From a virus, in the IMG/VR virus record IMGVR_UViG_3300023184_000039, positions 32,001 through 96,000 of that record: 64,000 nt of DNA. The stretch is one strand, 5' to 3'. The notes below the pieces were generated by a model that made no database searches, was not told where the DNA came from, and saw only the letters and a list, made by a program, of their open reading frames with translations. Both the position numbers and the translations under genes were made by a program. Shown one piece after another: positions 1-64,000 of the stretch; the first letter of the stretch is position 1, and the number at the start of each line of letters is the position of its first letter.

Positions 1-161
1 AGCGTTGTGTCTCCAACAGCAGCACCACTACCAAAAGTAAGTTTTCCACCAGCATCAACTTTTAGACGGGGTTCATCTTCAGCGGTTACGCCGACCTCAA
101 CAGCAGAGGATGCCGCAGTAGCGAACTTGCGTGCTTTTATTTTGTCTAAAAATGCTGGCAT
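1..161 (-). CDS. tail-fibre-like virion protein, 5' part only (runs off window)
   Basis: Manual translation from ATG at 161: MPAFLDKIKARKFATAASSAVEVGVTAEDEPRLKVDAGGKLTFGSGAAVGDTT..., open to the window edge; directly downstream of the fibre gene on the same strand. Not in the ORF track. Confidence 0.6.
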   Translation of the reverse strand, partial: MPAFLDKIKARKFATAASSAVEVGVTAEDEPRLKVDAGGKLTFGSGAAVGDTT

Positions 162-205
162 TGGCCTCGACCTTACCGATTATGAACCCCTCAGGGTTGT
201 TTGGA

Positions 206-1792
206 TTATCCTATGATTACGACTCTGTACTGACTTGCTGATGGTGCAACACTGAATGACAGTGTCAAAGTATCCGCGGTTGTCAATTCTACATCAGTGA
301 ACACCTGAGCGTATGGTGATGCTACTTCAAACAGTTGAACCTGCAAGTCACGGGTGTTGAGGTTGTGGGTAACAACAATTGATGTTGCCGAACCGTTACC
401 GACGCTTGCAGATACCTTGGTTGTTGCACCGAGGTTGCTTCGGGCACCAGCGGCGGTTGTAGCACCAGTACCACCATTGGCTAGTGGAACCGAAGTGACG
501 AAGGAAAGGTCACCAGCGCCGTTTGTGGAAAGAACCGCACCAGCGGCACCGTCGGCACCAACTGCAGAGATGATTGACGCTTCTGTCGTTCCAACAATCG
601 TTGTGAAGTCAAGGACGCCAGAACCATTTGTTGTAATTGCTTGACCAGCGGTTCCGTCACCACCAGCGGCAGCAATTACTGCAGCAGCGGTTACTTGGGC
701 GGCGGCAGTGTTGGTCGTGACGATGGCGTAATAGTTCGTACCATCATTAGTGGTTTCCCACTTATCGGTGGCTTCGTTCCAACGCAACACAACATTTGTT
801 GATGTTCCACGCTCAATCTCGATACCAGCATTTGCTGACGGAGTGCCAGCCTCACCCGAGTTAAGGGTGATGATGTTATCTTCAAGCAGAATTTCGTTTG
901 TATTAACCGTTGTGGTGGTTCCACTAACTGTCAAGTTTCCAGAAACCACCAAGTCATTGAAGGTTACGTTGCTTCCGGTTCCAACAGCCTGACCAATTGC
1001 AATGGTTGGGGTTGCACCCTCACCAGAGTTGTTGGTGATTGTTACACCAGTACCAGCAACAAGCGACTCTACGTAACTTCCACTTGTGTCCGTTCCGAGT
1101 GCTACCGAGTTGGCGGCAATGGTTGTGACGATGTTGATTGCGGCAGAACCATCAAAGTTTGCAGTACCAGTTACATCACCCGAAACCTGAATTGCTCGTG
1201 GTGTGGCAAGAGTTGTTGCAGTTGACGCATTGCCGGACAAAGCGGCGGTGATTGTTCCAGCAGCAAAGTTGCCAGAAGCATCACGGGCAACGATTGTGCT
1301 GTTGCCAGCAGTCGCTGTTGCCGTGGTTGCTGAGTTGGAAACTTTACCAGCAGTTGAAATTGTGGCAAGTTTGCTATCAACGATTCCTGCAGAGGAACTA
1401 ATGTCAGCGTTGACAATGGTGCCATCAAGAATCATCGCCGATGTGACGGTGCCAGAAGGCAGGGTTACGGTACCAGTGAAGGTTGGCGAAGCAAGAGGTG
1501 CTTTGGCATCCAATTGCGTCTGAATTGCAGAAGTTACACCGTCTACATAGTTGAGTTCTGTGGCACTTACATTGGTGCCCGAAAGAATGTTTATTTCGGC
1601 TGCGGTTGCAGTAACGCCACTGAGTGCGGAAGACTCCCACATCGTGCCATTCCATACCTTAAGGGCGTTTTCTACGGTATCAAAGTAAACCTGACCAGCA
1701 ACTGGGCTAGATGGAGCAGTGGCAAGGTTCTGAATTACCGCATTCTGTAATTCATTCTTGTTAAGATTTAAGTTATTTAAATGCTTGGCCAT
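206..1792 (-). CDS. tail fibre / virion structural protein
   Basis: 528 aa, Ala/Thr/Ser/Gly-rich, with fibre-type motifs (APLASPTFTG, AGIEIERG...LRWNE, LPLANGGTGATTAAGAR-like) and a C-terminal THNL domain; sits in the tail module. Confidence 0.75.
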   Translation of the reverse strand: MAKHLNNLNLNKNELQNAVIQNLATAPSSPVAGQVYFDTVENALKVWNGTMWESSALSGVTATAAEINILSGTNVSATELNYVDGVTSAIQTQLDAKAPLASPTFTGTVTLPSGTVTSAMILDGTIVNADISSSAGIVDSKLATISTAGKVSNSATTATATAGNSTIVARDASGNFAAGTITAALSGNASTATTLATPRAIQVSGDVTGTANFDGSAAINIVTTIAANSVALGTDTSGSYVESLVAGTGVTITNNSGEGATPTIAIGQAVGTGSNVTFNDLVVSGNLTVSGTTTTVNTNEILLEDNIITLNSGEAGTPSANAGIEIERGTSTNVVLRWNEATDKWETTNDGTNYYAIVTTNTAAAQVTAAAVIAAAGGDGTAGQAITTNGSGVLDFTTIVGTTEASIISAVGADGAAGAVLSTNGAGDLSFVTSVPLANGGTGATTAAGARSNLGATTKVSASVGNGSATSIVVTHNLNTRDLQVQLFEVASPYAQVFTDVELTTADTLTLSFSVAPSASQYRVVIIG

Positions 1793-1810
1793 GTTTTTTT
1801 GTTCTTTCTT

Positions 1811-2266
1811 TTATGAAATGTATGCTTTTCCGCTAAAGGCACTTGAGAAGTTTATCACTAGTTCGTTATCTGATGAATGAACAATGTCGCCTATGACGAC
1901 ATTTTCTCCGCTGTCAATAACCGAGACACCACCTGGGCGATAACCGAGGTTATGTGTAACCGTCCATGCCGCTGAAGCACTTGCCTGCGTAAAGGTGAAA
2001 GTGGTTGCTTTGTTGACCCATGCCGAACCGTTGTATACCAATCCCTGACCAGAACTGGCACTAGTGATTGTTACGTCGCCAAGGTCATTAAGTGTGGATG
2101 AGGCTGCGGTCGTGAAGTAATAAAGAGCGCTCCATACAGATGTTCCGTCGCCAATTTTAAATTTCCCAGTGTCGGTTTCAAATCCAGCCTCACCAGCGAA
2201 AAGAATTGGGTTGGCAGCAGTCCATTGAGCCGCAGTTGAGCGCCTGAGTTTAATTCTGTATGACAT
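1811..2266 (-). CDS. minor tail protein with Mtd-N/hyaluronidase-N-like domain
   Basis: Likely start ATG 2266 (MSYRIKLRRSTAAQWTAANPILFAGEAGFETDTGKFKIGDG) is the typical fibre N-terminal motif; C-terminal WTVTHNLG domain. The ORF-track 5' extension overlaps the + strand gene. Confidence 0.75.
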   Translation of the reverse strand: MSYRIKLRRSTAAQWTAANPILFAGEAGFETDTGKFKIGDGTSVWSALYYFTTAASSTLNDLGDVTITSASSGQGLVYNGSAWVNKATTFTFTQASASAAWTVTHNLGYRPGGVSVIDSGENVVIGDIVHSSDNELVINFSSAFSGKAYIS

Positions 2267-2351
2267 CGCACCGTCTTTGCTAGTTGTATCCGAATACCAA
2301 CTTCGTTCTATTATGACATATGAGAAGGTTTGTTGTGGTAGGATTTTTACC

Positions 2352-2852
2352 ATGGCAACAAAAAAGAAGGTAACAGTAAAAAAAGCTGTAAATCCCAAGA
2401 AAAAGGCATCTGCCAAAGTCGTTACCCCTGTTTTGCTTGACCACCCAGATGACGATTTCTCAACAAATAGTGCAAAGTTTGCATTTAGTCACTCTGTTCA
2501 CGAAGATGGTGAGCCAGAACGAATATTGCCTATTGTTGAGCAATTGCAAGAAGAACCGATTGCAGAAGAAGTCATTGAGATATCCGTAGAGGAAGATGCC
2601 CCAACTGGTGGTGTTCACCATGTTGTTGCTACCCCCAATATTGAGCCAGCACGAGGTTCAGAATCTACCGAATTTTATGTTGATTATGGAATTTCCTTAG
2701 AATTAGCAAAATCAATTGCCGAAAAATTTGGAATCCACTACAAGCAAGTTGACATTGTACTTAGTGGGTCGGGCGAAGAAATTGAAATAAGTTTTGGCAG
2801 AATTTACCTGAGTGGAGAAGATGTCGCAAGGTTGTCAATAGGTTCGCAATAA
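2352..2852 (+). CDS. hypothetical protein with Lys-rich N-terminus and acidic body
   Basis: ATG 2352 is preceded by TGTGG-TAGGAT and a 7-nt spacer (leaderless-type); fills the gap between two minus-strand tail genes. Confidence 0.65.
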   Translation: MATKKKVTVKKAVNPKKKASAKVVTPVLLDHPDDDFSTNSAKFAFSHSVHEDGEPERILPIVEQLQEEPIAEEVIEISVEEDAPTGGVHHVVATPNIEPARGSESTEFYVDYGISLELAKSIAEKFGIHYKQVDIVLSGSGEEIEISFGRIYLSGEDVARLSIGSQ

Positions 2853-2862
2853 AGCGCTTCTA

Positions 2863-3432
2863 TTAGGAGACGTAAACCTTCCCAGAAAAAGCAGTTGAAA
2901 AACTCACGGTAAATTGATTGATACTTGTGTGTGTTATATCACCAACCACTATGGACTCGCCACTGTCAATAACCGATATACCACCAGCAAAATAGCCAAG
3001 ATTATGGTTTACTGTCCACACCGATGCTGCTGCTGATTGATAATGAACATACGAACTACCAGCCGCCCCAGTTGCACCCTTGTCACCAGCTAGGTGAATG
3101 TTCCAGCTAGCAAAGAAACTGCTCCCACCAAAGCTGTCGCAGGTCATAGTCATGGTGGTTCCAGAGATTGTGACTATTCCCTCCATGTAGTTGGCTGGGT
3201 TAACGGCAGATGCTCTTACTCTGGCGCCAGTAGCAAATGCACTGGATGCCGTACTCAGTGTAAAAACCTTTGTTCCAGCACCAATGCTAAGACTTGTTGT
3301 GGATGTGACGCCACTATACCCAGCACCATCGGCGCCAGTTTTTGCAGTTCTAACCTGAAGTAAATTCGGCGAGTCCTGATTAATAAAAACTTGGTTGGCA
3401 GTGTCGGTAAGAACGGAAACTATTTCAGGCAT
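2863..3432 (-). CDS. minor tail / fibre-associated protein
   Basis: Short collagen-like G-x-x stretches; C-terminal WTVNHNLG domain paralogous to that of 1811..2266. Confidence 0.7.
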   Translation of the reverse strand: MPEIVSVLTDTANQVFINQDSPNLLQVRTAKTGADGAGYSGVTSTTSLSIGAGTKVFTLSTASSAFATGARVRASAVNPANYMEGIVTISGTTMTMTCDSFGGSSFFASWNIHLAGDKGATGAAGSSYVHYQSAAASVWTVNHNLGYFAGGISVIDSGESIVVGDITHTSINQFTVSFSTAFSGKVYVS

Positions 3433-3463
3433 GGTTCAATCCTTTCGGTTAAATAGTTCTTTG

Positions 3464-3844
3464 TCATCGAGTCACCTCTAGCGATAATGTAACGGTCCCT
3501 TGAAGAAGCCTGCTCACAGCACCCGTTGAGGTTTTTATAATCTCAAGGTCGTAAACCCCGCTACTAGTGAGCGATGAGGTCAGCGTGTCTGTTATGTTGA
3601 TGCTTATTGCATTGTTTGCACCATCCATAACGGTTATTCCGTTACCACTGACGGTTGGGCTTGTGAGCGAAAGCATCGCCGTTGGAGAGTCAATTGTTCT
3701 TCGTATCTGCATTCGTGCCGTATACCCAGTCAGATTGAATGGGTCAAATTGGGTTGGGTCAAGAACATCTGGCTCCATCACATCAATAAGTCGATAGAAG
3801 GTTGTCCCCTGCTCTATCAATATGTTGTAAATTCCAGCAATCAT
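3464..3844 (-). CDS. tail fibre adaptor-like virion protein
   Basis: YNILIEQGTTF...NLTGYTARMQIR...GVYDLEI...RLLQGTVTLSLEVTR, a beta-sandwich pattern common next to phage fibre genes. Confidence 0.65.
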   Translation of the reverse strand: MIAGIYNILIEQGTTFYRLIDVMEPDVLDPTQFDPFNLTGYTARMQIRRTIDSPTAMLSLTSPTVSGNGITVMDGANNAISINITDTLTSSLTSSGVYDLEIIKTSTGAVSRLLQGTVTLSLEVTR

Positions 3845-3912
3845 GGACAGACTCTCCTAGGTAGATGCCTATTAGAGTTTAGGCTATTGGCTTCAAGTAA
3901 AACGGAACCTCT

Positions 3913-4128
3913 TTAAAGAACTGAACCAGAATCCTTGTTTGGTCCAACCTTCTTGAGACCCATTGCCATAGCAATTGAACCAGCAACAGCAACAACACCA
4001 ATTTTTAGATTTGCCGTATTTGTCAAACCATCAAAATTAGAACCGCCAACCACCCATGCCGCAAGATACGCCTGCACGAATGTTTTAACTGCACGCTCTG
4101 CTGTGTCCTTAATGAATTTTGTGCTCAT
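3913..4128 (-). CDS. holin (r1t-like)
   Basis: 71 aa, FIKDTAERAVKTFVQA motif, two hydrophobic segments, basic C-terminus. Confidence 0.75.
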   Translation of the reverse strand: MSTKFIKDTAERAVKTFVQAYLAAWVVGGSNFDGLTNTANLKIGVVAVAGSIAMAMGLKKVGPNKDSGSVL

Positions 4129-4165
4129 TTTTTCTCCTATATTTGGGATGTCCCAATAATATCAT

Positions 4166-5905
4166 TTATCCCAATACAGATTGGTCAAATACTCCAAAGT
4201 CAACATCACCCAAAATAAATGTAATTGCATCAATGGTTGCATGGGTGATGATAAAACCCTGTGGTCGCATTGGTTCAATGGCTGCTAAAACATTAGGGCT
4301 TGAATAGCCAGCATCTAGAGCACCCGGTGTTTCGGATGTTACCGTACGCACATGAATATGGAATGTTTCAGAATTCCAAAACGGAGTGCTTATTATTTTC
4401 TGAGCACCAACCAGCACTTGTTTTCCAGCACTACGTATAGATTTCAAACTACCCCTAGCGTATCCGTATGCCCTGCTCTCTAACTGCCATTTTTTGAATT
4501 CATTGGCAGTCAATGTTGATACAGCAAAAGACCGCACTGGGCGCACATAGTTTGTGCTTGTCAACTTGGTCGGAGTAGTTGTGGTGCCAGTAGAAAGATG
4601 TTGGGCTTTAGCCGTAGAAGCAGCCGTCTCAGTTGAACTCCAGTAAACACCAGAAGTAAAACCAGTACCTAGGGCAACACGATTTGTGTAAAGTTCGGCC
4701 AGTTCGTCTTGGGATGGCAAAAACCAATCAGACAGACCGCCAGATAGCGATGCAGTTCTACAGTACTTAGCGGCAGATGTAGATGTGCTTGAGTTTCCTT
4801 GGGCAATAATTTCTAAAGTGTTCTTGTACCCAGTTCCAATTGCTGTGCCGTCAGCACCAGTGACTGCGGTGCTTTGAAGTGATGTTTGCGCCCATCTCCT
4901 TTGAACCTCAGCGCCGATGGGAGCCACCTCAAAGTATCTACCCGTAGAGTTTCCGACCGTATTTGGAGTAATAAATATTTTTCCACCAGCGGGTCCGGTG
5001 TCGCCAATTTTGTAAGTTACTACATTGGAATCGCTTGATAACGAAGCAATAAAATCTGCCCCATTTGGAATATAAATTTCATTTCTTAACCTAGTTCCAA
5101 TGAACATGGATGCCCATTGACGATAAGAATCTGGCATTAATGCAGGGGTTGTCATTGTGCTTTTTGAAAATTCGTATTCATCACCTACATTTGATGTACG
5201 ACTTGATGCTGGTAGTTCTGATTCCTCATAGGGAAAAATTTTTAGATATTCTTTTATTACTTCATCTAAATTTGATGTAACAGAATGCCATAATTTAAAA
5301 AATGGATATGTTGGATTTGTTTCTTGGGAATCGTAGTCGCGAAAAAAATCAGGAAAGAGTGCCTTTCCTTCCGTGTAGAGAGAATTGTAAAGAAACGGCT
5401 TGTCCAGCGTCAATGTTGGAAATGTAAGATATATTGGCTTACTGTTGTGATTGTCAATATGCATCCGAATGCTCATTGGATGAGATGTAGAATTTTTATC
5501 TGCATATTCATTTATATTTGAATAGCATGCAGTCCATGTGTTTTGACGCAGTTCGTGAGAGTTTCCAGACACCGAGGTGTATGCAGAATCGCTGTCATAT
5601 AAAAAGGATGTGACGGTTACTGTGCTTGAACATTTAAGCACGCAGTGAAATATCCATTCGGCATCATTGATGAGAACCCCAACATCTTGGTTGGTGAGTT
5701 CCACGACAATTTGACTTGAGTTTCCAGGTGTTATTTTTAATGAATACCTATTAAGTTTATAAAAAACATCTGAAACATAGCTTATTGTTGCATAGGGTGT
5801 AATCATATTCCACGAAGAAGAATATGTACTTAACGGAATAACATTTCCCGAAATATCCGATGAGTACAGTCCGTTTTGGTCAGACAGTACATTGGAAGAA
5901 ATCAT
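4166..5905 (-). CDS. baseplate/tail protein with inserted DUF1566-like (C-type-lectin fold) domain
   Basis: Follows baseplate J; internal YKIGDTGPAGG...DWFLPSQDEL...YWSSTE...YVRPVRSF domain; C-terminal AAIEPMRPQG resembles a baseplate wedge protein end. Confidence 0.6.
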   Translation of the reverse strand: MISSNVLSDQNGLYSSDISGNVIPLSTYSSSWNMITPYATISYVSDVFYKLNRYSLKITPGNSSQIVVELTNQDVGVLINDAEWIFHCVLKCSSTVTVTSFLYDSDSAYTSVSGNSHELRQNTWTACYSNINEYADKNSTSHPMSIRMHIDNHNSKPIYLTFPTLTLDKPFLYNSLYTEGKALFPDFFRDYDSQETNPTYPFFKLWHSVTSNLDEVIKEYLKIFPYEESELPASSRTSNVGDEYEFSKSTMTTPALMPDSYRQWASMFIGTRLRNEIYIPNGADFIASLSSDSNVVTYKIGDTGPAGGKIFITPNTVGNSTGRYFEVAPIGAEVQRRWAQTSLQSTAVTGADGTAIGTGYKNTLEIIAQGNSSTSTSAAKYCRTASLSGGLSDWFLPSQDELAELYTNRVALGTGFTSGVYWSSTETAASTAKAQHLSTGTTTTPTKLTSTNYVRPVRSFAVSTLTANEFKKWQLESRAYGYARGSLKSIRSAGKQVLVGAQKIISTPFWNSETFHIHVRTVTSETPGALDAGYSSPNVLAAIEPMRPQGFIITHATIDAITFILGDVDFGVFDQSVLG

Positions 5906-5907
5906 TT

Positions 5908-7104
5908 TTAAAATCCATAATTCGGTATTAGTGTTATTGTTACAAGCGTAGAATCATAATTTGGTAAATCGCCTTTATATAAAATTTCTCTTCCAGCAGC
6001 ATTGGATGCACTTCGCTCCAATGCCGACAGGGTGAGCGAGTCAACATAATCAACACCAGCAGTATTTTGAACTAAAGTTTTTAATTTGTCTGTTCTCAGG
6101 AGCGACTCAAGTTTTGGAAATTTTTGCGGGCTTAGATAAGACTTTAAGTTTGTCCTAATATACGACTCAACCGAATCAACAATATACGATGTTCCAACAT
6201 AAACGGTCATTGATATTGTCGGTCGTATCAAGGTAATACTTTTTATAAAAATTGATAATCCAGCATGCGATTTTGCAACCACATCCCGAAGAATTGCCTG
6301 TTGTTCCAAAACGGTAAGAGCGCGATTAAACCCATAAACAAAAATTGCAATATACCCAGCAACATCTGCACCACCGCGCTCAAGAGTGCCTTCGGCATTT
6401 GTTAAATCATAAACAATACACCTTGATACAGATGCATATGTGGATATAATGTATTTCTCAATTTGTTCGGCGGTAACAAAGTTTTCACTGAGCGACTGGA
6501 GATAGGTTGCCCCGCGAGAAAGATATTCAGAATCGCTTTCTGCATCTGTTCCTTGCACAAAATTACTACTAGCAATAACCGTTCCGATAAGAGATGAAAA
6601 TTGTATGTAATTAAATACATCACCAGAATTAACTTCTGGAACAATTCCCTCTGTTCTGGCAGAAACAAATATTGTTAGCGATGGTGGGTAAGCAGTGTCT
6701 GATGCGGGGATTTCATAGGAAATTGATGTTTCGTAATAGGTTGTGACGACTTCATCAAAAATCAAGGATTCGTGAGCGAATACTGTTCCAGCCGGTATGG
6801 ATGCACCGTCCACGGTGAGCAGTGTTACCACAAGACTAACCGTTGCCCTCTGACCAACATTTCTTCCCACGCCCATAAATGAAAGCATGCCCTCCATCAG
6901 TCTGTTGGGCAATGTATTGATGTGTGTTGTAGCAATTGACGTCATGTATGCCATCGCTTGGAACATTGCATCCTCTACCGTTCCAGTTCTAAGATTAAAA
7001 TCAGGAATTGTCATCTGGGCAACTTCAATTGCATTTGAGTAAATATCCCCAGGCTGTTTATCATAAATTCTGAGGTTTATATATTGTGAAAAATCTGCTG
7101 CCAT
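5908..7104 (-). CDS. baseplate J-like wedge protein
   Basis: IPAGTVF, GTDAESDSEYLSR and GVDYV motifs; 398 aa; position in the baseplate cluster. Confidence 0.85.
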   Translation of the reverse strand: MAADFSQYINLRIYDKQPGDIYSNAIEVAQMTIPDFNLRTGTVEDAMFQAMAYMTSIATTHINTLPNRLMEGMLSFMGVGRNVGQRATVSLVVTLLTVDGASIPAGTVFAHESLIFDEVVTTYYETSISYEIPASDTAYPPSLTIFVSARTEGIVPEVNSGDVFNYIQFSSLIGTVIASSNFVQGTDAESDSEYLSRGATYLQSLSENFVTAEQIEKYIISTYASVSRCIVYDLTNAEGTLERGGADVAGYIAIFVYGFNRALTVLEQQAILRDVVAKSHAGLSIFIKSITLIRPTISMTVYVGTSYIVDSVESYIRTNLKSYLSPQKFPKLESLLRTDKLKTLVQNTAGVDYVDSLTLSALERSASNAAGREILYKGDLPNYDSTLVTITLIPNYGF

Positions 7105-7400
7105 TAGTTAATCCTAAACTCAATATTAAGGGACATAGAACTTGTTTGAGAGTTTAATGAAAGGTTAACTGCCCCAATGGTAACTTCCGGAACGAACCTA
7201 GATGCATGAACCATGAACACCCCAGAATCAATCAATCTATAGGAAGGGTCAAACACACCATACTTGGGGGTCAGTCGGAACTGACCTGGTTCGGTAAGGG
7301 CGGCAAAACTCAGCAGTTGTTTAAAGTAATCCGATGTCCCTTCGGTTAATTTTGACAAGCCAGTTGATGTGAATTTAATTGGAAATTTAATTGTGTCCAT
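7104..7400 (-). CDS. baseplate wedge subunit (gp25/W-like)
   Basis: 98 aa, IKFP...LTEPGQFRLTPKYGVFDP pattern; immediately upstream of J. Confidence 0.7.
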   Translation of the reverse strand: MDTIKFPIKFTSTGLSKLTEGTSDYFKQLLSFAALTEPGQFRLTPKYGVFDPSYRLIDSGVFMVHASRFVPEVTIGAVNLSLNSQTSSMSLNIEFRIN

Positions 7401-7407
7401 GTCTCAC

Positions 7408-7755
7408 CTAGTGCGTGTGGTCTCTTGATTCGAGGAATACAACACGTGCCGTCAGGGCCGCCAATGCGGCCTGTGTTGCAAATACATCTGTTGTTGTATT
7501 AATTCTACCAATTATAACAGCATTAAAAACATCGTTGTCTAAAAATGCAACAACCACGGAATCACCAATGGTTGGTCGGTTTGCGGCTGTTACGCCCAAA
7601 AAATCAAGATTTGGAACAATTGTGGAAAACGAAGGAATATTGACATTTGCCCTTCCAGTGGAACTGACCGAAACAACCTTTCCTAGGTGCAAACCGCCAC
7701 CCTCTCTTGGTGCTTGCGCGCCACCGGTGGGATTAACGTATCTTCGCTGCGTCAC
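7408..7755 (-). CDS. baseplate spike / gpV-like protein
   Basis: OB-fold-like GKVVSV...PTIGDSVVVAF...IIGR; C-terminal HTH tripeptide (His-x-His) as in spike tips. Confidence 0.65.
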   Translation of the reverse strand: MTQRRYVNPTGGAQAPREGGGLHLGKVVSVSSTGRANVNIPSFSTIVPNLDFLGVTAANRPTIGDSVVVAFLDNDVFNAVIIGRINTTTDVFATQAALAALTARVVFLESRDHTH

Positions 7756-8894
7756 AATCTGTCCTTACCTTTCTCTGTTCCTGGGATGCTCCATGGGGCA
7801 CCAGACTCTGGTTTTTCCTGTCCATAAGCAAAATATGGAAGAAGCACATCTGGCCCAACTTCGTCATCCGTGGCTGGATATCTTGTTCCAACTGGTAGCG
7901 GTTTGATGCGGTCTCTCCAATCTTTTGGATTTCTTTCTGGAGTAACAAAAGTTATCGAAACTGGGTCTGGGGATAGTTCCTTAAAATCAACTTGAGTAAT
8001 AAGGTAATAACCAGTAAATGTTGGAATCCCACCAATAAAAACGGTCATACCCGGACGAAGAACCTGACCGCTTGTACGACTAATATTTGCAGTACCATCA
8101 GCTTCCATTGGGTCGTTGTCGCCTTTATGCATATCTGGTATGTGCATCAAGGGAAAATCTTCCCCCATTCTGCCTGGTATCAATGGAATGAAACGTCTTT
8201 CAACTTTTCGTGTTTTTTTAGCCTTGGTTACTGGGTCTATTGTGTGTTTATCCAATATCATTCCATGAGAACCCCACCTATGCATCAACCATTTCATTGA
8301 TGCAAAATATAAAGTACCATCAACCTCAAAACACTCAAAATGCGCAGAGGAGGCAAGGTTTGTTATGACACTCCAAAGTGAGTCTGCTTGTTGCGCTCCA
8401 CTTGCCTGAGTTACGTGTTGAACCTTGTTGGTTTTTTCTCCAACAAACTTTAAACCATATTTTGTTGCTGCTTGATGAACAAACTCAAAACCAGAAGCCT
8501 GTGGAAAACTTCCTGGTTTCTTATCTCGTTTCATTTGCTGAATGGCTTTTGTTCTGCATTTAATCGTCCAAATTGGATTTATTCCCTGGCTTTGAGAAAC
8601 CGATATATCTGCCACCTCCATGAGCAGTGTAACAAAAACAAATTTAGCAGTTCCACCACCGAGGTCCTGTGCATCATCTAGTGATTTTGTTGTATAGGTA
8701 ACATCTCTTCCAATATTGAAATAGTTATTGGCACCAAAAAGAAAATCAGTATCAAATATTTCAAGACTAATTTCTGTGCATAATTTAGTTGAGTAACTTA
8801 CCGAACATGAAAGTATTGACTTATTCATTGTTTCATTTATTTTTGCATCAAGGTCACCAAATGTAACCCTAAATGGGTCGGCTTCAGCAAGCAT
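7752..8894 (-). CDS. baseplate hub / late control D-like protein
   Basis: DSLWSVITNLA...FEVDGTLYF...LRPGMTVFIGGI...GYYLITQVD pattern; position. Confidence 0.7.
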   Translation of the reverse strand: MLAEADPFRVTFGDLDAKINETMNKSILSCSVSYSTKLCTEISLEIFDTDFLFGANNYFNIGRDVTYTTKSLDDAQDLGGGTAKFVFVTLLMEVADISVSQSQGINPIWTIKCRTKAIQQMKRDKKPGSFPQASGFEFVHQAATKYGLKFVGEKTNKVQHVTQASGAQQADSLWSVITNLASSAHFECFEVDGTLYFASMKWLMHRWGSHGMILDKHTIDPVTKAKKTRKVERRFIPLIPGRMGEDFPLMHIPDMHKGDNDPMEADGTANISRTSGQVLRPGMTVFIGGIPTFTGYYLITQVDFKELSPDPVSITFVTPERNPKDWRDRIKPLPVGTRYPATDDEVGPDVLLPYFAYGQEKPESGAPWSIPGTEKGKDRL

Positions 8895-11548
8895 TATTTT
8901 CCCTCAATAACCAAAGTTGACAAAAGTAAATTTGATGTGTTATTGGTACAAGGAACTTTTGCACAAATACGTGGTGGCGGGCACGATTTCTTGGTACACG
9001 GGGTTATTGGACGCATATAAACAATGTTTGCATTCTCTATGGGAATTTCCTGAAGTGTTATTGAGCAGGTTGCTCGAGATATCTTTGACCCAAGATTTTT
9101 GGACTCATCAGTTCTTTGTATTGATGTTATAGAAAAATCGTTGATGACAAACTCAACCCCACGTCCTTTCGTGAACAAAGGGTATCGCAGTTCTTTTGAC
9201 ATTATTTCGTCCATGTTCAAAAACGAAACAGGGTATGGGGCTAATGCCATTTTGCGAAGCACATTTAACTGTTCGTCAACGGGATAATCCATACCAAACC
9301 CCTCACTCCCTCGTGAAATAGTTGTATCAACAACATCAAAATTAAATGAGATTTTTAACAATTGGTAAGATTGCCAATCAACTATAGGAAAATTTCCGGC
9401 TCGCGCTACCTCTGTCCATGTTGAACCAAGACCAGAGTATTGAACTTCTCTTGGTGTAAACGGAAACTCGTAAATTAGCGGGTCAATTTCAACCTGTTTT
9501 GATACCGACTGTCTTCCGTCGGCAGAATAAACTGTGTCCGTATATCTGTACTGCTGGACCAATTGGGGCCTTGTTGACCGACCAGCGGGTGGGGGCATAT
9601 ACCCAATAAGTCCGCGGGTAATTGTAATTTTTTGAGTTGCTTTTTGATTTGACTTACTGTCAGCTGGTAATTGGGTATTTCCATTTCCATTTGTTCCGCT
9701 ATTCGTACCGCTTGCTACGGGTTTGGCCATAGTTGTGATGAGTGCATTCTTCATAATCTCATCAACCCTTTTTTTTGCTTCTGGAAGAGGGGTTCCTTTT
9801 GCGACTAGGTCTGCAACACGCGCTTTGTTTATTGATAGTATTAATTGCTGTTTTGTTAAATCCCAATTTTGACCTAGGTCTTTTGTAAGGGTTACCAGTA
9901 CATTTTTTGCAAATGCTCCAGTTTGTCTTTCGTCCCATAATAGTGCTGTTGCATTAGCGATGGTTAGTCGAACACCGGGACCTAAACCAAACGGGTCATA
10001 TGTTAAGGGGTCTTGTGTAACATCTGGCTCGGGTGGATTTGAACCACCAATGGTCGTGGTCTGTTGTTGAGACCCAGTAGAACTTGCAAACGGTTGCCAG
10101 GAAGAATCGGGTATTCCATTTAGTCCAATCGGGTTGAATTGAATGTCTTGTGCAATATTTACGCTGTCATACAGGTAAATTTTTCCACTAACTGATGCAA
10201 CGCGAGCTTTTGCATAAACATCAACAATGTCATTAATATAAGTTGCCCATGCTGTTGCTTTTGCTGAATCTTCAAAAATACCCAAATGCTGCCCTTTTCC
10301 AAAAATGACACCAGTGGTGGGTCCATTGAACCTAGTCATTGCTTGGTCAAAAGTTTGGTCGGTAAAATTTGATTTGGTTATTACGGAACCAGGATGACTA
10401 GATGGTTCGGAAACACTTGATGTTGTAAAAACACCAGGAAGAACAATATATTTTCCTTGCAAATATGCAAAATGACCAGCATTGCCACTAGTCATCAATC
10501 CTGCACGGGCATCAATCTTATAAGTTGTGCCGTTATCTTTATAGAAACCATTAGCCAATTTAGCAATGGCATAATAATTATTACTGTTAGTGTCGCTAAC
10601 TGTGACAGGAGAATAATTAATAGGTCCTTCGGGGGGAGATGGAAATGATGATGCCGCCATCCAATTTTGGATGCGTTCGTTATCAGTTTTTTCAACCGAT
10701 ATGGGCGTATCTTTTCCAGCAAATCTAATATAAAATCCTGACCAATACTGTGATGAATTATCTGCAACCAAATTGCCTCGGGTTACTGCCTTCTTGTTTG
10801 GTCCCATTATTGGAAGATTGGAAGAATACAGCGTATATGGAATTGATTTGTTTTTGTCGTAAACCAACAATGGGTCTACGGCATAAGTGGAAACTTCCTT
10901 ACCACCCACAATAGCAACGGCTGGTTCAAGACTTTTTGCACTACCAGAGACAACTACTGGGGAGCTGGAGTCATCTTTCCAGTAATATCCATATTGTTCA
11001 TCAGAGGATATTAGGTAACCATTTCCCGTTGACCCTAGTTCGGTATCACCAACAGCAACTTTATCCGACAACCATAGGAACGAGGTGGGTGACCCAGATG
11101 TATTCACACTTTTTGTAATCCACAAAATTCCTTTTTCTAATGAACTGCTATTTGCAAAAGTGGTAGACAGGGATGTTCCACGTCCAGAATTGGCATGCAC
11201 AATAAGTGAATCGTTTTTTTTCTCTTTGTATGCATAGTAATTAATTGGGTCAAGTTCCCTATACACATCAACCCAAAACGAACTTTGCGAAAGTACATTT
11301 GAAGTGCCAGCCGCAACAACTGTTTGTATAATTTTCTTTTTAAATCCAATTGCCTGAAGGGTGAGTGGCAAGCGACTTGCATCAAGCCCCCATTTTTCGG
11401 TATATGGAGACGTGTATGTTCCGTGAATTCTGGTATTTCCACCATTAATTGAAAGAATGGGTTGGCCTGATAGTGATGGTATTGCAAGTTGAAAAACACT
11501 TCCCTTCATTGGCATGTTGTAACCAGTTGATGGGATTGGGGAAGTCAT
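8894..11548 (-). CDS. large tail protein with C-terminal tube-initiator-like domain
   Basis: Directly downstream of the tape measure; C-terminal FPFTPREVQYS...RATCSITLQE resembles gpU/CIS-tube-like domains; long N-terminal part not recognised. Confidence 0.5.
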   Translation of the reverse strand: MTSPIPSTGYNMPMKGSVFQLAIPSLSGQPILSINGGNTRIHGTYTSPYTEKWGLDASRLPLTLQAIGFKKKIIQTVVAAGTSNVLSQSSFWVDVYRELDPINYYAYKEKKNDSLIVHANSGRGTSLSTTFANSSSLEKGILWITKSVNTSGSPTSFLWLSDKVAVGDTELGSTGNGYLISSDEQYGYYWKDDSSSPVVVSGSAKSLEPAVAIVGGKEVSTYAVDPLLVYDKNKSIPYTLYSSNLPIMGPNKKAVTRGNLVADNSSQYWSGFYIRFAGKDTPISVEKTDNERIQNWMAASSFPSPPEGPINYSPVTVSDTNSNNYYAIAKLANGFYKDNGTTYKIDARAGLMTSGNAGHFAYLQGKYIVLPGVFTTSSVSEPSSHPGSVITKSNFTDQTFDQAMTRFNGPTTGVIFGKGQHLGIFEDSAKATAWATYINDIVDVYAKARVASVSGKIYLYDSVNIAQDIQFNPIGLNGIPDSSWQPFASSTGSQQQTTTIGGSNPPEPDVTQDPLTYDPFGLGPGVRLTIANATALLWDERQTGAFAKNVLVTLTKDLGQNWDLTKQQLILSINKARVADLVAKGTPLPEAKKRVDEIMKNALITTMAKPVASGTNSGTNGNGNTQLPADSKSNQKATQKITITRGLIGYMPPPAGRSTRPQLVQQYRYTDTVYSADGRQSVSKQVEIDPLIYEFPFTPREVQYSGLGSTWTEVARAGNFPIVDWQSYQLLKISFNFDVVDTTISRGSEGFGMDYPVDEQLNVLRKMALAPYPVSFLNMDEIMSKELRYPLFTKGRGVEFVINDFSITSIQRTDESKNLGSKISRATCSITLQEIPIENANIVYMRPITPCTKKSCPPPRICAKVPCTNNTSNLLLSTLVIEGK

Positions 11549-11550
11549 GA

Positions 11551-14500
11551 CTACGACCTCTGTCTTTCGTTATTGTTCATATCTTTTATCTTCCTCACAA
11601 CCATGCTGGCAATTTCTTGAACATTTGCATTTGCTCCACTGACATTTACTGTGTAGCTATTTGATATTGATGTTCCACCACCGCCACTGGTTCGTGCTGC
11701 CCCAAATGAAATTGGGGACATTGTGTCACCAATAGCACCACTACCGGGTCCAGGAACAACATGGAGATGCCTGTCGCCACCTCTGCCGTGAAACTCGGCA
11801 AACCCACCACCGTCACGAACAAGACCCGCATATGCCCCCAGTTGCTGTCCTGTAAGGTCATAGGCGCGACCCATTACATGGTCAGAACTCGGTGAACCAA
11901 GACCAGTTGTTCTAAATGCCGATGTCATGGTTCGTGAACCACCAAGTTGTGAGTTAATACTTGCATGCCTAGCCATCGTTGTTTCAAGACGAGACGATGT
12001 TGTGTCGCCGATTCCCTTGCCACGAGGGCTTGATGTATCTCCGTGTAGTTTGTCAATAAGTTTTTGAAATGCTTCTGTAGTAAACCATTCTGGACCCTGT
12101 TTATCGCTTGCAAAAAATGCACTGAAGTCTGCGGTAAAATCTTTGAGTGCCGTTGCCATGTCGCCAGTAGAACCTTTTATATCCTCAAGGTTTGTTATCA
12201 TTTGTTCGTCAGTGGCCACTCGTTGTAACCCGACATCAGCGGGCTGAAGTCCATAGGAACTCAATGCCTTGGTTACCGCATCCTGATTAGACATATCCAC
12301 ACCCTGAAACATTGTTCCTTGCTCAATTGCTGAATTTAGGGCTTTTGCATTTGCCTGTTGGGATGCATCACCATTGCTCATTTGTATGAGTTTTGAACTC
12401 ATTAAATCAGCATTTACGCTATAACGATTACCCGCTTTTCCGTTACCTGCCAAAAGGGTATTATTAAGGTTACTTGCGGTTATTGCAGTTGCCCCTTTTG
12501 TTGCATCATCTAGGTACTTGGTAAGTACTTGACCTGCACTTGTTGGAGCAGCATCTGTTCCATAAATTTTTTCCTGCTGACCGTATAGGTAACCCTTCAC
12601 ACCAGTCTTTGCGTCTATTTGTGAAAATGCCGACCCACCCTTGCCAAACATTGATTTTGCACTTAGTATTCCATTAAAGCCTCCACCAGCAAGGGTTGCA
12701 ATATCCGGAATGGCACTTTTGAAAAATTCAAGTATGTCTTTGTCCTTAATACCTGCTGTTGCATTAAGTTTTGAATTAAAAACCGCTCCTTTTTCATCAA
12801 GTATTTGCGGTGCTTCAATATTGTTAATAGCTTTATCAAAGACATCCAAATTATTAACAAGGTTGTCAATTTGCATTCCCTGCATTTGTGCAGTTGTTTT
12901 TACTGCAGCAATACCGAGCCCATCAATAACATCGGTAAAACTTTTCATTGGGTCCATGAGGTTGAAGTCCATGCTTCTGGCAAGATTTTCAACCCCCATT
13001 TCTGACAACCCAGTAATTTTTGTTAATTCCTTAAGCCTCTTTTTATATTGGTCGTCCATCGCACGATTTGCTCGATTTTCAGGACTGTTCATATCCCCCA
13101 ATTTTCCAAGGAATACATCTTTTTGTTTTAATGCATTCTTGTAGTCATCCTCGGTCATTCCTTGTGTGCCATTGCCTTGTTTGTTCTTGTACAAATCTGT
13201 AATAAATTTTGTTTTTTCATCCGTTGTTGCAAATTGTAAAGAGTTTGCCCTATTGGCAAGTTCTTGCTGAGATGCTTGAGTGTTGCTCAAAACATCCTTG
13301 ATTGAGGATTGACCAATCCCATTTTGATTTGCAATTTTTACTCCAGCGATTTTCATCTGTTTTGAATAAACATCTTTGGTGATGTCGGATACGGCTTTTC
13401 TTGCACCGGTTTTCTCATTATTAATTCTGTTGAAATACCCCTTAACCCCACCAGCAATTGCTCCAACGACTGTTCCGATGGCCGTTCCAATACCAGGGGC
13501 AATCATTGTTCCGATTGCCGCACCAGCAGCAGCACCCAAAACGGCACCACCTTTACCGGTTTTTGAATTCAATGCAGCGCCGCCAAATCCAATACCAAGT
13601 CCGAGCAGTGGGTTTGTTGATGCAAGCCCTGCACCCAAAGCCATTGAACCCTGTGCCGATTCGTCCATTTTTGAACTAAGCAAACCCATTCCGAGTGAGG
13701 TTCCGATTCCAGCGGTTGCACTGTTGTTGAAACCCCTTTTGGTTTTTGAGCCAAATATATTTTGACCCATTCTGCTTTGCCGTGAATTTCTAAAACCGGC
13801 TTTCATGTTGGTAATTCCTCTACCAAGTTTTGTCCTATTTACTGGACCCTGATTATCTGGGTCACCAGATTGGGCAGAAAAATAATTGTTATACATCCCA
13901 CCTTGGTAAAATCTATTAACTCTTTTACCAATAAATCCCTTTGGATTAAAAACGCTTGAGGTCGTATTATTGACCCTTAACCTAAATCCTGCATTATCAC
14001 TTGTTCCGTCACTGCCTACTGTTGGGTCAATGTAATTTCTATTACGCATTAGCCTCTGGGTGTATCGTGTTCCAGCCCCTTGCAGTCCTTGACCAAATCT
14101 AGTATCTCTTATTTTTCTATCGTAGAAATTCTTAAACCCAGTATCACCCTGAAATCCAGATTCGCCGTGTCTTTGTGATTCGCCAAAAAATCTAGACACA
14201 CTTTCTCGTCGGGAAATTATTCTTCCGTTAGCCGTTAGGGTCTTTCTTCCATTTACTGGGTTAACTCTTGATTCCTTGGGAACAAACACGCCAGTGCTTG
14301 GCCCGGTTGTTTTTTCACCATTTACCGTGATTGGGTCAGCAAGGTCTCTTGCGGTGTAATTTACTTTTCTCCCCTTGTAGTAGAAATCGTCTCCACGTTT
14401 TCTTCCAGTTTTTGCTTCGTGTGCAGAAAGTGCTGCTTCTTTTTCTGCAGCAATATCTGCTGCGGAACCCCTATGTTTCCAATCCTTTAGGGCATCACCC

Positions 14501-16464
14501 CTATCTTTTCTTCCAAGTTCAGAGCCAGAACCAAGCGCTTCCCGTGTTGCTTCTGATTCCAAAAATGATTCAGATGCCGTTGTGGTTGAGTCGTAGGCAC
14601 TAAGTGGTTTGGTGGTGGTCAGGGTATTTTTGTTTTTCTCTATAATTAATCCTGGGGCATTAGGGTCGCCATAGTGTGCAATACCTTTTCCGTCAATGGT
14701 GACGACCCCAGCGGTAACTGACATATTTGCGGTCTCTCGAATACCGTTTGCATTTTGTTCTTGAATCCATCCACCCTTATGGTTTGCTAATCCACGACCA
14801 GCACCAAAGAGCGCACTAAACAAACCAAAAGAACCCATTCCTGAGCCAGCACCACCAATACCTTTTGTGAATTTCTGAACAAATCCAACAAGGCTCGTGA
14901 ACTGTTCAACCAAAACTGTTACACCAGCAATTACTTTGTTTATAAATGGAAGTGCTTGGAAGAATACTTTACGTACCTCGCCACCGTATTCCATAACCTT
15001 TCCAATCAAAACTCCAACCTTCGTACCAAATTCCTCTACGGCTGGTTTCATGTCAAGAAGTTCTTGTCTGAAAGAACCAAACTTTTCTTTTAATTGCGCC
15101 CATATTGGTGAAAAAACATTTTTGAGCATCTGCTCAATAACCCTTGCTCCGTCAATCATCGGTTTTATTTCATCCATTACATTTTTAAAACCCATTTTGA
15201 ACGAGTGCCACCAGTCGCCCATTTTTTTGAACATTCCGATTGTTCCAGGTAGGTAGTTCCTCATTAACCCTACAAAAAAATTGGAAATCTTGTCAACAAC
15301 AACGGAAATCTTGTCAATAAAACCCCCGTTTTGACCAAACCCCATAATTTGTCCCTGCATTCTTAAAATTGTCTTTGAAACAATCTTAAAAACTTGGTCT
15401 AATTCTTTTTTGACGGGAGCCAAGAACGATTGACCAAAATCACCAAATTGCATTTTTAGGCGATTGAAATAGCCTTTAGCCATATTTAGCAATGTTCCAT
15501 TGACTGCCTCAAACTGACCAGTCACACCGCCCAACTCGGCAAGGTGTCCAGACGTGATTGCATTCATTAGGGCTTCTTTACCCTTTTTTCCCGTACCAAG
15601 CTTTTTGTTTTCAAGATTAAATTTACGCATGGCTTCCACCATTGCTGGACCCATTGCTTTTGCTGCCGAACTTATTGAACCAAAAGTTGAACCAGCTTGC
15701 CCACCAGCTTGTTTGACTCTTGTCAATTCCCCAACCAGTGTTGCTGCAGCCTTTGAACCAGCCTTTATGTCCTGGCCAGCGGCAGCAAAATCCATCAAAC
15801 CTTTAAAAAGATTTGAACTATTAGCATCAAATTTTTTAGACTTATTATATATTTCTCCATACGCAGCACCAAGTTCATTCGCTCCAAGAACTGCTAGGTC
15901 GGTATCGCCAGTAAGTAGTCGCATATTTACGCGAGCACTATTCAGATTGGTTTTAAATTCTGTTCTTTGTGCAAAAGCACTTGTATATGCATACATCGCC
16001 GCCTGTTGTTCCCTCATGGCCGCGGCGGCGGTTCCGAGTGCAATGACTAGCCCAGCGACACCCCCAGCGGCCATATGCATGGTTCCCCTGTATGCCTTCA
16101 TAATAAACCCACCAGCAGCAAATGCCGCATGAGCCGCAAGCATCGCAGCAGATAGACCAGCAATCTCAAGTGCTGCCATCTTGGCGCTTGTGGCAACAAA
16201 CTTAATTAAACTTTTTCCGTAACCAACAATCATTTTGTCTACGCTGTCAAAATGATGTTTCCATTTTCGGCTTGTATTTGTTATTAATTTGCTTTCTTCT
16301 TTTCCGTAGTCCTCAAGTTTTGTTGACCTGCTTGCTAGTGCTTTTTCATTCCGACTATGATTTGTCCCCTCGGTTTTTCCCATTGCCTTGAGTTTGGCGG
16401 TGGTTTTGTCAATAGCAGAATCATCTGAGACAACTTTTATTTTTATTAATACATCTTCAGACAT
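11551..16464 (-). CDS. tape measure protein with C-terminal M15-like peptidase domain
   Basis: 1637 aa, Ala/Gly-rich helical protein after the chaperone genes; C-terminal SAFR...SDHVMGRAYDL...HLHV zinc-peptidase motif. Confidence 0.85.
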   Translation of the reverse strand: MSEDVLIKIKVVSDDSAIDKTTAKLKAMGKTEGTNHSRNEKALASRSTKLEDYGKEESKLITNTSRKWKHHFDSVDKMIVGYGKSLIKFVATSAKMAALEIAGLSAAMLAAHAAFAAGGFIMKAYRGTMHMAAGGVAGLVIALGTAAAAMREQQAAMYAYTSAFAQRTEFKTNLNSARVNMRLLTGDTDLAVLGANELGAAYGEIYNKSKKFDANSSNLFKGLMDFAAAGQDIKAGSKAAATLVGELTRVKQAGGQAGSTFGSISSAAKAMGPAMVEAMRKFNLENKKLGTGKKGKEALMNAITSGHLAELGGVTGQFEAVNGTLLNMAKGYFNRLKMQFGDFGQSFLAPVKKELDQVFKIVSKTILRMQGQIMGFGQNGGFIDKISVVVDKISNFFVGLMRNYLPGTIGMFKKMGDWWHSFKMGFKNVMDEIKPMIDGARVIEQMLKNVFSPIWAQLKEKFGSFRQELLDMKPAVEEFGTKVGVLIGKVMEYGGEVRKVFFQALPFINKVIAGVTVLVEQFTSLVGFVQKFTKGIGGAGSGMGSFGLFSALFGAGRGLANHKGGWIQEQNANGIRETANMSVTAGVVTIDGKGIAHYGDPNAPGLIIEKNKNTLTTTKPLSAYDSTTTASESFLESEATREALGSGSELGRKDRGDALKDWKHRGSAADIAAEKEAALSAHEAKTGRKRGDDFYYKGRKVNYTARDLADPITVNGEKTTGPSTGVFVPKESRVNPVNGRKTLTANGRIISRRESVSRFFGESQRHGESGFQGDTGFKNFYDRKIRDTRFGQGLQGAGTRYTQRLMRNRNYIDPTVGSDGTSDNAGFRLRVNNTTSSVFNPKGFIGKRVNRFYQGGMYNNYFSAQSGDPDNQGPVNRTKLGRGITNMKAGFRNSRQSRMGQNIFGSKTKRGFNNSATAGIGTSLGMGLLSSKMDESAQGSMALGAGLASTNPLLGLGIGFGGAALNSKTGKGGAVLGAAAGAAIGTMIAPGIGTAIGTVVGAIAGGVKGYFNRINNEKTGARKAVSDITKDVYSKQMKIAGVKIANQNGIGQSSIKDVLSNTQASQQELANRANSLQFATTDEKTKFITDLYKNKQGNGTQGMTEDDYKNALKQKDVFLGKLGDMNSPENRANRAMDDQYKKRLKELTKITGLSEMGVENLARSMDFNLMDPMKSFTDVIDGLGIAAVKTTAQMQGMQIDNLVNNLDVFDKAINNIEAPQILDEKGAVFNSKLNATAGIKDKDILEFFKSAIPDIATLAGGGFNGILSAKSMFGKGGSAFSQIDAKTGVKGYLYGQQEKIYGTDAAPTSAGQVLTKYLDDATKGATAITASNLNNTLLAGNGKAGNRYSVNADLMSSKLIQMSNGDASQQANAKALNSAIEQGTMFQGVDMSNQDAVTKALSSYGLQPADVGLQRVATDEQMITNLEDIKGSTGDMATALKDFTADFSAFFASDKQGPEWFTTEAFQKLIDKLHGDTSSPRGKGIGDTTSSRLETTMARHASINSQLGGSRTMTSAFRTTGLGSPSSDHVMGRAYDLTGQQLGAYAGLVRDGGGFAEFHGRGGDRHLHVVPGPGSGAIGDTMSPISFGAARTSGGGGTSISNSYTVNVSGANANVQEIASMVVRKIKDMNNNERQRS

Positions 16465-16507
16465 TTACAACCCCATTGGAAAGGAAGACCAGCAATAAAG
16501 TTCTAAA

Positions 16508-16702
16508 TTAGGCTTTTTTTGCTTCAGCCTCGCGGTCGTTCTGTATAACTTTACCACAAGCAAGCCGTATCATCCACTCGTCTTCAGTGCAGTTAAGTAA
16601 CTGAATGGGGTCTGTGCCGAACAATTCTCCCAACCGAGCAGCCGCAACCACTCGGTTGTCGTCAACTAGTTCGTCGAAGACCCCTTCGAGGGGTCCGTTG
16701 CC
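16508..16702 (-). CDS. tail assembly chaperone frameshift extension (G-T type), -1 frame
   Basis: Open -1 frame overlapping the chaperone end: ...VFDELVDDNRVVAAARLGELFGTDPIQLLNCTEDEWMIRLACGKVIQNDREAEAKKA*; canonical position between chaperone and tape measure. Confidence 0.65.
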   Translation of the reverse strand, partial: GNGPLEGVFDELVDDNRVVAAARLGELFGTDPIQLLNCTEDEWMIRLACGKVIQNDREAEAKKA

Positions 16703-17220
16703 TCAATTGTGTCTGAATATCCAGACGCGTCAAGAATTGCAAGTGCTGCTGATTCAACGTGTGGGTCAAGAGCAAAGAACGAACGAACCGCATCTGGAAT
16801 TGGTCTTGTTTGGCTTGTCATTGACAAAACAGCAGGTGATGCAAAATTTAATTCGTAACCGTCTTCATCATAGACTTCTGTATCGTCAAAAATGATTCCT
16901 TGTGTTGTATTTCCGATTACCCATGCTGCGAATTTTGTTGCATCCATTCCAGCGCGAGTGTCATCGCCAGCGCTTTTACGCCAGTTCTTAATCTGCTGCT
17001 GGGTGATATTTGGGCTGATTCGCAGTTTTACACCCTTGCGCTCTGGGACATCAATGTAGACATCTGGGCGAGAAACTTTTTCCCTAATGGTTGCGGTCAG
17101 TTTTCCAAGAACGGTGGGTTCTAAATCAGCGGCAGTTTTTGCCTTTTGTGCAATGCTCTTTGATTCCTTTGGTTCTACTGGAACCACGGGTGTATCTTCT
17201 GAGTAAATTTCATTTGCCAT
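16666..17220 (-). CDS. tail assembly chaperone
   Basis: 184 aa between tube and tape measure; overlaps the -1 frame ORF. Confidence 0.7.
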   Translation of the reverse strand: MANEIYSEDTPVVPVEPKESKSIAQKAKTAADLEPTVLGKLTATIREKVSRPDVYIDVPERKGVKLRISPNITQQQIKNWRKSAGDDTRAGMDATKFAAWVIGNTTQGIIFDDTEVYDEDGYELNFASPAVLSMTSQTRPIPDAVRSFFALDPHVESAALAILDASGYSDTIEATDPSKGSSTN

Positions 17221-17256
17221 TAGGGTTATTCCTTTGTTGTTGGGTGACTATGCACG

Positions 17257-17291
17257 AAACTAGCACGATACATACACCATTCAGGGGAACT
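17257..17291 (-). promoter_or_regulatory. candidate late promoter AGTTCCCCT-N20-TAGTTT
   Basis: Same motif and exact 20-nt spacing as four other sites; upstream of the chaperone gene. Confidence 0.6.
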
Positions 17292-17324
17292 CCCTATATA
17301 ACAAAACCCTACAATTAAGGGGTA

Positions 17325-17810
17325 TTAGGCGTTTGCGCCACCTGGTGCAGTTGGAGGACTCACATCACTGATTGAGAATGTAAGAGCAAATGTTGCTGGG
17401 GCACCAGAAGATGAATCACCATCTGGTTCAGTCAAACCAACAAGAAGGGCATTGCCGTAAACACGGTCGGTTCCCTTGACCTCAATATTGCAATCATAGG
17501 TCTTAATGTTGACATTGTAGAAGGCTGAGCCAACAAGCGGACGCAATTGACGAATCTTCCTTGCAAGACCATCACGACCGCCCTCGGCTGATTCAATGTC
17601 ATCGTAATGAGCAGTCAGGGTCACATCGCCAATTTCTGATGGAGCACAAAGCACCGTTGGTCTTTTTTGTCCACCCTCGTAAATTTTTTCAACAGACGCA
17701 GTAATTTCGCCACCAGAAACTTGAGCAAATCTAAATAACTCAAATTGTGGATGCGTTGTATCAACTGGTGCGATGTCGGCAAGAATTTGCCTTTGGGCTA
17801 CTTTGGCCAT
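17325..17810 (-). CDS. tail tube protein
   Basis: 161 aa immediately downstream of the sheath; FAQVSGGEITA...EGG...GDVTLT pattern. Confidence 0.8.
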   Translation of the reverse strand: MAKVAQRQILADIAPVDTTHPQFELFRFAQVSGGEITASVEKIYEGGQKRPTVLCAPSEIGDVTLTAHYDDIESAEGGRDGLARKIRQLRPLVGSAFYNVNIKTYDCNIEVKGTDRVYGNALLVGLTEPDGDSSSGAPATFALTFSISDVSPPTAPGGANA

Positions 17811-17829
17811 TTTGTTGCTCCTCTATTGC

Positions 17830-19299
17830 TTAGATTACTGATGTTGTCAGGTTGGACTTGATGATGTTTACTTCAATTTTGTCGCCAACACTGGAGACAC
17901 GAACACCAACTCTTGCCTTGACGAGTCCAGTTGCCAATTGTGACACTGGGTTTAGGGATGCATCGCACTTAACCGTGTACCCAAAGTCAATGCGCCTACC
18001 ATTGGCATCAAATGCCTCGTATAGGGCACCAGCAATGCGTGCTTGCTCAAGAACTGCAATGAGTTTTGCTTCAACACTGGCGAACGAATTGTTGCGACCG
18101 TCAATAGTCGAGAATACCACAGACTCCAATGCCTTGTAACCATCAACAACAATTCCGTTGACAATATCTTGTGCATTGATGTATCGGAAGTTACTGGAAT
18201 CTGGTGAGAGCGAACGTGCTCCATAGATTCTCACACTGTTTGAAATTACGCGAATGGCATTAACACATTCGTCGTCAAGTAGGTCTCCAGCAGTTTTGTC
18301 AATGTCGGTTACGACACCAGTAATAAAACGGGCAGTTGAATGCAAACCAGCATATGGTTGATGTGCACCCGTTGCATTTACCGCAGCCGAGCGCTTTCCA
18401 CAAGCATAACCATCTGGTGGAATGAGGCGATTCACGCCAGCAACCGATGTTGGTGCATATACCCATGGGTAGTACAATGCGGCATGCTCTGTGTTTGCAA
18501 CATCCGCTGTAATAGCACGAGCAAATGTTTTAATCGTAGAAATGCTTGCATCTGATGCTCCGTGAAGAATCGCAATACGATTAGTTGCATTTGCATGTGT
18601 GACAAGTGCGGTGTTTACTTCAGTACCCGTGCCATCTGGGCATGAAACTGCACCAGTTCCGAACGAGTCGTTGAAAAGGTCCAACGCAGTAGCAATTTGT
18701 GTTTGTGTGGAAGCAGAACCATTTGCACCAGTTGCTAGGGTTCGTGTTGCCGGTGCAGCGATAAGGGCGGCGCTTACACCGATGGTTGCAATGATGTACT
18801 TGCTTGCAACCAAGCTGGAGTTAATCTTGCCGACAATTTGCTCGTTTGTGTCGCAGTTGAATGTGTTGAACAACAGTGTTCCAGCATAATAAATTTTTGC
18901 AGTGACAGAACCAGTTTTTGTTCCAGCAGCAACAACACAAGAAAGGTCGTTGCCCCAAGTACCAGGGCCGTTTGCGGTAAGGGTAAAGGCAACGAGTGGA
19001 ACGCTGGGTGTCGCATCAAGAACCGTAATGGTTGCCGATACAGCAGACGTTTGAGCCGAACGAGCGATATAACATTGAGTGCCACCCTCTTCAAAAAATG
19101 CCTCAACCGTTGGATACATCATTGATGCTGATGTGTATGGGCCATAGATAGCCGAAAATTCCTCAAGGCTCGTTACGAGTCTTGCACCAGACACCGGACC
19201 ACGCGGACAAATCCCAGCAAAGAATGCCTGTGATGCTTCTCGTGCGGTCGGTGTTGACGGACCAGTTCTTACTGCAGTGTTGATTATTACGCCTGGCAT
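17830..19299 (-). CDS. contractile tail sheath protein
   Basis: MPGV N-terminus; RGP...LVTSLEEF, GPGTWGN, AALYYPW, PPDG and IYGARSL motifs. Confidence 0.93.
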   Translation of the reverse strand: MPGVIINTAVRTGPSTPTAREASQAFFAGICPRGPVSGARLVTSLEEFSAIYGPYTSASMMYPTVEAFFEEGGTQCYIARSAQTSAVSATITVLDATPSVPLVAFTLTANGPGTWGNDLSCVVAAGTKTGSVTAKIYYAGTLLFNTFNCDTNEQIVGKINSSLVASKYIIATIGVSAALIAAPATRTLATGANGSASTQTQIATALDLFNDSFGTGAVSCPDGTGTEVNTALVTHANATNRIAILHGASDASISTIKTFARAITADVANTEHAALYYPWVYAPTSVAGVNRLIPPDGYACGKRSAAVNATGAHQPYAGLHSTARFITGVVTDIDKTAGDLLDDECVNAIRVISNSVRIYGARSLSPDSSNFRYINAQDIVNGIVVDGYKALESVVFSTIDGRNNSFASVEAKLIAVLEQARIAGALYEAFDANGRRIDFGYTVKCDASLNPVSQLATGLVKARVGVRVSSVGDKIEVNIIKSNLTTSVI

Positions 19300-19308
19300 G
19301 ACACCTCG

Positions 19309-19722
19309 CTAGTTTTTCGTCAATGACGATTTTTCGTCATTGGTTTCAATAGATTGTACCCAATCTTTGGGTTGTGCTGGTGCAACTTCTACAAATTGAT
19401 TATCTGGCGATGCAATAACAGCTGATGGCTCATCCACTGCTGGATTATTGTCTTTTGCAACAACAGAACCCTTCTTCGTTTTTTCGCACTGAACAGATGA
19501 TGCATCAACCGAGGATGTGAGTATTCCACTCTCCAAAAACGGCTTTGTATAGATTGAGCAGCATAGGTCGTTGGCATCCATGAGGACAGAACCGTGTGCT
19601 GGTATGACATGACCCTCATCGCAGGCAGTGACCGAATGCTCTGAAATATTGTGCACGACGACGAGAGACTTGTCCGCACTTGGCGTTTGTCCCTTTTCAA
19701 ACCACTCAAATTTTTTGCACAT
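19309..19722 (-). CDS. hypothetical protein
   Basis: 137-aa ORF preceded by GAGG and an upstream TGTG-TATAAT. Confidence 0.55.
   Translation of the reverse strand: MCKKFEWFEKGQTPSADKSLVVVHNISEHSVTACDEGHVIPAHGSVLMDANDLCCSIYTKPFLESGILTSSVDASSVQCEKTKKGSVVAKDNNPAVDEPSAVIASPDNQFVEVAPAQPKDWVQSIETNDEKSSLTKN
19353..19387 (-). promoter_or_regulatory. candidate late promoter AGTTGCACC-N20-TACAAT (within upstream CDS)
   Basis: Motif and 20-nt spacing conserved; about 55 nt upstream of the sheath start. Confidence 0.6.
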
Positions 19723-19765
19723 GCACTACCTCTTGCTGTTGGATGTTCAATTATACACAATTATT

Positions 19766-20377
19766 TTAATTATCAAGCAAAAGAGGGTCCTGCTGAATCT
19801 TGTTCTGTTTTACTTTCAGGTCAATCTCTGAAACTGTTCCGAGTGACTCCCTAGCAACTATTTCATCAATCGTAATATCGTAAGAAAGGTATGCTCCAGC
19901 CAAAAATCGGTCGCCCTTGAGCGGGGTTAGGTCGGAAAATTCTTCCCTTAATGAGGTTGCATCTATTCTTGCTAGCCATGATTCCCGAGCATCTGATGCT
20001 TTCATTGATGGGTAATCCAGCAGAGCCGAACGAACAACAGTCGTTAATCTGTCGCGCATTTGAGTTACCAATTTTGCCGAATCTGCTCGCGCCCATACAT
20101 ACGTTCTCATGGAATACGTAACCCTAAAAATTGGGTCAAGTCTGTCGTAGTCAATTCCATCAAATTTTGTAGTAGATATCGCTACGGTTATGAGTGTTGG
20201 CCACTCATCAAGGGCAATCGGCTCGTGCGTTAGAAATTTAATGGGTGTTGGCAACTGTATGTCATCCAGTGACCAACCATTCCTGTAAGAAACCATTCGA
20301 TTCGGAATATCCGACATGAGATAGGAGTTCACATAGTCTTTGGCAAATTGCGGGCCATGCATTAGGTCAATGGTCAT
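19766..20377 (-). CDS. tail terminator / completion protein (putative)
   Basis: 203 aa between the morphogenesis gene and the sheath; assigned by synteny. Confidence 0.55.
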   Translation of the reverse strand: MTIDLMHGPQFAKDYVNSYLMSDIPNRMVSYRNGWSLDDIQLPTPIKFLTHEPIALDEWPTLITVAISTTKFDGIDYDRLDPIFRVTYSMRTYVWARADSAKLVTQMRDRLTTVVRSALLDYPSMKASDARESWLARIDATSLREEFSDLTPLKGDRFLAGAYLSYDITIDEIVARESLGTVSEIDLKVKQNKIQQDPLLLDN

Positions 20378-20379
20378 AA

Positions 20380-20868
20380 CTAACCAGCCATCATACTAAA
20401 TGGGCCAAATTTTCCATTTGTTTGGTAGGCGGCGGCGGTATTGGCAAGCCTTCTGGCAAATAGTGGCGGCTCAAATACAATTTTTCTTTTTGGCATTTTA
20501 GTGGTTCCGTATTGATGAAATTTTGCATATTCAACAGATGTTCCGAATTGTGCATGATGTGTTCCAATAACATTTGGGCTACCTTGCAGACTAGACAAAC
20601 TTCTAAACAAACGACCAGTTCTTACCATTGTAGGCATACCGGGGAAGTGTGTCATTTTCCACGAACCATAGCCTGCATCAAGGGCATTCCAAACAGAACC
20701 AGATGGAAGTCCGTTCTGTGCGAAGTTTGCAGCATTCCATGCTCTCATCGCAAGTTTGGCTTCTTCAAAAACGGGTGTAAAATTCTTTCCTCTTTTTTTT
20801 ATTTCATCTAAAGATAAAACGACTTTTTTCTCGTGAACTTCAATTTTGACCTTCGTATAGCGAGCCAT
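20380..20868 (-). CDS. phage virion morphogenesis (tail completion) protein
   Basis: MVRTGRLFRSL...FGTSVEYAKFHQYGTTKMPKRKI motif. Confidence 0.85.
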   Translation of the reverse strand: MARYTKVKIEVHEKKVVLSLDEIKKRGKNFTPVFEEAKLAMRAWNAANFAQNGLPSGSVWNALDAGYGSWKMTHFPGMPTMVRTGRLFRSLSSLQGSPNVIGTHHAQFGTSVEYAKFHQYGTTKMPKRKIVFEPPLFARRLANTAAAYQTNGKFGPFSMMAG

Positions 20869-21740
20869 TAGGAAATACGGTTTCTTCTAAATTTCTTCAA
20901 TGCCATTAGTTCAGACTCAAGGAATCCCGTGGTTAGTGGAGCAACATCTCTTGGGTTAAGTTCCTTTATACCAACAACATCATCATGCATGTTTTGTATT
21001 TCACGGCTTACTGCCCTCAGAATCATTAATTTAAAAACTGGAAGCGCCACCCCATCAAGCCCAGCGGTGTAGGTGATTGTCAACAGGTCGTCGGCAGCAC
21101 CCATGAAAAAGTCAATTCCAAATTTTCTCACTACGTAATCAGAACCGTTGACCATGGTCTTTCCTAGCGTGATAACGGTTCCCGACGTATTCGCAGTAAG
21201 ACCAATATTGGCATTTGTTTTTGCATAAGAGATTGTTGATTGTGTTCTAGCAGTAACCACAAATTGACCGTTAAATACGGAGTTCGTACAATCCGAAACC
21301 TTTATCGTGTCTCCGACCACAACTGGGTGGAGTCCAGAAACTGTCAATGTTGCAACATTTGACGTCAGTTGGATATGTGTGGTCGTCATTGTCTTGCGAA
21401 GTGGGGTGTAGAGAACTTTACTCACTGAGACAACTGGGGAATTGGTCAGGTATACAGTCCGTGGCGGTTCGACCCACGACTGCTGGGGGACACTGGATGA
21501 ACTGTAATAAGATGTTCCCCATGCCGTTGAGTTTTGGAAAAATGAGCCTTGCGGGACACCAAGATGGTCGGATGGAACTCGCACCATCTCTGTAAATTCC
21601 GAGACCTCTATGGGGCGACGCAGATATGCCTCAAGTTCTCCTTGGACACCATTGATGATGAGTTCGGCCGCATCCATCTGCCTATTGCTCAATGCAATAT
21701 CCATATATGTCTTTACTTCAGATACAGTAACTAAAGCCAT
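20868..21740 (-). CDS. head-tail adaptor (gp6/gp15-like) with inserted beta domain
   Basis: MALVTVSEVKTYM...EAYLRR...ITYTAG...LMALKKFRR pattern; insert ATLTVSGLHPVVVGDTIKV...FNGQFVV. Confidence 0.75.
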   Translation of the reverse strand: MALVTVSEVKTYMDIALSNRQMDAAELIINGVQGELEAYLRRPIEVSEFTEMVRVPSDHLGVPQGSFFQNSTAWGTSYYSSSSVPQQSWVEPPRTVYLTNSPVVSVSKVLYTPLRKTMTTTHIQLTSNVATLTVSGLHPVVVGDTIKVSDCTNSVFNGQFVVTARTQSTISYAKTNANIGLTANTSGTVITLGKTMVNGSDYVVRKFGIDFFMGAADDLLTITYTAGLDGVALPVFKLMILRAVSREIQNMHDDVVGIKELNPRDVAPLTTGFLESELMALKKFRRNRIS

Positions 21741-21754
21741 TTAAGCCTCCCCAA

Positions 21755-21970
21755 TTACAATACGCTTGGTGGGCCACCAAGTGTATTTTGTACTGAGCGA
21801 CGTCCTGCCCTAAAGTCCCCACGCCTTGAACGAGCAGATTTCCTAGGTTTCATCAAATCCCTGGTTCCCATTCGGAATTTACCCTTTTGGAAAAATTGCG
21901 AAGCCCTGCCGATGCGCTTGAGTAGACTGGTTCCTTCTTCTCCGCCAATTCCTGGGGTGGGCATGAACAT
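21755..21970 (-). CDS. small basic hypothetical protein
   Basis: 71 aa, Arg/Gly-rich, GGAG upstream. Confidence 0.5.
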   Translation of the reverse strand: MFMPTPGIGGEEGTSLLKRIGRASQFFQKGKFRMGTRDLMKPRKSARSRRGDFRAGRRSVQNTLGGPPSVL

Positions 21971-22029
21971 TCTCCAAACTGTAAGTAATTACAGGTTAGA
22001 TTTTACCATCTAATCAACCTACGGGGTTA

Positions 22030-22575
22030 TCACCTATCTGGGTTGGGTGGAACCTCAACGGAAATATCATTAACCACGGCCGCTGAAATCTCAATTGGAA
22101 CCCAAGCACGAGAGTATGTGTGTTGAGAAATTTTCCTTATTTTGATGAGTGTTCCCTCAAGTAGCAATTCTAGTTCGTCGTGTTTCATGCAAAAAATTCT
22201 TTCAAACTCCGAGGTCGTAATGGCTCCAGAAAACGATAATTTTTTTACTATTCCAGAAAGCCTCTTGGCAACAAGGCTCCCCCGACCACGATTCATTTGG
22301 ACATGAAGCACCATGGCTTGAAGCGCGCCGCAGTCCATGTAGACAACAGGAACGACACCACCAAGTTTTAGTTTGATATGCGGGTTTTGCGATGCCAAAT
22401 AGAATCTTTGATGACCGTCAATTATTTCCCCGGTAGATTTCCTAATCAATAACGGCGAAAGTATTCCATTGTCAAATATTGATGCCGATAAGACCAGTAG
22501 GTCTGGCCGGAGTATGTAGTTTGCTGCCCATTCGGATGGTTTAATTTTGGTAATCTCAACCATTTCAACTTTCAT
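22030..22575 (-). CDS. ParB/Srx-like nuclease domain protein (IbrB-like)
   Basis: IKPSEWAAN...SIFDNGILSPLL...EIIDGHQRF...MNRGRG; overlaps the PAPS-reductase gene. Confidence 0.8.
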   Translation of the reverse strand: MKVEMVEITKIKPSEWAANYILRPDLLVLSASIFDNGILSPLLIRKSTGEIIDGHQRFYLASQNPHIKLKLGGVVPVVYMDCGALQAMVLHVQMNRGRGSLVAKRLSGIVKKLSFSGAITTSEFERIFCMKHDELELLLEGTLIKIRKISQHTYSRAWVPIEISAAVVNDISVEVPPNPDR

Positions 22576-23704
22576 CTAATACAACCTCAATCATTTCTGT
22601 TTGTCTGACTGTGTGCGCTCTTGTCCCTGGGCCTATCGGCGATGCTGATGTCACATTGATTTCATTAAGCAAGAGGTTCCTGATGAGCCAATTAATTGGA
22701 TATGAATGTGGGTCCATGTTGTGTTTACTTCTAAACTGTGAAACAAAAGCTCGCGCACGACGTTGCTTTGTTTCCCCCATTATGAATTCATCTATAAATC
22801 TTCCAGCACCAGAAAAACCTTCAGATGAATACATTGATATCAAACCCTCCACATCAAATTCCGACCACATTCTTCTTTGGGAATCAATTCGTGGATACAC
22901 CTCAACCAACCTGTCATAAAATTCTGGCTCCGTAGCAACGACATCACCTATCCTGCGAATCGCCACAGAATGTAGGGGTATACCAACCCTCGTGTTGCTC
23001 CCAGTGATTGCAGCCAAATCGTAGTACTCGCAATATTCTGCCCCATGTTCTTCCGTAATAAATTTGAGGACATCGTCCATCTGCCAGTCGTAAATAACTT
23101 TTGCAAACCTTAAGGGTATTCCCTTTTTCATTTTGAACGGTATGACAATGTAATTTTCGTGCAACTTCTGCACACACGAGCGATACCGAATCATTGATTC
23201 GTTTGCCCTTACTCCGGTAATAAATGCAACTCGCCCAGTTTTTCCTTGCATTGTGTAGTAGTCAACAGATTCAGGAAGAGCCTTCTCGTGCGTCAATCCA
23301 AAATGGTTTGCATTGATTGCAAAATCCGGCATTGGTCTAATCCACTCACCGGAAAGCCTTCTTCTCTCGCTCCACAGAATTGCCGATTCCCTTCGACCAA
23401 GAATCCATATTTCTGCACCGTACGGGAGGCAGTACCACTCCATGTCAACCCAGTCGTAGTCACGAACCTTCATTACATAGTCAATGACCGTTGGACTCAC
23501 CATTTCCTCGTCACGAAAAATTACCTTTACCGGACCCAGACCGCGTTCTTCGTGAATCTCTTTGGCAAGATATAAAACAGCAGTTGAATCTTTCCCTCCA
23601 GAGAACTGAACACAGACTGTGTCAAATGTGTCGTAAACATGCCTCATTCGTGCGCGAGCCGCATCAACGCATGACATGTCCAGAAACATTCGCTGTCTTG
23701 TCAT
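22565..23704 (-). CDS. PAPS reductase family protein (IbrA-like)
   Basis: PP-loop FSGGKDS, FRDEE, WYCLP, TGVRANESMIRY and VIYDWQMDDV motifs. Confidence 0.85.
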   Translation of the reverse strand: MTRQRMFLDMSCVDAARARMRHVYDTFDTVCVQFSGGKDSTAVLYLAKEIHEERGLGPVKVIFRDEEMVSPTVIDYVMKVRDYDWVDMEWYCLPYGAEIWILGRRESAILWSERRRLSGEWIRPMPDFAINANHFGLTHEKALPESVDYYTMQGKTGRVAFITGVRANESMIRYRSCVQKLHENYIVIPFKMKKGIPLRFAKVIYDWQMDDVLKFITEEHGAEYCEYYDLAAITGSNTRVGIPLHSVAIRRIGDVVATEPEFYDRLVEVYPRIDSQRRMWSEFDVEGLISMYSSEGFSGAGRFIDEFIMGETKQRRARAFVSQFRSKHNMDPHSYPINWLIRNLLLNEINVTSASPIGPGTRAHTVRQTEMIEVVLDES

Positions 23705-23713
23705 TGTTGTTTA

Positions 23714-24481
23714 CTAAACCTCGCAGTGTTCGTCAATAAAATTCATTAGTCGCTCAGATGTTGTGTTCCCATCAATCCCTGGGTCATTGCGCAACCATCT
23801 TACGAAGTTGTACCAACGCGACTGCTGTTCAATATTGTCAAACACAATCGTGTATTGAACAATTGCATTTGCTGACTTTGAGCCAGTTGCAACAGTGCTT
23901 CCTCGTGCTGCTAATTCCTCGTGAGGAATGTCGTCGTTTGCTTCTAGGTCTCCGTCAGAATTAATATCACCAACAGACTTCTTGGCTTCGTTTGTCGTCC
24001 GTATTATTTCTGGGGGAGTGAATGTTGTGCTTGTGGCAAGAGTGCTTTCCTCAATTGAGGATATTTCATGCATTGCCGCCATATCAAATTCATCCCACCC
24101 AAGACCAGCAAACAGTTCTGAGAACTCATCAGAAATTTCTAAAAGGATTTCAGAAAGGATGGAGTCATCGGTTCTTCCGAGTTCAACAGTCTTGTTGTCG
24201 GCAATAGCAAATGCAAGTGCACGCGATTCATTTCCGTCAAAAAATATGCAAGCAATTTCATCCCACCCAAGTTTTTTTGCGGCAAGAAGTTGGTGATTGC
24301 CAGCAATAACGGTTGCCGTTCCATCGTCGTTCTTCCTTGCAACAATGGGCTTTACTTGACCGAACTCATAGTAGGAAGCAACGATTGCATCCACATCGCC
24401 ATGTCGTGGGTTTCTCTCAAGGGCAACAAGTGAGTCAATCGGAACTCTAAGTTGCGATAGGGATTTGTGAATATTTGTCAT
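23714..24481 (-). CDS. ParB-like N-terminal domain protein
   Basis: NPRHGDVDAIVAS...FGQVKPIV...VIAGNHQLLAAKKLGW...AIADNK. Confidence 0.85.
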   Translation of the reverse strand: MTNIHKSLSQLRVPIDSLVALERNPRHGDVDAIVASYYEFGQVKPIVARKNDDGTATVIAGNHQLLAAKKLGWDEIACIFFDGNESRALAFAIADNKTVELGRTDDSILSEILLEISDEFSELFAGLGWDEFDMAAMHEISSIEESTLATSTTFTPPEIIRTTNEAKKSVGDINSDGDLEANDDIPHEELAARGSTVATGSKSANAIVQYTIVFDNIEQQSRWYNFVRWLRNDPGIDGNTTSERLMNFIDEHCEV

Positions 24482-24813
24482 ACCTGAACCCTAACATTCG
24501 CATTCAATGTCCTCAATGCATCTATTGACGTGCGAAGCGAAAACAACTTCTCCCTCTTCGCTTTAACCAATGCCTCGGCAATTTTGTGTTCAAAATTTTG
24601 GTCTGCAAGCTTGTAGTCTGCCCATGCTTCACGTTCACGAATGGAACCCTTTGCAGATAGATATTCTTTTGCCCACTCTGCTTTCATTCGTGCTTCTTTT
24701 TTTGCACCATCCTCAGCAAGGGTTTCAAATGCCTCGGTGTGTTCTTCTAATTGGTCTAGTAGGTGTAATAGGTCTTGTTCAATTTGAACCTGGCTAATCG
24801 GTGTGTTTCTCAT
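24478..24813 (-). CDS. helical protein, possibly a UvsY-like recombination mediator
   Basis: 111-aa coiled-coil pattern within the recombination cluster; function by weak resemblance only. Confidence 0.4.
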   Translation of the reverse strand: MRNTPISQVQIEQDLLHLLDQLEEHTEAFETLAEDGAKKEARMKAEWAKEYLSAKGSIREREAWADYKLADQNFEHKIAEALVKAKREKLFSLRTSIDALRTLNANVRVQV

Positions 24814-24816
24814 GGT

Positions 24817-25344
24817 CTAATTGTCCTTCCTTAGAGAATCAAGTATCGTCCAATCTACTTTCTCCAGCGCCGACAAATTCACTTTTGGCCAATCAATTAG
24901 ACTTGTACCCAAATATGTTTTTGCCATTTCTAGAAGTATCCATGCATCGCATTGGTCATCTGCCCCAGGGTTGCGAAATGTGATTCCGGTTTTTGCCGAT
25001 ATTGAAGATACAACCTCATTCTTTGAGGCGTTCCCTCTGCCTGTGGCAAATTTTGCTCGGCAGGTTGGGGGGATTTCAATGAACGGAATATTCATTTTGT
25101 AGAGAACCGTTCTCACAACTCCACCCAATTCACCAATTGAAAATGCTTGACCGCTGCGAGATGCAAAGGAGTAGCCCTCAATTATGACGGCATCAATTTT
25201 TTCCTCTGTTGCCATACTGGACACAACTGAAGATATTAGGTCAAGCCTCTTTACACCTTTTTCCGTAGTTGCAATTATCCCCATTTTGTTATCGCAGCAA
25301 AACCCAGTTGAGACAAGCGACAGGTCAAGGGCCAATAGATTCAC
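24817..25344 (-). CDS. ruvC: RuvC-like Holliday junction resolvase
   Basis: LALDLSLVSTG, IIEGYS, GELGG, ATGRGNASKNEV, DDQCDA acidic residues; GTG start 6 nt after TAGACT. Confidence 0.85.
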   Translation of the reverse strand: MNLLALDLSLVSTGFCCDNKMGIIATTEKGVKRLDLISSVVSSMATEEKIDAVIIEGYSFASRSGQAFSIGELGGVVRTVLYKMNIPFIEIPPTCRAKFATGRGNASKNEVVSSISAKTGITFRNPGADDQCDAWILLEMAKTYLGTSLIDWPKVNLSALEKVDWTILDSLRKDN

Positions 25345-25357
25345 AATCAGAGTCTAA

Positions 25358-25422
25358 TGGAATAGACGCAAAAGCCGAGTGAGTCTCCCCACCCGACTTT
25401 TGCGCCTATAACGGTCCTAAGG
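25358..25422 (-). ncRNA. candidate small RNA: 17 nt antisense to 23S rRNA H69 plus GNRA hairpin
   Basis: Minus strand reads TACACT-N6-CCTTAGGACCGTTATAG, then a 22-bp stem with four G-U pairs and a GAGA loop (25362-25409); intergenic. Confidence 0.5.
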
Positions 25423-25484
25423 ATTATAAGTGTACCTTTAGTGAAAAACATAATAAAGCAAGTATTCAAAATACTAGAGATATA

Positions 25485-25790
25485 TCACTGTTCCCAACCA
25501 TGCTTCGCTAATCCCAAATCAAAAGCAAGTTGTGGGTAGTTTCCGATGCGTGTATGGCATTTTCTGCACACGGCAATAACATTCTCTTCGTCCAGAATTG
25601 AGCCACCCTGTGAGCGTCGCTTGAGTTCGTGTACATCGCGTGATGGTTGTTGCACATAGGTGACAAGACCATCGTGTTTGGCAAACACAGGACAGGCAAC
25701 GCAGTAAGGAAACCTTTCCAGAATGTCCTTTACGAAAGGTCTACGCAATTCGTACTCTGCTTCTTTTTTTGCGCTTCTTTTTCTAATCAC
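25485..25790 (-). CDS. small HNH endonuclease
   Basis: CVAC...DVHELKRRSQGGS...NVIAVCRKCH. Confidence 0.8.
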   Translation of the reverse strand: MIRKRSAKKEAEYELRRPFVKDILERFPYCVACPVFAKHDGLVTYVQQPSRDVHELKRRSQGGSILDEENVIAVCRKCHTRIGNYPQLAFDLGLAKHGWEQ

Positions 25791-26290
25791 GAGAGGGTCA
25801 TTGATATTTTATCAAAATCCCATTTTTTCTCAAGAGCAGCCCAAAGTGCTTTGTCAATTGGAGTTTCTTCTAAGTCGTATTCTCGCATCAGAACTTTATG
25901 CTCATGGATTGCGCGACGATAGAAATTCACTTCGTCCCAACCGTCGCTTTCGGTGGCTACTCCACTCTCAATCATTTTTGTTACATCGTCAAGTCGACGC
26001 TCAACATGAAACTTGAATCTGTCAATTTTGCTCGCCCTGTTTGCATAGGCCGCTGATGACCTCATTGCCAGACCATCGCCATCACCACCGAGAGATGTGT
26101 AGCGGTCGTGTTCAATCTTTTCTTCTTCTTTTATTTGCCTAATTTGCAACTCTAGGTTTTCAGCAAGGGCCACTAGTGCTTCTTGCCATCGACTCCAGTT
26201 TTGCTCTTCAAGCAGTGTTTCTTTTTGTGACGGGGAGAGTTTGTTCTTGACTTCCTCTGCAACCATTTTTGCAAATGTTTCGTTTATCAT
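25787..26290 (-). CDS. hypothetical protein (helical)
   Basis: 167-aa ORF with AGGA RBS, in operon. Confidence 0.6.
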   Translation of the reverse strand: MINETFAKMVAEEVKNKLSPSQKETLLEEQNWSRWQEALVALAENLELQIRQIKEEEKIEHDRYTSLGGDGDGLAMRSSAAYANRASKIDRFKFHVERRLDDVTKMIESGVATESDGWDEVNFYRRAIHEHKVLMREYDLEETPIDKALWAALEKKWDFDKISMTLS

Positions 26291-26301
26291 CTTAATTTCC
26301 T

Positions 26302-27096
26302 TTATTTATTGAATGCCGGACAGATGGTTTTAAATGAGCACCAAGGACAAAGTTTCGTCACTGTTGTTGGGAAATCAACAGTTTGGCAAGCAGAGAGAAT
26401 CTCTCCATAAACTTTTTCTATGTCTGCAATTATTGCATCAATATCTTTTTGCTTTGGTCGCTGAGTGAACTTGACGGCCTCCTTTAGATAGAGAAGTTCC
26501 AATTCTTCAATTGGTTTATCTATCTGCTGTTGTAGCAAAATCCCATAAATAGAAAGTTGGTACCACTTGTCTTTTAGCCATGCTGGATTACGTGGACTTT
26601 TCCCAGTTTTGTAATCGCTGATTTTCATTGCCCCACCATCGGTCAATGAATATCTGTCAACAAAACCCTTTACTGGAACATTTGCTCCGATAATCCCATT
26701 GACCTCATTTTCCACACCAGACGGTGTGATGGTTTGAGGGTTCTCAAGAACCCAAAGGTTCTCAACGCACCACCAAGAGTTCCACCTGAATTGCCGTACC
26801 TGGTCATCCTTTGGGAGAATGTTTCTTACTTGTTCTTCCCAGTTTGATTTAGTCCAAACAAACGATGAGATTGATTTTGCATTTATGAGGTTTCTTTCCT
26901 CAATGGGTCGTTTGTACAAATGCTCTAAAATTTCATGCACAAAAGAACCCATGAGGAGAGCCTCTGATGTTCCCTCTGGGATTTTATCAAGCCTGCTGAA
27001 CTTGTATTTAAGTCTGCATTGCTTCCATGTTGAAATGGAAGATGCAGACAAATACGGTGGAGGTGTTATCGGCTCACTTTGTTGTTGTAGCACCAT
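26302..27096 (-). CDS. RecB-family / Cas4-like PD-(D/E)XK exonuclease
   Basis: LSASSISTWKQC, GSFVHEILE, KGFVDR...DYKTGK, QLSIY and CPWCSFKTICP motifs. Confidence 0.88.
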   Translation of the reverse strand: MVLQQQSEPITPPPYLSASSISTWKQCRLKYKFSRLDKIPEGTSEALLMGSFVHEILEHLYKRPIEERNLINAKSISSFVWTKSNWEEQVRNILPKDDQVRQFRWNSWWCVENLWVLENPQTITPSGVENEVNGIIGANVPVKGFVDRYSLTDGGAMKISDYKTGKSPRNPAWLKDKWYQLSIYGILLQQQIDKPIEELELLYLKEAVKFTQRPKQKDIDAIIADIEKVYGEILSACQTVDFPTTVTKLCPWCSFKTICPAFNK

Positions 27097-27712
27097 TAAA
27101 GGACAACCTTACTGCTTCAGAGTGAAGTGCTGTAAGCATTTCCACAGGGGCGTCGGTTGCTTTTCTTGGCTTGGGCAAGGTTCCTGCAATTTCAATCCAC
27201 TTGCTGTTCAATTGCGATTTCTGTTCATCGCTGAATGTCTTGCTGATTGAGACAATGTTGTTGAATGCGGCATTTGCTTCTTGCGATGCAACTGGGGCAT
27301 CCATGATTTGTTCAATTTCCATTGCATCGTCTGAACGTGCAAGGTACAAACCAACACCGAGTGTCTGCACTGCTTTTTTAAGAGCATCAGATACGGCACC
27401 TTTGACTTCGTCACCGTAGTCAACGGCAAGACCAGTTGCTTTAATTCGTTTGATTTTCTGTCCACCGACACCATCTCGACTGACTTCTTTTCCGTCAATC
27501 ATGGCGGCAACGGTTACATGGGCAACGATTGAATCGCCAATTTCGGTGTAACCCTTAATTGAGAACGACCAGTTTTCAACACCAAGAACTTTGTTCATGC
27601 GATTGATGACTTCGCTCACTGGAATATAGGTGAGGTTTGTTCCACCCTTGTTGAGGGTGCGCTCCATCTCTTGTGGAAACTGCTCTGTTAATTGTGGGTA
27701 TAGTTCATTCAC
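27074..27712 (-). CDS. Rad52/22-family (Sak-like) single-strand annealing protein
   Basis: LTYIPVSEVINRMNKVLG..NWSF...KGAVSDALKKAVQTLGVGLYL. Confidence 0.88.
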   Translation of the reverse strand: MNELYPQLTEQFPQEMERTLNKGGTNLTYIPVSEVINRMNKVLGVENWSFSIKGYTEIGDSIVAHVTVAAMIDGKEVSRDGVGGQKIKRIKATGLAVDYGDEVKGAVSDALKKAVQTLGVGLYLARSDDAMEIEQIMDAPVASQEANAAFNNIVSISKTFSDEQKSQLNSKWIEIAGTLPKPRKATDAPVEMLTALHSEAVRLSFNGATTTK

Positions 27713-28205
27713 TTTCGGTTCCTCCCTTTCGGACGATGATGCTTACTTTTGTTTCTCCTGCAATGCAATAATTATCAGCATTGAGACCTAATTTGCTAAG
27801 TTCGCCAACCTTCCAATAAGAGGGTTGGACGTAGTTGAGCAACTGTGTGATTAGGTCGTGTTGATTAACCATGACCTCACCAGTGTCCATGTCAATGGCT
27901 CGTTGCATAAGTTTTTCAGCAACAACATTGGCTAGGTCTTTATGTTGCCAGCCAGTTCTTTTTGTGTTGTACGACTTTTCAACCTCGCCGTTTTGGAGCA
28001 TGATGTTTGATGCTTCACCCATAACTTGTCCAACCCCAAAGGCGAATGATTCATAGACAACTCGCATTTCAGACTTGACTAGGTTTAGGTCTAGAAGCAG
28101 GCCGCATGCCTCTTCTACCGACGGAGAAGATTCTACATAGGTATCAAATTCGCGTTGAAGTTCTAATAGGGTTTGATGTAAACCTGTAATTCTGTCTTTT
28201 AACAT
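27705..28205 (-). CDS. hypothetical protein
   Basis: 166-aa ORF with GAGG RBS, coupled to the Rad52-like gene. Confidence 0.6.
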   Translation of the reverse strand: MLKDRITGLHQTLLELQREFDTYVESSPSVEEACGLLLDLNLVKSEMRVVYESFAFGVGQVMGEASNIMLQNGEVEKSYNTKRTGWQHKDLANVVAEKLMQRAIDMDTGEVMVNQHDLITQLLNYVQPSYWKVGELSKLGLNADNYCIAGETKVSIIVRKGGTESE

Positions 28206-28237
28206 ACGACCTCTTCTAGTATGGTTTTGTAACTTGC

Positions 28238-29542
28238 CTAGCAGACGATACTAACTCTTTTCCTCTGAGGCAACCCCAAGCCTGCCAAATGTGTAAAAGC
28301 TCCAGTGGCAGAGTCAACTTGGTCATCGTGGTCAGCAGCCTCCGGAAAAGATGACAATTCGTCCATCCACCCCGTTAGCCATGCACCCCTTAGTATGCGA
28401 ACATTGCCATTCGCCACGGCTGCGGCAAATGGTCGTGCACGGGTGAGTTTATCGCCAGTTGACCTCATTCCACCAAAGTCATACCCAGCAAGGATATAGC
28501 GAGCATACTGGTCAATTAATGCCTTGCCAGACGACCCTGGTTCTTGCTCCATTCTGATTGGCACTGCCTTCCCGTCCTCGTAGGCAGTCTGGGAGATGAG
28601 TTGCTCAACCTTTTCAGCCTTGACCCGTGCTCGTTTGACATCGAGAACATAGGCTACCCCTTGGTCAAATAACATAAGGGTTCCAACGGTCCAGTCGGGA
28701 TTAGGGTTGGATGAGGATGGCTCGGTTGCCGCAAGGTCCCAGAAGCGAACGGTTCTAGCCGAGGATGTAATTGGTGGAAGTTCGTGTGCATCAATGATAA
28801 TCATGGATGTTCGGTCAAATAGGCTACCGAGGGTAGTTGCCCACCAGTCGCCTTCCTCAAGTCGGCGCCTTTCAACTGGGTCAAGTGCAGAAAGTGCTTG
28901 TCGGTACGATGCGGCATCAATTCCAGGGTTGTCTGTCAGTTTTGATGGTACAAAAATCCGGTTCTCCTGAACCCCCTCAACGATGAATCTCTGCCTAACC
29001 CAATTGGGCGCTGGGTTTGAGGCGCATCGCATTCTTAGTGGAACCTGAGAAAGTGGTCCACCTGCTGGACGACGGAGACGAGAAAACAGGTATCTGTAGT
29101 CAGACTCCCGAATTTCGGTTACCTCATCCATTCCTATGAACTGAAATTCCGAACCTTTATATCGGAGGTAGTCCCCAGCATTATTGAGGTATCCGAAAGA
29201 GATTCTTGCCCCAGACGGGAATGTTGCAATGAAACTATTGTTATTCCAATGGATGTCATCGTAGTTTGAAATCCAACTTTTGAATCTGTCCATCAAGGCT
29301 CCAGGGAGCGACAAGTCGGCGAATGTTCGACGAAAAAGAATTGCCGAATAATTTGGAACATCAACATACTGGAGTGCGGCCATGAGCAGTGCACTTGATT
29401 TACCACCACCAGCAGCACCTCCGAAAAGCGCCTCTAATGCATAACACCTTAGAAACACGCGCTGATTAAGCGATGCTTCTTCTGGGCAAAACGGCGGGGC
29501 CTTCGGTTCCAGATATTCTAGAATTTTTTCCCAGTCGGCCAT
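28238..29542 (-). CDS. terL: terminase large subunit
   Basis: Walker A FGGAAGGGKS, Walker B FIGMDE, ASNP motif, nuclease WDLAA...DWTVG and HDDQVDS. Confidence 0.93.
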   Translation of the reverse strand: MADWEKILEYLEPKAPPFCPEEASLNQRVFLRCYALEALFGGAAGGGKSSALLMAALQYVDVPNYSAILFRRTFADLSLPGALMDRFKSWISNYDDIHWNNNSFIATFPSGARISFGYLNNAGDYLRYKGSEFQFIGMDEVTEIRESDYRYLFSRLRRPAGGPLSQVPLRMRCASNPAPNWVRQRFIVEGVQENRIFVPSKLTDNPGIDAASYRQALSALDPVERRRLEEGDWWATTLGSLFDRTSMIIIDAHELPPITSSARTVRFWDLAATEPSSSNPNPDWTVGTLMLFDQGVAYVLDVKRARVKAEKVEQLISQTAYEDGKAVPIRMEQEPGSSGKALIDQYARYILAGYDFGGMRSTGDKLTRARPFAAAVANGNVRILRGAWLTGWMDELSSFPEAADHDDQVDSATGAFTHLAGLGLPQRKRVSIVC

Positions 29543-29609
29543 TATCGCTCCAGTTGAATGTGTTGTTCTAGATTAGACAATATAAATGAACTACAGTGGA
29601 GGAAGCACC

Positions 29610-29792
29610 ATGAAACATATTTTTACCAAACTCAGAGAGTTTTTTACAAATCGCCGTTATGTGGCTAATTTATTAATGATTTCATTTATACTGTTTACGG
29701 CGATAGGTGCTGGTCTCGTATTCCCTCCAGCAGGTTTTATCGTTGCAGGCATCACATGTGGGATTCTCGGATATTTGTTAGGTCTTGAATAA
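29610..29792 (+). CDS. small membrane protein preceding portal
   Basis: GGAGG RBS before ATG 29610; two hydrophobic helices; such ORFs commonly precede HK97-type portals. Confidence 0.65.
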   Translation: MKHIFTKLREFFTNRRYVANLLMISFILFTAIGAGLVFPPAGFIVAGITCGILGYLLGLE

Positions 29793-29794
29793 TT

Positions 29795-31819
29795 ATGGCA
29801 TGGAACACAACTAATAATAAATCTCTTAATCCAAATAGCGTCAAATCGCTTATTGGTCCAGGAGCCCCCGTTTCCGGAAACCCAGGTTTAACAACTGGTC
29901 ACGGGTACAAGGACTCATGGGATATTGAGCGAGCCTACAAAGAAGGCATGCAGAGGGTCACATGGGTTGCTAGATGTATTGATGTCATTGCAGGAAACCA
30001 AGCGCGCCTGCCAATCATTTTGCGAAAGGATAACTCCCCAGATGGAGAAATCGTTACTGGTAGCAAAGCAAAGAAATCAAGCCTCTTAGAAGTACTAAAC
30101 ACCAAATCAAACATTGGTGAAAATTCTTTTATATTTAGGTACAGGCTTTCCGCACAGTTGCTTCTTGGAACCCGTGGCGTATTTATTGAAAAGGTACGCG
30201 GACGTGATGGGAGCATCGTCGGGTTGAACCTTCTGCCACCACAGCACACTGCACCAATTCCTGATGTTAAAAAATTTGTTTCTGGCTACGAAGTTACTAT
30301 GCCAACTGGCGAAATAGTAGTTATGAAACCAGAAGATGTTTGCTGGATTCGACGCCCACACCCACTTGACCCATATCTTTCACTAACACCAATGGAGTCT
30401 GCTGGTGTTGCTATTGAAATTGAGAATTTTGCAAAATTATATAATAGAAACTTTTTAATGAACGACGGAAGACCCGGTGGAATACTTGTTGTCAAGGGCG
30501 AAATTGCCGACGACGATAAAGAAGAATTAAGAAATAGATTTAGAGGAAACCTGTCTCGCGCAGGATTGACGACAGTACTGTCTGCTGATGATGGTGCCGA
30601 ATACGTTGATACGAGTTCGTCTCCTAGGGATGCTGCGTATATTCAAATGCGACAGATTACCAAAGAGGAAATTCTTGCATCGTTTGGTGTTCCAGAAACA
30701 GTAATTGGCAATGCATCTGGAAGAACATTTAGTAATGCATCAGAGGAGATTCGGGTGTTTTGGATGGAGACAATGCTTCCCCATCTTGAGCCACTTGCCC
30801 GAGCACTTGATGAATTGGACGAAGAGAATTATGTTGATTTTGATTTGTCCGAAGTTCCAGTCCTTCAGTTGTACAAGCAAGAACGAGAAAGATACCTTAA
30901 AGATGAATTGTCGCAGGGTTTGATTTCCGTTAATGAGTACAGAATTTCAAGCGGAAGAAAAGAAGTTGATGCTGACCTTGCTGACTCACTTCTAATGAAT
31001 CCAAACTTGACACCGATTGCAAATACGAAAAAGAAAATGGAAGAACCACCAGTGATGGCGCCAGGGGCACCAGGGGCACCAGGCGCACCAGGTGAACCAC
31101 CACCACCGGGGATGGAAGGTATGCCACCAAGCGAACCACCACCATCGGGTCTAGACCCAAATACAATGGCTGGCGCTCTTGCTGCTGCATCCGCAGGTGG
31201 ACCACCAGCAGATGCTGGATTTCCGGCAAGTGCCCCACCACCGCCAATCGGTGTAACGGCAAATGCTATGGCCCCAGTCCCCGCAGGAGCCGCCTCAGCA
31301 GACACGATGCTTGCCTACAAGACAGAAGAAATGAACAATGCCCTAGAGCGATGGACGCAAATTCTTGACCGTTCGCTAGAGCGAGTTCTTGAGCGCCAAC
31401 AACGAGTCGTTTTGGAAAAAGCTGGTGGTGCAAAATCCAAGAAGGCACTATATGCAGGAACCATGCAGCCAGATTCCATCTACGGTATTGACATTTGGGA
31501 AAAACAAATGGACGAGGACATCAAGCCAGTTGTGACGGCAATAATTAGGGATTCTGCAGAAATGAATAGCCTTGAAATTTCGTCAATGGAGATATTTGAA
31601 AAAGCCACACGTCATATGAACAGAATCAAAATAGTCAATCACAACATTGGCGAGCAGATAAAGTCGGCAATATCAGATTCCCTGAATGTCGCTGGGGAAG
31701 AACCAAGACACGAATTTCTTCGCAATGAACTAGTGCAAGTTTATACAAATGCACTTGGGAAAATTCGCTATCAGGTCGCATCTGATGAGGCTCGTCGTGC
31801 TTGGGAGAACAGTTTTTAA
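29795..31819 (+). CDS. HK97-family portal protein with Pro-rich linker and C-terminal extension
   Basis: WVARCIDVIA, LSLTPMESA, FLMNDGRPGGIL, EEILASFGVP and ISVNEYR motifs. Confidence 0.92.
   Translation: MAWNTTNNKSLNPNSVKSLIGPGAPVSGNPGLTTGHGYKDSWDIERAYKEGMQRVTWVARCIDVIAGNQARLPIILRKDNSPDGEIVTGSKAKKSSLLEVLNTKSNIGENSFIFRYRLSAQLLLGTRGVFIEKVRGRDGSIVGLNLLPPQHTAPIPDVKKFVSGYEVTMPTGEIVVMKPEDVCWIRRPHPLDPYLSLTPMESAGVAIEIENFAKLYNRNFLMNDGRPGGILVVKGEIADDDKEELRNRFRGNLSRAGLTTVLSADDGAEYVDTSSSPRDAAYIQMRQITKEEILASFGVPETVIGNASGRTFSNASEEIRVFWMETMLPHLEPLARALDELDEENYVDFDLSEVPVLQLYKQERERYLKDELSQGLISVNEYRISSGRKEVDADLADSLLMNPNLTPIANTKKKMEEPPVMAPGAPGAPGAPGEPPPPGMEGMPPSEPPPSGLDPNTMAGALAAASAGGPPADAGFPASAPPPPIGVTANAMAPVPAGAASADTMLAYKTEEMNNALERWTQILDRSLERVLERQQRVVLEKAGGAKSKKALYAGTMQPDSIYGIDIWEKQMDEDIKPVVTAIIRDSAEMNSLEISSMEIFEKATRHMNRIKIVNHNIGEQIKSAISDSLNVAGEEPRHEFLRNELVQVYTNALGKIRYQVASDEARRAWENSF
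31058..31093 (+). repeat. 9-bp tandem repeat encoding (APG)x4
   Basis: gcgccaggg gcaccaggg gcaccaggc gcaccaggt within the portal linker. Confidence 0.8.
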
Positions 31820-31862
31820 TTTCAGTATTTAGATATAGTGAAATGAGCCCGTAAAAGGCATT

Positions 31863-31897
31863 AGTTGCACTGAAGGCAAGTAAAACTGGATTACTAT
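31863..31897 (+). promoter_or_regulatory. candidate late promoter AGTTGCACT-N20-TACTAT
   Basis: Upstream of the giant protease ORF; shares the extended GCATTAGTT with the capsid-gene site. Confidence 0.62.
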
Positions 31898-31924
31898 TTA
31901 TATCAATCCTAACGATTGGTCTTT

Positions 31925-34900
31925 ATGAATAGTGATTTTAAATTCAAATCAAACCCTGGCGTTGTCAACATTGACGAAGCACAGGGCATTGTTGAATGTT
32001 TCGTTGCCGGTATCGGGAACAAAGACAGCGTTGGCGACATTGTTATTAGTGGTGCTTTTGCAAAGAGTTTGACCCGAAGGAAGCCACGCGTTGTTTGGGG
32101 ACACAGTTGGAACGACCCAATCGGCAAAGTTCTTGAGATGTACGAAGTTCCACCAAATGATTCTCGCCTACCAGCAAAAATGAAGGCGGCCGGAATTGGT
32201 GGCTTGTATGCCCGTGTTCAATTTAACTTGCAGTCAGATAAGGGCAAAGAGGCATTTGCGAGCGTTGCCTTTTTCGGTACAGACCAAGAGTGGTCAATCG
32301 GATACAAAACAATAGATGCAATTTTTGACCCTAATCTTCAGGCAAATGTTCTTAAAGAAGTTGAACTGTATGAAGTTTCTCCAGTCCTTCACGGTGCCAA
32401 TCAATTAACTGGAACCATCTCGGTTAAGAACCACCCAGTCAGTTCGGCGATGCCAACGATGATGCCAATGACAATGGACCAAATGCCTCGGATAGTTATT
32501 GTTAGTTCTGATTCGATTGGCGAACCACAAGAAGAGCGCGAAGAAGACGATGAGCAGGAGTTAAATCTTTTTGCCGAGGGATTAGCGCAACCATTGACCG
32601 ATGAGCAAAAAGCAAAGATACAAAGCGAACTTTCGGAAAGAACTGGTTCAAAGGTAGAAATAACCCATGCAACCGAGGGTTCAATAGTATTCAAGAGGAC
32701 GACAACAGACGGAAAAACTTCCATGTACCGAGTTGGGTATCACACCCCAGACGATTACAACACCTTCATGTTCGGTAAGCCAGAAATTTATGCTGATGGG
32801 GAAAAGCCTCAAGCCGAAACAGAAATTCAGTCAAAGCCAAACCCAGACACACCAGTTGTACTTGCTGATGGCGGGGCTTCTTACCGTGACAACGAACAAC
32901 AGATGTCATCATTCCTCGGTTCTGAAGAGAATGTAAACCCATGGGGCAAATCATTAGCAATGCATCTCATTCAATTGCCGGGATATTCAATGAAGGATGC
33001 ATCGCAAAAACTTTCTTCAATTTTTGAATACCACAAACTTGATGTTGTTGAAACAAATAACGGTCTACTTGTAACCAGTCAGTTGTCATCGGATGCAATG
33101 GATGCATTGCAAGTTGCCGTAAAGGGGATTGGTCAAGCACTTGGTCAATCTGCTGGAACATTGCGTTCAATGTCAGAGGGATTTAACCCACATGCAATTG
33201 ACGGTGACAATGATGGTTTTGCACAAGACAACACTGCATTCATGCGTCCCTATATTCCAATCGGAAGTCTTGATATAAACCTTCCAGACATTGGTGGAAA
33301 AAAACGTAACTCTTCTGATTTATTGGACATGCCATCGCTGGGGTCAAAGATTCCCGATGGTGACCCATCACTACTGTCTGGCACTGAGCGCGAAGCCGCA
33401 CTTGCTGCAGGAAAATTAACTCCTCGCACGCGCGAAGACATGATGTTCCTTGCTGACAGAAGACCAAATAATCCAGGTCTCGCCAAGTATTGGGACATGA
33501 ATGACAATGAACTCACACTTGCTGGACAGCGACTCAAGAGTCAGCGTGCTTCTGTTTCAAGTAACGAGCGCGGTCCAATTGATGCGGAACTATACAAAAT
33601 CTCACATGAGTTCACTCGTCGCCAATCGTACGAGCAACAGTTTGGCAAGAAATTCACTCCGTCAAAAGACGGTAAGAAGAAACCAGAAAAACTAAATGCC
33701 GCTGGTCGTACCGCCGAACAAGAAGCTCAACGGATGGAAAAATTTAGAGCCGATGCCGATACCGAGATTGTTGATGATGCAAGAGCACTCGGTTCGCGCT
33801 CTGGGGAGAAACCGAAGAAACCAAATACTGCTGGTCGTACTGCCGAACAAGAAGAATTGCGAACGGAAAAATTGCGCGACGGTGCAAACGACGACCTGAT
33901 TACAGATGCATATGACCGTGGCGAACTTGGTTCACGTTCAAATCCAGAACAGAGTGCGGCAGGACAGAAAATAATTGAAGACATGCTGGTTGCTCGTGGT
34001 TACGGCAGAGAAGAAGCCGGCAACATGCTTGACAACTGGAACGAAAACGACAACGGCACAGAAGAAATTCTTAAGTCAAATAAAAATGACCTTCTTGCTT
34101 CAATTGAAGAACATTGGTCAAATGCACTTGACAGAATGAATGACGATAAAGAGTCTCGCAGTCTTGGCTCACGCAGTGGCGAAAACCCAACACCAGACTA
34201 CCAAGACCAGTTTGATTCCGTTGTTGAAAAATGGTTTGACTCGCTACCAGACAGCAAGGAACGCGTTCAGGAATATCTTGACGAAGGTTTTGGTAAACAG
34301 AACGCTCGTGAAACAGCAATAGAAAAATGGATGGAATTAGAACAGAGTGAAAATCCAGAACTGTTCATGGACGAAATCCAGAACAGAATTGACGACTTAA
34401 ATGAAAACAGATGGGACGACTACCAGTCTCGTAATCTGGGTTCGCGTTCAAAGCCACTTGGTTCACGTGGTGACAAAGACGAATCAAACCGAGAAGAGAC
34501 ATTGGCTCAACGCCTAAAAGAAATTGATGGACTTTCTGCTGAGGAAGGATACATACCAAGACGCGGTCCACAACCTAGCGACCTTCAGCGTGACATGTAC
34601 GAGGAATTTGCAAGGTACGGTAACCAAAACGATGTTTGGGATTATCTGAACACTAGATACAGTGTTGAGAAATCTGATTACAGTGAGCCAGGATACTATA
34701 CAAATGAAAACAATTACAATCTCAGTGGCGCAATAAAAGACTCCATGTCCGAAGAGGACATGCGGAACTTTTTGAAAGCAGTAGCCGAATATGAGGCCAG
34801 CCCAGACTACGACGTATACAAAAAGGGAGGCCCCCTATACGACGAGTTGAACAAAAATCCGAAGCCACTCGGTTCACGTAGTTCTGACCCAATTGATGAG

Positions 34901-37900
34901 GCAATGAAGAAGCCTTCCAAGCCAGCAAAAATTCGTGAATACGGCGCCGAAGAGTATCAAGAATTTAATACCAGCAGGAACAACGACCCTCAGCAAGGTT
35001 TTGATGAACCAGTCTCTGATGATTTCAAATCTCACGAAGATGGCTCAAAATTTGTTGGACATACGGTTACCTTTTCCGATGGAAGAAGGGGCGTCATCGT
35101 CCAGGGTTATTGGCCAGAATATGAAATTATAGACAACGATGAATATCCCCCATCATTCATCTTTGACAGGGTTGGGAGTATTGATATTGCCGTCACACAC
35201 GACAAAGATGGCAATCGCCTAGATAAAATTCAATATGAAAAAGCAAAATTTGACCAAGAGTCAGACCTTGCGATTGCAAGCGAAGAATATCCATTTGAAT
35301 ATTACAATGACCCCGAACTCGCAGATGAGTTTAGTAGGTCATCCGTTCAGATTGACGACAACAAGGTAAGCCTTGAGGAGGTAGAAAAACTTAAACAACG
35401 CCCGAGCAAGCCACTCGGTTCACGTGGTGCACGCAAATCAACAGATGACTACAAAGATTTGGTTGATTGGTTGCCAGACCCAACCTCTGGCTCAACGAGG
35501 AAATACACAGATACCACCGATGGCGCCCTCAAGGTTGCCGAGGACAGGTATGCACTCATTCATGCTCGTCGTGAAATTGCCAAGGAAATGGCAGAAGCGA
35601 ACGGCGTAGAGTGGAAAAAGAACATCAGTATTTATGATGTATCAAAAGATGATGACGATATAGACATATTGGAAGACCTAACCAGCAGAATCAACAAACT
35701 CAATGATTATGTGACTGCACAAGACAAAGAATACAGACAAATTCGCAACCAAGAGAAAAAGGTCTACAAATCTGATTCGGAACTATCAGATATTAAGAAT
35801 TCAATAGACCTCGCTCTTGAAGGTTACGAAGGTACCGAGCGTGATATTGAGGAATATTCGGGCGACAATGCCGTGGACTGGTTCACTACAACACCAGAGG
35901 AAAATACAAAAGAACTAGCAGATAGTTTGAGGGATGACTTGGAAGAGTTGACCATTCACGAGGACGAGAATGGAAACGAGACACTCGCTAGAGAGTATTC
36001 CGAAGATATTGCCGAAGCAAAGACCCTGATAGATAAGGGCACACCAGAAGATTTGCAAAAAGCAATAGAGGTAATGCAAGGTGCTATTCGCAAGCAATCT
36101 GATGATTACGATACTGCTGCAAGAAATTACGAAGCTGAGGGTGACGAACTCCTTGGCCGTGGGTATAGACCAGTTGACTTGCTAGACGAAGATGTGGACT
36201 TTGCCGATGACACCTGGGAGTATGACGACGATTTAGACATAAAGGATGTTGGCGGCAAATACTCCATAATTCCCGACGAACTCTATGGCCCAGAACCAAC
36301 AGACAGTCCTTTCCATAGTGGCAAGGAGTCAGTTGACTATTACATGGGTCGGTCCAAGAATGCCCAGTACCTGAAACAGCAGGGCGTAGGACGATATGCT
36401 CTTGGCTCACGCTCGCAAGCGGATTCAGAGGGGCAAAAACCACCACGCAGAGCGGTTCTGATGTCGATGGACCCCAAGAATTCCAAACTTGCAAGACAGA
36501 TTGATTACGACCCACAAAATGGTGACCTCACTGTTTACCGCAAAGATGGCAAAAAAGAAACATTCAAAAATGTTTCTTATGACCGTGTTCGTGCGGCCGG
36601 AGTAAAAGACGACCCAGATACGCTCATTAATGCACTTCAGAAAGAGCAGAACAAGCCACGAAGTGGCTCGCTTGGTTCACGTCAAACATTGCAAAAGATT
36701 GATGTTGGCGACAGCCAGGCAATAGACGACATCCATTACGACGATATGCGCAAAGAACTGCATGTCGGTTTTACATCCCCAGATGGAGAGACTCGTCGGT
36801 ACACATATTTTGGTGTTTCGCAAGATGAGGCAGATGCCATTGATGCATCACCAAGCAAGGGTCGTGCAATCAACGACATCAAGAGAAACCACGATGTGGA
36901 GAAGATTGATTCGTCTGCCCTCAAGAGAGTGACTGGGACCAGCGACGAGCGCATGATTAGCCCCCTTACTGATTCTTCTGGAAAATATCCAGGTATCGGC
37001 GAACCAATTGATGTATCTGGAAGTTCTGCTTTAGAGGATGCTTTCTACGACCCTCGTAAGAGAGAGTTGGTTGTCAAATACAAAGATGGTGGCTCGTATG
37101 TCTACGAGCAAGTTCTTCCCGGAGAAGCAAGTACATTAAATTCTGCCCCAAGTAAAGGTCGTGCAATTAACGACATTAAAAAGAATCACTTTGTTCGCAA
37201 GTATGAAAAAGAAGCCGGCTCGTCAAAACTTGAATGGAGCGAGACAAGCGGAACCAGTTCGGAAACTTCTGGTCGCTCGGGTCTTGACTACACAATTGAA
37301 AAACAAGCAGATGGAACCTTTTCTGCTGAGGCTGGAAAATCCACATACTCCTACCAAGACGGTCCCGATTTTGAAACCGTTGACACAGCAGACGGATTTG
37401 AGACAGAAGATGCCGCAAAGACATGGGCAGCACAACACGATTTTGCTATTATTGAAAGAGAATCAGGATACGACAAAATTGACAGAGACAATGAGAGGGC
37501 TCGTAGGAACCAACCAGTAGATGTTGGTTACAGTTCAGCACTCGAATCTGCAAGTTGGGATGAAAGAAACAATGAATTAAGCATCACGTACAAGGGTGGA
37601 AAGAAATACATCTACTCAGACTTCACTCAAGACGACCTTGACAAATTTGAAGCCAACCCAAGTAAGGGCAGAGCAGCAAACGAAGTCAAAAAGAATCACC
37701 CAGTCCGCAAGGCAGACAGTGGCCCACTTGGTTCACGTTCCACCGGGAAGTCATCTCCATCAAGAGCGGTCATTCCAACAATGCCAGACATTGATGGAAT
37801 GGATGAACAAGATGCATCGGACGCATTAGAAAAATCCAATGAAGAGTTGCTTGATTTTATTGATGAAACAGAAAAACTGGCAAGAATGTCGCGTGGTGAC

Positions 37901-40900
37901 GATAACTACAACAAATATTTCGGTGGTGCAGTTCCATACATAGAAGAACTATCCAAGAACCATGACGGTTCAGTTGAAGAGCGTAGTATTGCTTTGGAAC
38001 AAGCAATTGACCAAGCAATGTTATATAGTCAGGATGTTGGTTCTTTGGGTGACGAGCGTGAGTCTCGCGAACTCGGTTCGCGTTCTGGTGCAGGTATCTA
38101 TCGCAGTCCTGGGCGCGGTGCTCCACGACCAATTCGCAGAGATGAAGGACTCCGTGAATTGACCCCATTTGACGAACTCCCGCCAAAGGTTCAAGAACGT
38201 GTCAACGAAAGTGTCATGGAATATCTCTATGACGAAAATCGCGGCATGTATTATGACGCCCAAGACGGCGGCGTTGACATGGATGAATTCCTTTCAGATA
38301 ATGCAGGATTCCATCCATATGGATATGTGGCTTTGACAGACAAGGAAAGAGCCCAAATTCGCGAACAAATGATGGATAGGTTTGCACCAAGAGAATACAT
38401 GGATGAGTATGGCGACGAAGTAGATGCAATGATTGCCAACTGGGACAAAGAAGTGGAAGTAAACCCAGACGAAATGGTTGATTTGCTGGACAAGAACAAG
38501 GATGACTATGTTGAGGCCATTCGCGATGCATGGGATATTGAGATGGATAGGCAACTCAATTCTCGTGAACTCGGTTCACGTAGTTCGGGCAACATTGACG
38601 ATGTTGATGTAAGTGGGTCAAGTGCTCTTGATTCTGCCTACTACCATGCGCCAACAGGTGAACTCGTAGTTGGTTATGCCAATGGAAGAAGTTATGTCTA
38701 CGAAGGAGTATCCAACGAAGAATTCCAAAACTTTAATGACAGCCCGAGCAAGGGCAGGGCTATCAACGAAATCAAGCGCACACATAGCTTCCGAGTTGCC
38801 AGTGATGAGGACAGAAATGACCGCATTGCAGGTGACAGAAGTGAAAGTGATGCAATGTCAAGAGGTGCTCTTGAGTCAAACTGGAAGAGAATCGGTTCAG
38901 CAGAACAACAACGATATCTTTCCCGTGAAACCAATAGTGCAATAAGTTCTGGTTCTGGTCAATCAACGGACGAACTTCTTAATGCAGCAAAAATGAGAGC
39001 CATGGATGACAGAAACATGGCCGACCTAGAAATGCAAGCAGAGTCGGTTGGTTCTGGTGGACGAAGCATTGATGTTTCTTCGAGTCAGGCACTCAACCGA
39101 GTGACATACGATAAAGAAAACGAATTACTCTCTGTTGAATATCGCGGCCGTGACGGTAAGGGTGCTGGAACGGTTTACGAATACCAAGGTGTCCCAGAAG
39201 ATGTTGTAGCAAGCCTAGAGTCGTCAGACAGCCGGGGTGCAGCACTTCGTCAAATCAGAGACGACTACGAATTCACTACTCGTGATGCACTGCCAGATTC
39301 TGCATATGACAAAACATCAAGCAAGCCACTCGGTTCAAGCAGCTCCAACAATACCCCTAATTTCAATCGTGAAGACATGGGTAAAATTCTTGACCGCGTT
39401 AGACAAACGCGAGAATTCCAAGACCTTGAAGAAGTCCAAAATACTCTTGACGGATACATGGAGCGTTCTCCAAGCAGAACCCGTGCAAGTTATCCAGAAC
39501 TTGATAAAGAAGAAGTAAGGGTAAGCAAACTGCTTGTTGAGAAGCGCAACGAGATAATTGCGGAGATGCTTGATGCTGGTGAAATAACAGACATTTCTGG
39601 TAAGCGTAAGCCACTCGGTTCGGGTGGGCGAATGGGGCCACGACCAGATGATTCTTCATATGCTCGTGACCTTGCAGACCAACGAAACAGAGATTATGCA
39701 GCAGGGGCCTACGCAACAAACCCAATAGGTAGATTTGCAGAAAACACAGATGGTGATAAGCCGTGGGTTTCGTATGAAGACCTAGACGCCGATGTTCGTG
39801 GCGAAATTGAGCAATCATATTATGAAAGCAATCCTGGGAGCCCACGTCCTGGAGCACGAGACTGGGACTCAGATTATGCACAAAACGACTTTGAAATGAA
39901 CCCAGGGAAGTATGGGTATGCGGACGAGGCAAGTTTTGAAGAAGATTTTTCTGCCGATATGGCAAGGTTTGAATCTAGGCGCAAGCGACTTGGTTCAAGT
40001 AGTGGCTCTTGGCCAACACCAAGTGGATATGAGCCAGACGAGTTCAACATGAACGAAGCAATGTCGCAGATTGGTCGTGGCAATATTGCTGCAATCTCTG
40101 GTGGCAGAGTTGTTAAGCGTGGCAATGAAATGGTTCTCCCAGTCAACAGGAATCAACAAGTAGTTGTTGGTTACAACGGCGGCTCGGATACCTATTACGT
40201 TCGAGCAGAACAAATAATCACAAGTGGCAAAGATAAAGGTAAACACAAAATCCTCGCACAATGGGGTGAGGTTTATGCAGAAAATGTTGGAGAAACGGCA
40301 TACAACGCATCTTTGAAACCATCAATGCACAGTGAAGAAAATGCAGATTTCTGGAAGACATCAGACCTTATTCCAAAGAACACGCTTGTTGACGGTGAAA
40401 CCGGAGAGAAGATATCAAACGCAGGACCACTCGGCTCACGTGGTTCACCCGGAAGCACTCGCCCAGGAATGGGTGTCTATACCGAAAACAGCGACGACAT
40501 GCTTTACGACGAAGCAAACGGACCAAGAAACTCAATTAGGCGTCGTGGCAACTATTCGCCACCAAACCAAAGACTGCTTGCAAGACAAGACAGAGCAGAA
40601 GCAATTGAAGAACTTGCTCAAAAAAATATTACACGGATGGATATTCTCAGAAAGACAAACCCTAAGAGATTTAGGGAAATGCTCAAGCGAGAAAATATAG
40701 ACCGTAGGGATTGGCGAGAACTTGCATACAGAGATGCAACAAATGCAATTGACCAACTTGCTAGGTATCAAGAACGCCGAGCCAGCGGTAACGGCATTAG
40801 AAGACCGCCTGGCGGCAACCTCCCAAAAGTTGACCCGTCACCACGGGGTGACGGACTCTCGCCGTTTGCAAACCTGAAAGACGGCGACATCGTCACTCTT

Positions 40901-43879
40901 GATAACGGAGCATTTAAGGTAAACGGAACTGAAGAATTGCGTGGAGCACTTGGTTCTCGCGCATTTAATTACGGACCAGAAACAGAAGTGAAGACAAAAG
41001 CAGAAGCAATGAAGATGCTTACCGACCAATTGATAAAATCAATTGAGTCAGCAGAAACTGGTGAATGGAAAATGCCATGGAGGGTTACAACCCTTCCGAC
41101 AAACCCAACAACTGGAAAAATGTATTCTGGTTCCAACTTTATGATGTTGTCCCTTATTGGTGAAGCGCGTGGATACACAAGTTCACAATGGGGTGGATAC
41201 GGACAATGGGCAGACAAGGGTGGACAGGTTCGCAAGGGAGCCAAAGGTGTTCCCGTATTTGTTCCGATGCCGTTCAAGGGGAAGTTGGACCCAATAACAA
41301 ATGAAGAAGACGGGGGCGGAATGTCATGGAAAGTCATTCGGGTATTTAACCGTGACGAAGTAGACGGACTGCCAGAAGATTTTGCAAACCCACCAGTTCT
41401 TCCAGAGGGAACAAGAATTGACAACCTGGAAAAAACAATTTTGGAAGTTGCGCCAAAAATAACCAATAGTGGAAGTAGGGCTTTCTACCGACCAAGCGAA
41501 GATTCAATTACCGTTCCAGAATTTAAAAATTTTAAAAGTGCACGCGATTACTACAGTACGGTTGCACACGAACTGATGCACTGGACTGGAAGTGAGTCGC
41601 GTCTCAACAGAAAAAAAATGAATGCTTTTGGTACACCAGAGTATGCATACGAAGAACTTGTCGCCGAAATTGCATCAGCAATGTTTATTGGGGCTCATGG
41701 ACTTGAGCCAAACATTCAAGAAAACCATGGACCATACCTGAAGAGTTGGCTCGCGGTGCTCAAAGATGACCCAACTGCATTACAACGAGCAATTAAGGAT
41801 GCCCAGGCCGCATTTGATTACGTCAATGGTGCTTCCCCAAACCTCAGGGGTTTGATGGGTTCCGAAGATAATGGCGGTCTAGAGGCTTCTGCAAAAACAG
41901 TTGAAAAATTGTCAACTCCATTGGGTTCCATGACATCGCGCCCCGGCATAGGGCTTACAGCCAATGATGTTAGGGATATGGATAGCGACCAACTTGATTC
42001 CATAATGAACCATTTCGGTCCACAAAATGTATACAACGCTCGTCCCGGTGAGATAACGCAGGAAGATTATGAAGATATTGCAAAATTCCTAAATAACCTT
42101 ACAGCCGAAGAGGTAATGGGATTCAGTAATCGTGATAGGGGCACATCTAGACCATTGGGTTCACGTTCCAGTTCTGGCGTGACAGACGGAAAACCCAAGA
42201 GTGCTAGAGCAAAACTTGAAGATGTCCCAGTACCCCCAATGCCACGCCAGTACGACGAAAACAGGACCAGTTCCGATGCATACGAAGATACTGAAATGGA
42301 AATTAGCAGTTACCTAGAGTCTCTTTCAAATGCCATGAAAGAGATTGTTGGCGATGATGAGTTTGAAAAGACATTCAAGCCAAGAGTGGACAGCATTATT
42401 GATGACATGCGAGACGAGCGTTCCCAATATGCAGAACCGCCAGACTGGGCTCTGAACAGGGCATGGAAACTTCACAAGGAAATGGTTTCTCGGTCACGCA
42501 TGCGTGAGCCGCTTGGTTCTAGTAGTGGCAATGGACCGCTTGGTTCTCGCATGAATCTTAGCCAAAGTGAGAAAAACGAAATAATCGCAATGGCACGACA
42601 AATGAGAAAGTCAAACTTTGCCAAAAGTGTTGTTGCACAATATGACACAAACGGCGGACAATTATCGGATGGTCAATGGGCGGCATTGAACCGAATGACC
42701 TTGCGAGGTGGTGGGAGAAATGCAATGGGTTCTCGTAGTGAACCAAAAAAGCCAAGAACACCCAAAGGTGGATGGTCGCCAGAAGATAGGCAGAGATTTG
42801 CCGACAGAGATATTCTCAAGTCACGAAAAGTTCCAGGTAAGCGTCTCCCGGGACCAAGTGCATCCGAGTATGGTGCACTGGGTTCAAGGTCGGCATTTGT
42901 TAATGGACGAACAGTTGACATGGAGCCCAGACAGGACACCAAACCACTACGAATTGGATTGAGCGACATTGTATTCGGAGATGACGGGAAGGGTAAATCC
43001 TGGGCTTTGGCCGACCTTGCTAGAAGTAGTTCTGAATTCAGAAATATAACCCCACAGGAATTAATGGGAAGATACGGAATTTCCGAACGTGCCGCTCTTG
43101 ACATGAAGAAACCAGGTGCAAAAATACGTGACCCATACCTAGCAGACGAACTGACTAATGCCTTTGGTTTTACCCCATCCGAAATTTGGGGACGAAACAA
43201 TCCAACTGCCTACCAAAATGCAGATGGAAGCCTAGTGGACCTATCGGACCTGTTTGAAAAGCCAGATAAAGACTTTGACCCAACACTTGATGGTTCGCTA
43301 CCCGTGGTGGAACTTCCAGATGCTGATGCAACATTGGAAGGAATTTCTTCTGCCGATGAAGCACGGAAGGTACGCAAGAGGGTGGGTGGTTCGCGCAGTG
43401 GAAAACTATCAACGGGTTATGATGCCCAGGTTCTTCTTGATGAGATTGGATACAACGGCTCCCGAAGTAGGCGCGCCCTTGAGCAGGCTTTCCCAGAAAT
43501 ATCAGAAAAGCGCTGGAGGTCAATTGCGGGCAAGGATTCAACGACTGGATTGACAGTAAACGAAGTCAATTCAATCCTAAAAAGATTAAAGTCAAACAAA
43601 AAGGGGACTGATATTTTTGGGGAATCATTTGAATCTGGAACCCAAACCCCCGTTGCCTCAATTTTCAGAAACCCACTCATTGTTGCAAACATTGAAAAAC
43701 GGGGTGGAATGAATGCAGTCGCCGAAGCCTACAAAAAGGCAACTGGTAGGAGTATCTCAAGAGCGCAGTCGTACAGATTGAGGGATAGCAAGGACTCCAT
43801 CACATCAACGGAACTACGAGTGATGCTGAATGAACTCGGTATTTCCGTGGAAGAGTTTGATGCACGAAATAAGGGGTAG
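31925..43879 (+). CDS. giant prohead protease fusion / polyvalent polyprotein (S78 protease + 6 KTSC + ArdC-N/zincin + HTH)
   Basis: N-terminal HK97-type protease (DSVGDIV..GAF, WGH...PIGK, WSIGY, LKEVELYEVSPV..GAN). Frame is open for 11.96 kb (ATG 31925; track start TTG 31916). 17 LGSR plus 7 variant linkers. Confidence 0.88.
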   Translation: MNSDFKFKSNPGVVNIDEAQGIVECFVAGIGNKDSVGDIVISGAFAKSLTRRKPRVVWGHSWNDPIGKVLEMYEVPPNDSRLPAKMKAAGIGGLYARVQFNLQSDKGKEAFASVAFFGTDQEWSIGYKTIDAIFDPNLQANVLKEVELYEVSPVLHGANQLTGTISVKNHPVSSAMPTMMPMTMDQMPRIVIVSSDSIGEPQEEREEDDEQELNLFAEGLAQPLTDEQKAKIQSELSERTGSKVEITHATEGSIVFKRTTTDGKTSMYRVGYHTPDDYNTFMFGKPEIYADGEKPQAETEIQSKPNPDTPVVLADGGASYRDNEQQMSSFLGSEENVNPWGKSLAMHLIQLPGYSMKDASQKLSSIFEYHKLDVVETNNGLLVTSQLSSDAMDALQVAVKGIGQALGQSAGTLRSMSEGFNPHAIDGDNDGFAQDNTAFMRPYIPIGSLDINLPDIGGKKRNSSDLLDMPSLGSKIPDGDPSLLSGTEREAALAAGKLTPRTREDMMFLADRRPNNPGLAKYWDMNDNELTLAGQRLKSQRASVSSNERGPIDAELYKISHEFTRRQSYEQQFGKKFTPSKDGKKKPEKLNAAGRTAEQEAQRMEKFRADADTEIVDDARALGSRSGEKPKKPNTAGRTAEQEELRTEKLRDGANDDLITDAYDRGELGSRSNPEQSAAGQKIIEDMLVARGYGREEAGNMLDNWNENDNGTEEILKSNKNDLLASIEEHWSNALDRMNDDKESRSLGSRSGENPTPDYQDQFDSVVEKWFDSLPDSKERVQEYLDEGFGKQNARETAIEKWMELEQSENPELFMDEIQNRIDDLNENRWDDYQSRNLGSRSKPLGSRGDKDESNREETLAQRLKEIDGLSAEEGYIPRRGPQPSDLQRDMYEEFARYGNQNDVWDYLNTRYSVEKSDYSEPGYYTNENNYNLSGAIKDSMSEEDMRNFLKAVAEYEASPDYDVYKKGGPLYDELNKNPKPLGSRSSDPIDEAMKKPSKPAKIREYGAEEYQEFNTSRNNDPQQGFDEPVSDDFKSHEDGSKFVGHTVTFSDGRRGVIVQGYWPEYEIIDNDEYPPSFIFDRVGSIDIAVTHDKDGNRLDKIQYEKAKFDQESDLAIASEEYPFEYYNDPELADEFSRSSVQIDDNKVSLEEVEKLKQRPSKPLGSRGARKSTDDYKDLVDWLPDPTSGSTRKYTDTTDGALKVAEDRYALIHARREIAKEMAEANGVEWKKNISIYDVSKDDDDIDILEDLTSRINKLNDYVTAQDKEYRQIRNQEKKVYKSDSELSDIKNSIDLALEGYEGTERDIEEYSGDNAVDWFTTTPEENTKELADSLRDDLEELTIHEDENGNETLAREYSEDIAEAKTLIDKGTPEDLQKAIEVMQGAIRKQSDDYDTAARNYEAEGDELLGRGYRPVDLLDEDVDFADDTWEYDDDLDIKDVGGKYSIIPDELYGPEPTDSPFHSGKESVDYYMGRSKNAQYLKQQGVGRYALGSRSQADSEGQKPPRRAVLMSMDPKNSKLARQIDYDPQNGDLTVYRKDGKKETFKNVSYDRVRAAGVKDDPDTLINALQKEQNKPRSGSLGSRQTLQKIDVGDSQAIDDIHYDDMRKELHVGFTSPDGETRRYTYFGVSQDEADAIDASPSKGRAINDIKRNHDVEKIDSSALKRVTGTSDERMISPLTDSSGKYPGIGEPIDVSGSSALEDAFYDPRKRELVVKYKDGGSYVYEQVLPGEASTLNSAPSKGRAINDIKKNHFVRKYEKEAGSSKLEWSETSGTSSETSGRSGLDYTIEKQADGTFSAEAGKSTYSYQDGPDFETVDTADGFETEDAAKTWAAQHDFAIIERESGYDKIDRDNERARRNQPVDVGYSSALESASWDERNNELSITYKGGKKYIYSDFTQDDLDKFEANPSKGRAANEVKKNHPVRKADSGPLGSRSTGKSSPSRAVIPTMPDIDGMDEQDASDALEKSNEELLDFIDETEKLARMSRGDDNYNKYFGGAVPYIEELSKNHDGSVEERSIALEQAIDQAMLYSQDVGSLGDERESRELGSRSGAGIYRSPGRGAPRPIRRDEGLRELTPFDELPPKVQERVNESVMEYLYDENRGMYYDAQDGGVDMDEFLSDNAGFHPYGYVALTDKERAQIREQMMDRFAPREYMDEYGDEVDAMIANWDKEVEVNPDEMVDLLDKNKDDYVEAIRDAWDIEMDRQLNSRELGSRSSGNIDDVDVSGSSALDSAYYHAPTGELVVGYANGRSYVYEGVSNEEFQNFNDSPSKGRAINEIKRTHSFRVASDEDRNDRIAGDRSESDAMSRGALESNWKRIGSAEQQRYLSRETNSAISSGSGQSTDELLNAAKMRAMDDRNMADLEMQAESVGSGGRSIDVSSSQALNRVTYDKENELLSVEYRGRDGKGAGTVYEYQGVPEDVVASLESSDSRGAALRQIRDDYEFTTRDALPDSAYDKTSSKPLGSSSSNNTPNFNREDMGKILDRVRQTREFQDLEEVQNTLDGYMERSPSRTRASYPELDKEEVRVSKLLVEKRNEIIAEMLDAGEITDISGKRKPLGSGGRMGPRPDDSSYARDLADQRNRDYAAGAYATNPIGRFAENTDGDKPWVSYEDLDADVRGEIEQSYYESNPGSPRPGARDWDSDYAQNDFEMNPGKYGYADEASFEEDFSADMARFESRRKRLGSSSGSWPTPSGYEPDEFNMNEAMSQIGRGNIAAISGGRVVKRGNEMVLPVNRNQQVVVGYNGGSDTYYVRAEQIITSGKDKGKHKILAQWGEVYAENVGETAYNASLKPSMHSEENADFWKTSDLIPKNTLVDGETGEKISNAGPLGSRGSPGSTRPGMGVYTENSDDMLYDEANGPRNSIRRRGNYSPPNQRLLARQDRAEAIEELAQKNITRMDILRKTNPKRFREMLKRENIDRRDWRELAYRDATNAIDQLARYQERRASGNGIRRPPGGNLPKVDPSPRGDGLSPFANLKDGDIVTLDNGAFKVNGTEELRGALGSRAFNYGPETEVKTKAEAMKMLTDQLIKSIESAETGEWKMPWRVTTLPTNPTTGKMYSGSNFMMLSLIGEARGYTSSQWGGYGQWADKGGQVRKGAKGVPVFVPMPFKGKLDPITNEEDGGGMSWKVIRVFNRDEVDGLPEDFANPPVLPEGTRIDNLEKTILEVAPKITNSGSRAFYRPSEDSITVPEFKNFKSARDYYSTVAHELMHWTGSESRLNRKKMNAFGTPEYAYEELVAEIASAMFIGAHGLEPNIQENHGPYLKSWLAVLKDDPTALQRAIKDAQAAFDYVNGASPNLRGLMGSEDNGGLEASAKTVEKLSTPLGSMTSRPGIGLTANDVRDMDSDQLDSIMNHFGPQNVYNARPGEITQEDYEDIAKFLNNLTAEEVMGFSNRDRGTSRPLGSRSSSGVTDGKPKSARAKLEDVPVPPMPRQYDENRTSSDAYEDTEMEISSYLESLSNAMKEIVGDDEFEKTFKPRVDSIIDDMRDERSQYAEPPDWALNRAWKLHKEMVSRSRMREPLGSSSGNGPLGSRMNLSQSEKNEIIAMARQMRKSNFAKSVVAQYDTNGGQLSDGQWAALNRMTLRGGGRNAMGSRSEPKKPRTPKGGWSPEDRQRFADRDILKSRKVPGKRLPGPSASEYGALGSRSAFVNGRTVDMEPRQDTKPLRIGLSDIVFGDDGKGKSWALADLARSSSEFRNITPQELMGRYGISERAALDMKKPGAKIRDPYLADELTNAFGFTPSEIWGRNNPTAYQNADGSLVDLSDLFEKPDKDFDPTLDGSLPVVELPDADATLEGISSADEARKVRKRVGGSRSGKLSTGYDAQVLLDEIGYNGSRSRRALEQAFPEISEKRWRSIAGKDSTTGLTVNEVNSILKRLKSNKKGTDIFGESFESGTQTPVASIFRNPLIVANIEKRGGMNAVAEAYKKATGRSISRAQSYRLRDSKDSITSTELRVMLNELGISVEEFDARNKG
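33788..42889 (+). repeat. dispersed LGSR linker repeat (consensus CTYGGTTCACGT)
   Basis: LGSR at about 33788, 33926, 34163, 34436, 34457, 34868, 35414, 36401, 36671, 37727, 38072, 38570, 40430, 40949, 42155, 42539 and 42878; variants at 39329, 39614, 39989, 41921, 42512, 42725 (and LGSK at 33338). Confidence 0.9.
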
Positions 43880-43956
43880 ATACCCTTGCGAGCAAGTGAA
43901 GTATACTAGGCTTGTATAATTAGAAGTTAATAATTTTATTCTAAAGGATTGGTTTC

Positions 43957-45525
43957 ATGGACTCAAATAACCCTAACAATACTGTCTCTTTGAGCATTGA
44001 CTCAGAGGGAAGCGTCCTGAAGTGTACCAAGGGCCTAAATCCTGGTGAGTGTGGGTTCACACCAGGTTCAGCTGTCTGTGGTAAATGTGGAGCCATCCCA
44101 GTTGAGATGAAGGTTCTCTCTTCTGACATGTACAACGCTATTGAATCAGAACTCGAGCGATTGCGTTCACTGGTAAGTACCAAGCAAGAAGAAAAATCTG
44201 TAGGTCCTTGTTGGGAGGGTTACGAACAACTTGGAATGAAAAAGGGCAAGGGTGGGAAAATGGTTCCCAACTGCGTGCCGGTTAAAGGTAAGTCCGCCGA
44301 GGATGTTTCAATGGACGAAGAGGGCAACGGTGAAGAGTTGCCGAAAAAGAAGAAGCGTCAAATTCCCGTGGCAATGGAAGATGCCGGTACGGAAGATGAC
44401 TCCAGCATGGAATTGCCGTATGACATGAATGACGAGGGGGATGAATCAGACGAATCAAGTTTGAGTGCTGGAGATTTAGCCCAAGAAGAAAACAGCGAAG
44501 GCGAAATGGCCGACGAGGATACCGTTCCAACCTCAGTTCCTGCCAAGAAGAAACCAGCAGTTGCAACAGACGAAGAAGATGATTCTGGAGACGAAGATGT
44601 AGCAATGATGGACAAGTTTCGCAAGGCTCGCTTGGGTCAAATGGGCGTAAAGAGTCTGGAGATGCGAAATGATGGGTACAAGTGCGCCATTGATAGAAAA
44701 CTATACTCCTCAAAGGTCGATACATGCGCTGGTTGTGAGGGTGGCTGTCACGGAACCAAGGGTCAGGTAACACTTCTGCATGCAGAGGGATATGCACAAA
44801 CCCTTGTCAAGGGTAACATTATTGATTCTGGCTTTGTTCCTGAGGCAGATATGTTTGCGGTAACAATACGCCGCAAGGATGCAAAAGTATTTGATATTTT
44901 CATCAATGGTGCAACTGGACAAATTCAGGGTCATCGACTAAACGATGATTTCTCAATCAGTTCAAAGAATGACTTGCTTTTGGTGACATTTGACGAAGCC
45001 GGAGATATTGCTGTAAAGACAATACCTGGAACTGTTGTGAGTATTGAGCCAGATTCATTTGAAGGCGTTGACTCCTATGCTGTAGAAGTAGAAACAAAAG
45101 ATGGAAAATCATACGATGTATTTGTTTCACTTGATGGCAACATTCTTGGCTACGACAAGTACGAAGAAGAAGATATTGAGATGATTGAGGCCGAAGCCGC
45201 CGAGATAGCACTAAAGCGCGCCTTCAGCGAAGAAACTCGTCAGGAGATGGCCGAAAGCGGTGGGGCATTACCAGACGGTTCGTTTCCAATCAAAACCGAA
45301 TCCGACCTTAGAAATGCAGTATCTGCATATGGAAGAGCATCGGACAAGGCGGCCGCAAAAGCACACATTATCAAGCGAGCAAGAGAATTAGGCAAAGAAA
45401 ACCTCATACCAGCAAATTGGGTAATGGGAGAGAAGTCAGAATTCATTGATGCCCTTGATGATGATTTCAAAAAACAACTACTTGAATTCCAACTTCTTAG
45501 CGAAGAGACATCGTCCAATAGTTAA
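43957..45525 (+). CDS. head-cluster protein: Cys motifs, two PepSY-like domains, C-terminal DUF6582-like domain
   Basis: CWEGYEQLGMK...VPNCVP; two EA..IA....PG.V.......Y.V......G...DV..PepSY-like repeats; ALPDGSFPI..DLRNAV.AYGR...HIIKRARELG. Confidence 0.6.
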   Translation: MDSNNPNNTVSLSIDSEGSVLKCTKGLNPGECGFTPGSAVCGKCGAIPVEMKVLSSDMYNAIESELERLRSLVSTKQEEKSVGPCWEGYEQLGMKKGKGGKMVPNCVPVKGKSAEDVSMDEEGNGEELPKKKKRQIPVAMEDAGTEDDSSMELPYDMNDEGDESDESSLSAGDLAQEENSEGEMADEDTVPTSVPAKKKPAVATDEEDDSGDEDVAMMDKFRKARLGQMGVKSLEMRNDGYKCAIDRKLYSSKVDTCAGCEGGCHGTKGQVTLLHAEGYAQTLVKGNIIDSGFVPEADMFAVTIRRKDAKVFDIFINGATGQIQGHRLNDDFSISSKNDLLLVTFDEAGDIAVKTIPGTVVSIEPDSFEGVDSYAVEVETKDGKSYDVFVSLDGNILGYDKYEEEDIEMIEAEAAEIALKRAFSEETRQEMAESGGALPDGSFPIKTESDLRNAVSAYGRASDKAAAKAHIIKRARELGKENLIPANWVMGEKSEFIDALDDDFKKQLLEFQLLSEETSSNS

Positions 45526-45542
45526 CGATAAAGCGAGTTCCC

Positions 45543-48500
45543 ATGAAGGGTAAGAAAATAAAATCAACTCGTTTCATTCTTTCGTTCAAGGCTCTTGGAC
45601 ACTCACAGGAACGCATTGAGGAAATCACACATGACTTCCTTGATGGTGTTCGTCTATCAACCAAGGCTATTTCTAGGGGTGACGAAATACTGGTTAAGGG
45701 AATATCTGTTGGAAAAACCATAGGAGGGACTGGGGATGTTCCCAAAAAACAAGAGAACGAACTTCCTGGTGTAACAAATATCAACGGGTGGAAGTTTGAA
45801 AAGGCGGCAAAATATGCCCCTGGTAAAAAACTTCAGTTATTTCCAACACAGCAACAAAGAAACTCCCCTTCCAAAAAACCAAACTTTGGCTGGATTGACG
45901 ACGACACTCAAACATTCGGTTCCCCAGAAGAACTTGTCAACGATTTGCTCGCTAAGCCAAAAGTAGAAAAAAAAATATACAACGTTGATAAAGACGGTAA
46001 CCCAACATCTGTATTTTGGGAAGAAGATAAAAAGGAAATAGAAGAAAAATCACTTGGTCGTTCAATACGAGAAATGAACCCCCGTGGTGGTTTGGCTCAA
46101 CAGGCGGCGAGTCGCCTGAGAATAGTTGTTGATGACTTGGGAAAATTTAGGTGCCCACCTGGGACACCGCAGGCAAATCAATTTACCGACAAATTGGGAA
46201 CAACATGTTTTGCTGTCAGCGTAGACGAACTTGTTGGATTGGTCGAAGGGGCAATACAAAAGTTCCAAATGACTCCTAGTGGTCCAAAATTTGGAAATGT
46301 TTTAGAATCTCTTTCATCAAGGGGAACACAGGGAACTGGAAGAATGGGGGAGTCACGAAGACTTGCCGAAGGTGCAAGCAGGTGGTTTTCTGGTGCCGTA
46401 AAACGAGTGGCAACTAGGCACAACAAAATTGATGCCAATGTCAAACATCTTGAAGACACATTGGGAATTGGTTCAACGGATTTAGAGAGAGCAACCAATG
46501 CTGACCTAACCAAGATATTTCATACGCTCAAATCAAATGGACATTGGGATATTGAATATAGGGGTGGCATAAGCGATAAAAAACTTCAACCCCTTTTAGA
46601 CCAAATGGGTCTTAGTCTTCAAGATTATAGAAAAACAGAACGGGCTTTTTTGTCTCGACTATTGATGGAATATTCGGAAAACCCAGAATTGGCAAAAAGA
46701 GTTGCAAGAATTTATCATGTTGGAGTCGGAACTTACAGAAACAACAGTGGTCTAGAAGCAGCCACCGATTTACTCCTACCCCCCGTTGGGGCAAAAGATG
46801 TCAGGAGGGGAATGGAAGATGCAATAGATGCCAAATTTGAAATCATGCTTGATGTAGGGCAAATGACTGGAGAGGCAACTAGGTTCAAGGGTCCAGAAGT
46901 GGTTTCCAAAAAACATCGCTGGGGTTTAACCGTATCTGGTGGTGCAACAGAAGAAGAGCGACAGGCTGCATTGCTTGACTATGTAAACAAACAAAACGAT
47001 TTTTCAAATCGCGCATCGCATTTTGTTATGTTTGCCAGCAAAGACAAACATGTGGGAAAAGGTTCCAATACCGCATCGCACGAATTAAATCATGTTCGTC
47101 AAGCAATGGCTGTTTTGCATAAAGCGCAAGAAAGTGACAAATTAAAAGGAAAGAAGTTATCCGAAATGACTTCTGGAGATTTGTGGGATGTACTTGTGGA
47201 TTTAAATGACGATATTGATATGAGGGACTGGGAAAAAGTACGTAAAAATAAGGGATTGATTGATGTGCTTGGTGGTGACTACCCGCGTGAATATGATGAA
47301 AGGAGGAACGATGTTGGAACCCTTGAGTTATTGGCAGAAGTTGGTGCATTGCATGACTCTGGGGTAATTTCTGGTCAGGAAATTGAAGACTTTCTTGATG
47401 TGCACTCCGCTTGGCAGCGTCAAGACAGTTCCGTAAAAAGAGATGTTTCTAGAAAAAAAACAATGCAGGCAACACGAAAAAGGGTAAGTCAACCAAGTCG
47501 CAACAGTGAGGGTGTTCTTGATGTCCCCGTTTTTCCAGAATCCGATGGTGCAACACGGCGTCGCCCCCCAAGAAGGAGCGGAAAAACATTTTTTGATAGT
47601 GATGGAACAAAAAAATATGCAGAAGAGCATAGAAAATGGGTGCTTAGCAAACTTACCGAAAGCGAACAAAAAGCAATAGAGCGTCTTGGAAGACCAGAAT
47701 ACGAAGATAGGGATATTGTAAAAATTACAAGGCTTTCATCAGTTGAGGACAGTATTAAAAGAATGGAACGAAGGCACAGAGAACTTGTTGATGTCGGTCT
47801 TGAACCAGACGGTCTTAGTGTCCACGAAGCATCGGTTTCACAACAACTAGAACGAACACTCATACCCACCCTGACGGCACTTGACAAAAGTGACCTTCCA
47901 GACAGAATACAAATCGTTATTCCATCAGGCGAAAAATGGGACCAATATGGTCATGCTGGTGCAATGTTAATGCCAGAATCGGTATCGTCGCACAACATCC
48001 TTGATAACGAAATGGCGATTGAGCCCGGAATGGTCATTCTTGACACAAGCCCTGGAACGCGCGGTATATTCCATGCAGAAAAAAATGGCGGGTCTGTAAT
48101 TCTTCCACCTTCAAAAATTAGACTTACACACCTAGATGCCGACAATGTTTGGCATGCCGAAATTGTTGACCAAGAATCAAGCATGGATACCATCAATAGG
48201 CTTGAGGGATTACTCCCAACAAAAGCAAACGACAAAAGGAATGACAAACTCATTGCTCGGGAGGTTGATTCCATCCGACAGGTAATTGACACCCATCGTA
48301 GTAATGCCGCAACTAGTAATTCCGGGATTCTTGGAGATGGCTTAAGCCATCCAGTTTTGGCTAGTCGGATACGAAAGAATAATACCGATGTGGTCAATTC
48401 AATACTTGATTCTGGTGGGAAACCGTTTGACGGACCCGAACAAATAGGTTCGGATTTACCAGACTGGCTAAAAAAGCAACTGTTTGACAAAAGCAAATTT

Positions 48501-49673
48501 CAAGAATTAATAGATGGCTATTCAGATGACGATGTTTCCAGTGCCCTTGATAATGCCGCACTTGACCTCCACGAAGGATTTGACCGTCGCGTTCGTGTCA
48601 GAATGGGTGACGATGGCTTGAACTCACTGTTGTCTGGAAATACAGTTGCTGCCCCAAAACTAACAGGCTCTCGAGCGATGATGCAAAGGAGATTCTTGGC
48701 ATCAAACGGAATCACCGAAGATGCAAAACCAGACACACATCCAGTTCGTGGATATGTAGCGCATGACGTGCACGAGGATAAAGTTTCTGAGTTACTCAAG
48801 ATGCAAGGAATTGTCACTGGTGATGCTCCAATAGAGTTTGATTCATCCAACCACCCCTATGGCTCCGTTGGTGCCGATGGGGATATAGAGGTATTGTTGC
48901 GACCAGAAGTTTCTGGAAGAACTGCGTACTCGCTTGGCAGAGGTATTGATAATGACAAAAAACCAGTGTGGATGAATTCCGATGATATGTCAGCCATATC
49001 GGAAGCATTGCTTCCAGTAGCAGAAAACAGAAAAGACAACACTGCTGGTATTTCAAATGCACTAACAGCACATCTTGATAATGACCTAAGTGCAATGAAT
49101 AACATGAAGGTCGTAAAACCAAATGCCAAGAAACCTTCCTACCAGGAAGAGATGGCAGATGCCAATTTCTCTGGTGGACAACCATACGGGGCGCACATTT
49201 TGGGTGGTTTTAATAGGGATGATGTTGCAGAAATTAGACACCCTTGGAGCAAAATTGAGAAGTCGTCAACAGATGTTGATATTAGTGATGTTGCTCAAAA
49301 AGAACCAATTTCGGAAAAATTAACTCGTCTTGGTTACTCGGAAGAAGAGATTAATTACTTCTACTCACTCAATGGTCGGAATGGAACAAGTGGGATAAAT
49401 ACTTCTGCCATGAAGCAATTGCGAAATTATAGAAAAAGCCAGACCGTAAAAAGCGACTACGAAAAAATGGGTGTTCCGAGTGTTTCTTTCCCACAGAAGC
49501 ATGGGCTTGACATGCACTCCCCTAGTTCTTATTCCACCAACCCATCTGACCGAGGGAAAACAGTGGAGGCAGTACTGTCAAAACGCATTGAGCAAGAAAT
49601 GGATGCCGAACTTGATGCAACAATGAAAAAGATACAAAAAGCAAGAGCTGAAATGGTTGGGGTTGGTTCGTGA
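45543..49673 (+). CDS. large head-cluster multidomain protein (zincin HExxH, degenerate ART-like and DUF3626-like regions)
   Basis: 1376 aa; HELNH at 47079 with downstream ELLAE; HPVRGYV...YG...LRPEVSGRTAYSLG...AHILGG pattern. Confidence 0.55.
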   Translation: MKGKKIKSTRFILSFKALGHSQERIEEITHDFLDGVRLSTKAISRGDEILVKGISVGKTIGGTGDVPKKQENELPGVTNINGWKFEKAAKYAPGKKLQLFPTQQQRNSPSKKPNFGWIDDDTQTFGSPEELVNDLLAKPKVEKKIYNVDKDGNPTSVFWEEDKKEIEEKSLGRSIREMNPRGGLAQQAASRLRIVVDDLGKFRCPPGTPQANQFTDKLGTTCFAVSVDELVGLVEGAIQKFQMTPSGPKFGNVLESLSSRGTQGTGRMGESRRLAEGASRWFSGAVKRVATRHNKIDANVKHLEDTLGIGSTDLERATNADLTKIFHTLKSNGHWDIEYRGGISDKKLQPLLDQMGLSLQDYRKTERAFLSRLLMEYSENPELAKRVARIYHVGVGTYRNNSGLEAATDLLLPPVGAKDVRRGMEDAIDAKFEIMLDVGQMTGEATRFKGPEVVSKKHRWGLTVSGGATEEERQAALLDYVNKQNDFSNRASHFVMFASKDKHVGKGSNTASHELNHVRQAMAVLHKAQESDKLKGKKLSEMTSGDLWDVLVDLNDDIDMRDWEKVRKNKGLIDVLGGDYPREYDERRNDVGTLELLAEVGALHDSGVISGQEIEDFLDVHSAWQRQDSSVKRDVSRKKTMQATRKRVSQPSRNSEGVLDVPVFPESDGATRRRPPRRSGKTFFDSDGTKKYAEEHRKWVLSKLTESEQKAIERLGRPEYEDRDIVKITRLSSVEDSIKRMERRHRELVDVGLEPDGLSVHEASVSQQLERTLIPTLTALDKSDLPDRIQIVIPSGEKWDQYGHAGAMLMPESVSSHNILDNEMAIEPGMVILDTSPGTRGIFHAEKNGGSVILPPSKIRLTHLDADNVWHAEIVDQESSMDTINRLEGLLPTKANDKRNDKLIAREVDSIRQVIDTHRSNAATSNSGILGDGLSHPVLASRIRKNNTDVVNSILDSGGKPFDGPEQIGSDLPDWLKKQLFDKSKFQELIDGYSDDDVSSALDNAALDLHEGFDRRVRVRMGDDGLNSLLSGNTVAAPKLTGSRAMMQRRFLASNGITEDAKPDTHPVRGYVAHDVHEDKVSELLKMQGIVTGDAPIEFDSSNHPYGSVGADGDIEVLLRPEVSGRTAYSLGRGIDNDKKPVWMNSDDMSAISEALLPVAENRKDNTAGISNALTAHLDNDLSAMNNMKVVKPNAKKPSYQEEMADANFSGGQPYGAHILGGFNRDDVAEIRHPWSKIEKSSTDVDISDVAQKEPISEKLTRLGYSEEEINYFYSLNGRNGTSGINTSAMKQLRNYRKSQTVKSDYEKMGVPSVSFPQKHGLDMHSPSSYSTNPSDRGKTVEAVLSKRIEQEMDAELDATMKKIQKARAEMVGVGS

Positions 49674-50077
49674 ACGGTGTTCTTGTTGCCAAATCTGGGG
49701 GAAGTTCTGTCTACTTTATTGTTGACCAAAATATAGGTAGAGATGAGACTGGTGCTGTTATTGGGTCGGATGGGATTGTTTATTCTGTTCCATTCTGGGA
49801 CTGGGTTAATTCAAAACACGACCTTACCGAGTTGAAGGGGAGCGAATTCCTTCAATTGCTTTGGGGGGAACCGTCTGCCAAAGATGAGAAACTATGGCTT
49901 GATATTTTTGTCAATGGGGCAGTTCCAATAACACAAGACATACTCGGTGACACTGAAATCATGCCACTACAGGGAAAAAATGTGAAACAAAAACCCAAAG
50001 AAATCCTAAAGAAGCAGCGTGATACTATTAATATTCAAACGAAAATAGCCAAATTAATACTGAGCATAGGAGAATAG
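49670..50077 (+). CDS. hypothetical protein
   Basis: 135 aa; GTGA overlap with the upstream gene. Confidence 0.6.
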   Translation: MNGVLVAKSGGSSVYFIVDQNIGRDETGAVIGSDGIVYSVPFWDWVNSKHDLTELKGSEFLQLLWGEPSAKDEKLWLDIFVNGAVPITQDILGDTEIMPLQGKNVKQKPKEILKKQRDTINIQTKIAKLILSIGE

Positions 50078-50080
50078 ATT

Positions 50081-50722
50081 ATGTCTGAATACGAGGTAAA
50101 ACTTGACCCATTGGGCGGGTTGCTCCCACAGGAACTAATTAGCGGCGATGTATTGCACGGACATGGCCCACGTCGAGGAAACCTTGAGAGACTTCTTCGT
50201 TACTGGAGACCAATTATGAGAAAGGAGGGTGGTTTCCGTCGCTGTCGAGTCATCCTTGCTAATCACCCCGAACTTTATCCATTGGAAAGAATCTGTGCAT
50301 GGCTTCACCATGAAACAACTGGGCTATGGCCGAATGAGGGTTGTCATCATCCAGGCATGAAAAATTGCAGGGGCAAATTACGCAAGCACAACCTATCTGG
50401 TGCCGCACTTGCTAGAGCACTAACACCAGGAAACAAAAAGAAATCACTACTTGATTCTGATGTTTTTTTTGCTGAATGGTTGGGCGATAGCTACGAGGAT
50501 ACACCAATGGTTACTGTTTCTGACTTCATGCATGCAACAGATGTTCTTGCAGAATTTATGGAAATGGAATCCGAATTTATTAAGGAATTACGCAATTACG
50601 AAAATTGGGAGATGGACGGAGAAACGATTGATGGGGTAAAAGTTAAGTCGCTTCCCTACGAATCGCAATACGACCTTGATTGCTGTGGTGGATTAGATTT
50701 ACTTGGCGGGAGATATGAGTAA
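50081..50722 (+). CDS. hypothetical head-cluster protein
   Basis: AGGAG RBS; RLLRYW...GGFRRC...CAWLHHETTGLWP motif, which I recall from actinophage head-region proteins. Confidence 0.6.
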   Translation: MSEYEVKLDPLGGLLPQELISGDVLHGHGPRRGNLERLLRYWRPIMRKEGGFRRCRVILANHPELYPLERICAWLHHETTGLWPNEGCHHPGMKNCRGKLRKHNLSGAALARALTPGNKKKSLLDSDVFFAEWLGDSYEDTPMVTVSDFMHATDVLAEFMEMESEFIKELRNYENWEMDGETIDGVKVKSLPYESQYDLDCCGGLDLLGGRYE

Positions 50723-52703
50723 AGACAACAGAAAAGCACTAACTAGAACCAGAATCATTCTAGGGAAAGCAGACCACAATACCCCCAACAATATTCTTCG
50801 TTTATATGCTCCCAATAAAAAAGAAATTATGCAATTTAAAGCCATATCTTTAGTCACCGGGTACAGCAGAAAGAATAGAAATGAGTATCAGAAAAAAGTT
50901 CTAGGACAGACATTGCTGACTCGTGCAATACCAGGAGATTCGGATAGGTTTCGTTCCCCAATTCGTTCTGCTGCATGGCGTGCCGCGACTCCCGGAAAGC
51001 CTGGTGTTGGTGGCTCGCTACCAGGAGAGAATCGGGCCAGCAGATGCCCTGAGGGATATCAGTACGGGGGTCGTTTTACAAATTCCCAACTATCAACATG
51101 TGGTGCAAAATTGTTTGATATCCCAAGCGCTATTGGTCTAAGTATTTCTGCCCTTAAGAAAATAGGAAGAAGTTTAACGACAAAACCGCAGGTAGCAAAA
51201 CCATTAACACCAGGCGAGTATGGGGAAATACAACAGGGGAGACAGCCAGTTATTCTGATTCCCAAGGTTGCTGGTGTGAGTCGTGCTGTTCGTACTGCTA
51301 AAGCGGCATCGCTGGTTACCGAAATGGGAAATTCAAATGGCAGATTTACAAGAATGGTTCGCAGGGATGGATTTACTCTACAGCCAGTTGTCCCTGCTTC
51401 GGTACTAAGAACCATTCCCGACAACAGGGACATGGAAGGCGCTCACTATATTCAATCGGTAATGGGGCAATCAGAAATGGGTGGAGAAGAACTTGGTCTT
51501 TTGTCAAACACGGGAATACAAAAATTAACATATGTTTTGCCTGGTGGTTCAAATATCTCCCTTGAAAAAGTTAGAGAGTTGACAGTTGGTGAAAGAAGAA
51601 AGCTTGGAAGAACGGTTAATACGGCAAACTCAATTTCAATAGCAAATGACCCAGCAGCACGACTGAAGTATGTTGCCAATGAAACTGGTGACGGCATGGG
51701 TTATACGGAAAATTTTGTCAACATCAGAAATCCTCACCAAATTGTTGGGGATGGCGCAAAGACACGCGAGAAATGGGTTAATGAGGTTTTTGGTGTAAGG
51801 GGAAATCGCCGAATGAAGCCAATGAACTCATCAAATATGTCAACACGTGAAACGGCATCAAATGCTCAATCTGGACAAAAGATAACATCAATTGATGCCG
51901 CAATGAATCACCTAAATGAAGGTGGGACGCTATCCGACATAAGTCCAAAACTCCTTGCACAGATTCTTTCCGAGGGCGCATTTTCAAAAGAGAACAAAAT
52001 AAGCGCATCTTCGTCCATTGTTGAATTAGGAAACAGAAAATATATCTATAACAAGAAACCAGGAAAATTTGAGGCGATTTCAGAACGGTTCTCTGAAGAT
52101 ATGCAACAATTTCTTGGCTTGGAATCACCAGACATTTACCTTGTTGGGAACGGCGATAATCGCAAGTACCTGAGAGAGGATGTGGAGAGTGCACTGATTG
52201 GGGCACGAATACAGAGAGATGCAACATGGTCATCCTTTGCTCCAGGCGATATTGCCAAGTTGCTTGTGGCCGACCTTGTAACTGACCAGCGAGTAAGGAC
52301 TCCGGATTCTGTCGTTGCAATGAAGATTGGTGACAGAACAGTACCAATGGCATCAATGAATATCTCTGGGTCGCTCATGGATTTGGATAAAATAGAAATT
52401 TCCAAACGTCAAAAATTGGTCATAGATAAACTTCTTTCGTCAACCCTAATGACTGAATACTCTCGTTATTATCAGCAACTAAAAATTAACGATAGAGTGC
52501 TGATGAGAAAGCAAATCTCCACACTTCTTGCACGCGCCAAAAAATTCAATACAGAACAATACCGTCAACGCCTATTCGCCGATGGTCTTAGCGAAGGTGA
52601 AAAAATCCATGTAAATATGTTGGCAAAACTATTTGAAGCCAGAATAAACACGCTTGAAAGAAGCGGTCAACTTATTAAAAAGTATCTTGAGGGTGCACAA
52701 TAA
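50715..52703 (+). CDS. head-cluster protein with C-terminal degenerate HipA/PI3K-like kinase fold
   Basis: ATG 50715 after GGGAG; SERFSEDMQQFLGLESP...LLVADLVTDQRVRTPDSV resembles the E...LGL..P...D.L..N.DR..N pattern. Confidence 0.5.
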   Translation: MSKDNRKALTRTRIILGKADHNTPNNILRLYAPNKKEIMQFKAISLVTGYSRKNRNEYQKKVLGQTLLTRAIPGDSDRFRSPIRSAAWRAATPGKPGVGGSLPGENRASRCPEGYQYGGRFTNSQLSTCGAKLFDIPSAIGLSISALKKIGRSLTTKPQVAKPLTPGEYGEIQQGRQPVILIPKVAGVSRAVRTAKAASLVTEMGNSNGRFTRMVRRDGFTLQPVVPASVLRTIPDNRDMEGAHYIQSVMGQSEMGGEELGLLSNTGIQKLTYVLPGGSNISLEKVRELTVGERRKLGRTVNTANSISIANDPAARLKYVANETGDGMGYTENFVNIRNPHQIVGDGAKTREKWVNEVFGVRGNRRMKPMNSSNMSTRETASNAQSGQKITSIDAAMNHLNEGGTLSDISPKLLAQILSEGAFSKENKISASSSIVELGNRKYIYNKKPGKFEAISERFSEDMQQFLGLESPDIYLVGNGDNRKYLREDVESALIGARIQRDATWSSFAPGDIAKLLVADLVTDQRVRTPDSVVAMKIGDRTVPMASMNISGSLMDLDKIEISKRQKLVIDKLLSSTLMTEYSRYYQQLKINDRVLMRKQISTLLARAKKFNTEQYRQRLFADGLSEGEKIHVNMLAKLFEARINTLERSGQLIKKYLEGAQ

Positions 52704-53551
52704 TGAAGTATTCAGTTGTCTATGATGTTGTGAGAAACGAACCCTATGCCGTCATCATTGATGTCAAAGGCAAGAAAATTGCATACGGAATCAATGCCCA
52801 TTCAAAATCATGGGCGATGAACGTGAATGCCTATTCAAATAAAGATATACCCCTCCCAATTGGGATGAATTTCAGTAAATCAATATTACTAAATAGTGAA
52901 ATGCAAAAACAATTTACCGAAGCCTTTGGCGAGATGCCACAGCAGAGCAGACGACTCTCAAGACGTGTCAAAATGTTATTGCGAGAAGAATCAGAAATAC
53001 CACAACCCACCGAATTTATTTTTGGAGTTAGTCCAGACAATCTGAACAGAAAGTCTCGTGACAAGAAACAAAACCGTGGTAAGGCTACGGAAAGAAAGGT
53101 TTATCCGATTCTTGCAGCAAAACAAAAACAACTCTTTCACAATGCCTATCTAAAAAAAGCCATCGGATTTGATTCAATTCAAGAAGAAAAATCCGTTACT
53201 TCAATTGAGACCAAATCGGCCAAGCCAATCAGGAACCCAAAGGGTGGACTGACTGCTGCTGGTAGGGCACATTTCAAACGCACAGAGGGTGCGAACTTGA
53301 AACCAGGTGTTAAGGGTGCCGCTGATACACCAGAAAAGATGAGAAGAAAGGGTTCTTTCCTTACCCGTTTTTTCACCAATCCATCTGGACCAATGCAGGA
53401 CGAAAAAGGAAATCCAACACGACTTGCCCTAAGTGCAAATGCATGGGGTGAACCAGTTCCCAAGAATGCATCTGATGCTGCGCGCTTGGCAGAAAAGGGA
53501 CGCAATCTTCTAAAAAGATACGAAAATTCAAAAAAGAAATCAAAAGACTAG
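52703..53551 (+). CDS. hypothetical protein with C-terminal DUF6321-like domain
   Basis: NPKGGLTAAGRAHFKR.EGANLKP...RRKGSFLTRF...PTRLALSANAWG. Confidence 0.6.
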   Translation: MKYSVVYDVVRNEPYAVIIDVKGKKIAYGINAHSKSWAMNVNAYSNKDIPLPIGMNFSKSILLNSEMQKQFTEAFGEMPQQSRRLSRRVKMLLREESEIPQPTEFIFGVSPDNLNRKSRDKKQNRGKATERKVYPILAAKQKQLFHNAYLKKAIGFDSIQEEKSVTSIETKSAKPIRNPKGGLTAAGRAHFKRTEGANLKPGVKGAADTPEKMRRKGSFLTRFFTNPSGPMQDEKGNPTRLALSANAWGEPVPKNASDAARLAEKGRNLLKRYENSKKKSKD

Positions 53552-53558
53552 GTAAATT

Positions 53559-54197
53559 ATGAAAAAAGAAACAGAAGAACAGGCATATGCACTGAGAATG
53601 GCAATCCAACTTGGGTGTGCTGGTGCCCATAAGGGTCCAGATGGCAAATGGATGCCGTGTAAAGACATGTCCGAAATGGAGCGACTGTCAAATGCCGCCG
53701 AGGAATCGTCATGGACTAATGACAACTCAATTTCTTCCCTAAGACGCAGGGAGCAAAGTGCGAGACTTTACGGGAAATCGGCTCTCATGGAATCAATTGA
53801 AAAAGGGAAAAAGCGCAAACCAAAAAAGAAGGGATGGGAAAAACTTACCGAGAAACCACTTCCCGTTGGGGGCATTGGAACACTCCCCAGTGGGGGCTTG
53901 TATGGCATGACATCAAAGGGTTTGGCTGTACCCATCTCGGCGCCACGTGATGCCGACCCAGATGTTTTTTCTGACCCTGATTCGGCACGGATGCGAGCCA
54001 GACAACTTGACTGCATCGGCATAAGTCGAAGGGTTTCAAGGAGCGGGAAAACGATATGGACACCCTGCACCAATATGAGCGACTATGCAAGGTCTGCCGG
54101 AACAACGGCATTGGGCAAAAAAAACAAGAAAGAAAAAGAGCGCAGGGTGGTCAGAACAATCGTTAATGAGGAACTAAAAAAACGTACAAAACGGTAG
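53559..54197 (+). CDS. hypothetical protein with two DUF3721-like Cys motifs
   Basis: AIQLGCAGAHKGPDGKWMPC and ARQLDCIGISRR...IWTPC. Confidence 0.6.
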   Translation: MKKETEEQAYALRMAIQLGCAGAHKGPDGKWMPCKDMSEMERLSNAAEESSWTNDNSISSLRRREQSARLYGKSALMESIEKGKKRKPKKKGWEKLTEKPLPVGGIGTLPSGGLYGMTSKGLAVPISAPRDADPDVFSDPDSARMRARQLDCIGISRRVSRSGKTIWTPCTNMSDYARSAGTTALGKKNKKEKERRVVRTIVNEELKKRTKR

Positions 54198-54205
54198 TTT
54201 GCATT

Positions 54206-54240
54206 AGTTCCCCTGCGAATGGCAAATCATCTGCTATTTT
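54206..54240 (+). promoter_or_regulatory. candidate late promoter AGTTCCCCT-N20-TATTTT
   Basis: Upstream of the major capsid gene; same spacing as the other copies. Confidence 0.62.
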
Positions 54241-54313
54241 TGATATACATCGGTTGGGTGCTTACCTGAGCTGACTCTAATAACCAACATTCCAACAACT
54301 AAGGAAAAATATC

Positions 54314-55615
54314 ATGGCACAGGAAAATTTGAAGGAGCTCCAAGGAGCACTTCGTCAAAAAATGGCAGACAATAAGTCAATCGCCGACTCGTTCAAGGTC
54401 GAAGAGGGCACAGTTGTCATTAACCAAAAGCAGAAGTCAGCTTTTGATGCAAACATGAAAGACATCAAAGAACTCAAGGGTTTGATTGATGGCATGGAAG
54501 CAATGGAGCAAGTTCAGCAGTGGGGCGCACAAGCATCAGACACATCTGTTGCAGCAGCCGCAGCCGCTGGTTACTCAATCCCTAAGCAACAACTTGAATC
54601 AATCGGCGAGTCATTCTTGGCTTCAGCTGAATTCAAGGCTCTTGCTGGTGGTCGTAACGGCGCAAACATGCCAGCACCATTCCAGTACAACGGAAGATTT
54701 GATACCCCTGGTGGTTACAGCCAAAAGGACGCTTACACAGCAATGCCAAGCGGCTTTCCAACACAGTTCGGTTCAGTTCAACGTGACCCAATCGTTATCC
54801 CACCACGTCGCACAAAGCGAGTTCGTGACCTATTCCCAGTTCGTACGACCACATCGGCAATCATTGAGTATTTCCGCATGACTGGTTTCACCAACAACGC
54901 AGGCATGGTTCCAGAGCGCAACGGCGATACATTTGCCGCGAAGCCACAATCAAGCATGACGTTTGAAGGTGTTCAGACATCGACACGGACAATGGCACAC
55001 TGGGAAGCAGCACACAGAAATGTTCTTGCTGACGAACCACAGTTGCGTTCAATCATTGACAACGAGTTGATGTACGGTCTTCGTCTCCAAGAGGATTACC
55101 AAATCCTTAACGGTGACGGCAGTGGAGAAAACCTTCAGGGCATTTTGACCACTCCTGGCATTCAGACCTACAACTGGTCAATGGGTGCAACCTTGCCAGT
55201 CAAGGACACCAAGGCCGATGCAATCCGTCGTGCTGCAACCCTCTCCTTCTTGGCTTACTACGAGCCATCTGGTGTTGTCTTGCATCCAAACGATTGGGAA
55301 GACATCGAAATGACCAAGGACAGCAACGGTCAGTACCTGATTGCAGTTTCGGTTGCATTGGGTGGAGAACCAAAGGTATGGCGCTTGCCAATCGTTGAGA
55401 CTCCAGCAATGACTGAAGGAGTTGCTCTTATCGGTTCATTCGGTCAGGGTGCACAAATCTACGACCGTGAGCAGGCCAGCATTCGCATTAGCGAACAACA
55501 TGCTGACTTCTTCATTCGCAACGCAATCGTCATCTTGGCCGAGCAACGTCTCGCCCTTGCTGTCAAGCGTCCAGAGTCGTTTGTGAAACTAACCTTCAAT
55601 AACGCACCTGCTTGA
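54314..55615 (+). CDS. major capsid protein (HK97 fold, with delta domain)
   Basis: AAGGA RBS; RVRDLF, V.E...KPQS, QILNGDGSGENLQGIL, VLHPNDW and FIRNAIVILAEQRLALAV.RPESFV motifs; coiled-coil N-terminus. Confidence 0.95.
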   Translation: MAQENLKELQGALRQKMADNKSIADSFKVEEGTVVINQKQKSAFDANMKDIKELKGLIDGMEAMEQVQQWGAQASDTSVAAAAAAGYSIPKQQLESIGESFLASAEFKALAGGRNGANMPAPFQYNGRFDTPGGYSQKDAYTAMPSGFPTQFGSVQRDPIVIPPRRTKRVRDLFPVRTTTSAIIEYFRMTGFTNNAGMVPERNGDTFAAKPQSSMTFEGVQTSTRTMAHWEAAHRNVLADEPQLRSIIDNELMYGLRLQEDYQILNGDGSGENLQGILTTPGIQTYNWSMGATLPVKDTKADAIRRAATLSFLAYYEPSGVVLHPNDWEDIEMTKDSNGQYLIAVSVALGGEPKVWRLPIVETPAMTEGVALIGSFGQGAQIYDREQASIRISEQHADFFIRNAIVILAEQRLALAVKRPESFVKLTFNNAPA

Positions 55616-55633
55616 TAATTAGATAACAGGTTA

Positions 55634-55678
55634 CAAAACCCCCGTGTCACACGTTGTGGCATGGGGGTTTTGTTGTTT
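55634..55678 (+). terminator. rho-independent terminator
   Basis: CAAAACCCCCGTGTCACA-cgt-TGTGGCATGGGGGTTTTG stem followed by TTGTTT, directly after the capsid gene. Confidence 0.85.
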
Positions 55679-55740
55679 ACCCACTTCCTCCATTCTCAAC
55701 TTAGATGTGGGAGACTGTAGTTACCTAAAAAGGAACAAAT

Positions 55741-56397
55741 ATGACCGACACAAACTTATTCAACGAACTCATGCAACTTCAATCACGGTTGGGCAATATC
55801 AACCAATCCGAAGGTGAATCGGAAAGCCAATATGACGATGACGAAGGGGGCGACGATGATGGCGATGTGCTTGAGGAACAACAAGACATTACCGATTTGG
55901 TCGGCGCACTGGGTGTATTCCTAGCAAATACCTATTCCGTGTACCACGAAGCCCATGGATTTCACTGGAATGTAAAAGGTCCAGATTTTGCTCAATACCA
56001 TGCTCTTTTTTCTGGAATATACGAAGACCTTATTGAATCAGTTGATGCCATTGCAGAAAATATTTTGAAACTTGGTTACGACTCCCCCTTTAGAATGTCA
56101 GACATGATGGCGATGACGACAATCCCAGAATCAGAAAATTATGATGATGACGAAGAAGAAGACACACCGCTTGATATGGCTGTTGACCTTCTTGCAAGTG
56201 TGTCCGCGCTAGAAGGCGAAGCAAAAGAATTGTTTGAACTTGCAAACGATGCGGACGAGCAGGGTGTTGCAAACTTTGTGGCCGAAAGAATTGATGCATT
56301 GCAAAAGACAATGTGGCAACTGAGAGCTTCTGCGAACATGCAAAAACCAGCAATGATTAAGAAGAAGATAGTCAGGATTTCCCTTGGCAACGAATGA
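55741..56397 (+). CDS. dps: Dps-family ferritin-like protein with acidic N-terminal extension
   Basis: HGFHWNVKGPDFAQYHALF...D.IAE.I..LG ferroxidase signature; C-terminal K..WQL. Confidence 0.9.
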   Translation: MTDTNLFNELMQLQSRLGNINQSEGESESQYDDDEGGDDDGDVLEEQQDITDLVGALGVFLANTYSVYHEAHGFHWNVKGPDFAQYHALFSGIYEDLIESVDAIAENILKLGYDSPFRMSDMMAMTTIPESENYDDDEEEDTPLDMAVDLLASVSALEGEAKELFELANDADEQGVANFVAERIDALQKTMWQLRASANMQKPAMIKKKIVRISLGNE

Positions 56398-56803
56398 AAG
56401 ATTCTGGTACGGAGCAACTCTCCTGAAGGTAATTGATGGTGACACCATTGAACTAATGATTGACTTGGGTTTCAACATCCACCACAAAATACGAGTTCGT
56501 CTGTATGGAGTAAACACTCCAGAATCAAGAACAAAAGACCTTGCAGAAAAAGAGATGGGTCTTAAGGCAAAGCATTACACCGAAGAATGGTTAACCAACC
56601 ACCAGTGGGTTTATGTAAACACAATCCCAGACAAGAACGATAAATACGGTCGCATCCTTGCCAGAATTTTTAGTTCAGACCAAACCGACGACCCAACCAC
56701 TGCATGTCTCAATAAGGACATAATTCAGGCTGGGTATGCACGGGAATACTTCGGCATTGGCGACAAGACATGGGCAGAGTTCAAACACGAGGATACAAAA
56801 TGA
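56384..56803 (+). CDS. thermonuclease (SNase family)
   Basis: KVIDGDTI...RVRLYGVNTPE...DKYGRILA...GYAREY. Confidence 0.9.
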   Translation: MATNERFWYGATLLKVIDGDTIELMIDLGFNIHHKIRVRLYGVNTPESRTKDLAEKEMGLKAKHYTEEWLTNHQWVYVNTIPDKNDKYGRILARIFSSDQTDDPTTACLNKDIIQAGYAREYFGIGDKTWAEFKHEDTK

Positions 56804-57252
56804 CGACATTGGGTAATTATCAGGGAAGAATAACCGGCATATACGTGCAAACAAAAGCCGATGAAGAAAACTGTCCTCCAGCGACTCAGGACATCGGACT
56901 AAACATTAAGAATCGACAGAAGGCAATTGACACAGCGGCTTACGGCCCACTAAACCCAAATGAACCAAATGATGATTTTTGGAAGAAAAAAGGTGACAGA
57001 TGGAATGTAAGTATTGATGAAGCAAAAAAGCAAAGATGTGGGAACTGTATTATGTTTGTTCGCTCACCAAGGATGATTGCATGTATCGAAGGTGCATTGG
57101 GTAATGAGACAGGGAATACCGCTATGGACATAGTTGATGCCGGTCAACTTGGGTATTGCGAAGCTTTTGATTTTAAGTGCGCAGCTAAAAGAACGTGTGA
57201 TGCTTGGGTCGTAGGTGGACCAACCACGACAGATGGCAAGGAAAAGTCTTAA
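56800..57252 (+). CDS. Cys-rich hypothetical protein
   Basis: ATG 56800 overlaps the SNase stop; CPPATQD..LN..NR, RCGNC and YCEAFDFKCAAKRTCDAW motifs. Confidence 0.65.
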   Translation: MTTLGNYQGRITGIYVQTKADEENCPPATQDIGLNIKNRQKAIDTAAYGPLNPNEPNDDFWKKKGDRWNVSIDEAKKQRCGNCIMFVRSPRMIACIEGALGNETGNTAMDIVDAGQLGYCEAFDFKCAAKRTCDAWVVGGPTTTDGKEKS

Positions 57253-57258
57253 TAGGTA

Positions 57259-57504
57259 ATGAGAGTCTGGATTGACCAAGACCTATGCACTGGAGATGGT
57301 CTATGCGCAGAGATAGCCCCAGATGTTTTTCATATGATGCCAGACGGTCTTGCGTATGTAAAAGAAGGAGACAAGATTTATGCGGCCGCTGTGGGGAACC
57401 CAGAAGGCGCAGCTGGTTTAGCATCCTTTTCGGACGACAGGCTTGATGACGTAATTGAGTCAGCAGAAGAATGCCCTGGTGAATGTATCTTTATTGAGCC
57501 TTAG
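57259..57504 (+). CDS. ferredoxin (single cluster, 3Fe-4S/4Fe-4S type)
   Basis: MRVWIDQDLCTGDGLCAEIAPDVF...AEECPGECI (C-x2-D-x2-C...CP). Confidence 0.92.
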   Translation: MRVWIDQDLCTGDGLCAEIAPDVFHMMPDGLAYVKEGDKIYAAAVGNPEGAAGLASFSDDRLDDVIESAEECPGECIFIEP

Positions 57505-57914
57505 GGTTGACGGTTTTTAAGATGGTCAACAACTGAATACCTAACAAGATGTGGTGTGGTTTGTGCAAATTCTGGATTAAGAATTTTCCTCCACCCATAC
57601 GGTGATTGCATTAAGACACCAGGCAATCCTGTTGCCTCGCACGTTGTGGCAGCAATCGCCTCATATTTCTTAACGACGGCATTCATCTTTGAGAGAGCCT
57701 CTCCATCGTAAACATCTGATTGCTCAAAGTAGTAACGCAATCCAGCAAACTTTTGTTTAATCTGAACGACAATGTAATTGGAGTCTATTTCGGTTAACTC
57801 TTTGTCGCAATCAATAACAATCCGATACCAACCCTCGTCAACATCTATGGATTTATAAAACGGTGGGGATATCTTTTCCTTTAACTTCTCAACGGCAACC
57901 TGCAACTCATTCAC
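57501..57914 (-). CDS. conserved phage hypothetical protein
   Basis: GWY.I...QIKQKFAGLRYY...TCEATG motif. Confidence 0.65.
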   Translation of the reverse strand: MNELQVAVEKLKEKISPPFYKSIDVDEGWYRIVIDCDKELTEIDSNYIVVQIKQKFAGLRYYFEQSDVYDGEALSKMNAVVKKYEAIAATTCEATGLPGVLMQSPYGWRKILNPEFAQTTPHLVRYSVVDHLKNRQP

Positions 57915-58173
57915 TGATTGGTTCCATGTTCTTCTTTAATAGGTCCTCGTATGCCTCATTCGGGGTATTTCCGATACCAATAAGTTTTGACTCATCGGAA
58001 TCCATCCAGAAGTCAACAGCGCTGCCATCATCACCAAATACATAGTCCATATAGTTGTTGCTAATGTTTTCATCGTCCCAACTCCCAATTGCATGCCACT
58101 TACCACCCTCGTAGGTGCCTCCGTAGCGAGATTGACGAATCACAATTGGGTACAAATTTATTTTTTTGTCCAT
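57907..58173 (-). CDS. hypothetical protein
   Basis: 88 aa; overlaps the next gene; TAACAT 5 nt before the ATG. Confidence 0.6.
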   Translation of the reverse strand: MDKKINLYPIVIRQSRYGGTYEGGKWHAIGSWDDENISNNYMDYVFGDDGSAVDFWMDSDESKLIGIGNTPNEAYEDLLKKNMEPISE

Positions 58174-58181
58174 ACGATATG

Positions 58182-59009
58182 TTATCGCATTACAAGGAAC
58201 ATGTCGCCCTCTAATGCGTGTGCGAATATCCCATCAAATATTCGCTCTTCTGAGGAAAATCCCCCCGTGACAGCATGATATAGGCGTGATAGGTCAGCAA
58301 AAACAACATCGTATTGTTGCCACCGATGTTCAAATTGAACCGATGCGTCATACTTGATGGTGTTGGCAATTTTGCACATAATCGTTTCAAATCTTTGACG
58401 TTCTTTTTCGCCCCATTGGCGTCCCTGGTCGCAACAAAGTTTATCACCGTATGGAATATTCGTATTTGGTGGCATATATACCATTTCATTACCCGTAAGG
58501 TAATGTTTTTTTATCGGACAATAAATAGGGTGGTTGGAATCCACCGCACCATGTGCTTGCTCAACATAGAGGGACTTTTTCAAGAATTCAGCATCATCTT
58601 GTGAAAGATTTTGATACAACTGGATTCCATCAACAAAAAATGTTTTACCAGAATTAGGGGAGCAGGTAAATGTCCTCATGTTCCACGATGCACCAACGGC
58701 TGGATTTGGAAAGCCGATATGCTCCATATGCCAAACAACCAAAATATCATCCGTGCCAGTTGTAGCATTTTCCAAATTCCTCATATCAATGGTATGAGAG
58801 TGATTTTCCCTGTATGGAGTGTAATGCCCAGAGTCTCTCTGATTATTTGGGAACCATTTTGTAATATCCCCGAATGATTTCATAAGACTCAATTGCTCAT
58901 CGCGAGACATGTCATATCCACGCAAAACGAAACAACCAGATGCCATGTATTCTTCAAAGCACAAAGCAATATCAATTTCTTGAAATGATGATATTTCGTA
59001 AGTTTTCAT
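58182..59009 (-). CDS. TauD/TfdA-family Fe(II)/2-oxoglutarate dioxygenase
   Basis: WHMEH (H-x-E), GKTFFVD and HRWQQYDVVFAD...YHAV motifs; the track's 5' extension is tRNA sequence, so the start is placed at ATG 59009. Confidence 0.82.
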   Translation of the reverse strand: MKTYEISSFQEIDIALCFEEYMASGCFVLRGYDMSRDEQLSLMKSFGDITKWFPNNQRDSGHYTPYRENHSHTIDMRNLENATTGTDDILVVWHMEHIGFPNPAVGASWNMRTFTCSPNSGKTFFVDGIQLYQNLSQDDAEFLKKSLYVEQAHGAVDSNHPIYCPIKKHYLTGNEMVYMPPNTNIPYGDKLCCDQGRQWGEKERQRFETIMCKIANTIKYDASVQFEHRWQQYDVVFADLSRLYHAVTGGFSSEERIFDGIFAHALEGDMFLVMR

Positions 59010-59084
59010 GGCTGACGAGGTAGGGGTCGAACCTACGACAAGCGGATTAACAGTCCGCTGCTCTGCCAACTGAGCTACTCGTCA
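59009..59084 (-). tRNA. tRNA-Asn(GTT), CCA encoded
   Basis: TGACGAG TA GCTC AGTTGGCA GAGC A GCGGA CT GTT AA TCCGC TTGTC GTAGG TTCGACC CCTAC CTCGTCA G CCA. Confidence 0.95.
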
Positions 59085-59113
59085 TTGATTTATTGAAGAC
59101 TAGTTCATCTTTG

Positions 59114-59185
59114 TATCCCATGGAGGAATCGAACTTCCATCGATTGCTTAGAAGGCAATTGCTTTATCCATTAAGCTAATGGGAT
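59114..59185 (-). tRNA. tRNA-Arg(TCT), no encoded CCA
   Basis: ATCCCAT TA GCTT AATGGATA AAGC A ATTGC CT TCT AA GCAAT CGAT GGAAG TTCGATT CCTCC ATGGGAT A; one T-stem mismatch. Confidence 0.88.
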
Positions 59186-59682
59186 TAGATTTTCTTCTCT
59201 TTCTTTTGCTTCCGCCTGCGCTCACTGCGCTCTTGATTCCACCTTTTGTGACACGTCTTGCAATCACGCATTTTGAAGCCGGTATGTTTGCTGATTTTCC
59301 AATAGGTATTTCCTTCGTCGTAAAGATGGCCGTGTTTGCAGTGGGTTTTCCGGCTCTCCTTGTGATTTCCATGCAAGACAGAGTAACGCTGGTTATGTGA
59401 ACGAGTTCCAACTTCTAGGTGGTCTGGGCGAACGCATGGCGGATGATTGCAGAGATGACAAACTTCCATCCCATCCGGAACAGGACCGTTTAGTTTTTCC
59501 CAAATATATTTATGCGTCTGAATGTTTCCGCTTATTCCATTTCGTTTGCACGAAAACATGCCATATGTTTTTACTGTGTTCGCAGTCCATTCCCAACAAT
59601 CTGGTTTATCTGGATTACGTCCAGATTTATCTACCTTCTCCCAAAAACGTTCTTCTTCTGGTATTGGTTTTCTTCCTGCCAT
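59185..59682 (-). CDS. HNH homing endonuclease
   Basis: RFWEKVDK...CWEW...VCHLCNHPPCVRPDHL.VGT..HN, plus a C-terminal KTHCKHGH...CKTC domain. Confidence 0.9.
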   Translation of the reverse strand: MAGRKPIPEEERFWEKVDKSGRNPDKPDCWEWTANTVKTYGMFSCKRNGISGNIQTHKYIWEKLNGPVPDGMEVCHLCNHPPCVRPDHLEVGTRSHNQRYSVLHGNHKESRKTHCKHGHLYDEGNTYWKISKHTGFKMRDCKTCHKRWNQERSERRRKQKKEKKI

Positions 59683-59686
59683 GCCT

Positions 59687-61606
59687 CTACTTTATCGGAC
59701 ATGCCCCTGTGGCACAATCATCTAAGGTAATTTCAATATCATGCGAGCGTTGAACCAATGGGATTGAGTGGTTGATTTTGGCAACAGATTTTTCGTATTC
59801 TGCTTGGGTTATTTCCTCGTATGGGGGCAATTGGAAGTTGTGGTCAGCATGCAACAAGAAAGATACGGATTTGACATTCTTGTCATAGTTCTTTGATAGC
59901 CACAATTTGATTTCTTCCAATTCTTCCTTGCGATAATACACTGTTACCGAAACAGCATTATCTGCCCACATGGTTTGCATTTTTTTGACCCATTCAAGTT
60001 GCTCAAGTGCGGTCATGTTCTTTGCAAGCATTGAACCTTCTGGTGACATGCATGGAAACTCAACAACAAAACGGGTGTGGTCTTCTCTGCCGTCAATGCC
60101 AACATCGTATTGAACCTTGTATCCGCGCTTCCTGCATGAATCAACAAGTGGGTCAGAGGAGCCGAAGCGGACTCTACGGATGTAGTAGGGAGCGAATGCT
60201 GGATGGATTCCGGGGGTAACACCCGGAAGCAGGGACAGGGTTCCCGATGGTTGCACGGTTGTGAGTCGAACCGATACTGGGAGATTATTCGCTTCGGAAT
60301 ACTCCTTATCAAATTTCTCAAGTTCCTTATACGCAGCATCAAGCCATGAAACCTGTTCATCCGAACATTGCAAAACACCAGTAACAGATTGACCCAAACG
60401 TGCATTCTTCCTCACGATTGTCGTTGTTTTCTCGTAAGGGTAGGACATTTGGGTGATTTGCTTCTGCACCTTATAGAGCAATCGGGAAACCTCAAGTAAT
60501 TGTTCAAGAGATTCAATGTTTGGTAAGAAGATTGTTGCTAGGTTGCACGATTCTCCATTACCCAAGGCAATCTCTGCACACGGATTAAAGCCCTCCACAG
60601 AGGAGTCAGGCTTTGATTCTCCCAATCTCCCGTACTTCCTTGCAAGTTTCCTATTCAAGAGGCCGTAGGGCTCTCCAGAGCCGTCGTAGCCCCTCCAGAG
60701 TTCTGGTTGTATCTCCTCATAAGAGTCTGCATAGATACTGTTGTTTGAATTGGCGCGCCAACCCGGAACAGAACCAGATGACCAGTTTTTTGCACGCAGG
60801 AACAGAACATCGTCTGGGTCACCCATTGCTATTTGTGCTGAACGACGAGACGAACCAGAAACAACAATGCGACCGATGATGTTGCAGATGTCTAGGACAT
60901 CAATTGAGCGAAGCTTCTTGCCGACACGGTTGTCCATCACTAGGCAAATGTCTTTTATCCCATCAATCAATGCACCAGGTCCAGATGCCGTACCACCAAA
61001 TGTCTTGAGTTCTGCGCCATATTCACGAATGAGGACAGTGGAGTACGAAAATGATTTTCCTGTGTAGAAATATGACTTAAGAACGGCATGAAGCAATCTC
61101 TTCCATCCATGACGAGAATCTGGAACGATGATGTCTGCATCATTGCTTCTTTCCTGAGTAACCACAACACCACCAAGAACTTTAGGCAAATCGTGAATTT
61201 TGGAACGCTCTACCGAAAAGCCAACACCACCACCGAGCATTAGGTATTCAAAAATCATTTCAAAGTCTTCAATTTTTTCAATGTTTGTAAAATAGCAATT
61301 ATTTAAAGATGCAGCATTTAGTTTTTTTACTAATGGTGTTCCCAACTGCCATAGTGAACGACCCGAAAAAGTACATCGTAAATTAAACATGTGGTCAAAG
61401 AGTGTTTGCGCCTCTTCTGTTGAATAAGGGACACCAACCTCAATTGCTCCGTTGATTGTTCTTTGAATTGTCTCTGACCATGTCTCAAGTTCGCCATTGC
61501 TTTTCTTGCGCGAGTATGTGCGAAGGTAAACAATTTCACCGAGTCCATTAAATCCCCATGGTGGTGTTTTTGTTTCATACGTCGCAACAAAACTATCGTC
61601 AATCAT
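59687..61606 (-). CDS. nrdJ: class II (B12-dependent) ribonucleotide reductase, monomeric type
   Basis: YLRTYSR, GGGVGF, RRSAQI, GFNPCAEI, TVQPSGTLSLL and C-terminal CATGACPIK. Confidence 0.92.
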   Translation of the reverse strand: MIDDSFVATYETKTPPWGFNGLGEIVYLRTYSRKKSNGELETWSETIQRTINGAIEVGVPYSTEEAQTLFDHMFNLRCTFSGRSLWQLGTPLVKKLNAASLNNCYFTNIEKIEDFEMIFEYLMLGGGVGFSVERSKIHDLPKVLGGVVVTQERSNDADIIVPDSRHGWKRLLHAVLKSYFYTGKSFSYSTVLIREYGAELKTFGGTASGPGALIDGIKDICLVMDNRVGKKLRSIDVLDICNIIGRIVVSGSSRRSAQIAMGDPDDVLFLRAKNWSSGSVPGWRANSNNSIYADSYEEIQPELWRGYDGSGEPYGLLNRKLARKYGRLGESKPDSSVEGFNPCAEIALGNGESCNLATIFLPNIESLEQLLEVSRLLYKVQKQITQMSYPYEKTTTIVRKNARLGQSVTGVLQCSDEQVSWLDAAYKELEKFDKEYSEANNLPVSVRLTTVQPSGTLSLLPGVTPGIHPAFAPYYIRRVRFGSSDPLVDSCRKRGYKVQYDVGIDGREDHTRFVVEFPCMSPEGSMLAKNMTALEQLEWVKKMQTMWADNAVSVTVYYRKEELEEIKLWLSKNYDKNVKSVSFLLHADHNFQLPPYEEITQAEYEKSVAKINHSIPLVQRSHDIEITLDDCATGACPIK

Positions 61607-61677
61607 TTGATGTGCCCCTCAATGTGGTCGTTTGGTTCCTGAAAGATACCAGTTTACATCACCAAAAAATAGTGAAA

Positions 61678-62013
61678 TTAAGAAATTAGACCTAATTCTT
61701 TTGCCTTCACAAGTGGGATGTAGTCACCCTTCCTGTGGATAAGTACGCGTATTGTTGCGAACTGAGTTAATTGACGATTTTCGTAGATATCTTCTTCAAC
61801 AAGAACTGTTTGTGTTTCTTTGAGCAATTCAATCTGATTGAATCCAGCAATGTGTTTTGGTGGAACCTGACTACCAGCACAATCTCCGGTTGGGTGACCA
61901 CAAACTGGGCACGGTCTTCTGTCGGCAGGAAATACTTCTGCTCCAGCAATTGAATATTTGCCGTTGAATCCGAGTCCGCCACCTGCCCTGAATGGTTCTG
62001 GGTAACTTTCCAT
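61678..62013 (-). CDS. hypothetical protein with CPVCGH...C motif
   Basis: 111 aa; TAAACT-N6-ATG. Confidence 0.65.
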   Translation of the reverse strand: MESYPEPFRAGGGLGFNGKYSIAGAEVFPADRRPCPVCGHPTGDCAGSQVPPKHIAGFNQIELLKETQTVLVEEDIYENRQLTQFATIRVLIHRKGDYIPLVKAKELGLIS

Positions 62014-62025
62014 ATATAAAGTTTA

Positions 62026-62673
62026 TCAGTAATCTAATTCGCTAAATTCAAAAACCTCAAAGCCATCTCTATACATTTGCTTGACAATGGCATGTCGACT
62101 TGCTTCATCTGCATTCATGTCAATTTTTTCGCCGAGAATGGATACCATCATTGAGGGAAACATGCTCTCCCTGAGGATTTTGGTTGCATCGTCTGGAGCG
62201 GCCAACATTTTCTTCCACTTAACGGAACGGTTTGTCCCATATGAATACGGTATGGCAACAAGGCTCACAACGGGCTTTTCTGATTCTTTGGAAACACATG
62301 CATGCGTAATCGTAAGGCATTCCTTGATTTTCTCCGTGTTGGCAAACATTTGTTTTAAGTCTTTGCCGCGACTGGCGAGTGGGTCTAGTGAAACAAACCC
62401 CTCTGCGACCATGGTGATGTCTGTGACATGCCAGTACTTCCTCATTGCAAGACAAACATTGAACGATTGCTGAAATCTATTTGCTGGAATTTGCTTCATG
62501 CTCTCTTTGCCCATCTGGCAGATTATCCGAAGCCTGGGGCCGTCCCAGCCAAAAAAGTTAAAACTGAGGTCTTCCCCAATTCCGTCTCTCTTAACCCCAT
62601 CCTCTTTCGCCAACTGTGACGATGTGGAAATTAGAGCCATTTTGTTTATGTCGTCAGAGTAGTCATCAATCAT
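62026..62673 (-). CDS. hypothetical protein
   Basis: 215 aa; TAGGGT-N6-ATG. Confidence 0.65.
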   Translation of the reverse strand: MIDDYSDDINKMALISTSSQLAKEDGVKRDGIGEDLSFNFFGWDGPRLRIICQMGKESMKQIPANRFQQSFNVCLAMRKYWHVTDITMVAEGFVSLDPLASRGKDLKQMFANTEKIKECLTITHACVSKESEKPVVSLVAIPYSYGTNRSVKWKKMLAAPDDATKILRESMFPSMMVSILGEKIDMNADEASRHAIVKQMYRDGFEVFEFSELDY

Positions 62674-62718
62674 CTCCCAACCCTAATACAAAACCCCTAG
62701 AAATCAGGGTATGGGTGG

Positions 62719-62753
62719 AGTTCCACTACGGACGGCAATCGTGTGACTAGAAT
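62719..62753 (+). promoter_or_regulatory. candidate late promoter AGTTCCACT-N20-TAGAAT
   Basis: Motif and spacing as in the structural-gene copies; ATG follows 9 nt later. Confidence 0.58.
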
Positions 62754-62762
62754 CTACATTCT

Positions 62763-62987
62763 ATGACAAACTCAAAAACCCCAAAAAAGAAGACCCCAGC
62801 AAAAAAGGCTCCAGCAAAAAAAGTTGCAGCGAAAACTGCCACCCCAGTTGCAAAAACGGAATCCTCTTCGGCTACGACCGGAACAGCAACTCCAACTTCT
62901 GCCTCATCGGCACAAATGGTAAAGATTGCCGTTCAAGTCGCGCCAAAAAAGAAATCGTTTTTACGTCGCCTTTTCGGCGCAAAGTAA
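62763..62987 (+). CDS. small Lys/Ala-rich histone-like protein
   Basis: KTPKKKTPAKKAPAKKVAAK repeats; C-terminal KKSFLRRLFG. Confidence 0.65.
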   Translation: MTNSKTPKKKTPAKKAPAKKVAAKTATPVAKTESSSATTGTATPTSASSAQMVKIAVQVAPKKKSFLRRLFGAK

Positions 62988-63203
62988 TTACTTTTTGCGT
63001 TGGTCTCGCTTCATCTGGCGAAACTCTTCTTCAACCTGCGCGTCAAATTCTGCTTGGTGCTTACGGCTAATGACAATCATTGCTCGTCGGCGTGATTCTG
63101 CGCGCATTGCTACTACTTCTTTGCGTTGCATGCGCTCGTCTTCTGCCAAACGTGGACGACCACGCTTCATACCACTTGATTTGAGTTTTGTGTATTCGCT
63201 CAT
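62988..63203 (-). CDS. small basic protein with AT-hook-like motif
   Basis: AAGGAG RBS; KRGRPR followed by a charged helix. Confidence 0.65.
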   Translation of the reverse strand: MSEYTKLKSSGMKRGRPRLAEDERMQRKEVVAMRAESRRRAMIVISRKHQAEFDAQVEEEFRQMKRDQRKK

Positions 63204-63258
63204 TTTTGCTCCTTGGTTTAATATGGCTTTTTATTAGAGTAATAAAGGTAATCAAACT

Positions 63259-63462
63259 ATGACAAAACAACAACCCCAAATAGAAGTTTTTTTGCCGAAT
63301 TTTAGAAATGCAATATCCGATTATTTGTCAGAGCTGGTAAAGGTTTCCTCGGATTTTGTAGAAAAATCAGAAGTCATTGACAAACTTCTTGACATACTTG
63401 GCAACGACGAGGGATACCCCATTGACGGGGACGAGATGGCTAGATATTGGTCTAGGCGTTAG
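63259..63462 (+). CDS. hypothetical protein
   Basis: 67 aa; AAGG RBS. Confidence 0.5.
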   Translation: MTKQQPQIEVFLPNFRNAISDYLSELVKVSSDFVEKSEVIDKLLDILGNDEGYPIDGDEMARYWSRR

Positions 63463-63928
63463 GTAAATCGTAGTCTTTCTTGCTTAACATATTTATTGTT
63501 TCTGATTTTTGAACAACATATGCCAGTGCAGGATTTTCTGAATTTGGAGCCATCACACGCTTTGTATTTTCGTTGTAGAGATTCGGCAATGACCTGAGGT
63601 ATCTCTTAATTCTGTCAACTTTAAACATGACAAAAGATTCATCAACTGCAAATATGTAAACCCACCAAACGGCTTTCGTTACATTTAATCCAGATGGAAC
63701 CCATATTTGATTCCCCTCTGCATCTTTCCTGTTTCCTGGGCTTTGGTGTGTTTCAATGACCATATTGCCATTTTTGTATCTATCTGTTTTTACCTCAACC
63801 GCGCCAGAACCGATAAGTTTTGCAAATTCAACTATGGACACTTCACCGGATTGACCAAACTCTAAATCTTTCTTGAAATCAATCTGATTGCCAAGTGCGC
63901 TGATGTCATAATCGGATAGTCGAGACAT
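63452..63928 (-). CDS. PD-(D/E)XK-like phage protein
   Basis: FKKDLEFGQSGE...VEVKTD...GNMVIE...PSGLNVTKA.WW; likely start ATG 63928 (TAGGAT-N7). Confidence 0.6.
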   Translation of the reverse strand: MSRLSDYDISALGNQIDFKKDLEFGQSGEVSIVEFAKLIGSGAVEVKTDRYKNGNMVIETHQSPGNRKDAEGNQIWVPSGLNVTKAVWWVYIFAVDESFVMFKVDRIKRYLRSLPNLYNENTKRVMAPNSENPALAYVVQKSETINMLSKKDYDLPNA

Positions 63929-64000
63929 ATGGACTATCCTATAGGTATGGCACACGAGATTGAAACGACCAACGGACAAGCGAGAATGGCTTACTCTGGG

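Follow-up and report, generated by a model that had tools for sequence, protein, structure and literature searches.

A phage small RNA gene is very probably present on the minus strand of the 64,000-nt stretch of viral DNA analysed here, which is termed the window. The gene is situated between two open reading frames of the same orientation. Its predicted transcript consists of a short head that is invariant in sequence among related phages and a long stem-loop that is not, and the head is complementary to a part of 23S rRNA that includes one strand of helix 69 (H69). That the RNA pairs with the 23S rRNA of the host is, on the basis of duplex modelling, moderately probable. Taken as a whole, the explanation that best accounts for the sequences is a trans-acting phage small RNA whose head would pair with H69 of 23S rRNA, and this is given slightly better than an even chance of being correct.

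Gene neighbourhood, promoter and hairpin

The source genome is viral and complete, with 140,645 bp and direct terminal repeats; the window represents its bases 32001-96000. Three WhiB-family genes are found in this genome, all outside the window (G000:C1:2501-2692, 115540-115731 and 121767-121952). WhiB is a hallmark of actinobacteria and of actinobacterial phages, and the control for the WhiB search gave matches in Corynebacterium alone. With three WhiB genes in the phage genome, the host is assigned to the actinobacteria. The carriers of the small RNA are, as judged from sequence, lake actinobacterial phages, in which the family is abundant.

Genes near the element are all on the minus strand and lie within a PD-(D/E)XK/ParB replication-recombination block. 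The upstream neighbour encodes a small HNH endonuclease and the downstream neighbour a RuvC-like resolvase (Table 1). In nearly all copies from relatives the order is PD-(D/E)XK, a 167-aa protein, HNH, RNA, RuvC, a 111-aa protein and ParB. The HNH gene adjoins RuvC in relatives that have the RNA gene and in others that do not, and it is regarded here as context. Most relatives have a gap of 0-15 nt between HNH and RuvC and no element there. In addition, two relatives that are at least 90% complete and three partial genomes, all without the element at the HNH-RuvC locus, do not have it elsewhere either. As most relatives join HNH to RuvC directly, and related genomes are without the element anywhere, the RNA gene is regarded as an accessory insert.

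Table 1. Positions in the window of the predicted small RNA gene and of its two neighbours
Feature	Position	Strand	Basis or remark
Small HNH endonuclease gene, 101 aa, upstream neighbour	25485..25790	-	Pfam PF01844
−10-like hexamer TACACT (family consensus T-G-TAnnnT)	25429..25434	-	Sequence
Predicted small RNA, ~62-66 nt	25358..25423	-	5′ end inferred from −10 spacing, 3′ end from hairpin end
Family-invariant 17-nt block CTTAGGACCGTTATAGG	25405..25421	-	Identical in 54/54 aligned relatives
Hairpin, 22 bp, GAGA loop 25384-25387	25362..25409	-	Folding; structural body, probable RNA 3′ end
RuvC leaderless-type promoter TAGACT	25351-25356	-	6 nt, then GTG start at 25344-25342
RuvC-like resolvase gene, downstream neighbour	24817..25344	-	Pfam PF02075

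Two adjacent tRNA genes are found elsewhere in the window, on the minus strand (59012-59084 and 59114-59185; Rfam RF00005, 67-68 bits). Nothing else in the window reaches the gathering score in Rfam 15, and around the element there is no meaningful Rfam match at E values up to 10.

The initial annotation placed a −10-like hexamer exactly 6 nt before the complementary 17-mer, and the sequence bears this out; the 6 nt are TATAAT. Of 54 non-redundant relatives, 47 have the T, 52 the A and 49 the final T of the hexamer. T-G precedes the hexamer, and the distance from hexamer to block in relatives is 7-8 nt. The exceptions represent a class with an extra 5′ hairpin that has its own TATACT farther upstream. 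This pattern points to a promoter belonging to the RNA itself, at a fixed distance from the RNA start. For actinobacterial promoters that consist of a −10 element only, the lack of a sigma-70-type −35/−10 pair (see below) is as expected. A motif similar to the promoters of single-subunit RNA polymerases (TTAGG-N5-TATAGG, SP6/K11-like) was also considered and was dropped, as it is unique in the genome and located downstream of the −10 hexamer.

The spacing had also been likened to that of leaderless starts in the same genome, and the likeness is found at the neighbouring gene: RuvC displays TAGACT, 6 nt and GTG, and the layout of TATAGT or TAGACT, 6-7 nt and a start codon recurs 5′ of RuvC in relatives. 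The RuvC gene is apparently leaderless, with no Shine-Dalgarno sequence between TAGACT and GTG (window 25342-25356, minus strand).

A scan of the element with the sigma-70 consensus detected neither a −35/−10 pair nor a U-tract terminator. The window copy has no U tract 3′ of the hairpin (tail CTATTCCAT); among relatives, a U tract, defined as at least 5 T in the 9 nt after the stem, is present in 20 of 54. Of the original proposal of an sRNA with a 5′ seed, the gene, its minus-strand orientation and the hairpin, which is found to covary, have strong comparative support, while a U-tract terminator and a −35 element are missing from the window copy.

The hairpin itself is as first described, with 22 bp, a GAGA loop and four G-U pairs, and its minus-strand fold (−41.4 kcal/mol, z −5.8) is far stronger than that of the plus strand (−26.0 kcal/mol, z −3.4). 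The family stem, derived from 54 non-redundant copies, comprises 16 consensus pairs, and 99.4% of its cells are paired. Compensatory changes, involving both sides, are found in 14 of the 16 pairs. None of 500 shuffles reached the observed covariation, and pairing falls to 35-56% when the partner is slid by 1-3 columns. G-U pairs constitute 190 of the 864 stem cells (22%). Since these are mismatches on the plus strand, the RNA is read from the minus strand; the covariance model gives 93.9 bits for the minus and 25.7 bits for the plus strand. Loop insertions of variable length and the pattern of paired changes, both seen in the alignment, argue against a coding reading. The element also differs from a plain intrinsic terminator in that a U run is absent and the strongest constraint is on the 17 nt before the stem.

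A location between two co-oriented genes is what one would find for a cis element of the HNH-RuvC transcript, i.e. a terminator or stabiliser for HNH, or a leader or processing site for RuvC, with the conserved block as a signal for protein binding or for processing. Just 16 nt separate the HNH stop from the block in some relatives, and the 20 copies with a U tract after the stem fit the same explanation. The TAnnnT motif, however, keeps its fixed spacing even where it is buried in the end of the HNH gene, and the hairpin is followed by a leaderless-type promoter that belongs to RuvC. Most relatives, with their short HNH-RuvC gap, need no such element, and the same seed with a hairpin is found in a different gene context. 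A cis function is therefore quite improbable.

Conservation of the 17-nt block

The 17-mer initially reported on the plus strand at 25406-25422 is confirmed, and this is its single occurrence both in the window and in the source genome. It is also, as claimed, a segment of 23S rRNA, since the Rfam bacterial LSU consensus contains the identical 17 bases, nearly all in upper case. When placed on 23S rRNA through the Rfam alignment of a real 23S gene, the 17-mer takes in the H69 loop in its 3′ half, then the 3′ strand of H69 and the linker after it. On the minus strand, the complement of 23S rRNA 1914-1930 consists of the first 16 nt of block CTTAGGACCGTTATAGG and the preceding C at 25422. Of the 54 relatives, 34 have C immediately 5′ of the block, 14 have U, 6 have A and none has G; either C or U can pair with G1930. 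In the window copy the last 4-5 nt of the 17-mer are part of the stem base, which leaves a free 5′ tail of ~13 nt.

The initial annotation put a chance match at a few percent and considered that the promoter and hairpin lowered this further. The estimate holds in so far as a lone 17-mer match is weak evidence, since ~0.09 matches of at least 17 nt to the rRNA operon are expected per genome by arithmetic. What rules out chance is instead the conservation across phages, where the block forms the invariant head of an RNA gene. Background exact matches between the source genome and a 7-kb rRNA operon extend up to 14-15 nt, and there is no exact rRNA match longer than 15 nt in the source genome besides the 17-mer. 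The flanks of the 17-mer differ from 23S rRNA on both sides and display no LSU match in Rfam.

The exact block CTTAGGACCGTTATAGG, used as a query whose final G keeps true 23S genes out, is found in at least 119 contigs in a scan of viral contigs. Among the matches listed, 64 of 64 distinct flanks display TAnnnT, 7-8 nt, the block and a long hairpin. A control scan of both strands of 185,579 prokaryote species (one genome each, 596 Gb) produced nine matches: three variant 23S genes and six isolated matches, all six of them without a hairpin. At least 119 viral matches, as compared with six hairpin-less ones in prokaryotes, indicate that the element is a phage feature and no random word. Among the isolated phages in GenBank, neither the locus nor the element had a BLAST match.

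As the first viral scan required the block, three samples blind to the seed were drawn, which share some contigs. With the RuvC protein as anchor, the element is present in 6 of 10 loci and the block is exact in all six, one of which has an unrelated stem sequence. A scan with the exact hairpin core yielded 40 matches, all of them with the element (one cut by a contig end), and the block is exact in 40/40 with upstream sequence. The downstream 111-aa protein as anchor yielded 80 loci, five with the element and with the exact block in 5/5. No copies with a decayed seed were detected in the three samples.

The search of viral contigs that the initial annotation suggested thus yielded homologues with the same promoter-seed-hairpin plan. 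A plain terminator, according to that annotation, would keep the hairpin and lose the seed; the reverse is observed, in that the seed is invariant and the hairpin sequence drifts. Mean column identity over 54 copies of the element is 63%, as opposed to the invariant 17-column block, and the 17 invariant columns are outside the consensus stem, as in a conserved seed. Neighbouring proteins in the carrier contigs are only 36-60% identical, and near-identical strains are therefore excluded as the source of this conservation.

The same block is present in a second, unrelated context in 10 contigs, where the hairpin is a different one and a small extra 5′ hairpin is found (L055:5300-5500, L035, L043, L053, L057, L087, L122, L125, L127 and L129). 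The neighbours there are SNase-like and 2OG-Fe(II) oxygenase genes, with HNH absent. The small hairpin before the block is of the GNRA type, and C-rich repeats (CCCCCAAAC) follow the block. WhiB is present in two of five second-context records tested. Spread across phyla gives no argument for a universal target, because the second-context class also bears WhiB and is thus actinobacterial. A resemblance of the element to a CRISPR repeat or a tracrRNA was unsupported.

The 17-mer is also the core of the I-CeuI homing site in 23S rDNA. Together with the adjacent HNH gene and the location in a replication and recombination module, this raises the question of a role at the DNA level, whereby the 17-mer would be a site for the HNH or a homing enzyme, or a replication or packaging signal, and the hairpin would be incidental. 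However, only 17 of the ~26 bp of the I-CeuI site are present at the element, the flanks differ on both sides, and a LAGLIDADG gene or intron is absent. The HNH gene occurs with and without the block, and the second context has no HNH neighbour. The block is not palindromic, and both the fixed −10 hexamer and the covarying stem, which is rich in G-U pairs and strand-specific, are marks of a transcribed RNA that the homing site does not share. A DNA signal is for these reasons very unlikely.

It is extremely improbable that the match is without function, either as a chance match or as a neutral leftover of a captured rDNA fragment. The expectation of ~0.09 matches per genome and the 14-15 nt background are in its favour, and the L254 family described below looks like a rearranged antisense rDNA copy. 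Yet the block is invariant across phages with proteins as divergent as given above, its flanks have no rRNA similarity, and the numbers of viral and prokaryote matches are far apart.

Predicted pairing with 23S rRNA

The block and 23S rRNA 1914-1930 form a predicted duplex of about −30 to −32.5 kcal/mol; the own fold of H69 has −7.2 kcal/mol. In a duplex scan of the whole rRNA operon (mean −9.2 kcal/mol, sd 3.4), every other site is far weaker. Within the genome of the phage itself, its own antisense strand excluded, the best site has −19 kcal/mol, which is the background tail. Across the 185,579 species, the 23S gene alone is a recurrent perfect complement, and the target segment is universally conserved in the Rfam bacterial LSU consensus. 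H69 of 23S rRNA as the only strong predicted partner of the small RNA is thus supported by computation. Pairing of the seed with H69, as proposed at the outset, is likewise predicted by the model, where the duplex at 23S 1914-1930 is unique in its predicted strength. Mean unpaired probability of the seed is 0.62 in the partition function, a moderate value that depends on uncertain 3′ boundaries.

It is proposed that TACACT is an actinobacterial-type promoter with a −10 element only, from which transcription would begin no more than 1-2 bases from the invariant 17-nt single-stranded head, and that the long covarying hairpin would stabilise and end the RNA. The head would then pair with host 23S rRNA 1914-1930, a segment made up of the H69 loop in its 3′ half, the 3′ strand of H69 and the linker leading to helix 70. 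The most likely time for pairing would be while this region is open, in 50S subunits that are free or still being assembled, and H69 (bridge B2a) would thereby be prevented from forming or working. As a guess, the consequence might be a block of subunit joining or of the maturation of new 50S subunits, or cover against host toxins that cut rRNA. In the 70S ribosome, H69 lies buried between the two subunits in a folded and modified state, and access would therefore be limited to free or nascent 50S subunits. There are counterpoints. The phage itself needs ribosomes, and what it would gain from the pairing is not obvious. Furthermore, the element is accessory, the window copy does not have the U tract and −35 element, and seed accessibility is only moderate.

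Two other phage RNA families of different sequence have their best operon site in the same 23S region. One is a small unit with a promoter at one end and a terminator at the other (L254:5000-5140, minus strand), which displays a 20-nt antisense word to 23S 1927-1946 together with a collinear block directed to the 5′ side of helix 69. The second is a separate family of eight contigs (L264-L271) with a 13-nt core and flanks that are antisense to 23S rRNA. The predicted energies are −45 and −38 kcal/mol, respectively (z about −5 to −6). In both families the terminators are on the antisense strand and the conserved parts are antisense to 23S ~1898-1946. The phages are apparently non-actinobacterial, and the L254 promoter is of the TTGACA/TATAAT type. 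It is mainly because these two families converge on the same 23S region that rRNA is preferred over another target.

A real small RNA whose head acts on a different partner, for example an mRNA of the host or of the phage, a tRNA or an RNA-binding protein, and whose 23S complementarity is incidental, is considered unlikely, although two points speak for it. Bacterial sRNAs normally act on mRNAs via 7-12 nt, and there is a selection bias in that the element was singled out through its rRNA match; over the whole sequence scan, 0.1-0.6 cases of a chance 16-17-nt rRNA match inside some conserved RNA are expected. On the other hand, all 16-17 nt are invariant, which suggests that the full length is in use, and the only recurrent perfect complement among the species scanned is the 23S gene. 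There is also no standout site in the phage genome, and the two further families point at the same rRNA region. With pairing to 23S rRNA as the preferred reading, and at least three families that converge on this region, it is an evenly balanced question whether phage small RNAs represent natural antisense agents against the ribosome core, which reprogram or protect ribosomes.

Known systems and other RNAs near the locus

The predicted RNA is similar to RybB/OmrA-type sRNAs and to phage sRNAs (PMC12197685) in that it has its own promoter, a 5′ seed, a stable 3′ hairpin and a length of ~60-70 nt. It differs from RybB/OmrA-type sRNAs in its predicted partner, which is rRNA of mature sequence and not mRNA, in an invariant complementarity of 16-17 nt as opposed to 7-12 nt, and in the absence of a U tract from the window copy. 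Hfq is generally missing from actinobacteria. A 2025 review of phage small RNAs nowhere mentions rRNA (PMC12197685).

A natural antisense RNA to rRNA has been described in Helicobacter pylori. It is cis-encoded, and the duplex that it forms with the 23S-5S rRNA precursor is cleaved by RNase III (PMC6582327). That RNA is bacterial, acts in cis and is directed to a precursor leader, whereas the present one is of phage origin, is predicted to act in trans and would pair with a universally conserved helix of mature rRNA. A synthetic 13-mer PNA against helix 69 invades the hairpin and blocks translation and growth in E. coli (Kulik et al. 2017, as cited in PMC10777018). The helix is the same in the two cases, but the man-made PNA has its counterpart here in a natural RNA with a tail of 13-17 nt, for which pairing is predicted.

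Proteins are known to attack the same part of the ribosome. The actinobacterial toxins MazF-mt3 and MazF-mt6 cut 23S helix/loop 70 and the 16S anti-SD, and MazF-mt6 cuts 50S subunits but not 70S ribosomes (PMC5408214). The Ribocin nuclease cuts helix 69 (PMC13189344). It follows from these nucleases that the helix 69-70 region can be reached in free 50S subunits and is attacked there in nature (PMC5408214, PMC13189344). They differ from the phage element in that they are RNA-cutting proteins and the element is an RNA. The MazF site UUCCU is ~9 nt beyond the seed footprint, and simple shielding of that site is thus not obvious.

Literature searches, among them one for the exact motif, gave no match, and no Rfam family matches. 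As far as found, a natural trans-acting RNA against a mature functional rRNA helix has not been described for bacteria or viruses. If the pairing is real, it would represent a new viral route to the translation machinery, through direct RNA-RNA contact at intersubunit bridge B2a, a spot that is exploited by antibiotics, toxins and synthetic antisense oligomers. The seed would then be an antisense sequence tried out by natural evolution and directed to a ribosomal site that is universally conserved. As the family is abundant in lake actinobacterial phages, it may also have a bearing on the ecology of freshwater bacteria that are among the most numerous.

Between the small RNA and RuvC, about half of the relatives have a further structured RNA, ~150 nt in length (e.g. 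L003:2835-2990; also L012, L014, L017, L024, L028, L037, L059, L070 and L083). It has its own TG-TACTCT promoter, a long-range pairing UCUAGC...GCUAGA and a U-tract terminator, and it looks able to switch between terminator and anti-terminator pairings. There is no Rfam match to it at E values up to 1. The RNA gene is thus accompanied, in these relatives, by an RNA whose predicted best operon site is the 16S 3′ tail. The complementarity is in a conserved 5′ segment (GAAAGGCRGGUGGUC and variants), with this site the best one for 4/4 variants and predicted energies of −22 to −31 kcal/mol. In the source genome, a pattern search for this anti-16S partner gave a single match, in a coding region (window 50220). 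As that match is coding, and there is no other rRNA match above 15 nt, the partner is taken to be absent from the source genome.

Other relatives display a different small hairpin RNA at the same locus, ~60-110 nt upstream of RuvC, with the core CCGTTACCTTAGGAGTC (L205, L211, L220, L222, L224, L225, L231, L240, L247 and L252). Its single-stranded CCGTTACCTTRGGAGTC contains the two short blocks of the window seed in swapped order, and it has a 10-nt exact complement to 23S 1923-1932. This RNA was rejected as support for H69, since the operon scan gives equal or better sites elsewhere, including helix 81.

One further viral contig (L255:14380-14460) carries a piece of 23S rDNA that ends inside helix 69. 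This piece may be a captured fragment or an assembly chimera.

Follow-up and report, generated by a model that had tools for sequence, protein, structure and literature searches.

The product of a giant gene in the window (the whole stretch of 64,000 nucleotides that was analysed, positions 32,001 to 96,000 of virus record IMGVR_UViG_3300023184_000039) consists of an S78 prohead protease unit, a DGDxDG head tag and ~22 modules that are separated by short peptide tags, mostly LGSR. New in this system are the genome-specific tag, its presence on two to three giant proteins and on the putative tape measure, the DGDxDG head tag and the occurrence of split gene forms. The tags are very probably cut sites, and the modules are likely packaged and ejected; the fused S78 protease may be the cutter. 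The element is an uncultured 140-kb phage, by this reading a myovirus, and the gene product would be a capsid-loaded cargo polyprotein. Taken as a whole, a cargo polyprotein that is cut at its tags with the fused S78 domain as the reader is our best explanation, which we put forward tentatively.

Structure of the giant gene

A single open frame spans positions 31916-43879 on the + strand, and residue numbers of the giant protein (P0001) are counted from the TTG codon at 31916. Since the first three residues from this codon are missing in 98% of 120 homologs, the real start is the ATG at 31925, the position that a preliminary description of the sequence had proposed. The following features belong to the first part of the gene and its upstream neighbour.

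29795..31819, + strand: portal protein gene, directly upstream of the giant gene
31925..43879, + strand: giant gene (~3,984 aa), S78 protease unit followed by the DGDxDG head tag and ~22 tag-separated putative cargo modules
31973..32431, + strand: S78 prohead protease catalytic domain (residues 20-172), from Pfam and conservation
32588..33145, + strand: pair of conserved accessory domains in the protease unit (residues 225-293 and 348-410, pLDDT 80-93)
33188..33280, + strand: polyprotein head tag, F-N-P-x-A-I-D-G-D-x-D-G-x-x-Q-D-x-x-x-F-x-R-P-x-I-P

The HK97-type (S78) protease described earlier at the N-terminus is intact by Pfam, which places Peptidase_S78 at residues 23-168 (33.6 bits, cutoff 21); on the first module alone PF04586 scores 40.6 bits at the same cutoff. 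His63 (WGHSW) and Ser127 (EWSIGY), which we take to be the equivalents of the HK97 catalytic residues, are invariant in 30 of 30 aligned relatives and at least 98% conserved among 121. The domain was modelled with a pLDDT of 60-80. A Foldseek search of the 640-aa N-terminal model against the PDB gave no match at E ≤ 0.001, and the weak matches obtained (E 0.3-1.3) were to the EBV protease (1o6e), T4 gp21 (5jbl) and the HSV-2 protease (1at3).

The two accessory domains are separated by a disordered stretch and complete a protease unit of ~415 aa. In relatives with split genes, which encode a 460-494-aa protease and then a separate polyprotein, the protease gene stops just past these accessory domains. 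Every polyprotein in this family, whether fused or unfused, opens with a single copy of the DGDxDG head tag. The suggestion that the S78 protease itself acts as a capsid-targeting tag is not needed; unfused polyproteins bear their own conserved N-terminal DGDxDG tag. A misassembly, which had been named as a possible objection to the giant gene, is unlikely, as the same architecture occurs on more than 100 independent contigs from several sources.

Tags and modules of the polyprotein

33788..42889, + strand: array of 23 tags (17 LGSR, three LGSS, and one each of LGSG, LGSM and MGSR) in polar linkers of low model confidence
36680..37735, + strand: module with three KTSC domains
38579..39337, + strand: module with two KTSC domains
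40958..41929, + strand: complete ArdC unit (ArdC-N and MPTase, HELMH) with LGSR and LGSM at its ends, from Pfam and Foldseek
42887..43876, + strand: C-terminal module of 330 aa, helical, with weak HTH-like leads

The giant protein contains 17 LGSR tetrapeptides compared to 0.13 expected from its composition, and no other LGSR was found within the window in any frame (ORFs of at least 100 aa). The counts first reported for LGSR and for the variants LGSS (three), LGSG, LGSM, MGSR and LGSK were reproduced. The tags between domains stand, while LGSK at residue 475 is doubtful as a linker, with a pLDDT of ~76 and orthologs that carry no tag at this place. Further tag-like sites are LGSE (residue 334) and MGSE (residue 3314). 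In its extended form the tag reads S-[G/R/K]-[P/A]-L-G-S-R-S.

The hydrophobic fraction of the tag flanks is 0.13-0.18, compared to 0.25-0.28 at random positions. All seven tags in the model of residues 2945-3987, as well as the tag at residue 625 in the N-terminal model, lie in segments with a pLDDT below 50. The ends of homology blocks were mapped by local HSP-end analysis, global full-length alignments being too scrambled by module shuffling; 38.5% of the block ends fall within 15 aa of a tag (18.9% for random positions). In 57% of the cases in which homology breaks off at a tag, a tag of the relative's own lies within 40 aa; the baseline is 21%. Homology ends, flank polarity, pLDDT and the complete ArdC module all confirm that the linkers lie between and not inside domains, and the giant protein thus has the repeated short site at domain boundaries by which a polyprotein is recognised.

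At every tag position several synonymous codons are used in all six genomes compared, and therefore selection acts on the peptide. A DNA-level repeat or a cassette-recombination signal behind the tags was ruled out by the same variation in the six genomes. The residual codon bias towards CTY-GGT-TCN-CGY would fit a descent from F-A-S-R sites by single-base changes (TTY to CTY, GCN to GGN).

The modules measure 46-352 aa, with two additional spacers of 7 and 9 aa, in agreement with the ~45-350 aa and the two nearly adjacent linker pairs noticed before. Pfam assigns five KTSC domains, ArdcN (residues 3031-3127) and MPTase-PolyVal (residues 3171-3293). KTSC groups had been expected after 36401, 36671 and 38570; three KTSC domains were found after 36671 and two after 38570, but the 90-aa module after 36401 had no Pfam match at E ≤ 0.05. 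The tags at 40949 and 41921 exactly bracket the ArdC unit, as noticed before, and its Pfam E values are 1.9e-24 and 9.5e-40. It has ArdC-N followed by an HExxH metallopeptidase domain and the fold of R388 ArdC (Foldseek match to 6i89, E 3e-17, TM 0.77 by target, 35% identity), and in the relatives a local tag is present at its boundaries in 56 of 58 and 36 of 41 cases. Judged by sequence and model, one tag-bounded module is a whole free-standing ArdC. The C-terminal module has one degenerate tag-like GGSRS in a loop of low confidence and gave only weak HTH leads in the ESM Atlas, with scores under 0.9. Between relatives modules are gained and lost as units, and the polyproteins of relatives add SF1 helicase, sigma-70 region 4, pentapeptide, RNase_T, WYL and GNAT domains.

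A genome-specific tag in related phages

Five related whole phage records each have a tag of their own, which is GFAS, LSSG or GMRS, and STRS, SSRS and GMSS classes occur in other relatives. Serine is the only residue that is constant across the tag classes. Occurrences in the giant proteins and in the rest of the proteome amount to 21 and 1 for LGSR (G000), 19 and 2 for GFAS (G001), 20 and 2 for LSSG (G002), 18 and 5 for LSSG (G003), 17 and 3 for LSSG (G004) and 17 and 2 for GMRS (G005), and the tags of the other genomes are near zero in each of them. The own tag is borne by two to three giant proteins and the putative tape measure per genome and almost nowhere else. Indeed, a second, unfused polyprotein of 2693 aa, encoded by the same genome outside the window, carries four LGSR as well as LGSA, LGSQ and LGSM. 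Among 121 protease-fused proteins, 112 contain one [LFMTS][GASR]S tripeptide at least five times. The comparison proposed earlier, whether each homologous giant protease has its own repeated linker, was thus positive for the GFAS, LSSG, GMRS, STRS, SSRS and GMSS classes.

No protein of these genomes is more conserved than the S78 domain (78-90% identity across tag classes), which in every relative examined is either fused to a tagged polyprotein or encoded 3-90 bp upstream of one. Tags differ even between close relatives whose gene order is the same and whose proteases are 86-90% identical. In every class whose tag has Arg as its second residue, K50 of the S78 domain is replaced by E; E108D occurs only in the LGSR genome, whose tag is likewise unique. 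Mutual information between protease columns and tag class is fully confounded by phylogeny, and both exchanges are weak leads to a possible covariation of S78 and tag.

The relatives form at least 250 clusters at 50% identity, with 3,700 or more sequences. Blastn against cultured phages gave no match, and the best cultured relatives by protein have the protease domain alone in common, at ~40% identity. No description of such a tag system was found in the literature searched.

Proposed processing and the reader of the tags

11551..16464, - strand: putative tape measure gene, from its position after the sheath and tube genes and a Gly-zipper match
43957..45525, + strand: 522-aa acidic protein with a PepSY match
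45543..49673, + strand: 1376-aa protein (P0004) whose invariant HExxH (HELNH here) is followed further downstream by a conserved Glu; candidate zinc peptidase and rival of S78 as tag reader
54314..55615, + strand: HK97-type major capsid protein without an LGS tag

In our best explanation the ~22 modules (the whole ArdC, KTSC arrays, HTH-like modules and many of no known kind) would fold independently on disordered linkers. A phage-encoded protease would cut the tags and release ~20 separate small proteins from one translation product, and these would accompany the DNA into the next cell. The context that points to packaging is the head-gene module and the fusion with a prohead protease. The fused S78 protease would cleave behind the invariant Ser, following the P3-P1 pattern of assemblin-type proteases (phi-x-S↓; arrows mark cuts), in cis as well as in trans on other tagged proteins, and its cutting would begin in the prohead. 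Internal head proteins are known substrates of prohead proteases, which cut them at three-residue P3-P1 motifs such as A-x-E in SPN3US gp245 (PMC10052503). The constant association of S78 with a tagged polyprotein, fused or adjacent, and the invariance of its catalytic His and Ser speak for S78 as the cutter.

Several observations speak against it. First, the major capsid protein, which would be the canonical S78 substrate, carries no LGS, FAS, LSS or MRS tag in six of six genomes. Instead it keeps E-F-K108↓[A/S]-L-x-G-G whatever the tag (here E-F-K108↓A-L-A-G-G), and the candidate site K108↓A109-L110 stands where HK97 has K103↓S-L. A covariation of the capsid maturation site with the tag was looked for in the six genomes and not found. 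Second, the S78 domain stays highly conserved while the tag changes completely. Third, the putative tape measure, which is not a head protein, bears sites that resemble the tag (ALASRS near residue 50, LGSG at 644), and in its orthologs both places are taken by the tag of the respective genome; a prohead-confined protease could not reach the tape measure, and therefore these tags count against S78. Of the processing idea in the preliminary description the beads-on-a-string polyprotein stands, while S78 as the LGSR cutter and cutting inside the head remain tentative. Complex prediction of the protease unit (residues 1-415) with the head-tag region of the second polyprotein gave no answer, neither for nor against binding. 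As the capsid protein has no tag but a conserved K↓A-L, the reader of the tags may be S78 or, with little less probability, the HExxH protein or the MPTase.

The internal zincin had been named early on as an alternative processing enzyme, and this rival is still live, with the HExxH protein at 45543-49673 as a better candidate than the ArdC MPTase. It is possible that two codes are read by two proteases: S78 would keep an HK97-like rule, remove the capsid delta domain, free itself at K-A-L-G, trim short propeptides and do nothing else, and a phage zinc metallopeptidase would read the tags. Besides the HExxH protein, the ArdC MPTase or the HEYGHY modules of the second polyprotein come into question as this peptidase. 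Its cut would precede the hydrophobic residue and would probably take place once the proteins have been ejected into the new host, in which the peptidase comes together with cargo and tape measure. Zincins commonly favour a hydrophobic P1' residue. The tag-less capsid protein with its site at residue 108 (103 in HK97) and the tags on the putative tape measure agree with two codes. So does K-A-L-G, which is found at the junction of S78 and polyprotein and at or near the N-terminus of the HExxH protein; together with the capsid site it suggests that S78 may read a conserved K-A-L code instead of the tag.

HExxH and the downstream Glu are invariant in eight orthologs from all tag classes examined. 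The protein otherwise diverges fast (17-38% identity in the aligned HExxH region, 24-32% in whole-protein BLAST), as expected of a co-evolving reader. However, its assignment as a peptidase comes from a short motif: it has no sequence relative in Pfam, PHROG or the PDB, the profile search against PDB sequences giving chance-level matches only. In four other genomes its homolog is itself embedded in a tag-bearing polyprotein, STRS and SSRS tags offer no hydrophobic residue, the overall enrichment of the K↓[A/S]-L code is only modest, and the MPTase is absent from many fused polyproteins and from the G005 record (76% complete). The wider claim, that a large clade of uncultured phages uses two orthogonal codes, a conserved K↓[A/S]-L for the capsid and a fast-evolving, genome-private code on cargo polyproteins and tape measure that a dedicated, co-delivered peptidase reads only after ejection, we regard as rather doubtful. 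If post-ejection reading of a second code were true, ~20-40 effectors would be shipped as two or three threads and unpacked in the new host, and the private code would keep the cargo inactive while still in the producing cell and would prevent co-infecting relatives from reading it.

It is improbable that the tags are left uncut and the polyprotein is delivered intact, with tags that bind the capsid interior or a chaperone or serve an enzyme that modifies the invariant Ser. This Ser, the sole invariant tag residue, would be a possible modification site, and N4 vRNAP, ArdC and TraC1 are given as packaged or transferred uncut in passages of PMC5512222. Nevertheless, a short motif that repeats exactly, is private to the genome and occurs only in the disordered joints of unrelated domains bears the signature of polyprotein processing; modules correspond to complete free-standing proteins and come and go as units, and tags on the tape measure are difficult to reconcile with a role in binding the capsid interior.

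Signal peptidases follow a -3/-1 rule, which Ser at position 3 and the variable position 1 of the tag loosely fit, and the tags are lineage-specific, but sites for a host protease whose differences mirror those of the hosts are very improbable, given polar flanks without a signal-like hydrophobic segment and the different tags of close relatives described above.

If the tags are cut sites, as in our best explanation, phages would use a polyprotein strategy that has so far been tied to RNA viruses and ASFV, and would use it for accessory cargo rather than core proteins. The switch of 20-30 sites together between close relatives (F-A-S-R to L-G-S-R) would then be an unusually clean case of protease-substrate co-evolution, and head tag and cut tags together would amount to a simple set of rules by which chosen proteins can be loaded into a capsid, which is of interest for phage engineering in laboratory strains. 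The tags would also provide a built-in annotation that marks true domain boundaries of hundreds of uncharacterised, swappable and early-acting phage proteins, and they would turn unreadable 4,000-aa ORFs into lists of testable units of 50-350 aa.

Comparison with known systems

Like the polyvalent proteins of Iyer et al. (2017), the giant protein is a giant multidomain protein in the context of phage head genes that contains ArdC-N and an MPTase zincin next to many unrelated effector-type domains. For the polyvalent proteins of phages and conjugative elements, the passages concerned predict packaging and injection and possibly a division into parts by cutting (Iyer, Burroughs, Anand, de Souza and Aravind 2017, PMC5512222). 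The same source places assemblin-like peptidases only at C-termini and proposes autoprocessing by MPTase (PMC5512222). The passages searched mention no repeated linker tag, genome-specific code, N-terminal head tag or tags on other virion proteins. Here, in contrast, the protease is N-terminal and 20-30 identical tags punctuate two to three proteins per genome.

The internal proteins of T4 and the ejection proteins of giant phages resemble the proposed system in an N-terminal element for loading into the prohead, a head protease that cuts at a three-residue motif and ejection together with the DNA. The motif is L/I-x-E for T4 gp21 and A-x-E for SPN3US gp245 (PMC10052503). These proteins are encoded by separate genes with one propeptide site each and have the motif in common with the capsid protein, whereas here many putative cargo units share one chain, the motif ends in Ser instead of Glu and differs among close relatives, and the T4-type identity of cargo motif and capsid maturation motif does not hold, as the capsid protein has no tag in the six genomes.

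In HK97 the delta domain of gp5 is cut at K103↓S104-L105 (PMC10275583), which agrees with the site given in the preliminary description. As in HK97, the S78 protease is encoded after the portal, and the predicted capsid delta domain comprises ~108 aa and ends in K↓A-L here. HK97 gp4 is a small free-standing protein without cargo; here the protease unit includes two additional domains and is joined to, or encoded next to, polyproteins thousands of residues long, and 10 kb of extra genes lie before the capsid gene.

Polyproteins of RNA viruses and of ASFV (pp220/pp62) are likewise one product cut at repeated short sites by a viral protease, the cutting being predicted in our case. To our knowledge such polyprotein systems have not been described in tailed phages. 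Here the modules would be accessory cargo instead of replication or core structural proteins, and the site sequence turns over between close relatives.

The protein gp27 (1633 aa) of the cultured Gordonia phage DalanDe (Bendigovirus) has an S78 domain that is 41% identical to that of the giant protein. It differs by a protease position near the C-terminal third and has no repeated tag and no 4-mer that occurs more than three times. DalanDe gp27 and its relatives are annotated as 'capsid maturation protease'. The 522-aa acidic protein encoded behind the giant gene, which may be scaffold-like by its position, has a C-terminal DGSFPI...GRA...AKxHI motif that is also present at the end of the DalanDe protease gene.

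A protease-headed giant protein next to the portal gene

The source is a single virus record of 140,645 bp, of which the window is a part. Judged from its predicted gene set (tail sheath, baseplate wedge, T4-type large terminase, HK97-type portal, HK97-type capsid protein) the phage is a myovirus. The following features are considered here:

22565-23704, - strand: PAPS-reductase-like gene (phrog_2302, E 3e-76), flanked by the tail module and the packaging module
31916-43879, + strand: open frame of the giant gene, directly after the portal gene
43957-45525, + strand: very acidic protein of 522 aa, Cys-rich at its N-terminus, with a PepSY match
52703-54197, + strand: two small head-module proteins, DUF6321 and DUF3721, between extra head genes and the capsid gene

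The first three residues of the 31916 frame are absent in 98% of the homologs, thus the start is assigned to ATG 31925 (residues are numbered from TTG 31916). Pfam recognised four families in the giant protein, namely Peptidase_S78 (residues 23-168), five KTSC domains, ArdC-N and MPTase-PolyVal. The tetrapeptide LGSR was observed 17 times versus 0.13 times expected, and together with its variants ([L/M]GS[RKSGM]) it forms 24 sites, while no LGSR was detected in any frame among the other sizeable frames of the window. Pfam matches and tag counts thus agree with the preliminary description of a protease followed by modules and LGSR-like linkers in nearly every detail.

The protease and capsid genes lie ~10 kb apart, with non-canonical genes in the interval. 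In relatives, ParB_N, a PD-(D/E)XK nuclease and Rad52 are kept beside the terminase. The 522-aa acidic protein may be a scaffold or a protease-associated element; a DGSFPI...L-x-N-A...GRA...AKxHI motif is found both at its C-terminus and at the C-terminus of the protease gene of Gordonia phage DalanDe.

Relatives carry genome-private tags

As a search query, the first 330 aa of the giant protein retrieved 241 proteins of 2,192-6,978 aa. An exhaustive search of cluster representatives gave 250 proteins at E<=1e-30, all of them with the protease at the N-terminus. The question whether homologous giant proteases each have a repeated linker of their own was answered positively: nearly every relative shows its own over-represented motif (GFASR(G), GLASR, GMRSR, GLAS[ST], [RK]LSSG[RK], FSSGR, GFSS, STRS or SSRS), and Ser at position 3 is the only residue constant across these tags. 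The tag-punctuated polyprotein is real, not due to chance and widespread; it is distinguished by a genome-private tag, concerted turnover of this tag and a shared head tag.

In five related whole phage records the own tag is common to two or three giant ORFs per genome and almost missing from the remaining proteome; foreign tags are absent from these proteomes or nearly so. Codons at the tag positions vary synonymously, thus selection acts on the peptide. The closest relatives have a gene order identical to that of this phage and proteases 86-90% identical, and use the tag GFASR. According to this, all tag sites in this lineage changed in concert. In local alignments, LGSR stands opposite FASR, LASR and FGSR at corresponding joints.

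Tags are located at domain joints

Cutting the giant protein at the tags results in modules of 46-352 aa and leaves ArdC-N and MPTase in one module, the model of which matches the complete R388 ArdC structure 6i89 on superposition (E 3e-17). The eight residues on each side of the tags have a hydrophobic fraction of 0.13 versus 0.28 at random positions (p ~1e-13), and in five further genomes, which have different tags, the flanks are likewise poor in hydrophobic residues. Ends of BLAST homology blocks (150 relatives) lie within 15 aa of a tag in 38.5% of cases versus 18.9% at random, and blocks cross tags more rarely than by chance (39% versus 69%). For blocks ending at a tag, a tag of the relative's own was present within 40 aa in 57% versus a baseline of 21%; at the boundaries of the ArdC unit this applies to 56/58 and 36/41.

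AlphaFold modelling of residues 2945-3987 puts each of the seven tags inside segments with pLDDT <50, which make up 31% of this model, and confident domains lie between the tags. Tag 625 in the N-terminal model also falls inside such a segment, LGSK 475 does not. Thus, module content, flank composition, block ends and models place the tags between domains, as first suggested, with LGSK 475 as the exception. One further site was noted:

43385-43399 (residues ~3822-3828 of the giant protein): degenerate tag V-G-G-S-R-S-G within the last module, in a loop of low model confidence; the site may be weak or have decayed

A shared head tag opens fused and unfused polyproteins

Several relatives have a separate protease gene of 460-494 aa, with a polyprotein of >3,100 aa starting 3-90 bp downstream; in the giant protein the equivalent fusion point is at about residue 415. 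A conserved head tag, F-[D/N]-P-x-A-x-D-G-D-x-D-G-x-V-Q-[D/E]-G-x-x-F-x-R-P-x-I-P, opens every polyprotein, at residues 420-500 in fused and 11-80 in unfused forms. An unfused polyprotein without protease is also encoded by this phage, outside the window and ~26 kb downstream of the first:

genome 102525-110606 (window-equivalent 70525-78606; locus L001:4526-12607): second polyprotein, 2,693 aa

Its head tag lies at residue 34, and four LGSR as well as LGSA, LGSQ and LGSM separate modules that include three HE[YG/YA]H zincin-like domains, WYL, RNase_T and GNAT. A C5 DNA methylase and a TauD-family dioxygenase are encoded just upstream. The head tag is likely a loading or anchoring signal. Since unfused polyproteins possess it as well, the protease is not needed for capsid targeting, a role it had initially been given.

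Candidate readers of the tag

Three further features bear on the enzyme that would cut the tags:

11551-16464, - strand: putative tape measure, 1637 aa, with a tag-like ALASRS near residue 50 and LGSG at 644
45543-49673, + strand: HExxH protein, 1376 aa
54635-54643: capsid K108-A109-L110 at the delta-domain boundary

Cutting by the S78 protease is quite possible, if somewhat short of an even chance. In every relative examined the protease is fused or adjacent to a tagged polyprotein, His63 and Ser127 are invariant, the tag has a phi-x-small format, and two weak co-variations between protease and tag were found. Cleavage of internal head proteins by a prohead protease also has precedent, at P3-P1 motifs such as A-x-E in SPN3US (PMC10052503). 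Nevertheless, the capsid protein lacks the tag in all six genomes. At residue 108, E-F-K-[A/S]-L-[A/N]-G-G is conserved in 6/6, matching the HK97 cleavage site K103|S104-L105 in place and sequence (PMC10275583). K-A-L-G recurs at the protease-polyprotein junction (~residue 403) and in the HExxH protein (residues 16-19), which also argues against S78; in the form K-[A/S]-[L/I]-G the conserved motif, which resembles this HK97 site, is shared by the capsid delta-domain boundary, this junction, the HExxH protein N-terminus and portal residue 16. Furthermore, all other proteins of these genomes evolve faster than the S78 domain.

Almost as probable is the alternative that a metallopeptidase cuts the tags, the candidate being the HExxH protein. 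HExxH (HELNH here) and a downstream Glu are invariant in 8/8 orthologs and the protein diverges fast, but it belongs to no recognised family. In four other genomes its homolog is itself part of a tagged polyprotein. LSSG and GMRS genomes have tag-separated modules inserted between its N- and C-terminal parts, thus the same gene is a polyprotein there.

Tape-measure orthologs in four other genomes carry the respective genome's tag at both places, and in G002, one of the related records, both LSSG matches outside the polyproteins belong to this one protein. These tags count against S78, as a head-confined protease would not explain them, and with either enzyme, S78 or metallopeptidase, cutting after ejection has to be seriously considered. 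That the tags are not cleaved at all is unlikely, and cutting by a host protease is very improbable.

Relation to known phage proteins

Polyvalent proteins are the closest described class (PMC5512222). For these, MPTase autoprocessing has been proposed; in the passages searched, assemblin-like peptidases are reported at C-termini alone and a repeated tag is not described. DalanDe and other cultured actinophages have large S78-containing proteins, but without a repeated tag. A full-text literature search of partial coverage found no protease-fused, tag-punctuated phage polyproteins. From sequence, the polyprotein is a variant on the polyvalent-protein and head-cargo theme, with processing as a prediction. 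Two relatives encode giant collagen-like G-A-T-G/G-P-T-G repeat proteins (G002 144741-148505, G004 9088-12111) and this phage (G000) a Thr-run (TTTT) protein of 1257 aa at genome 7137-10907; these are probably fibre or decoration proteins.
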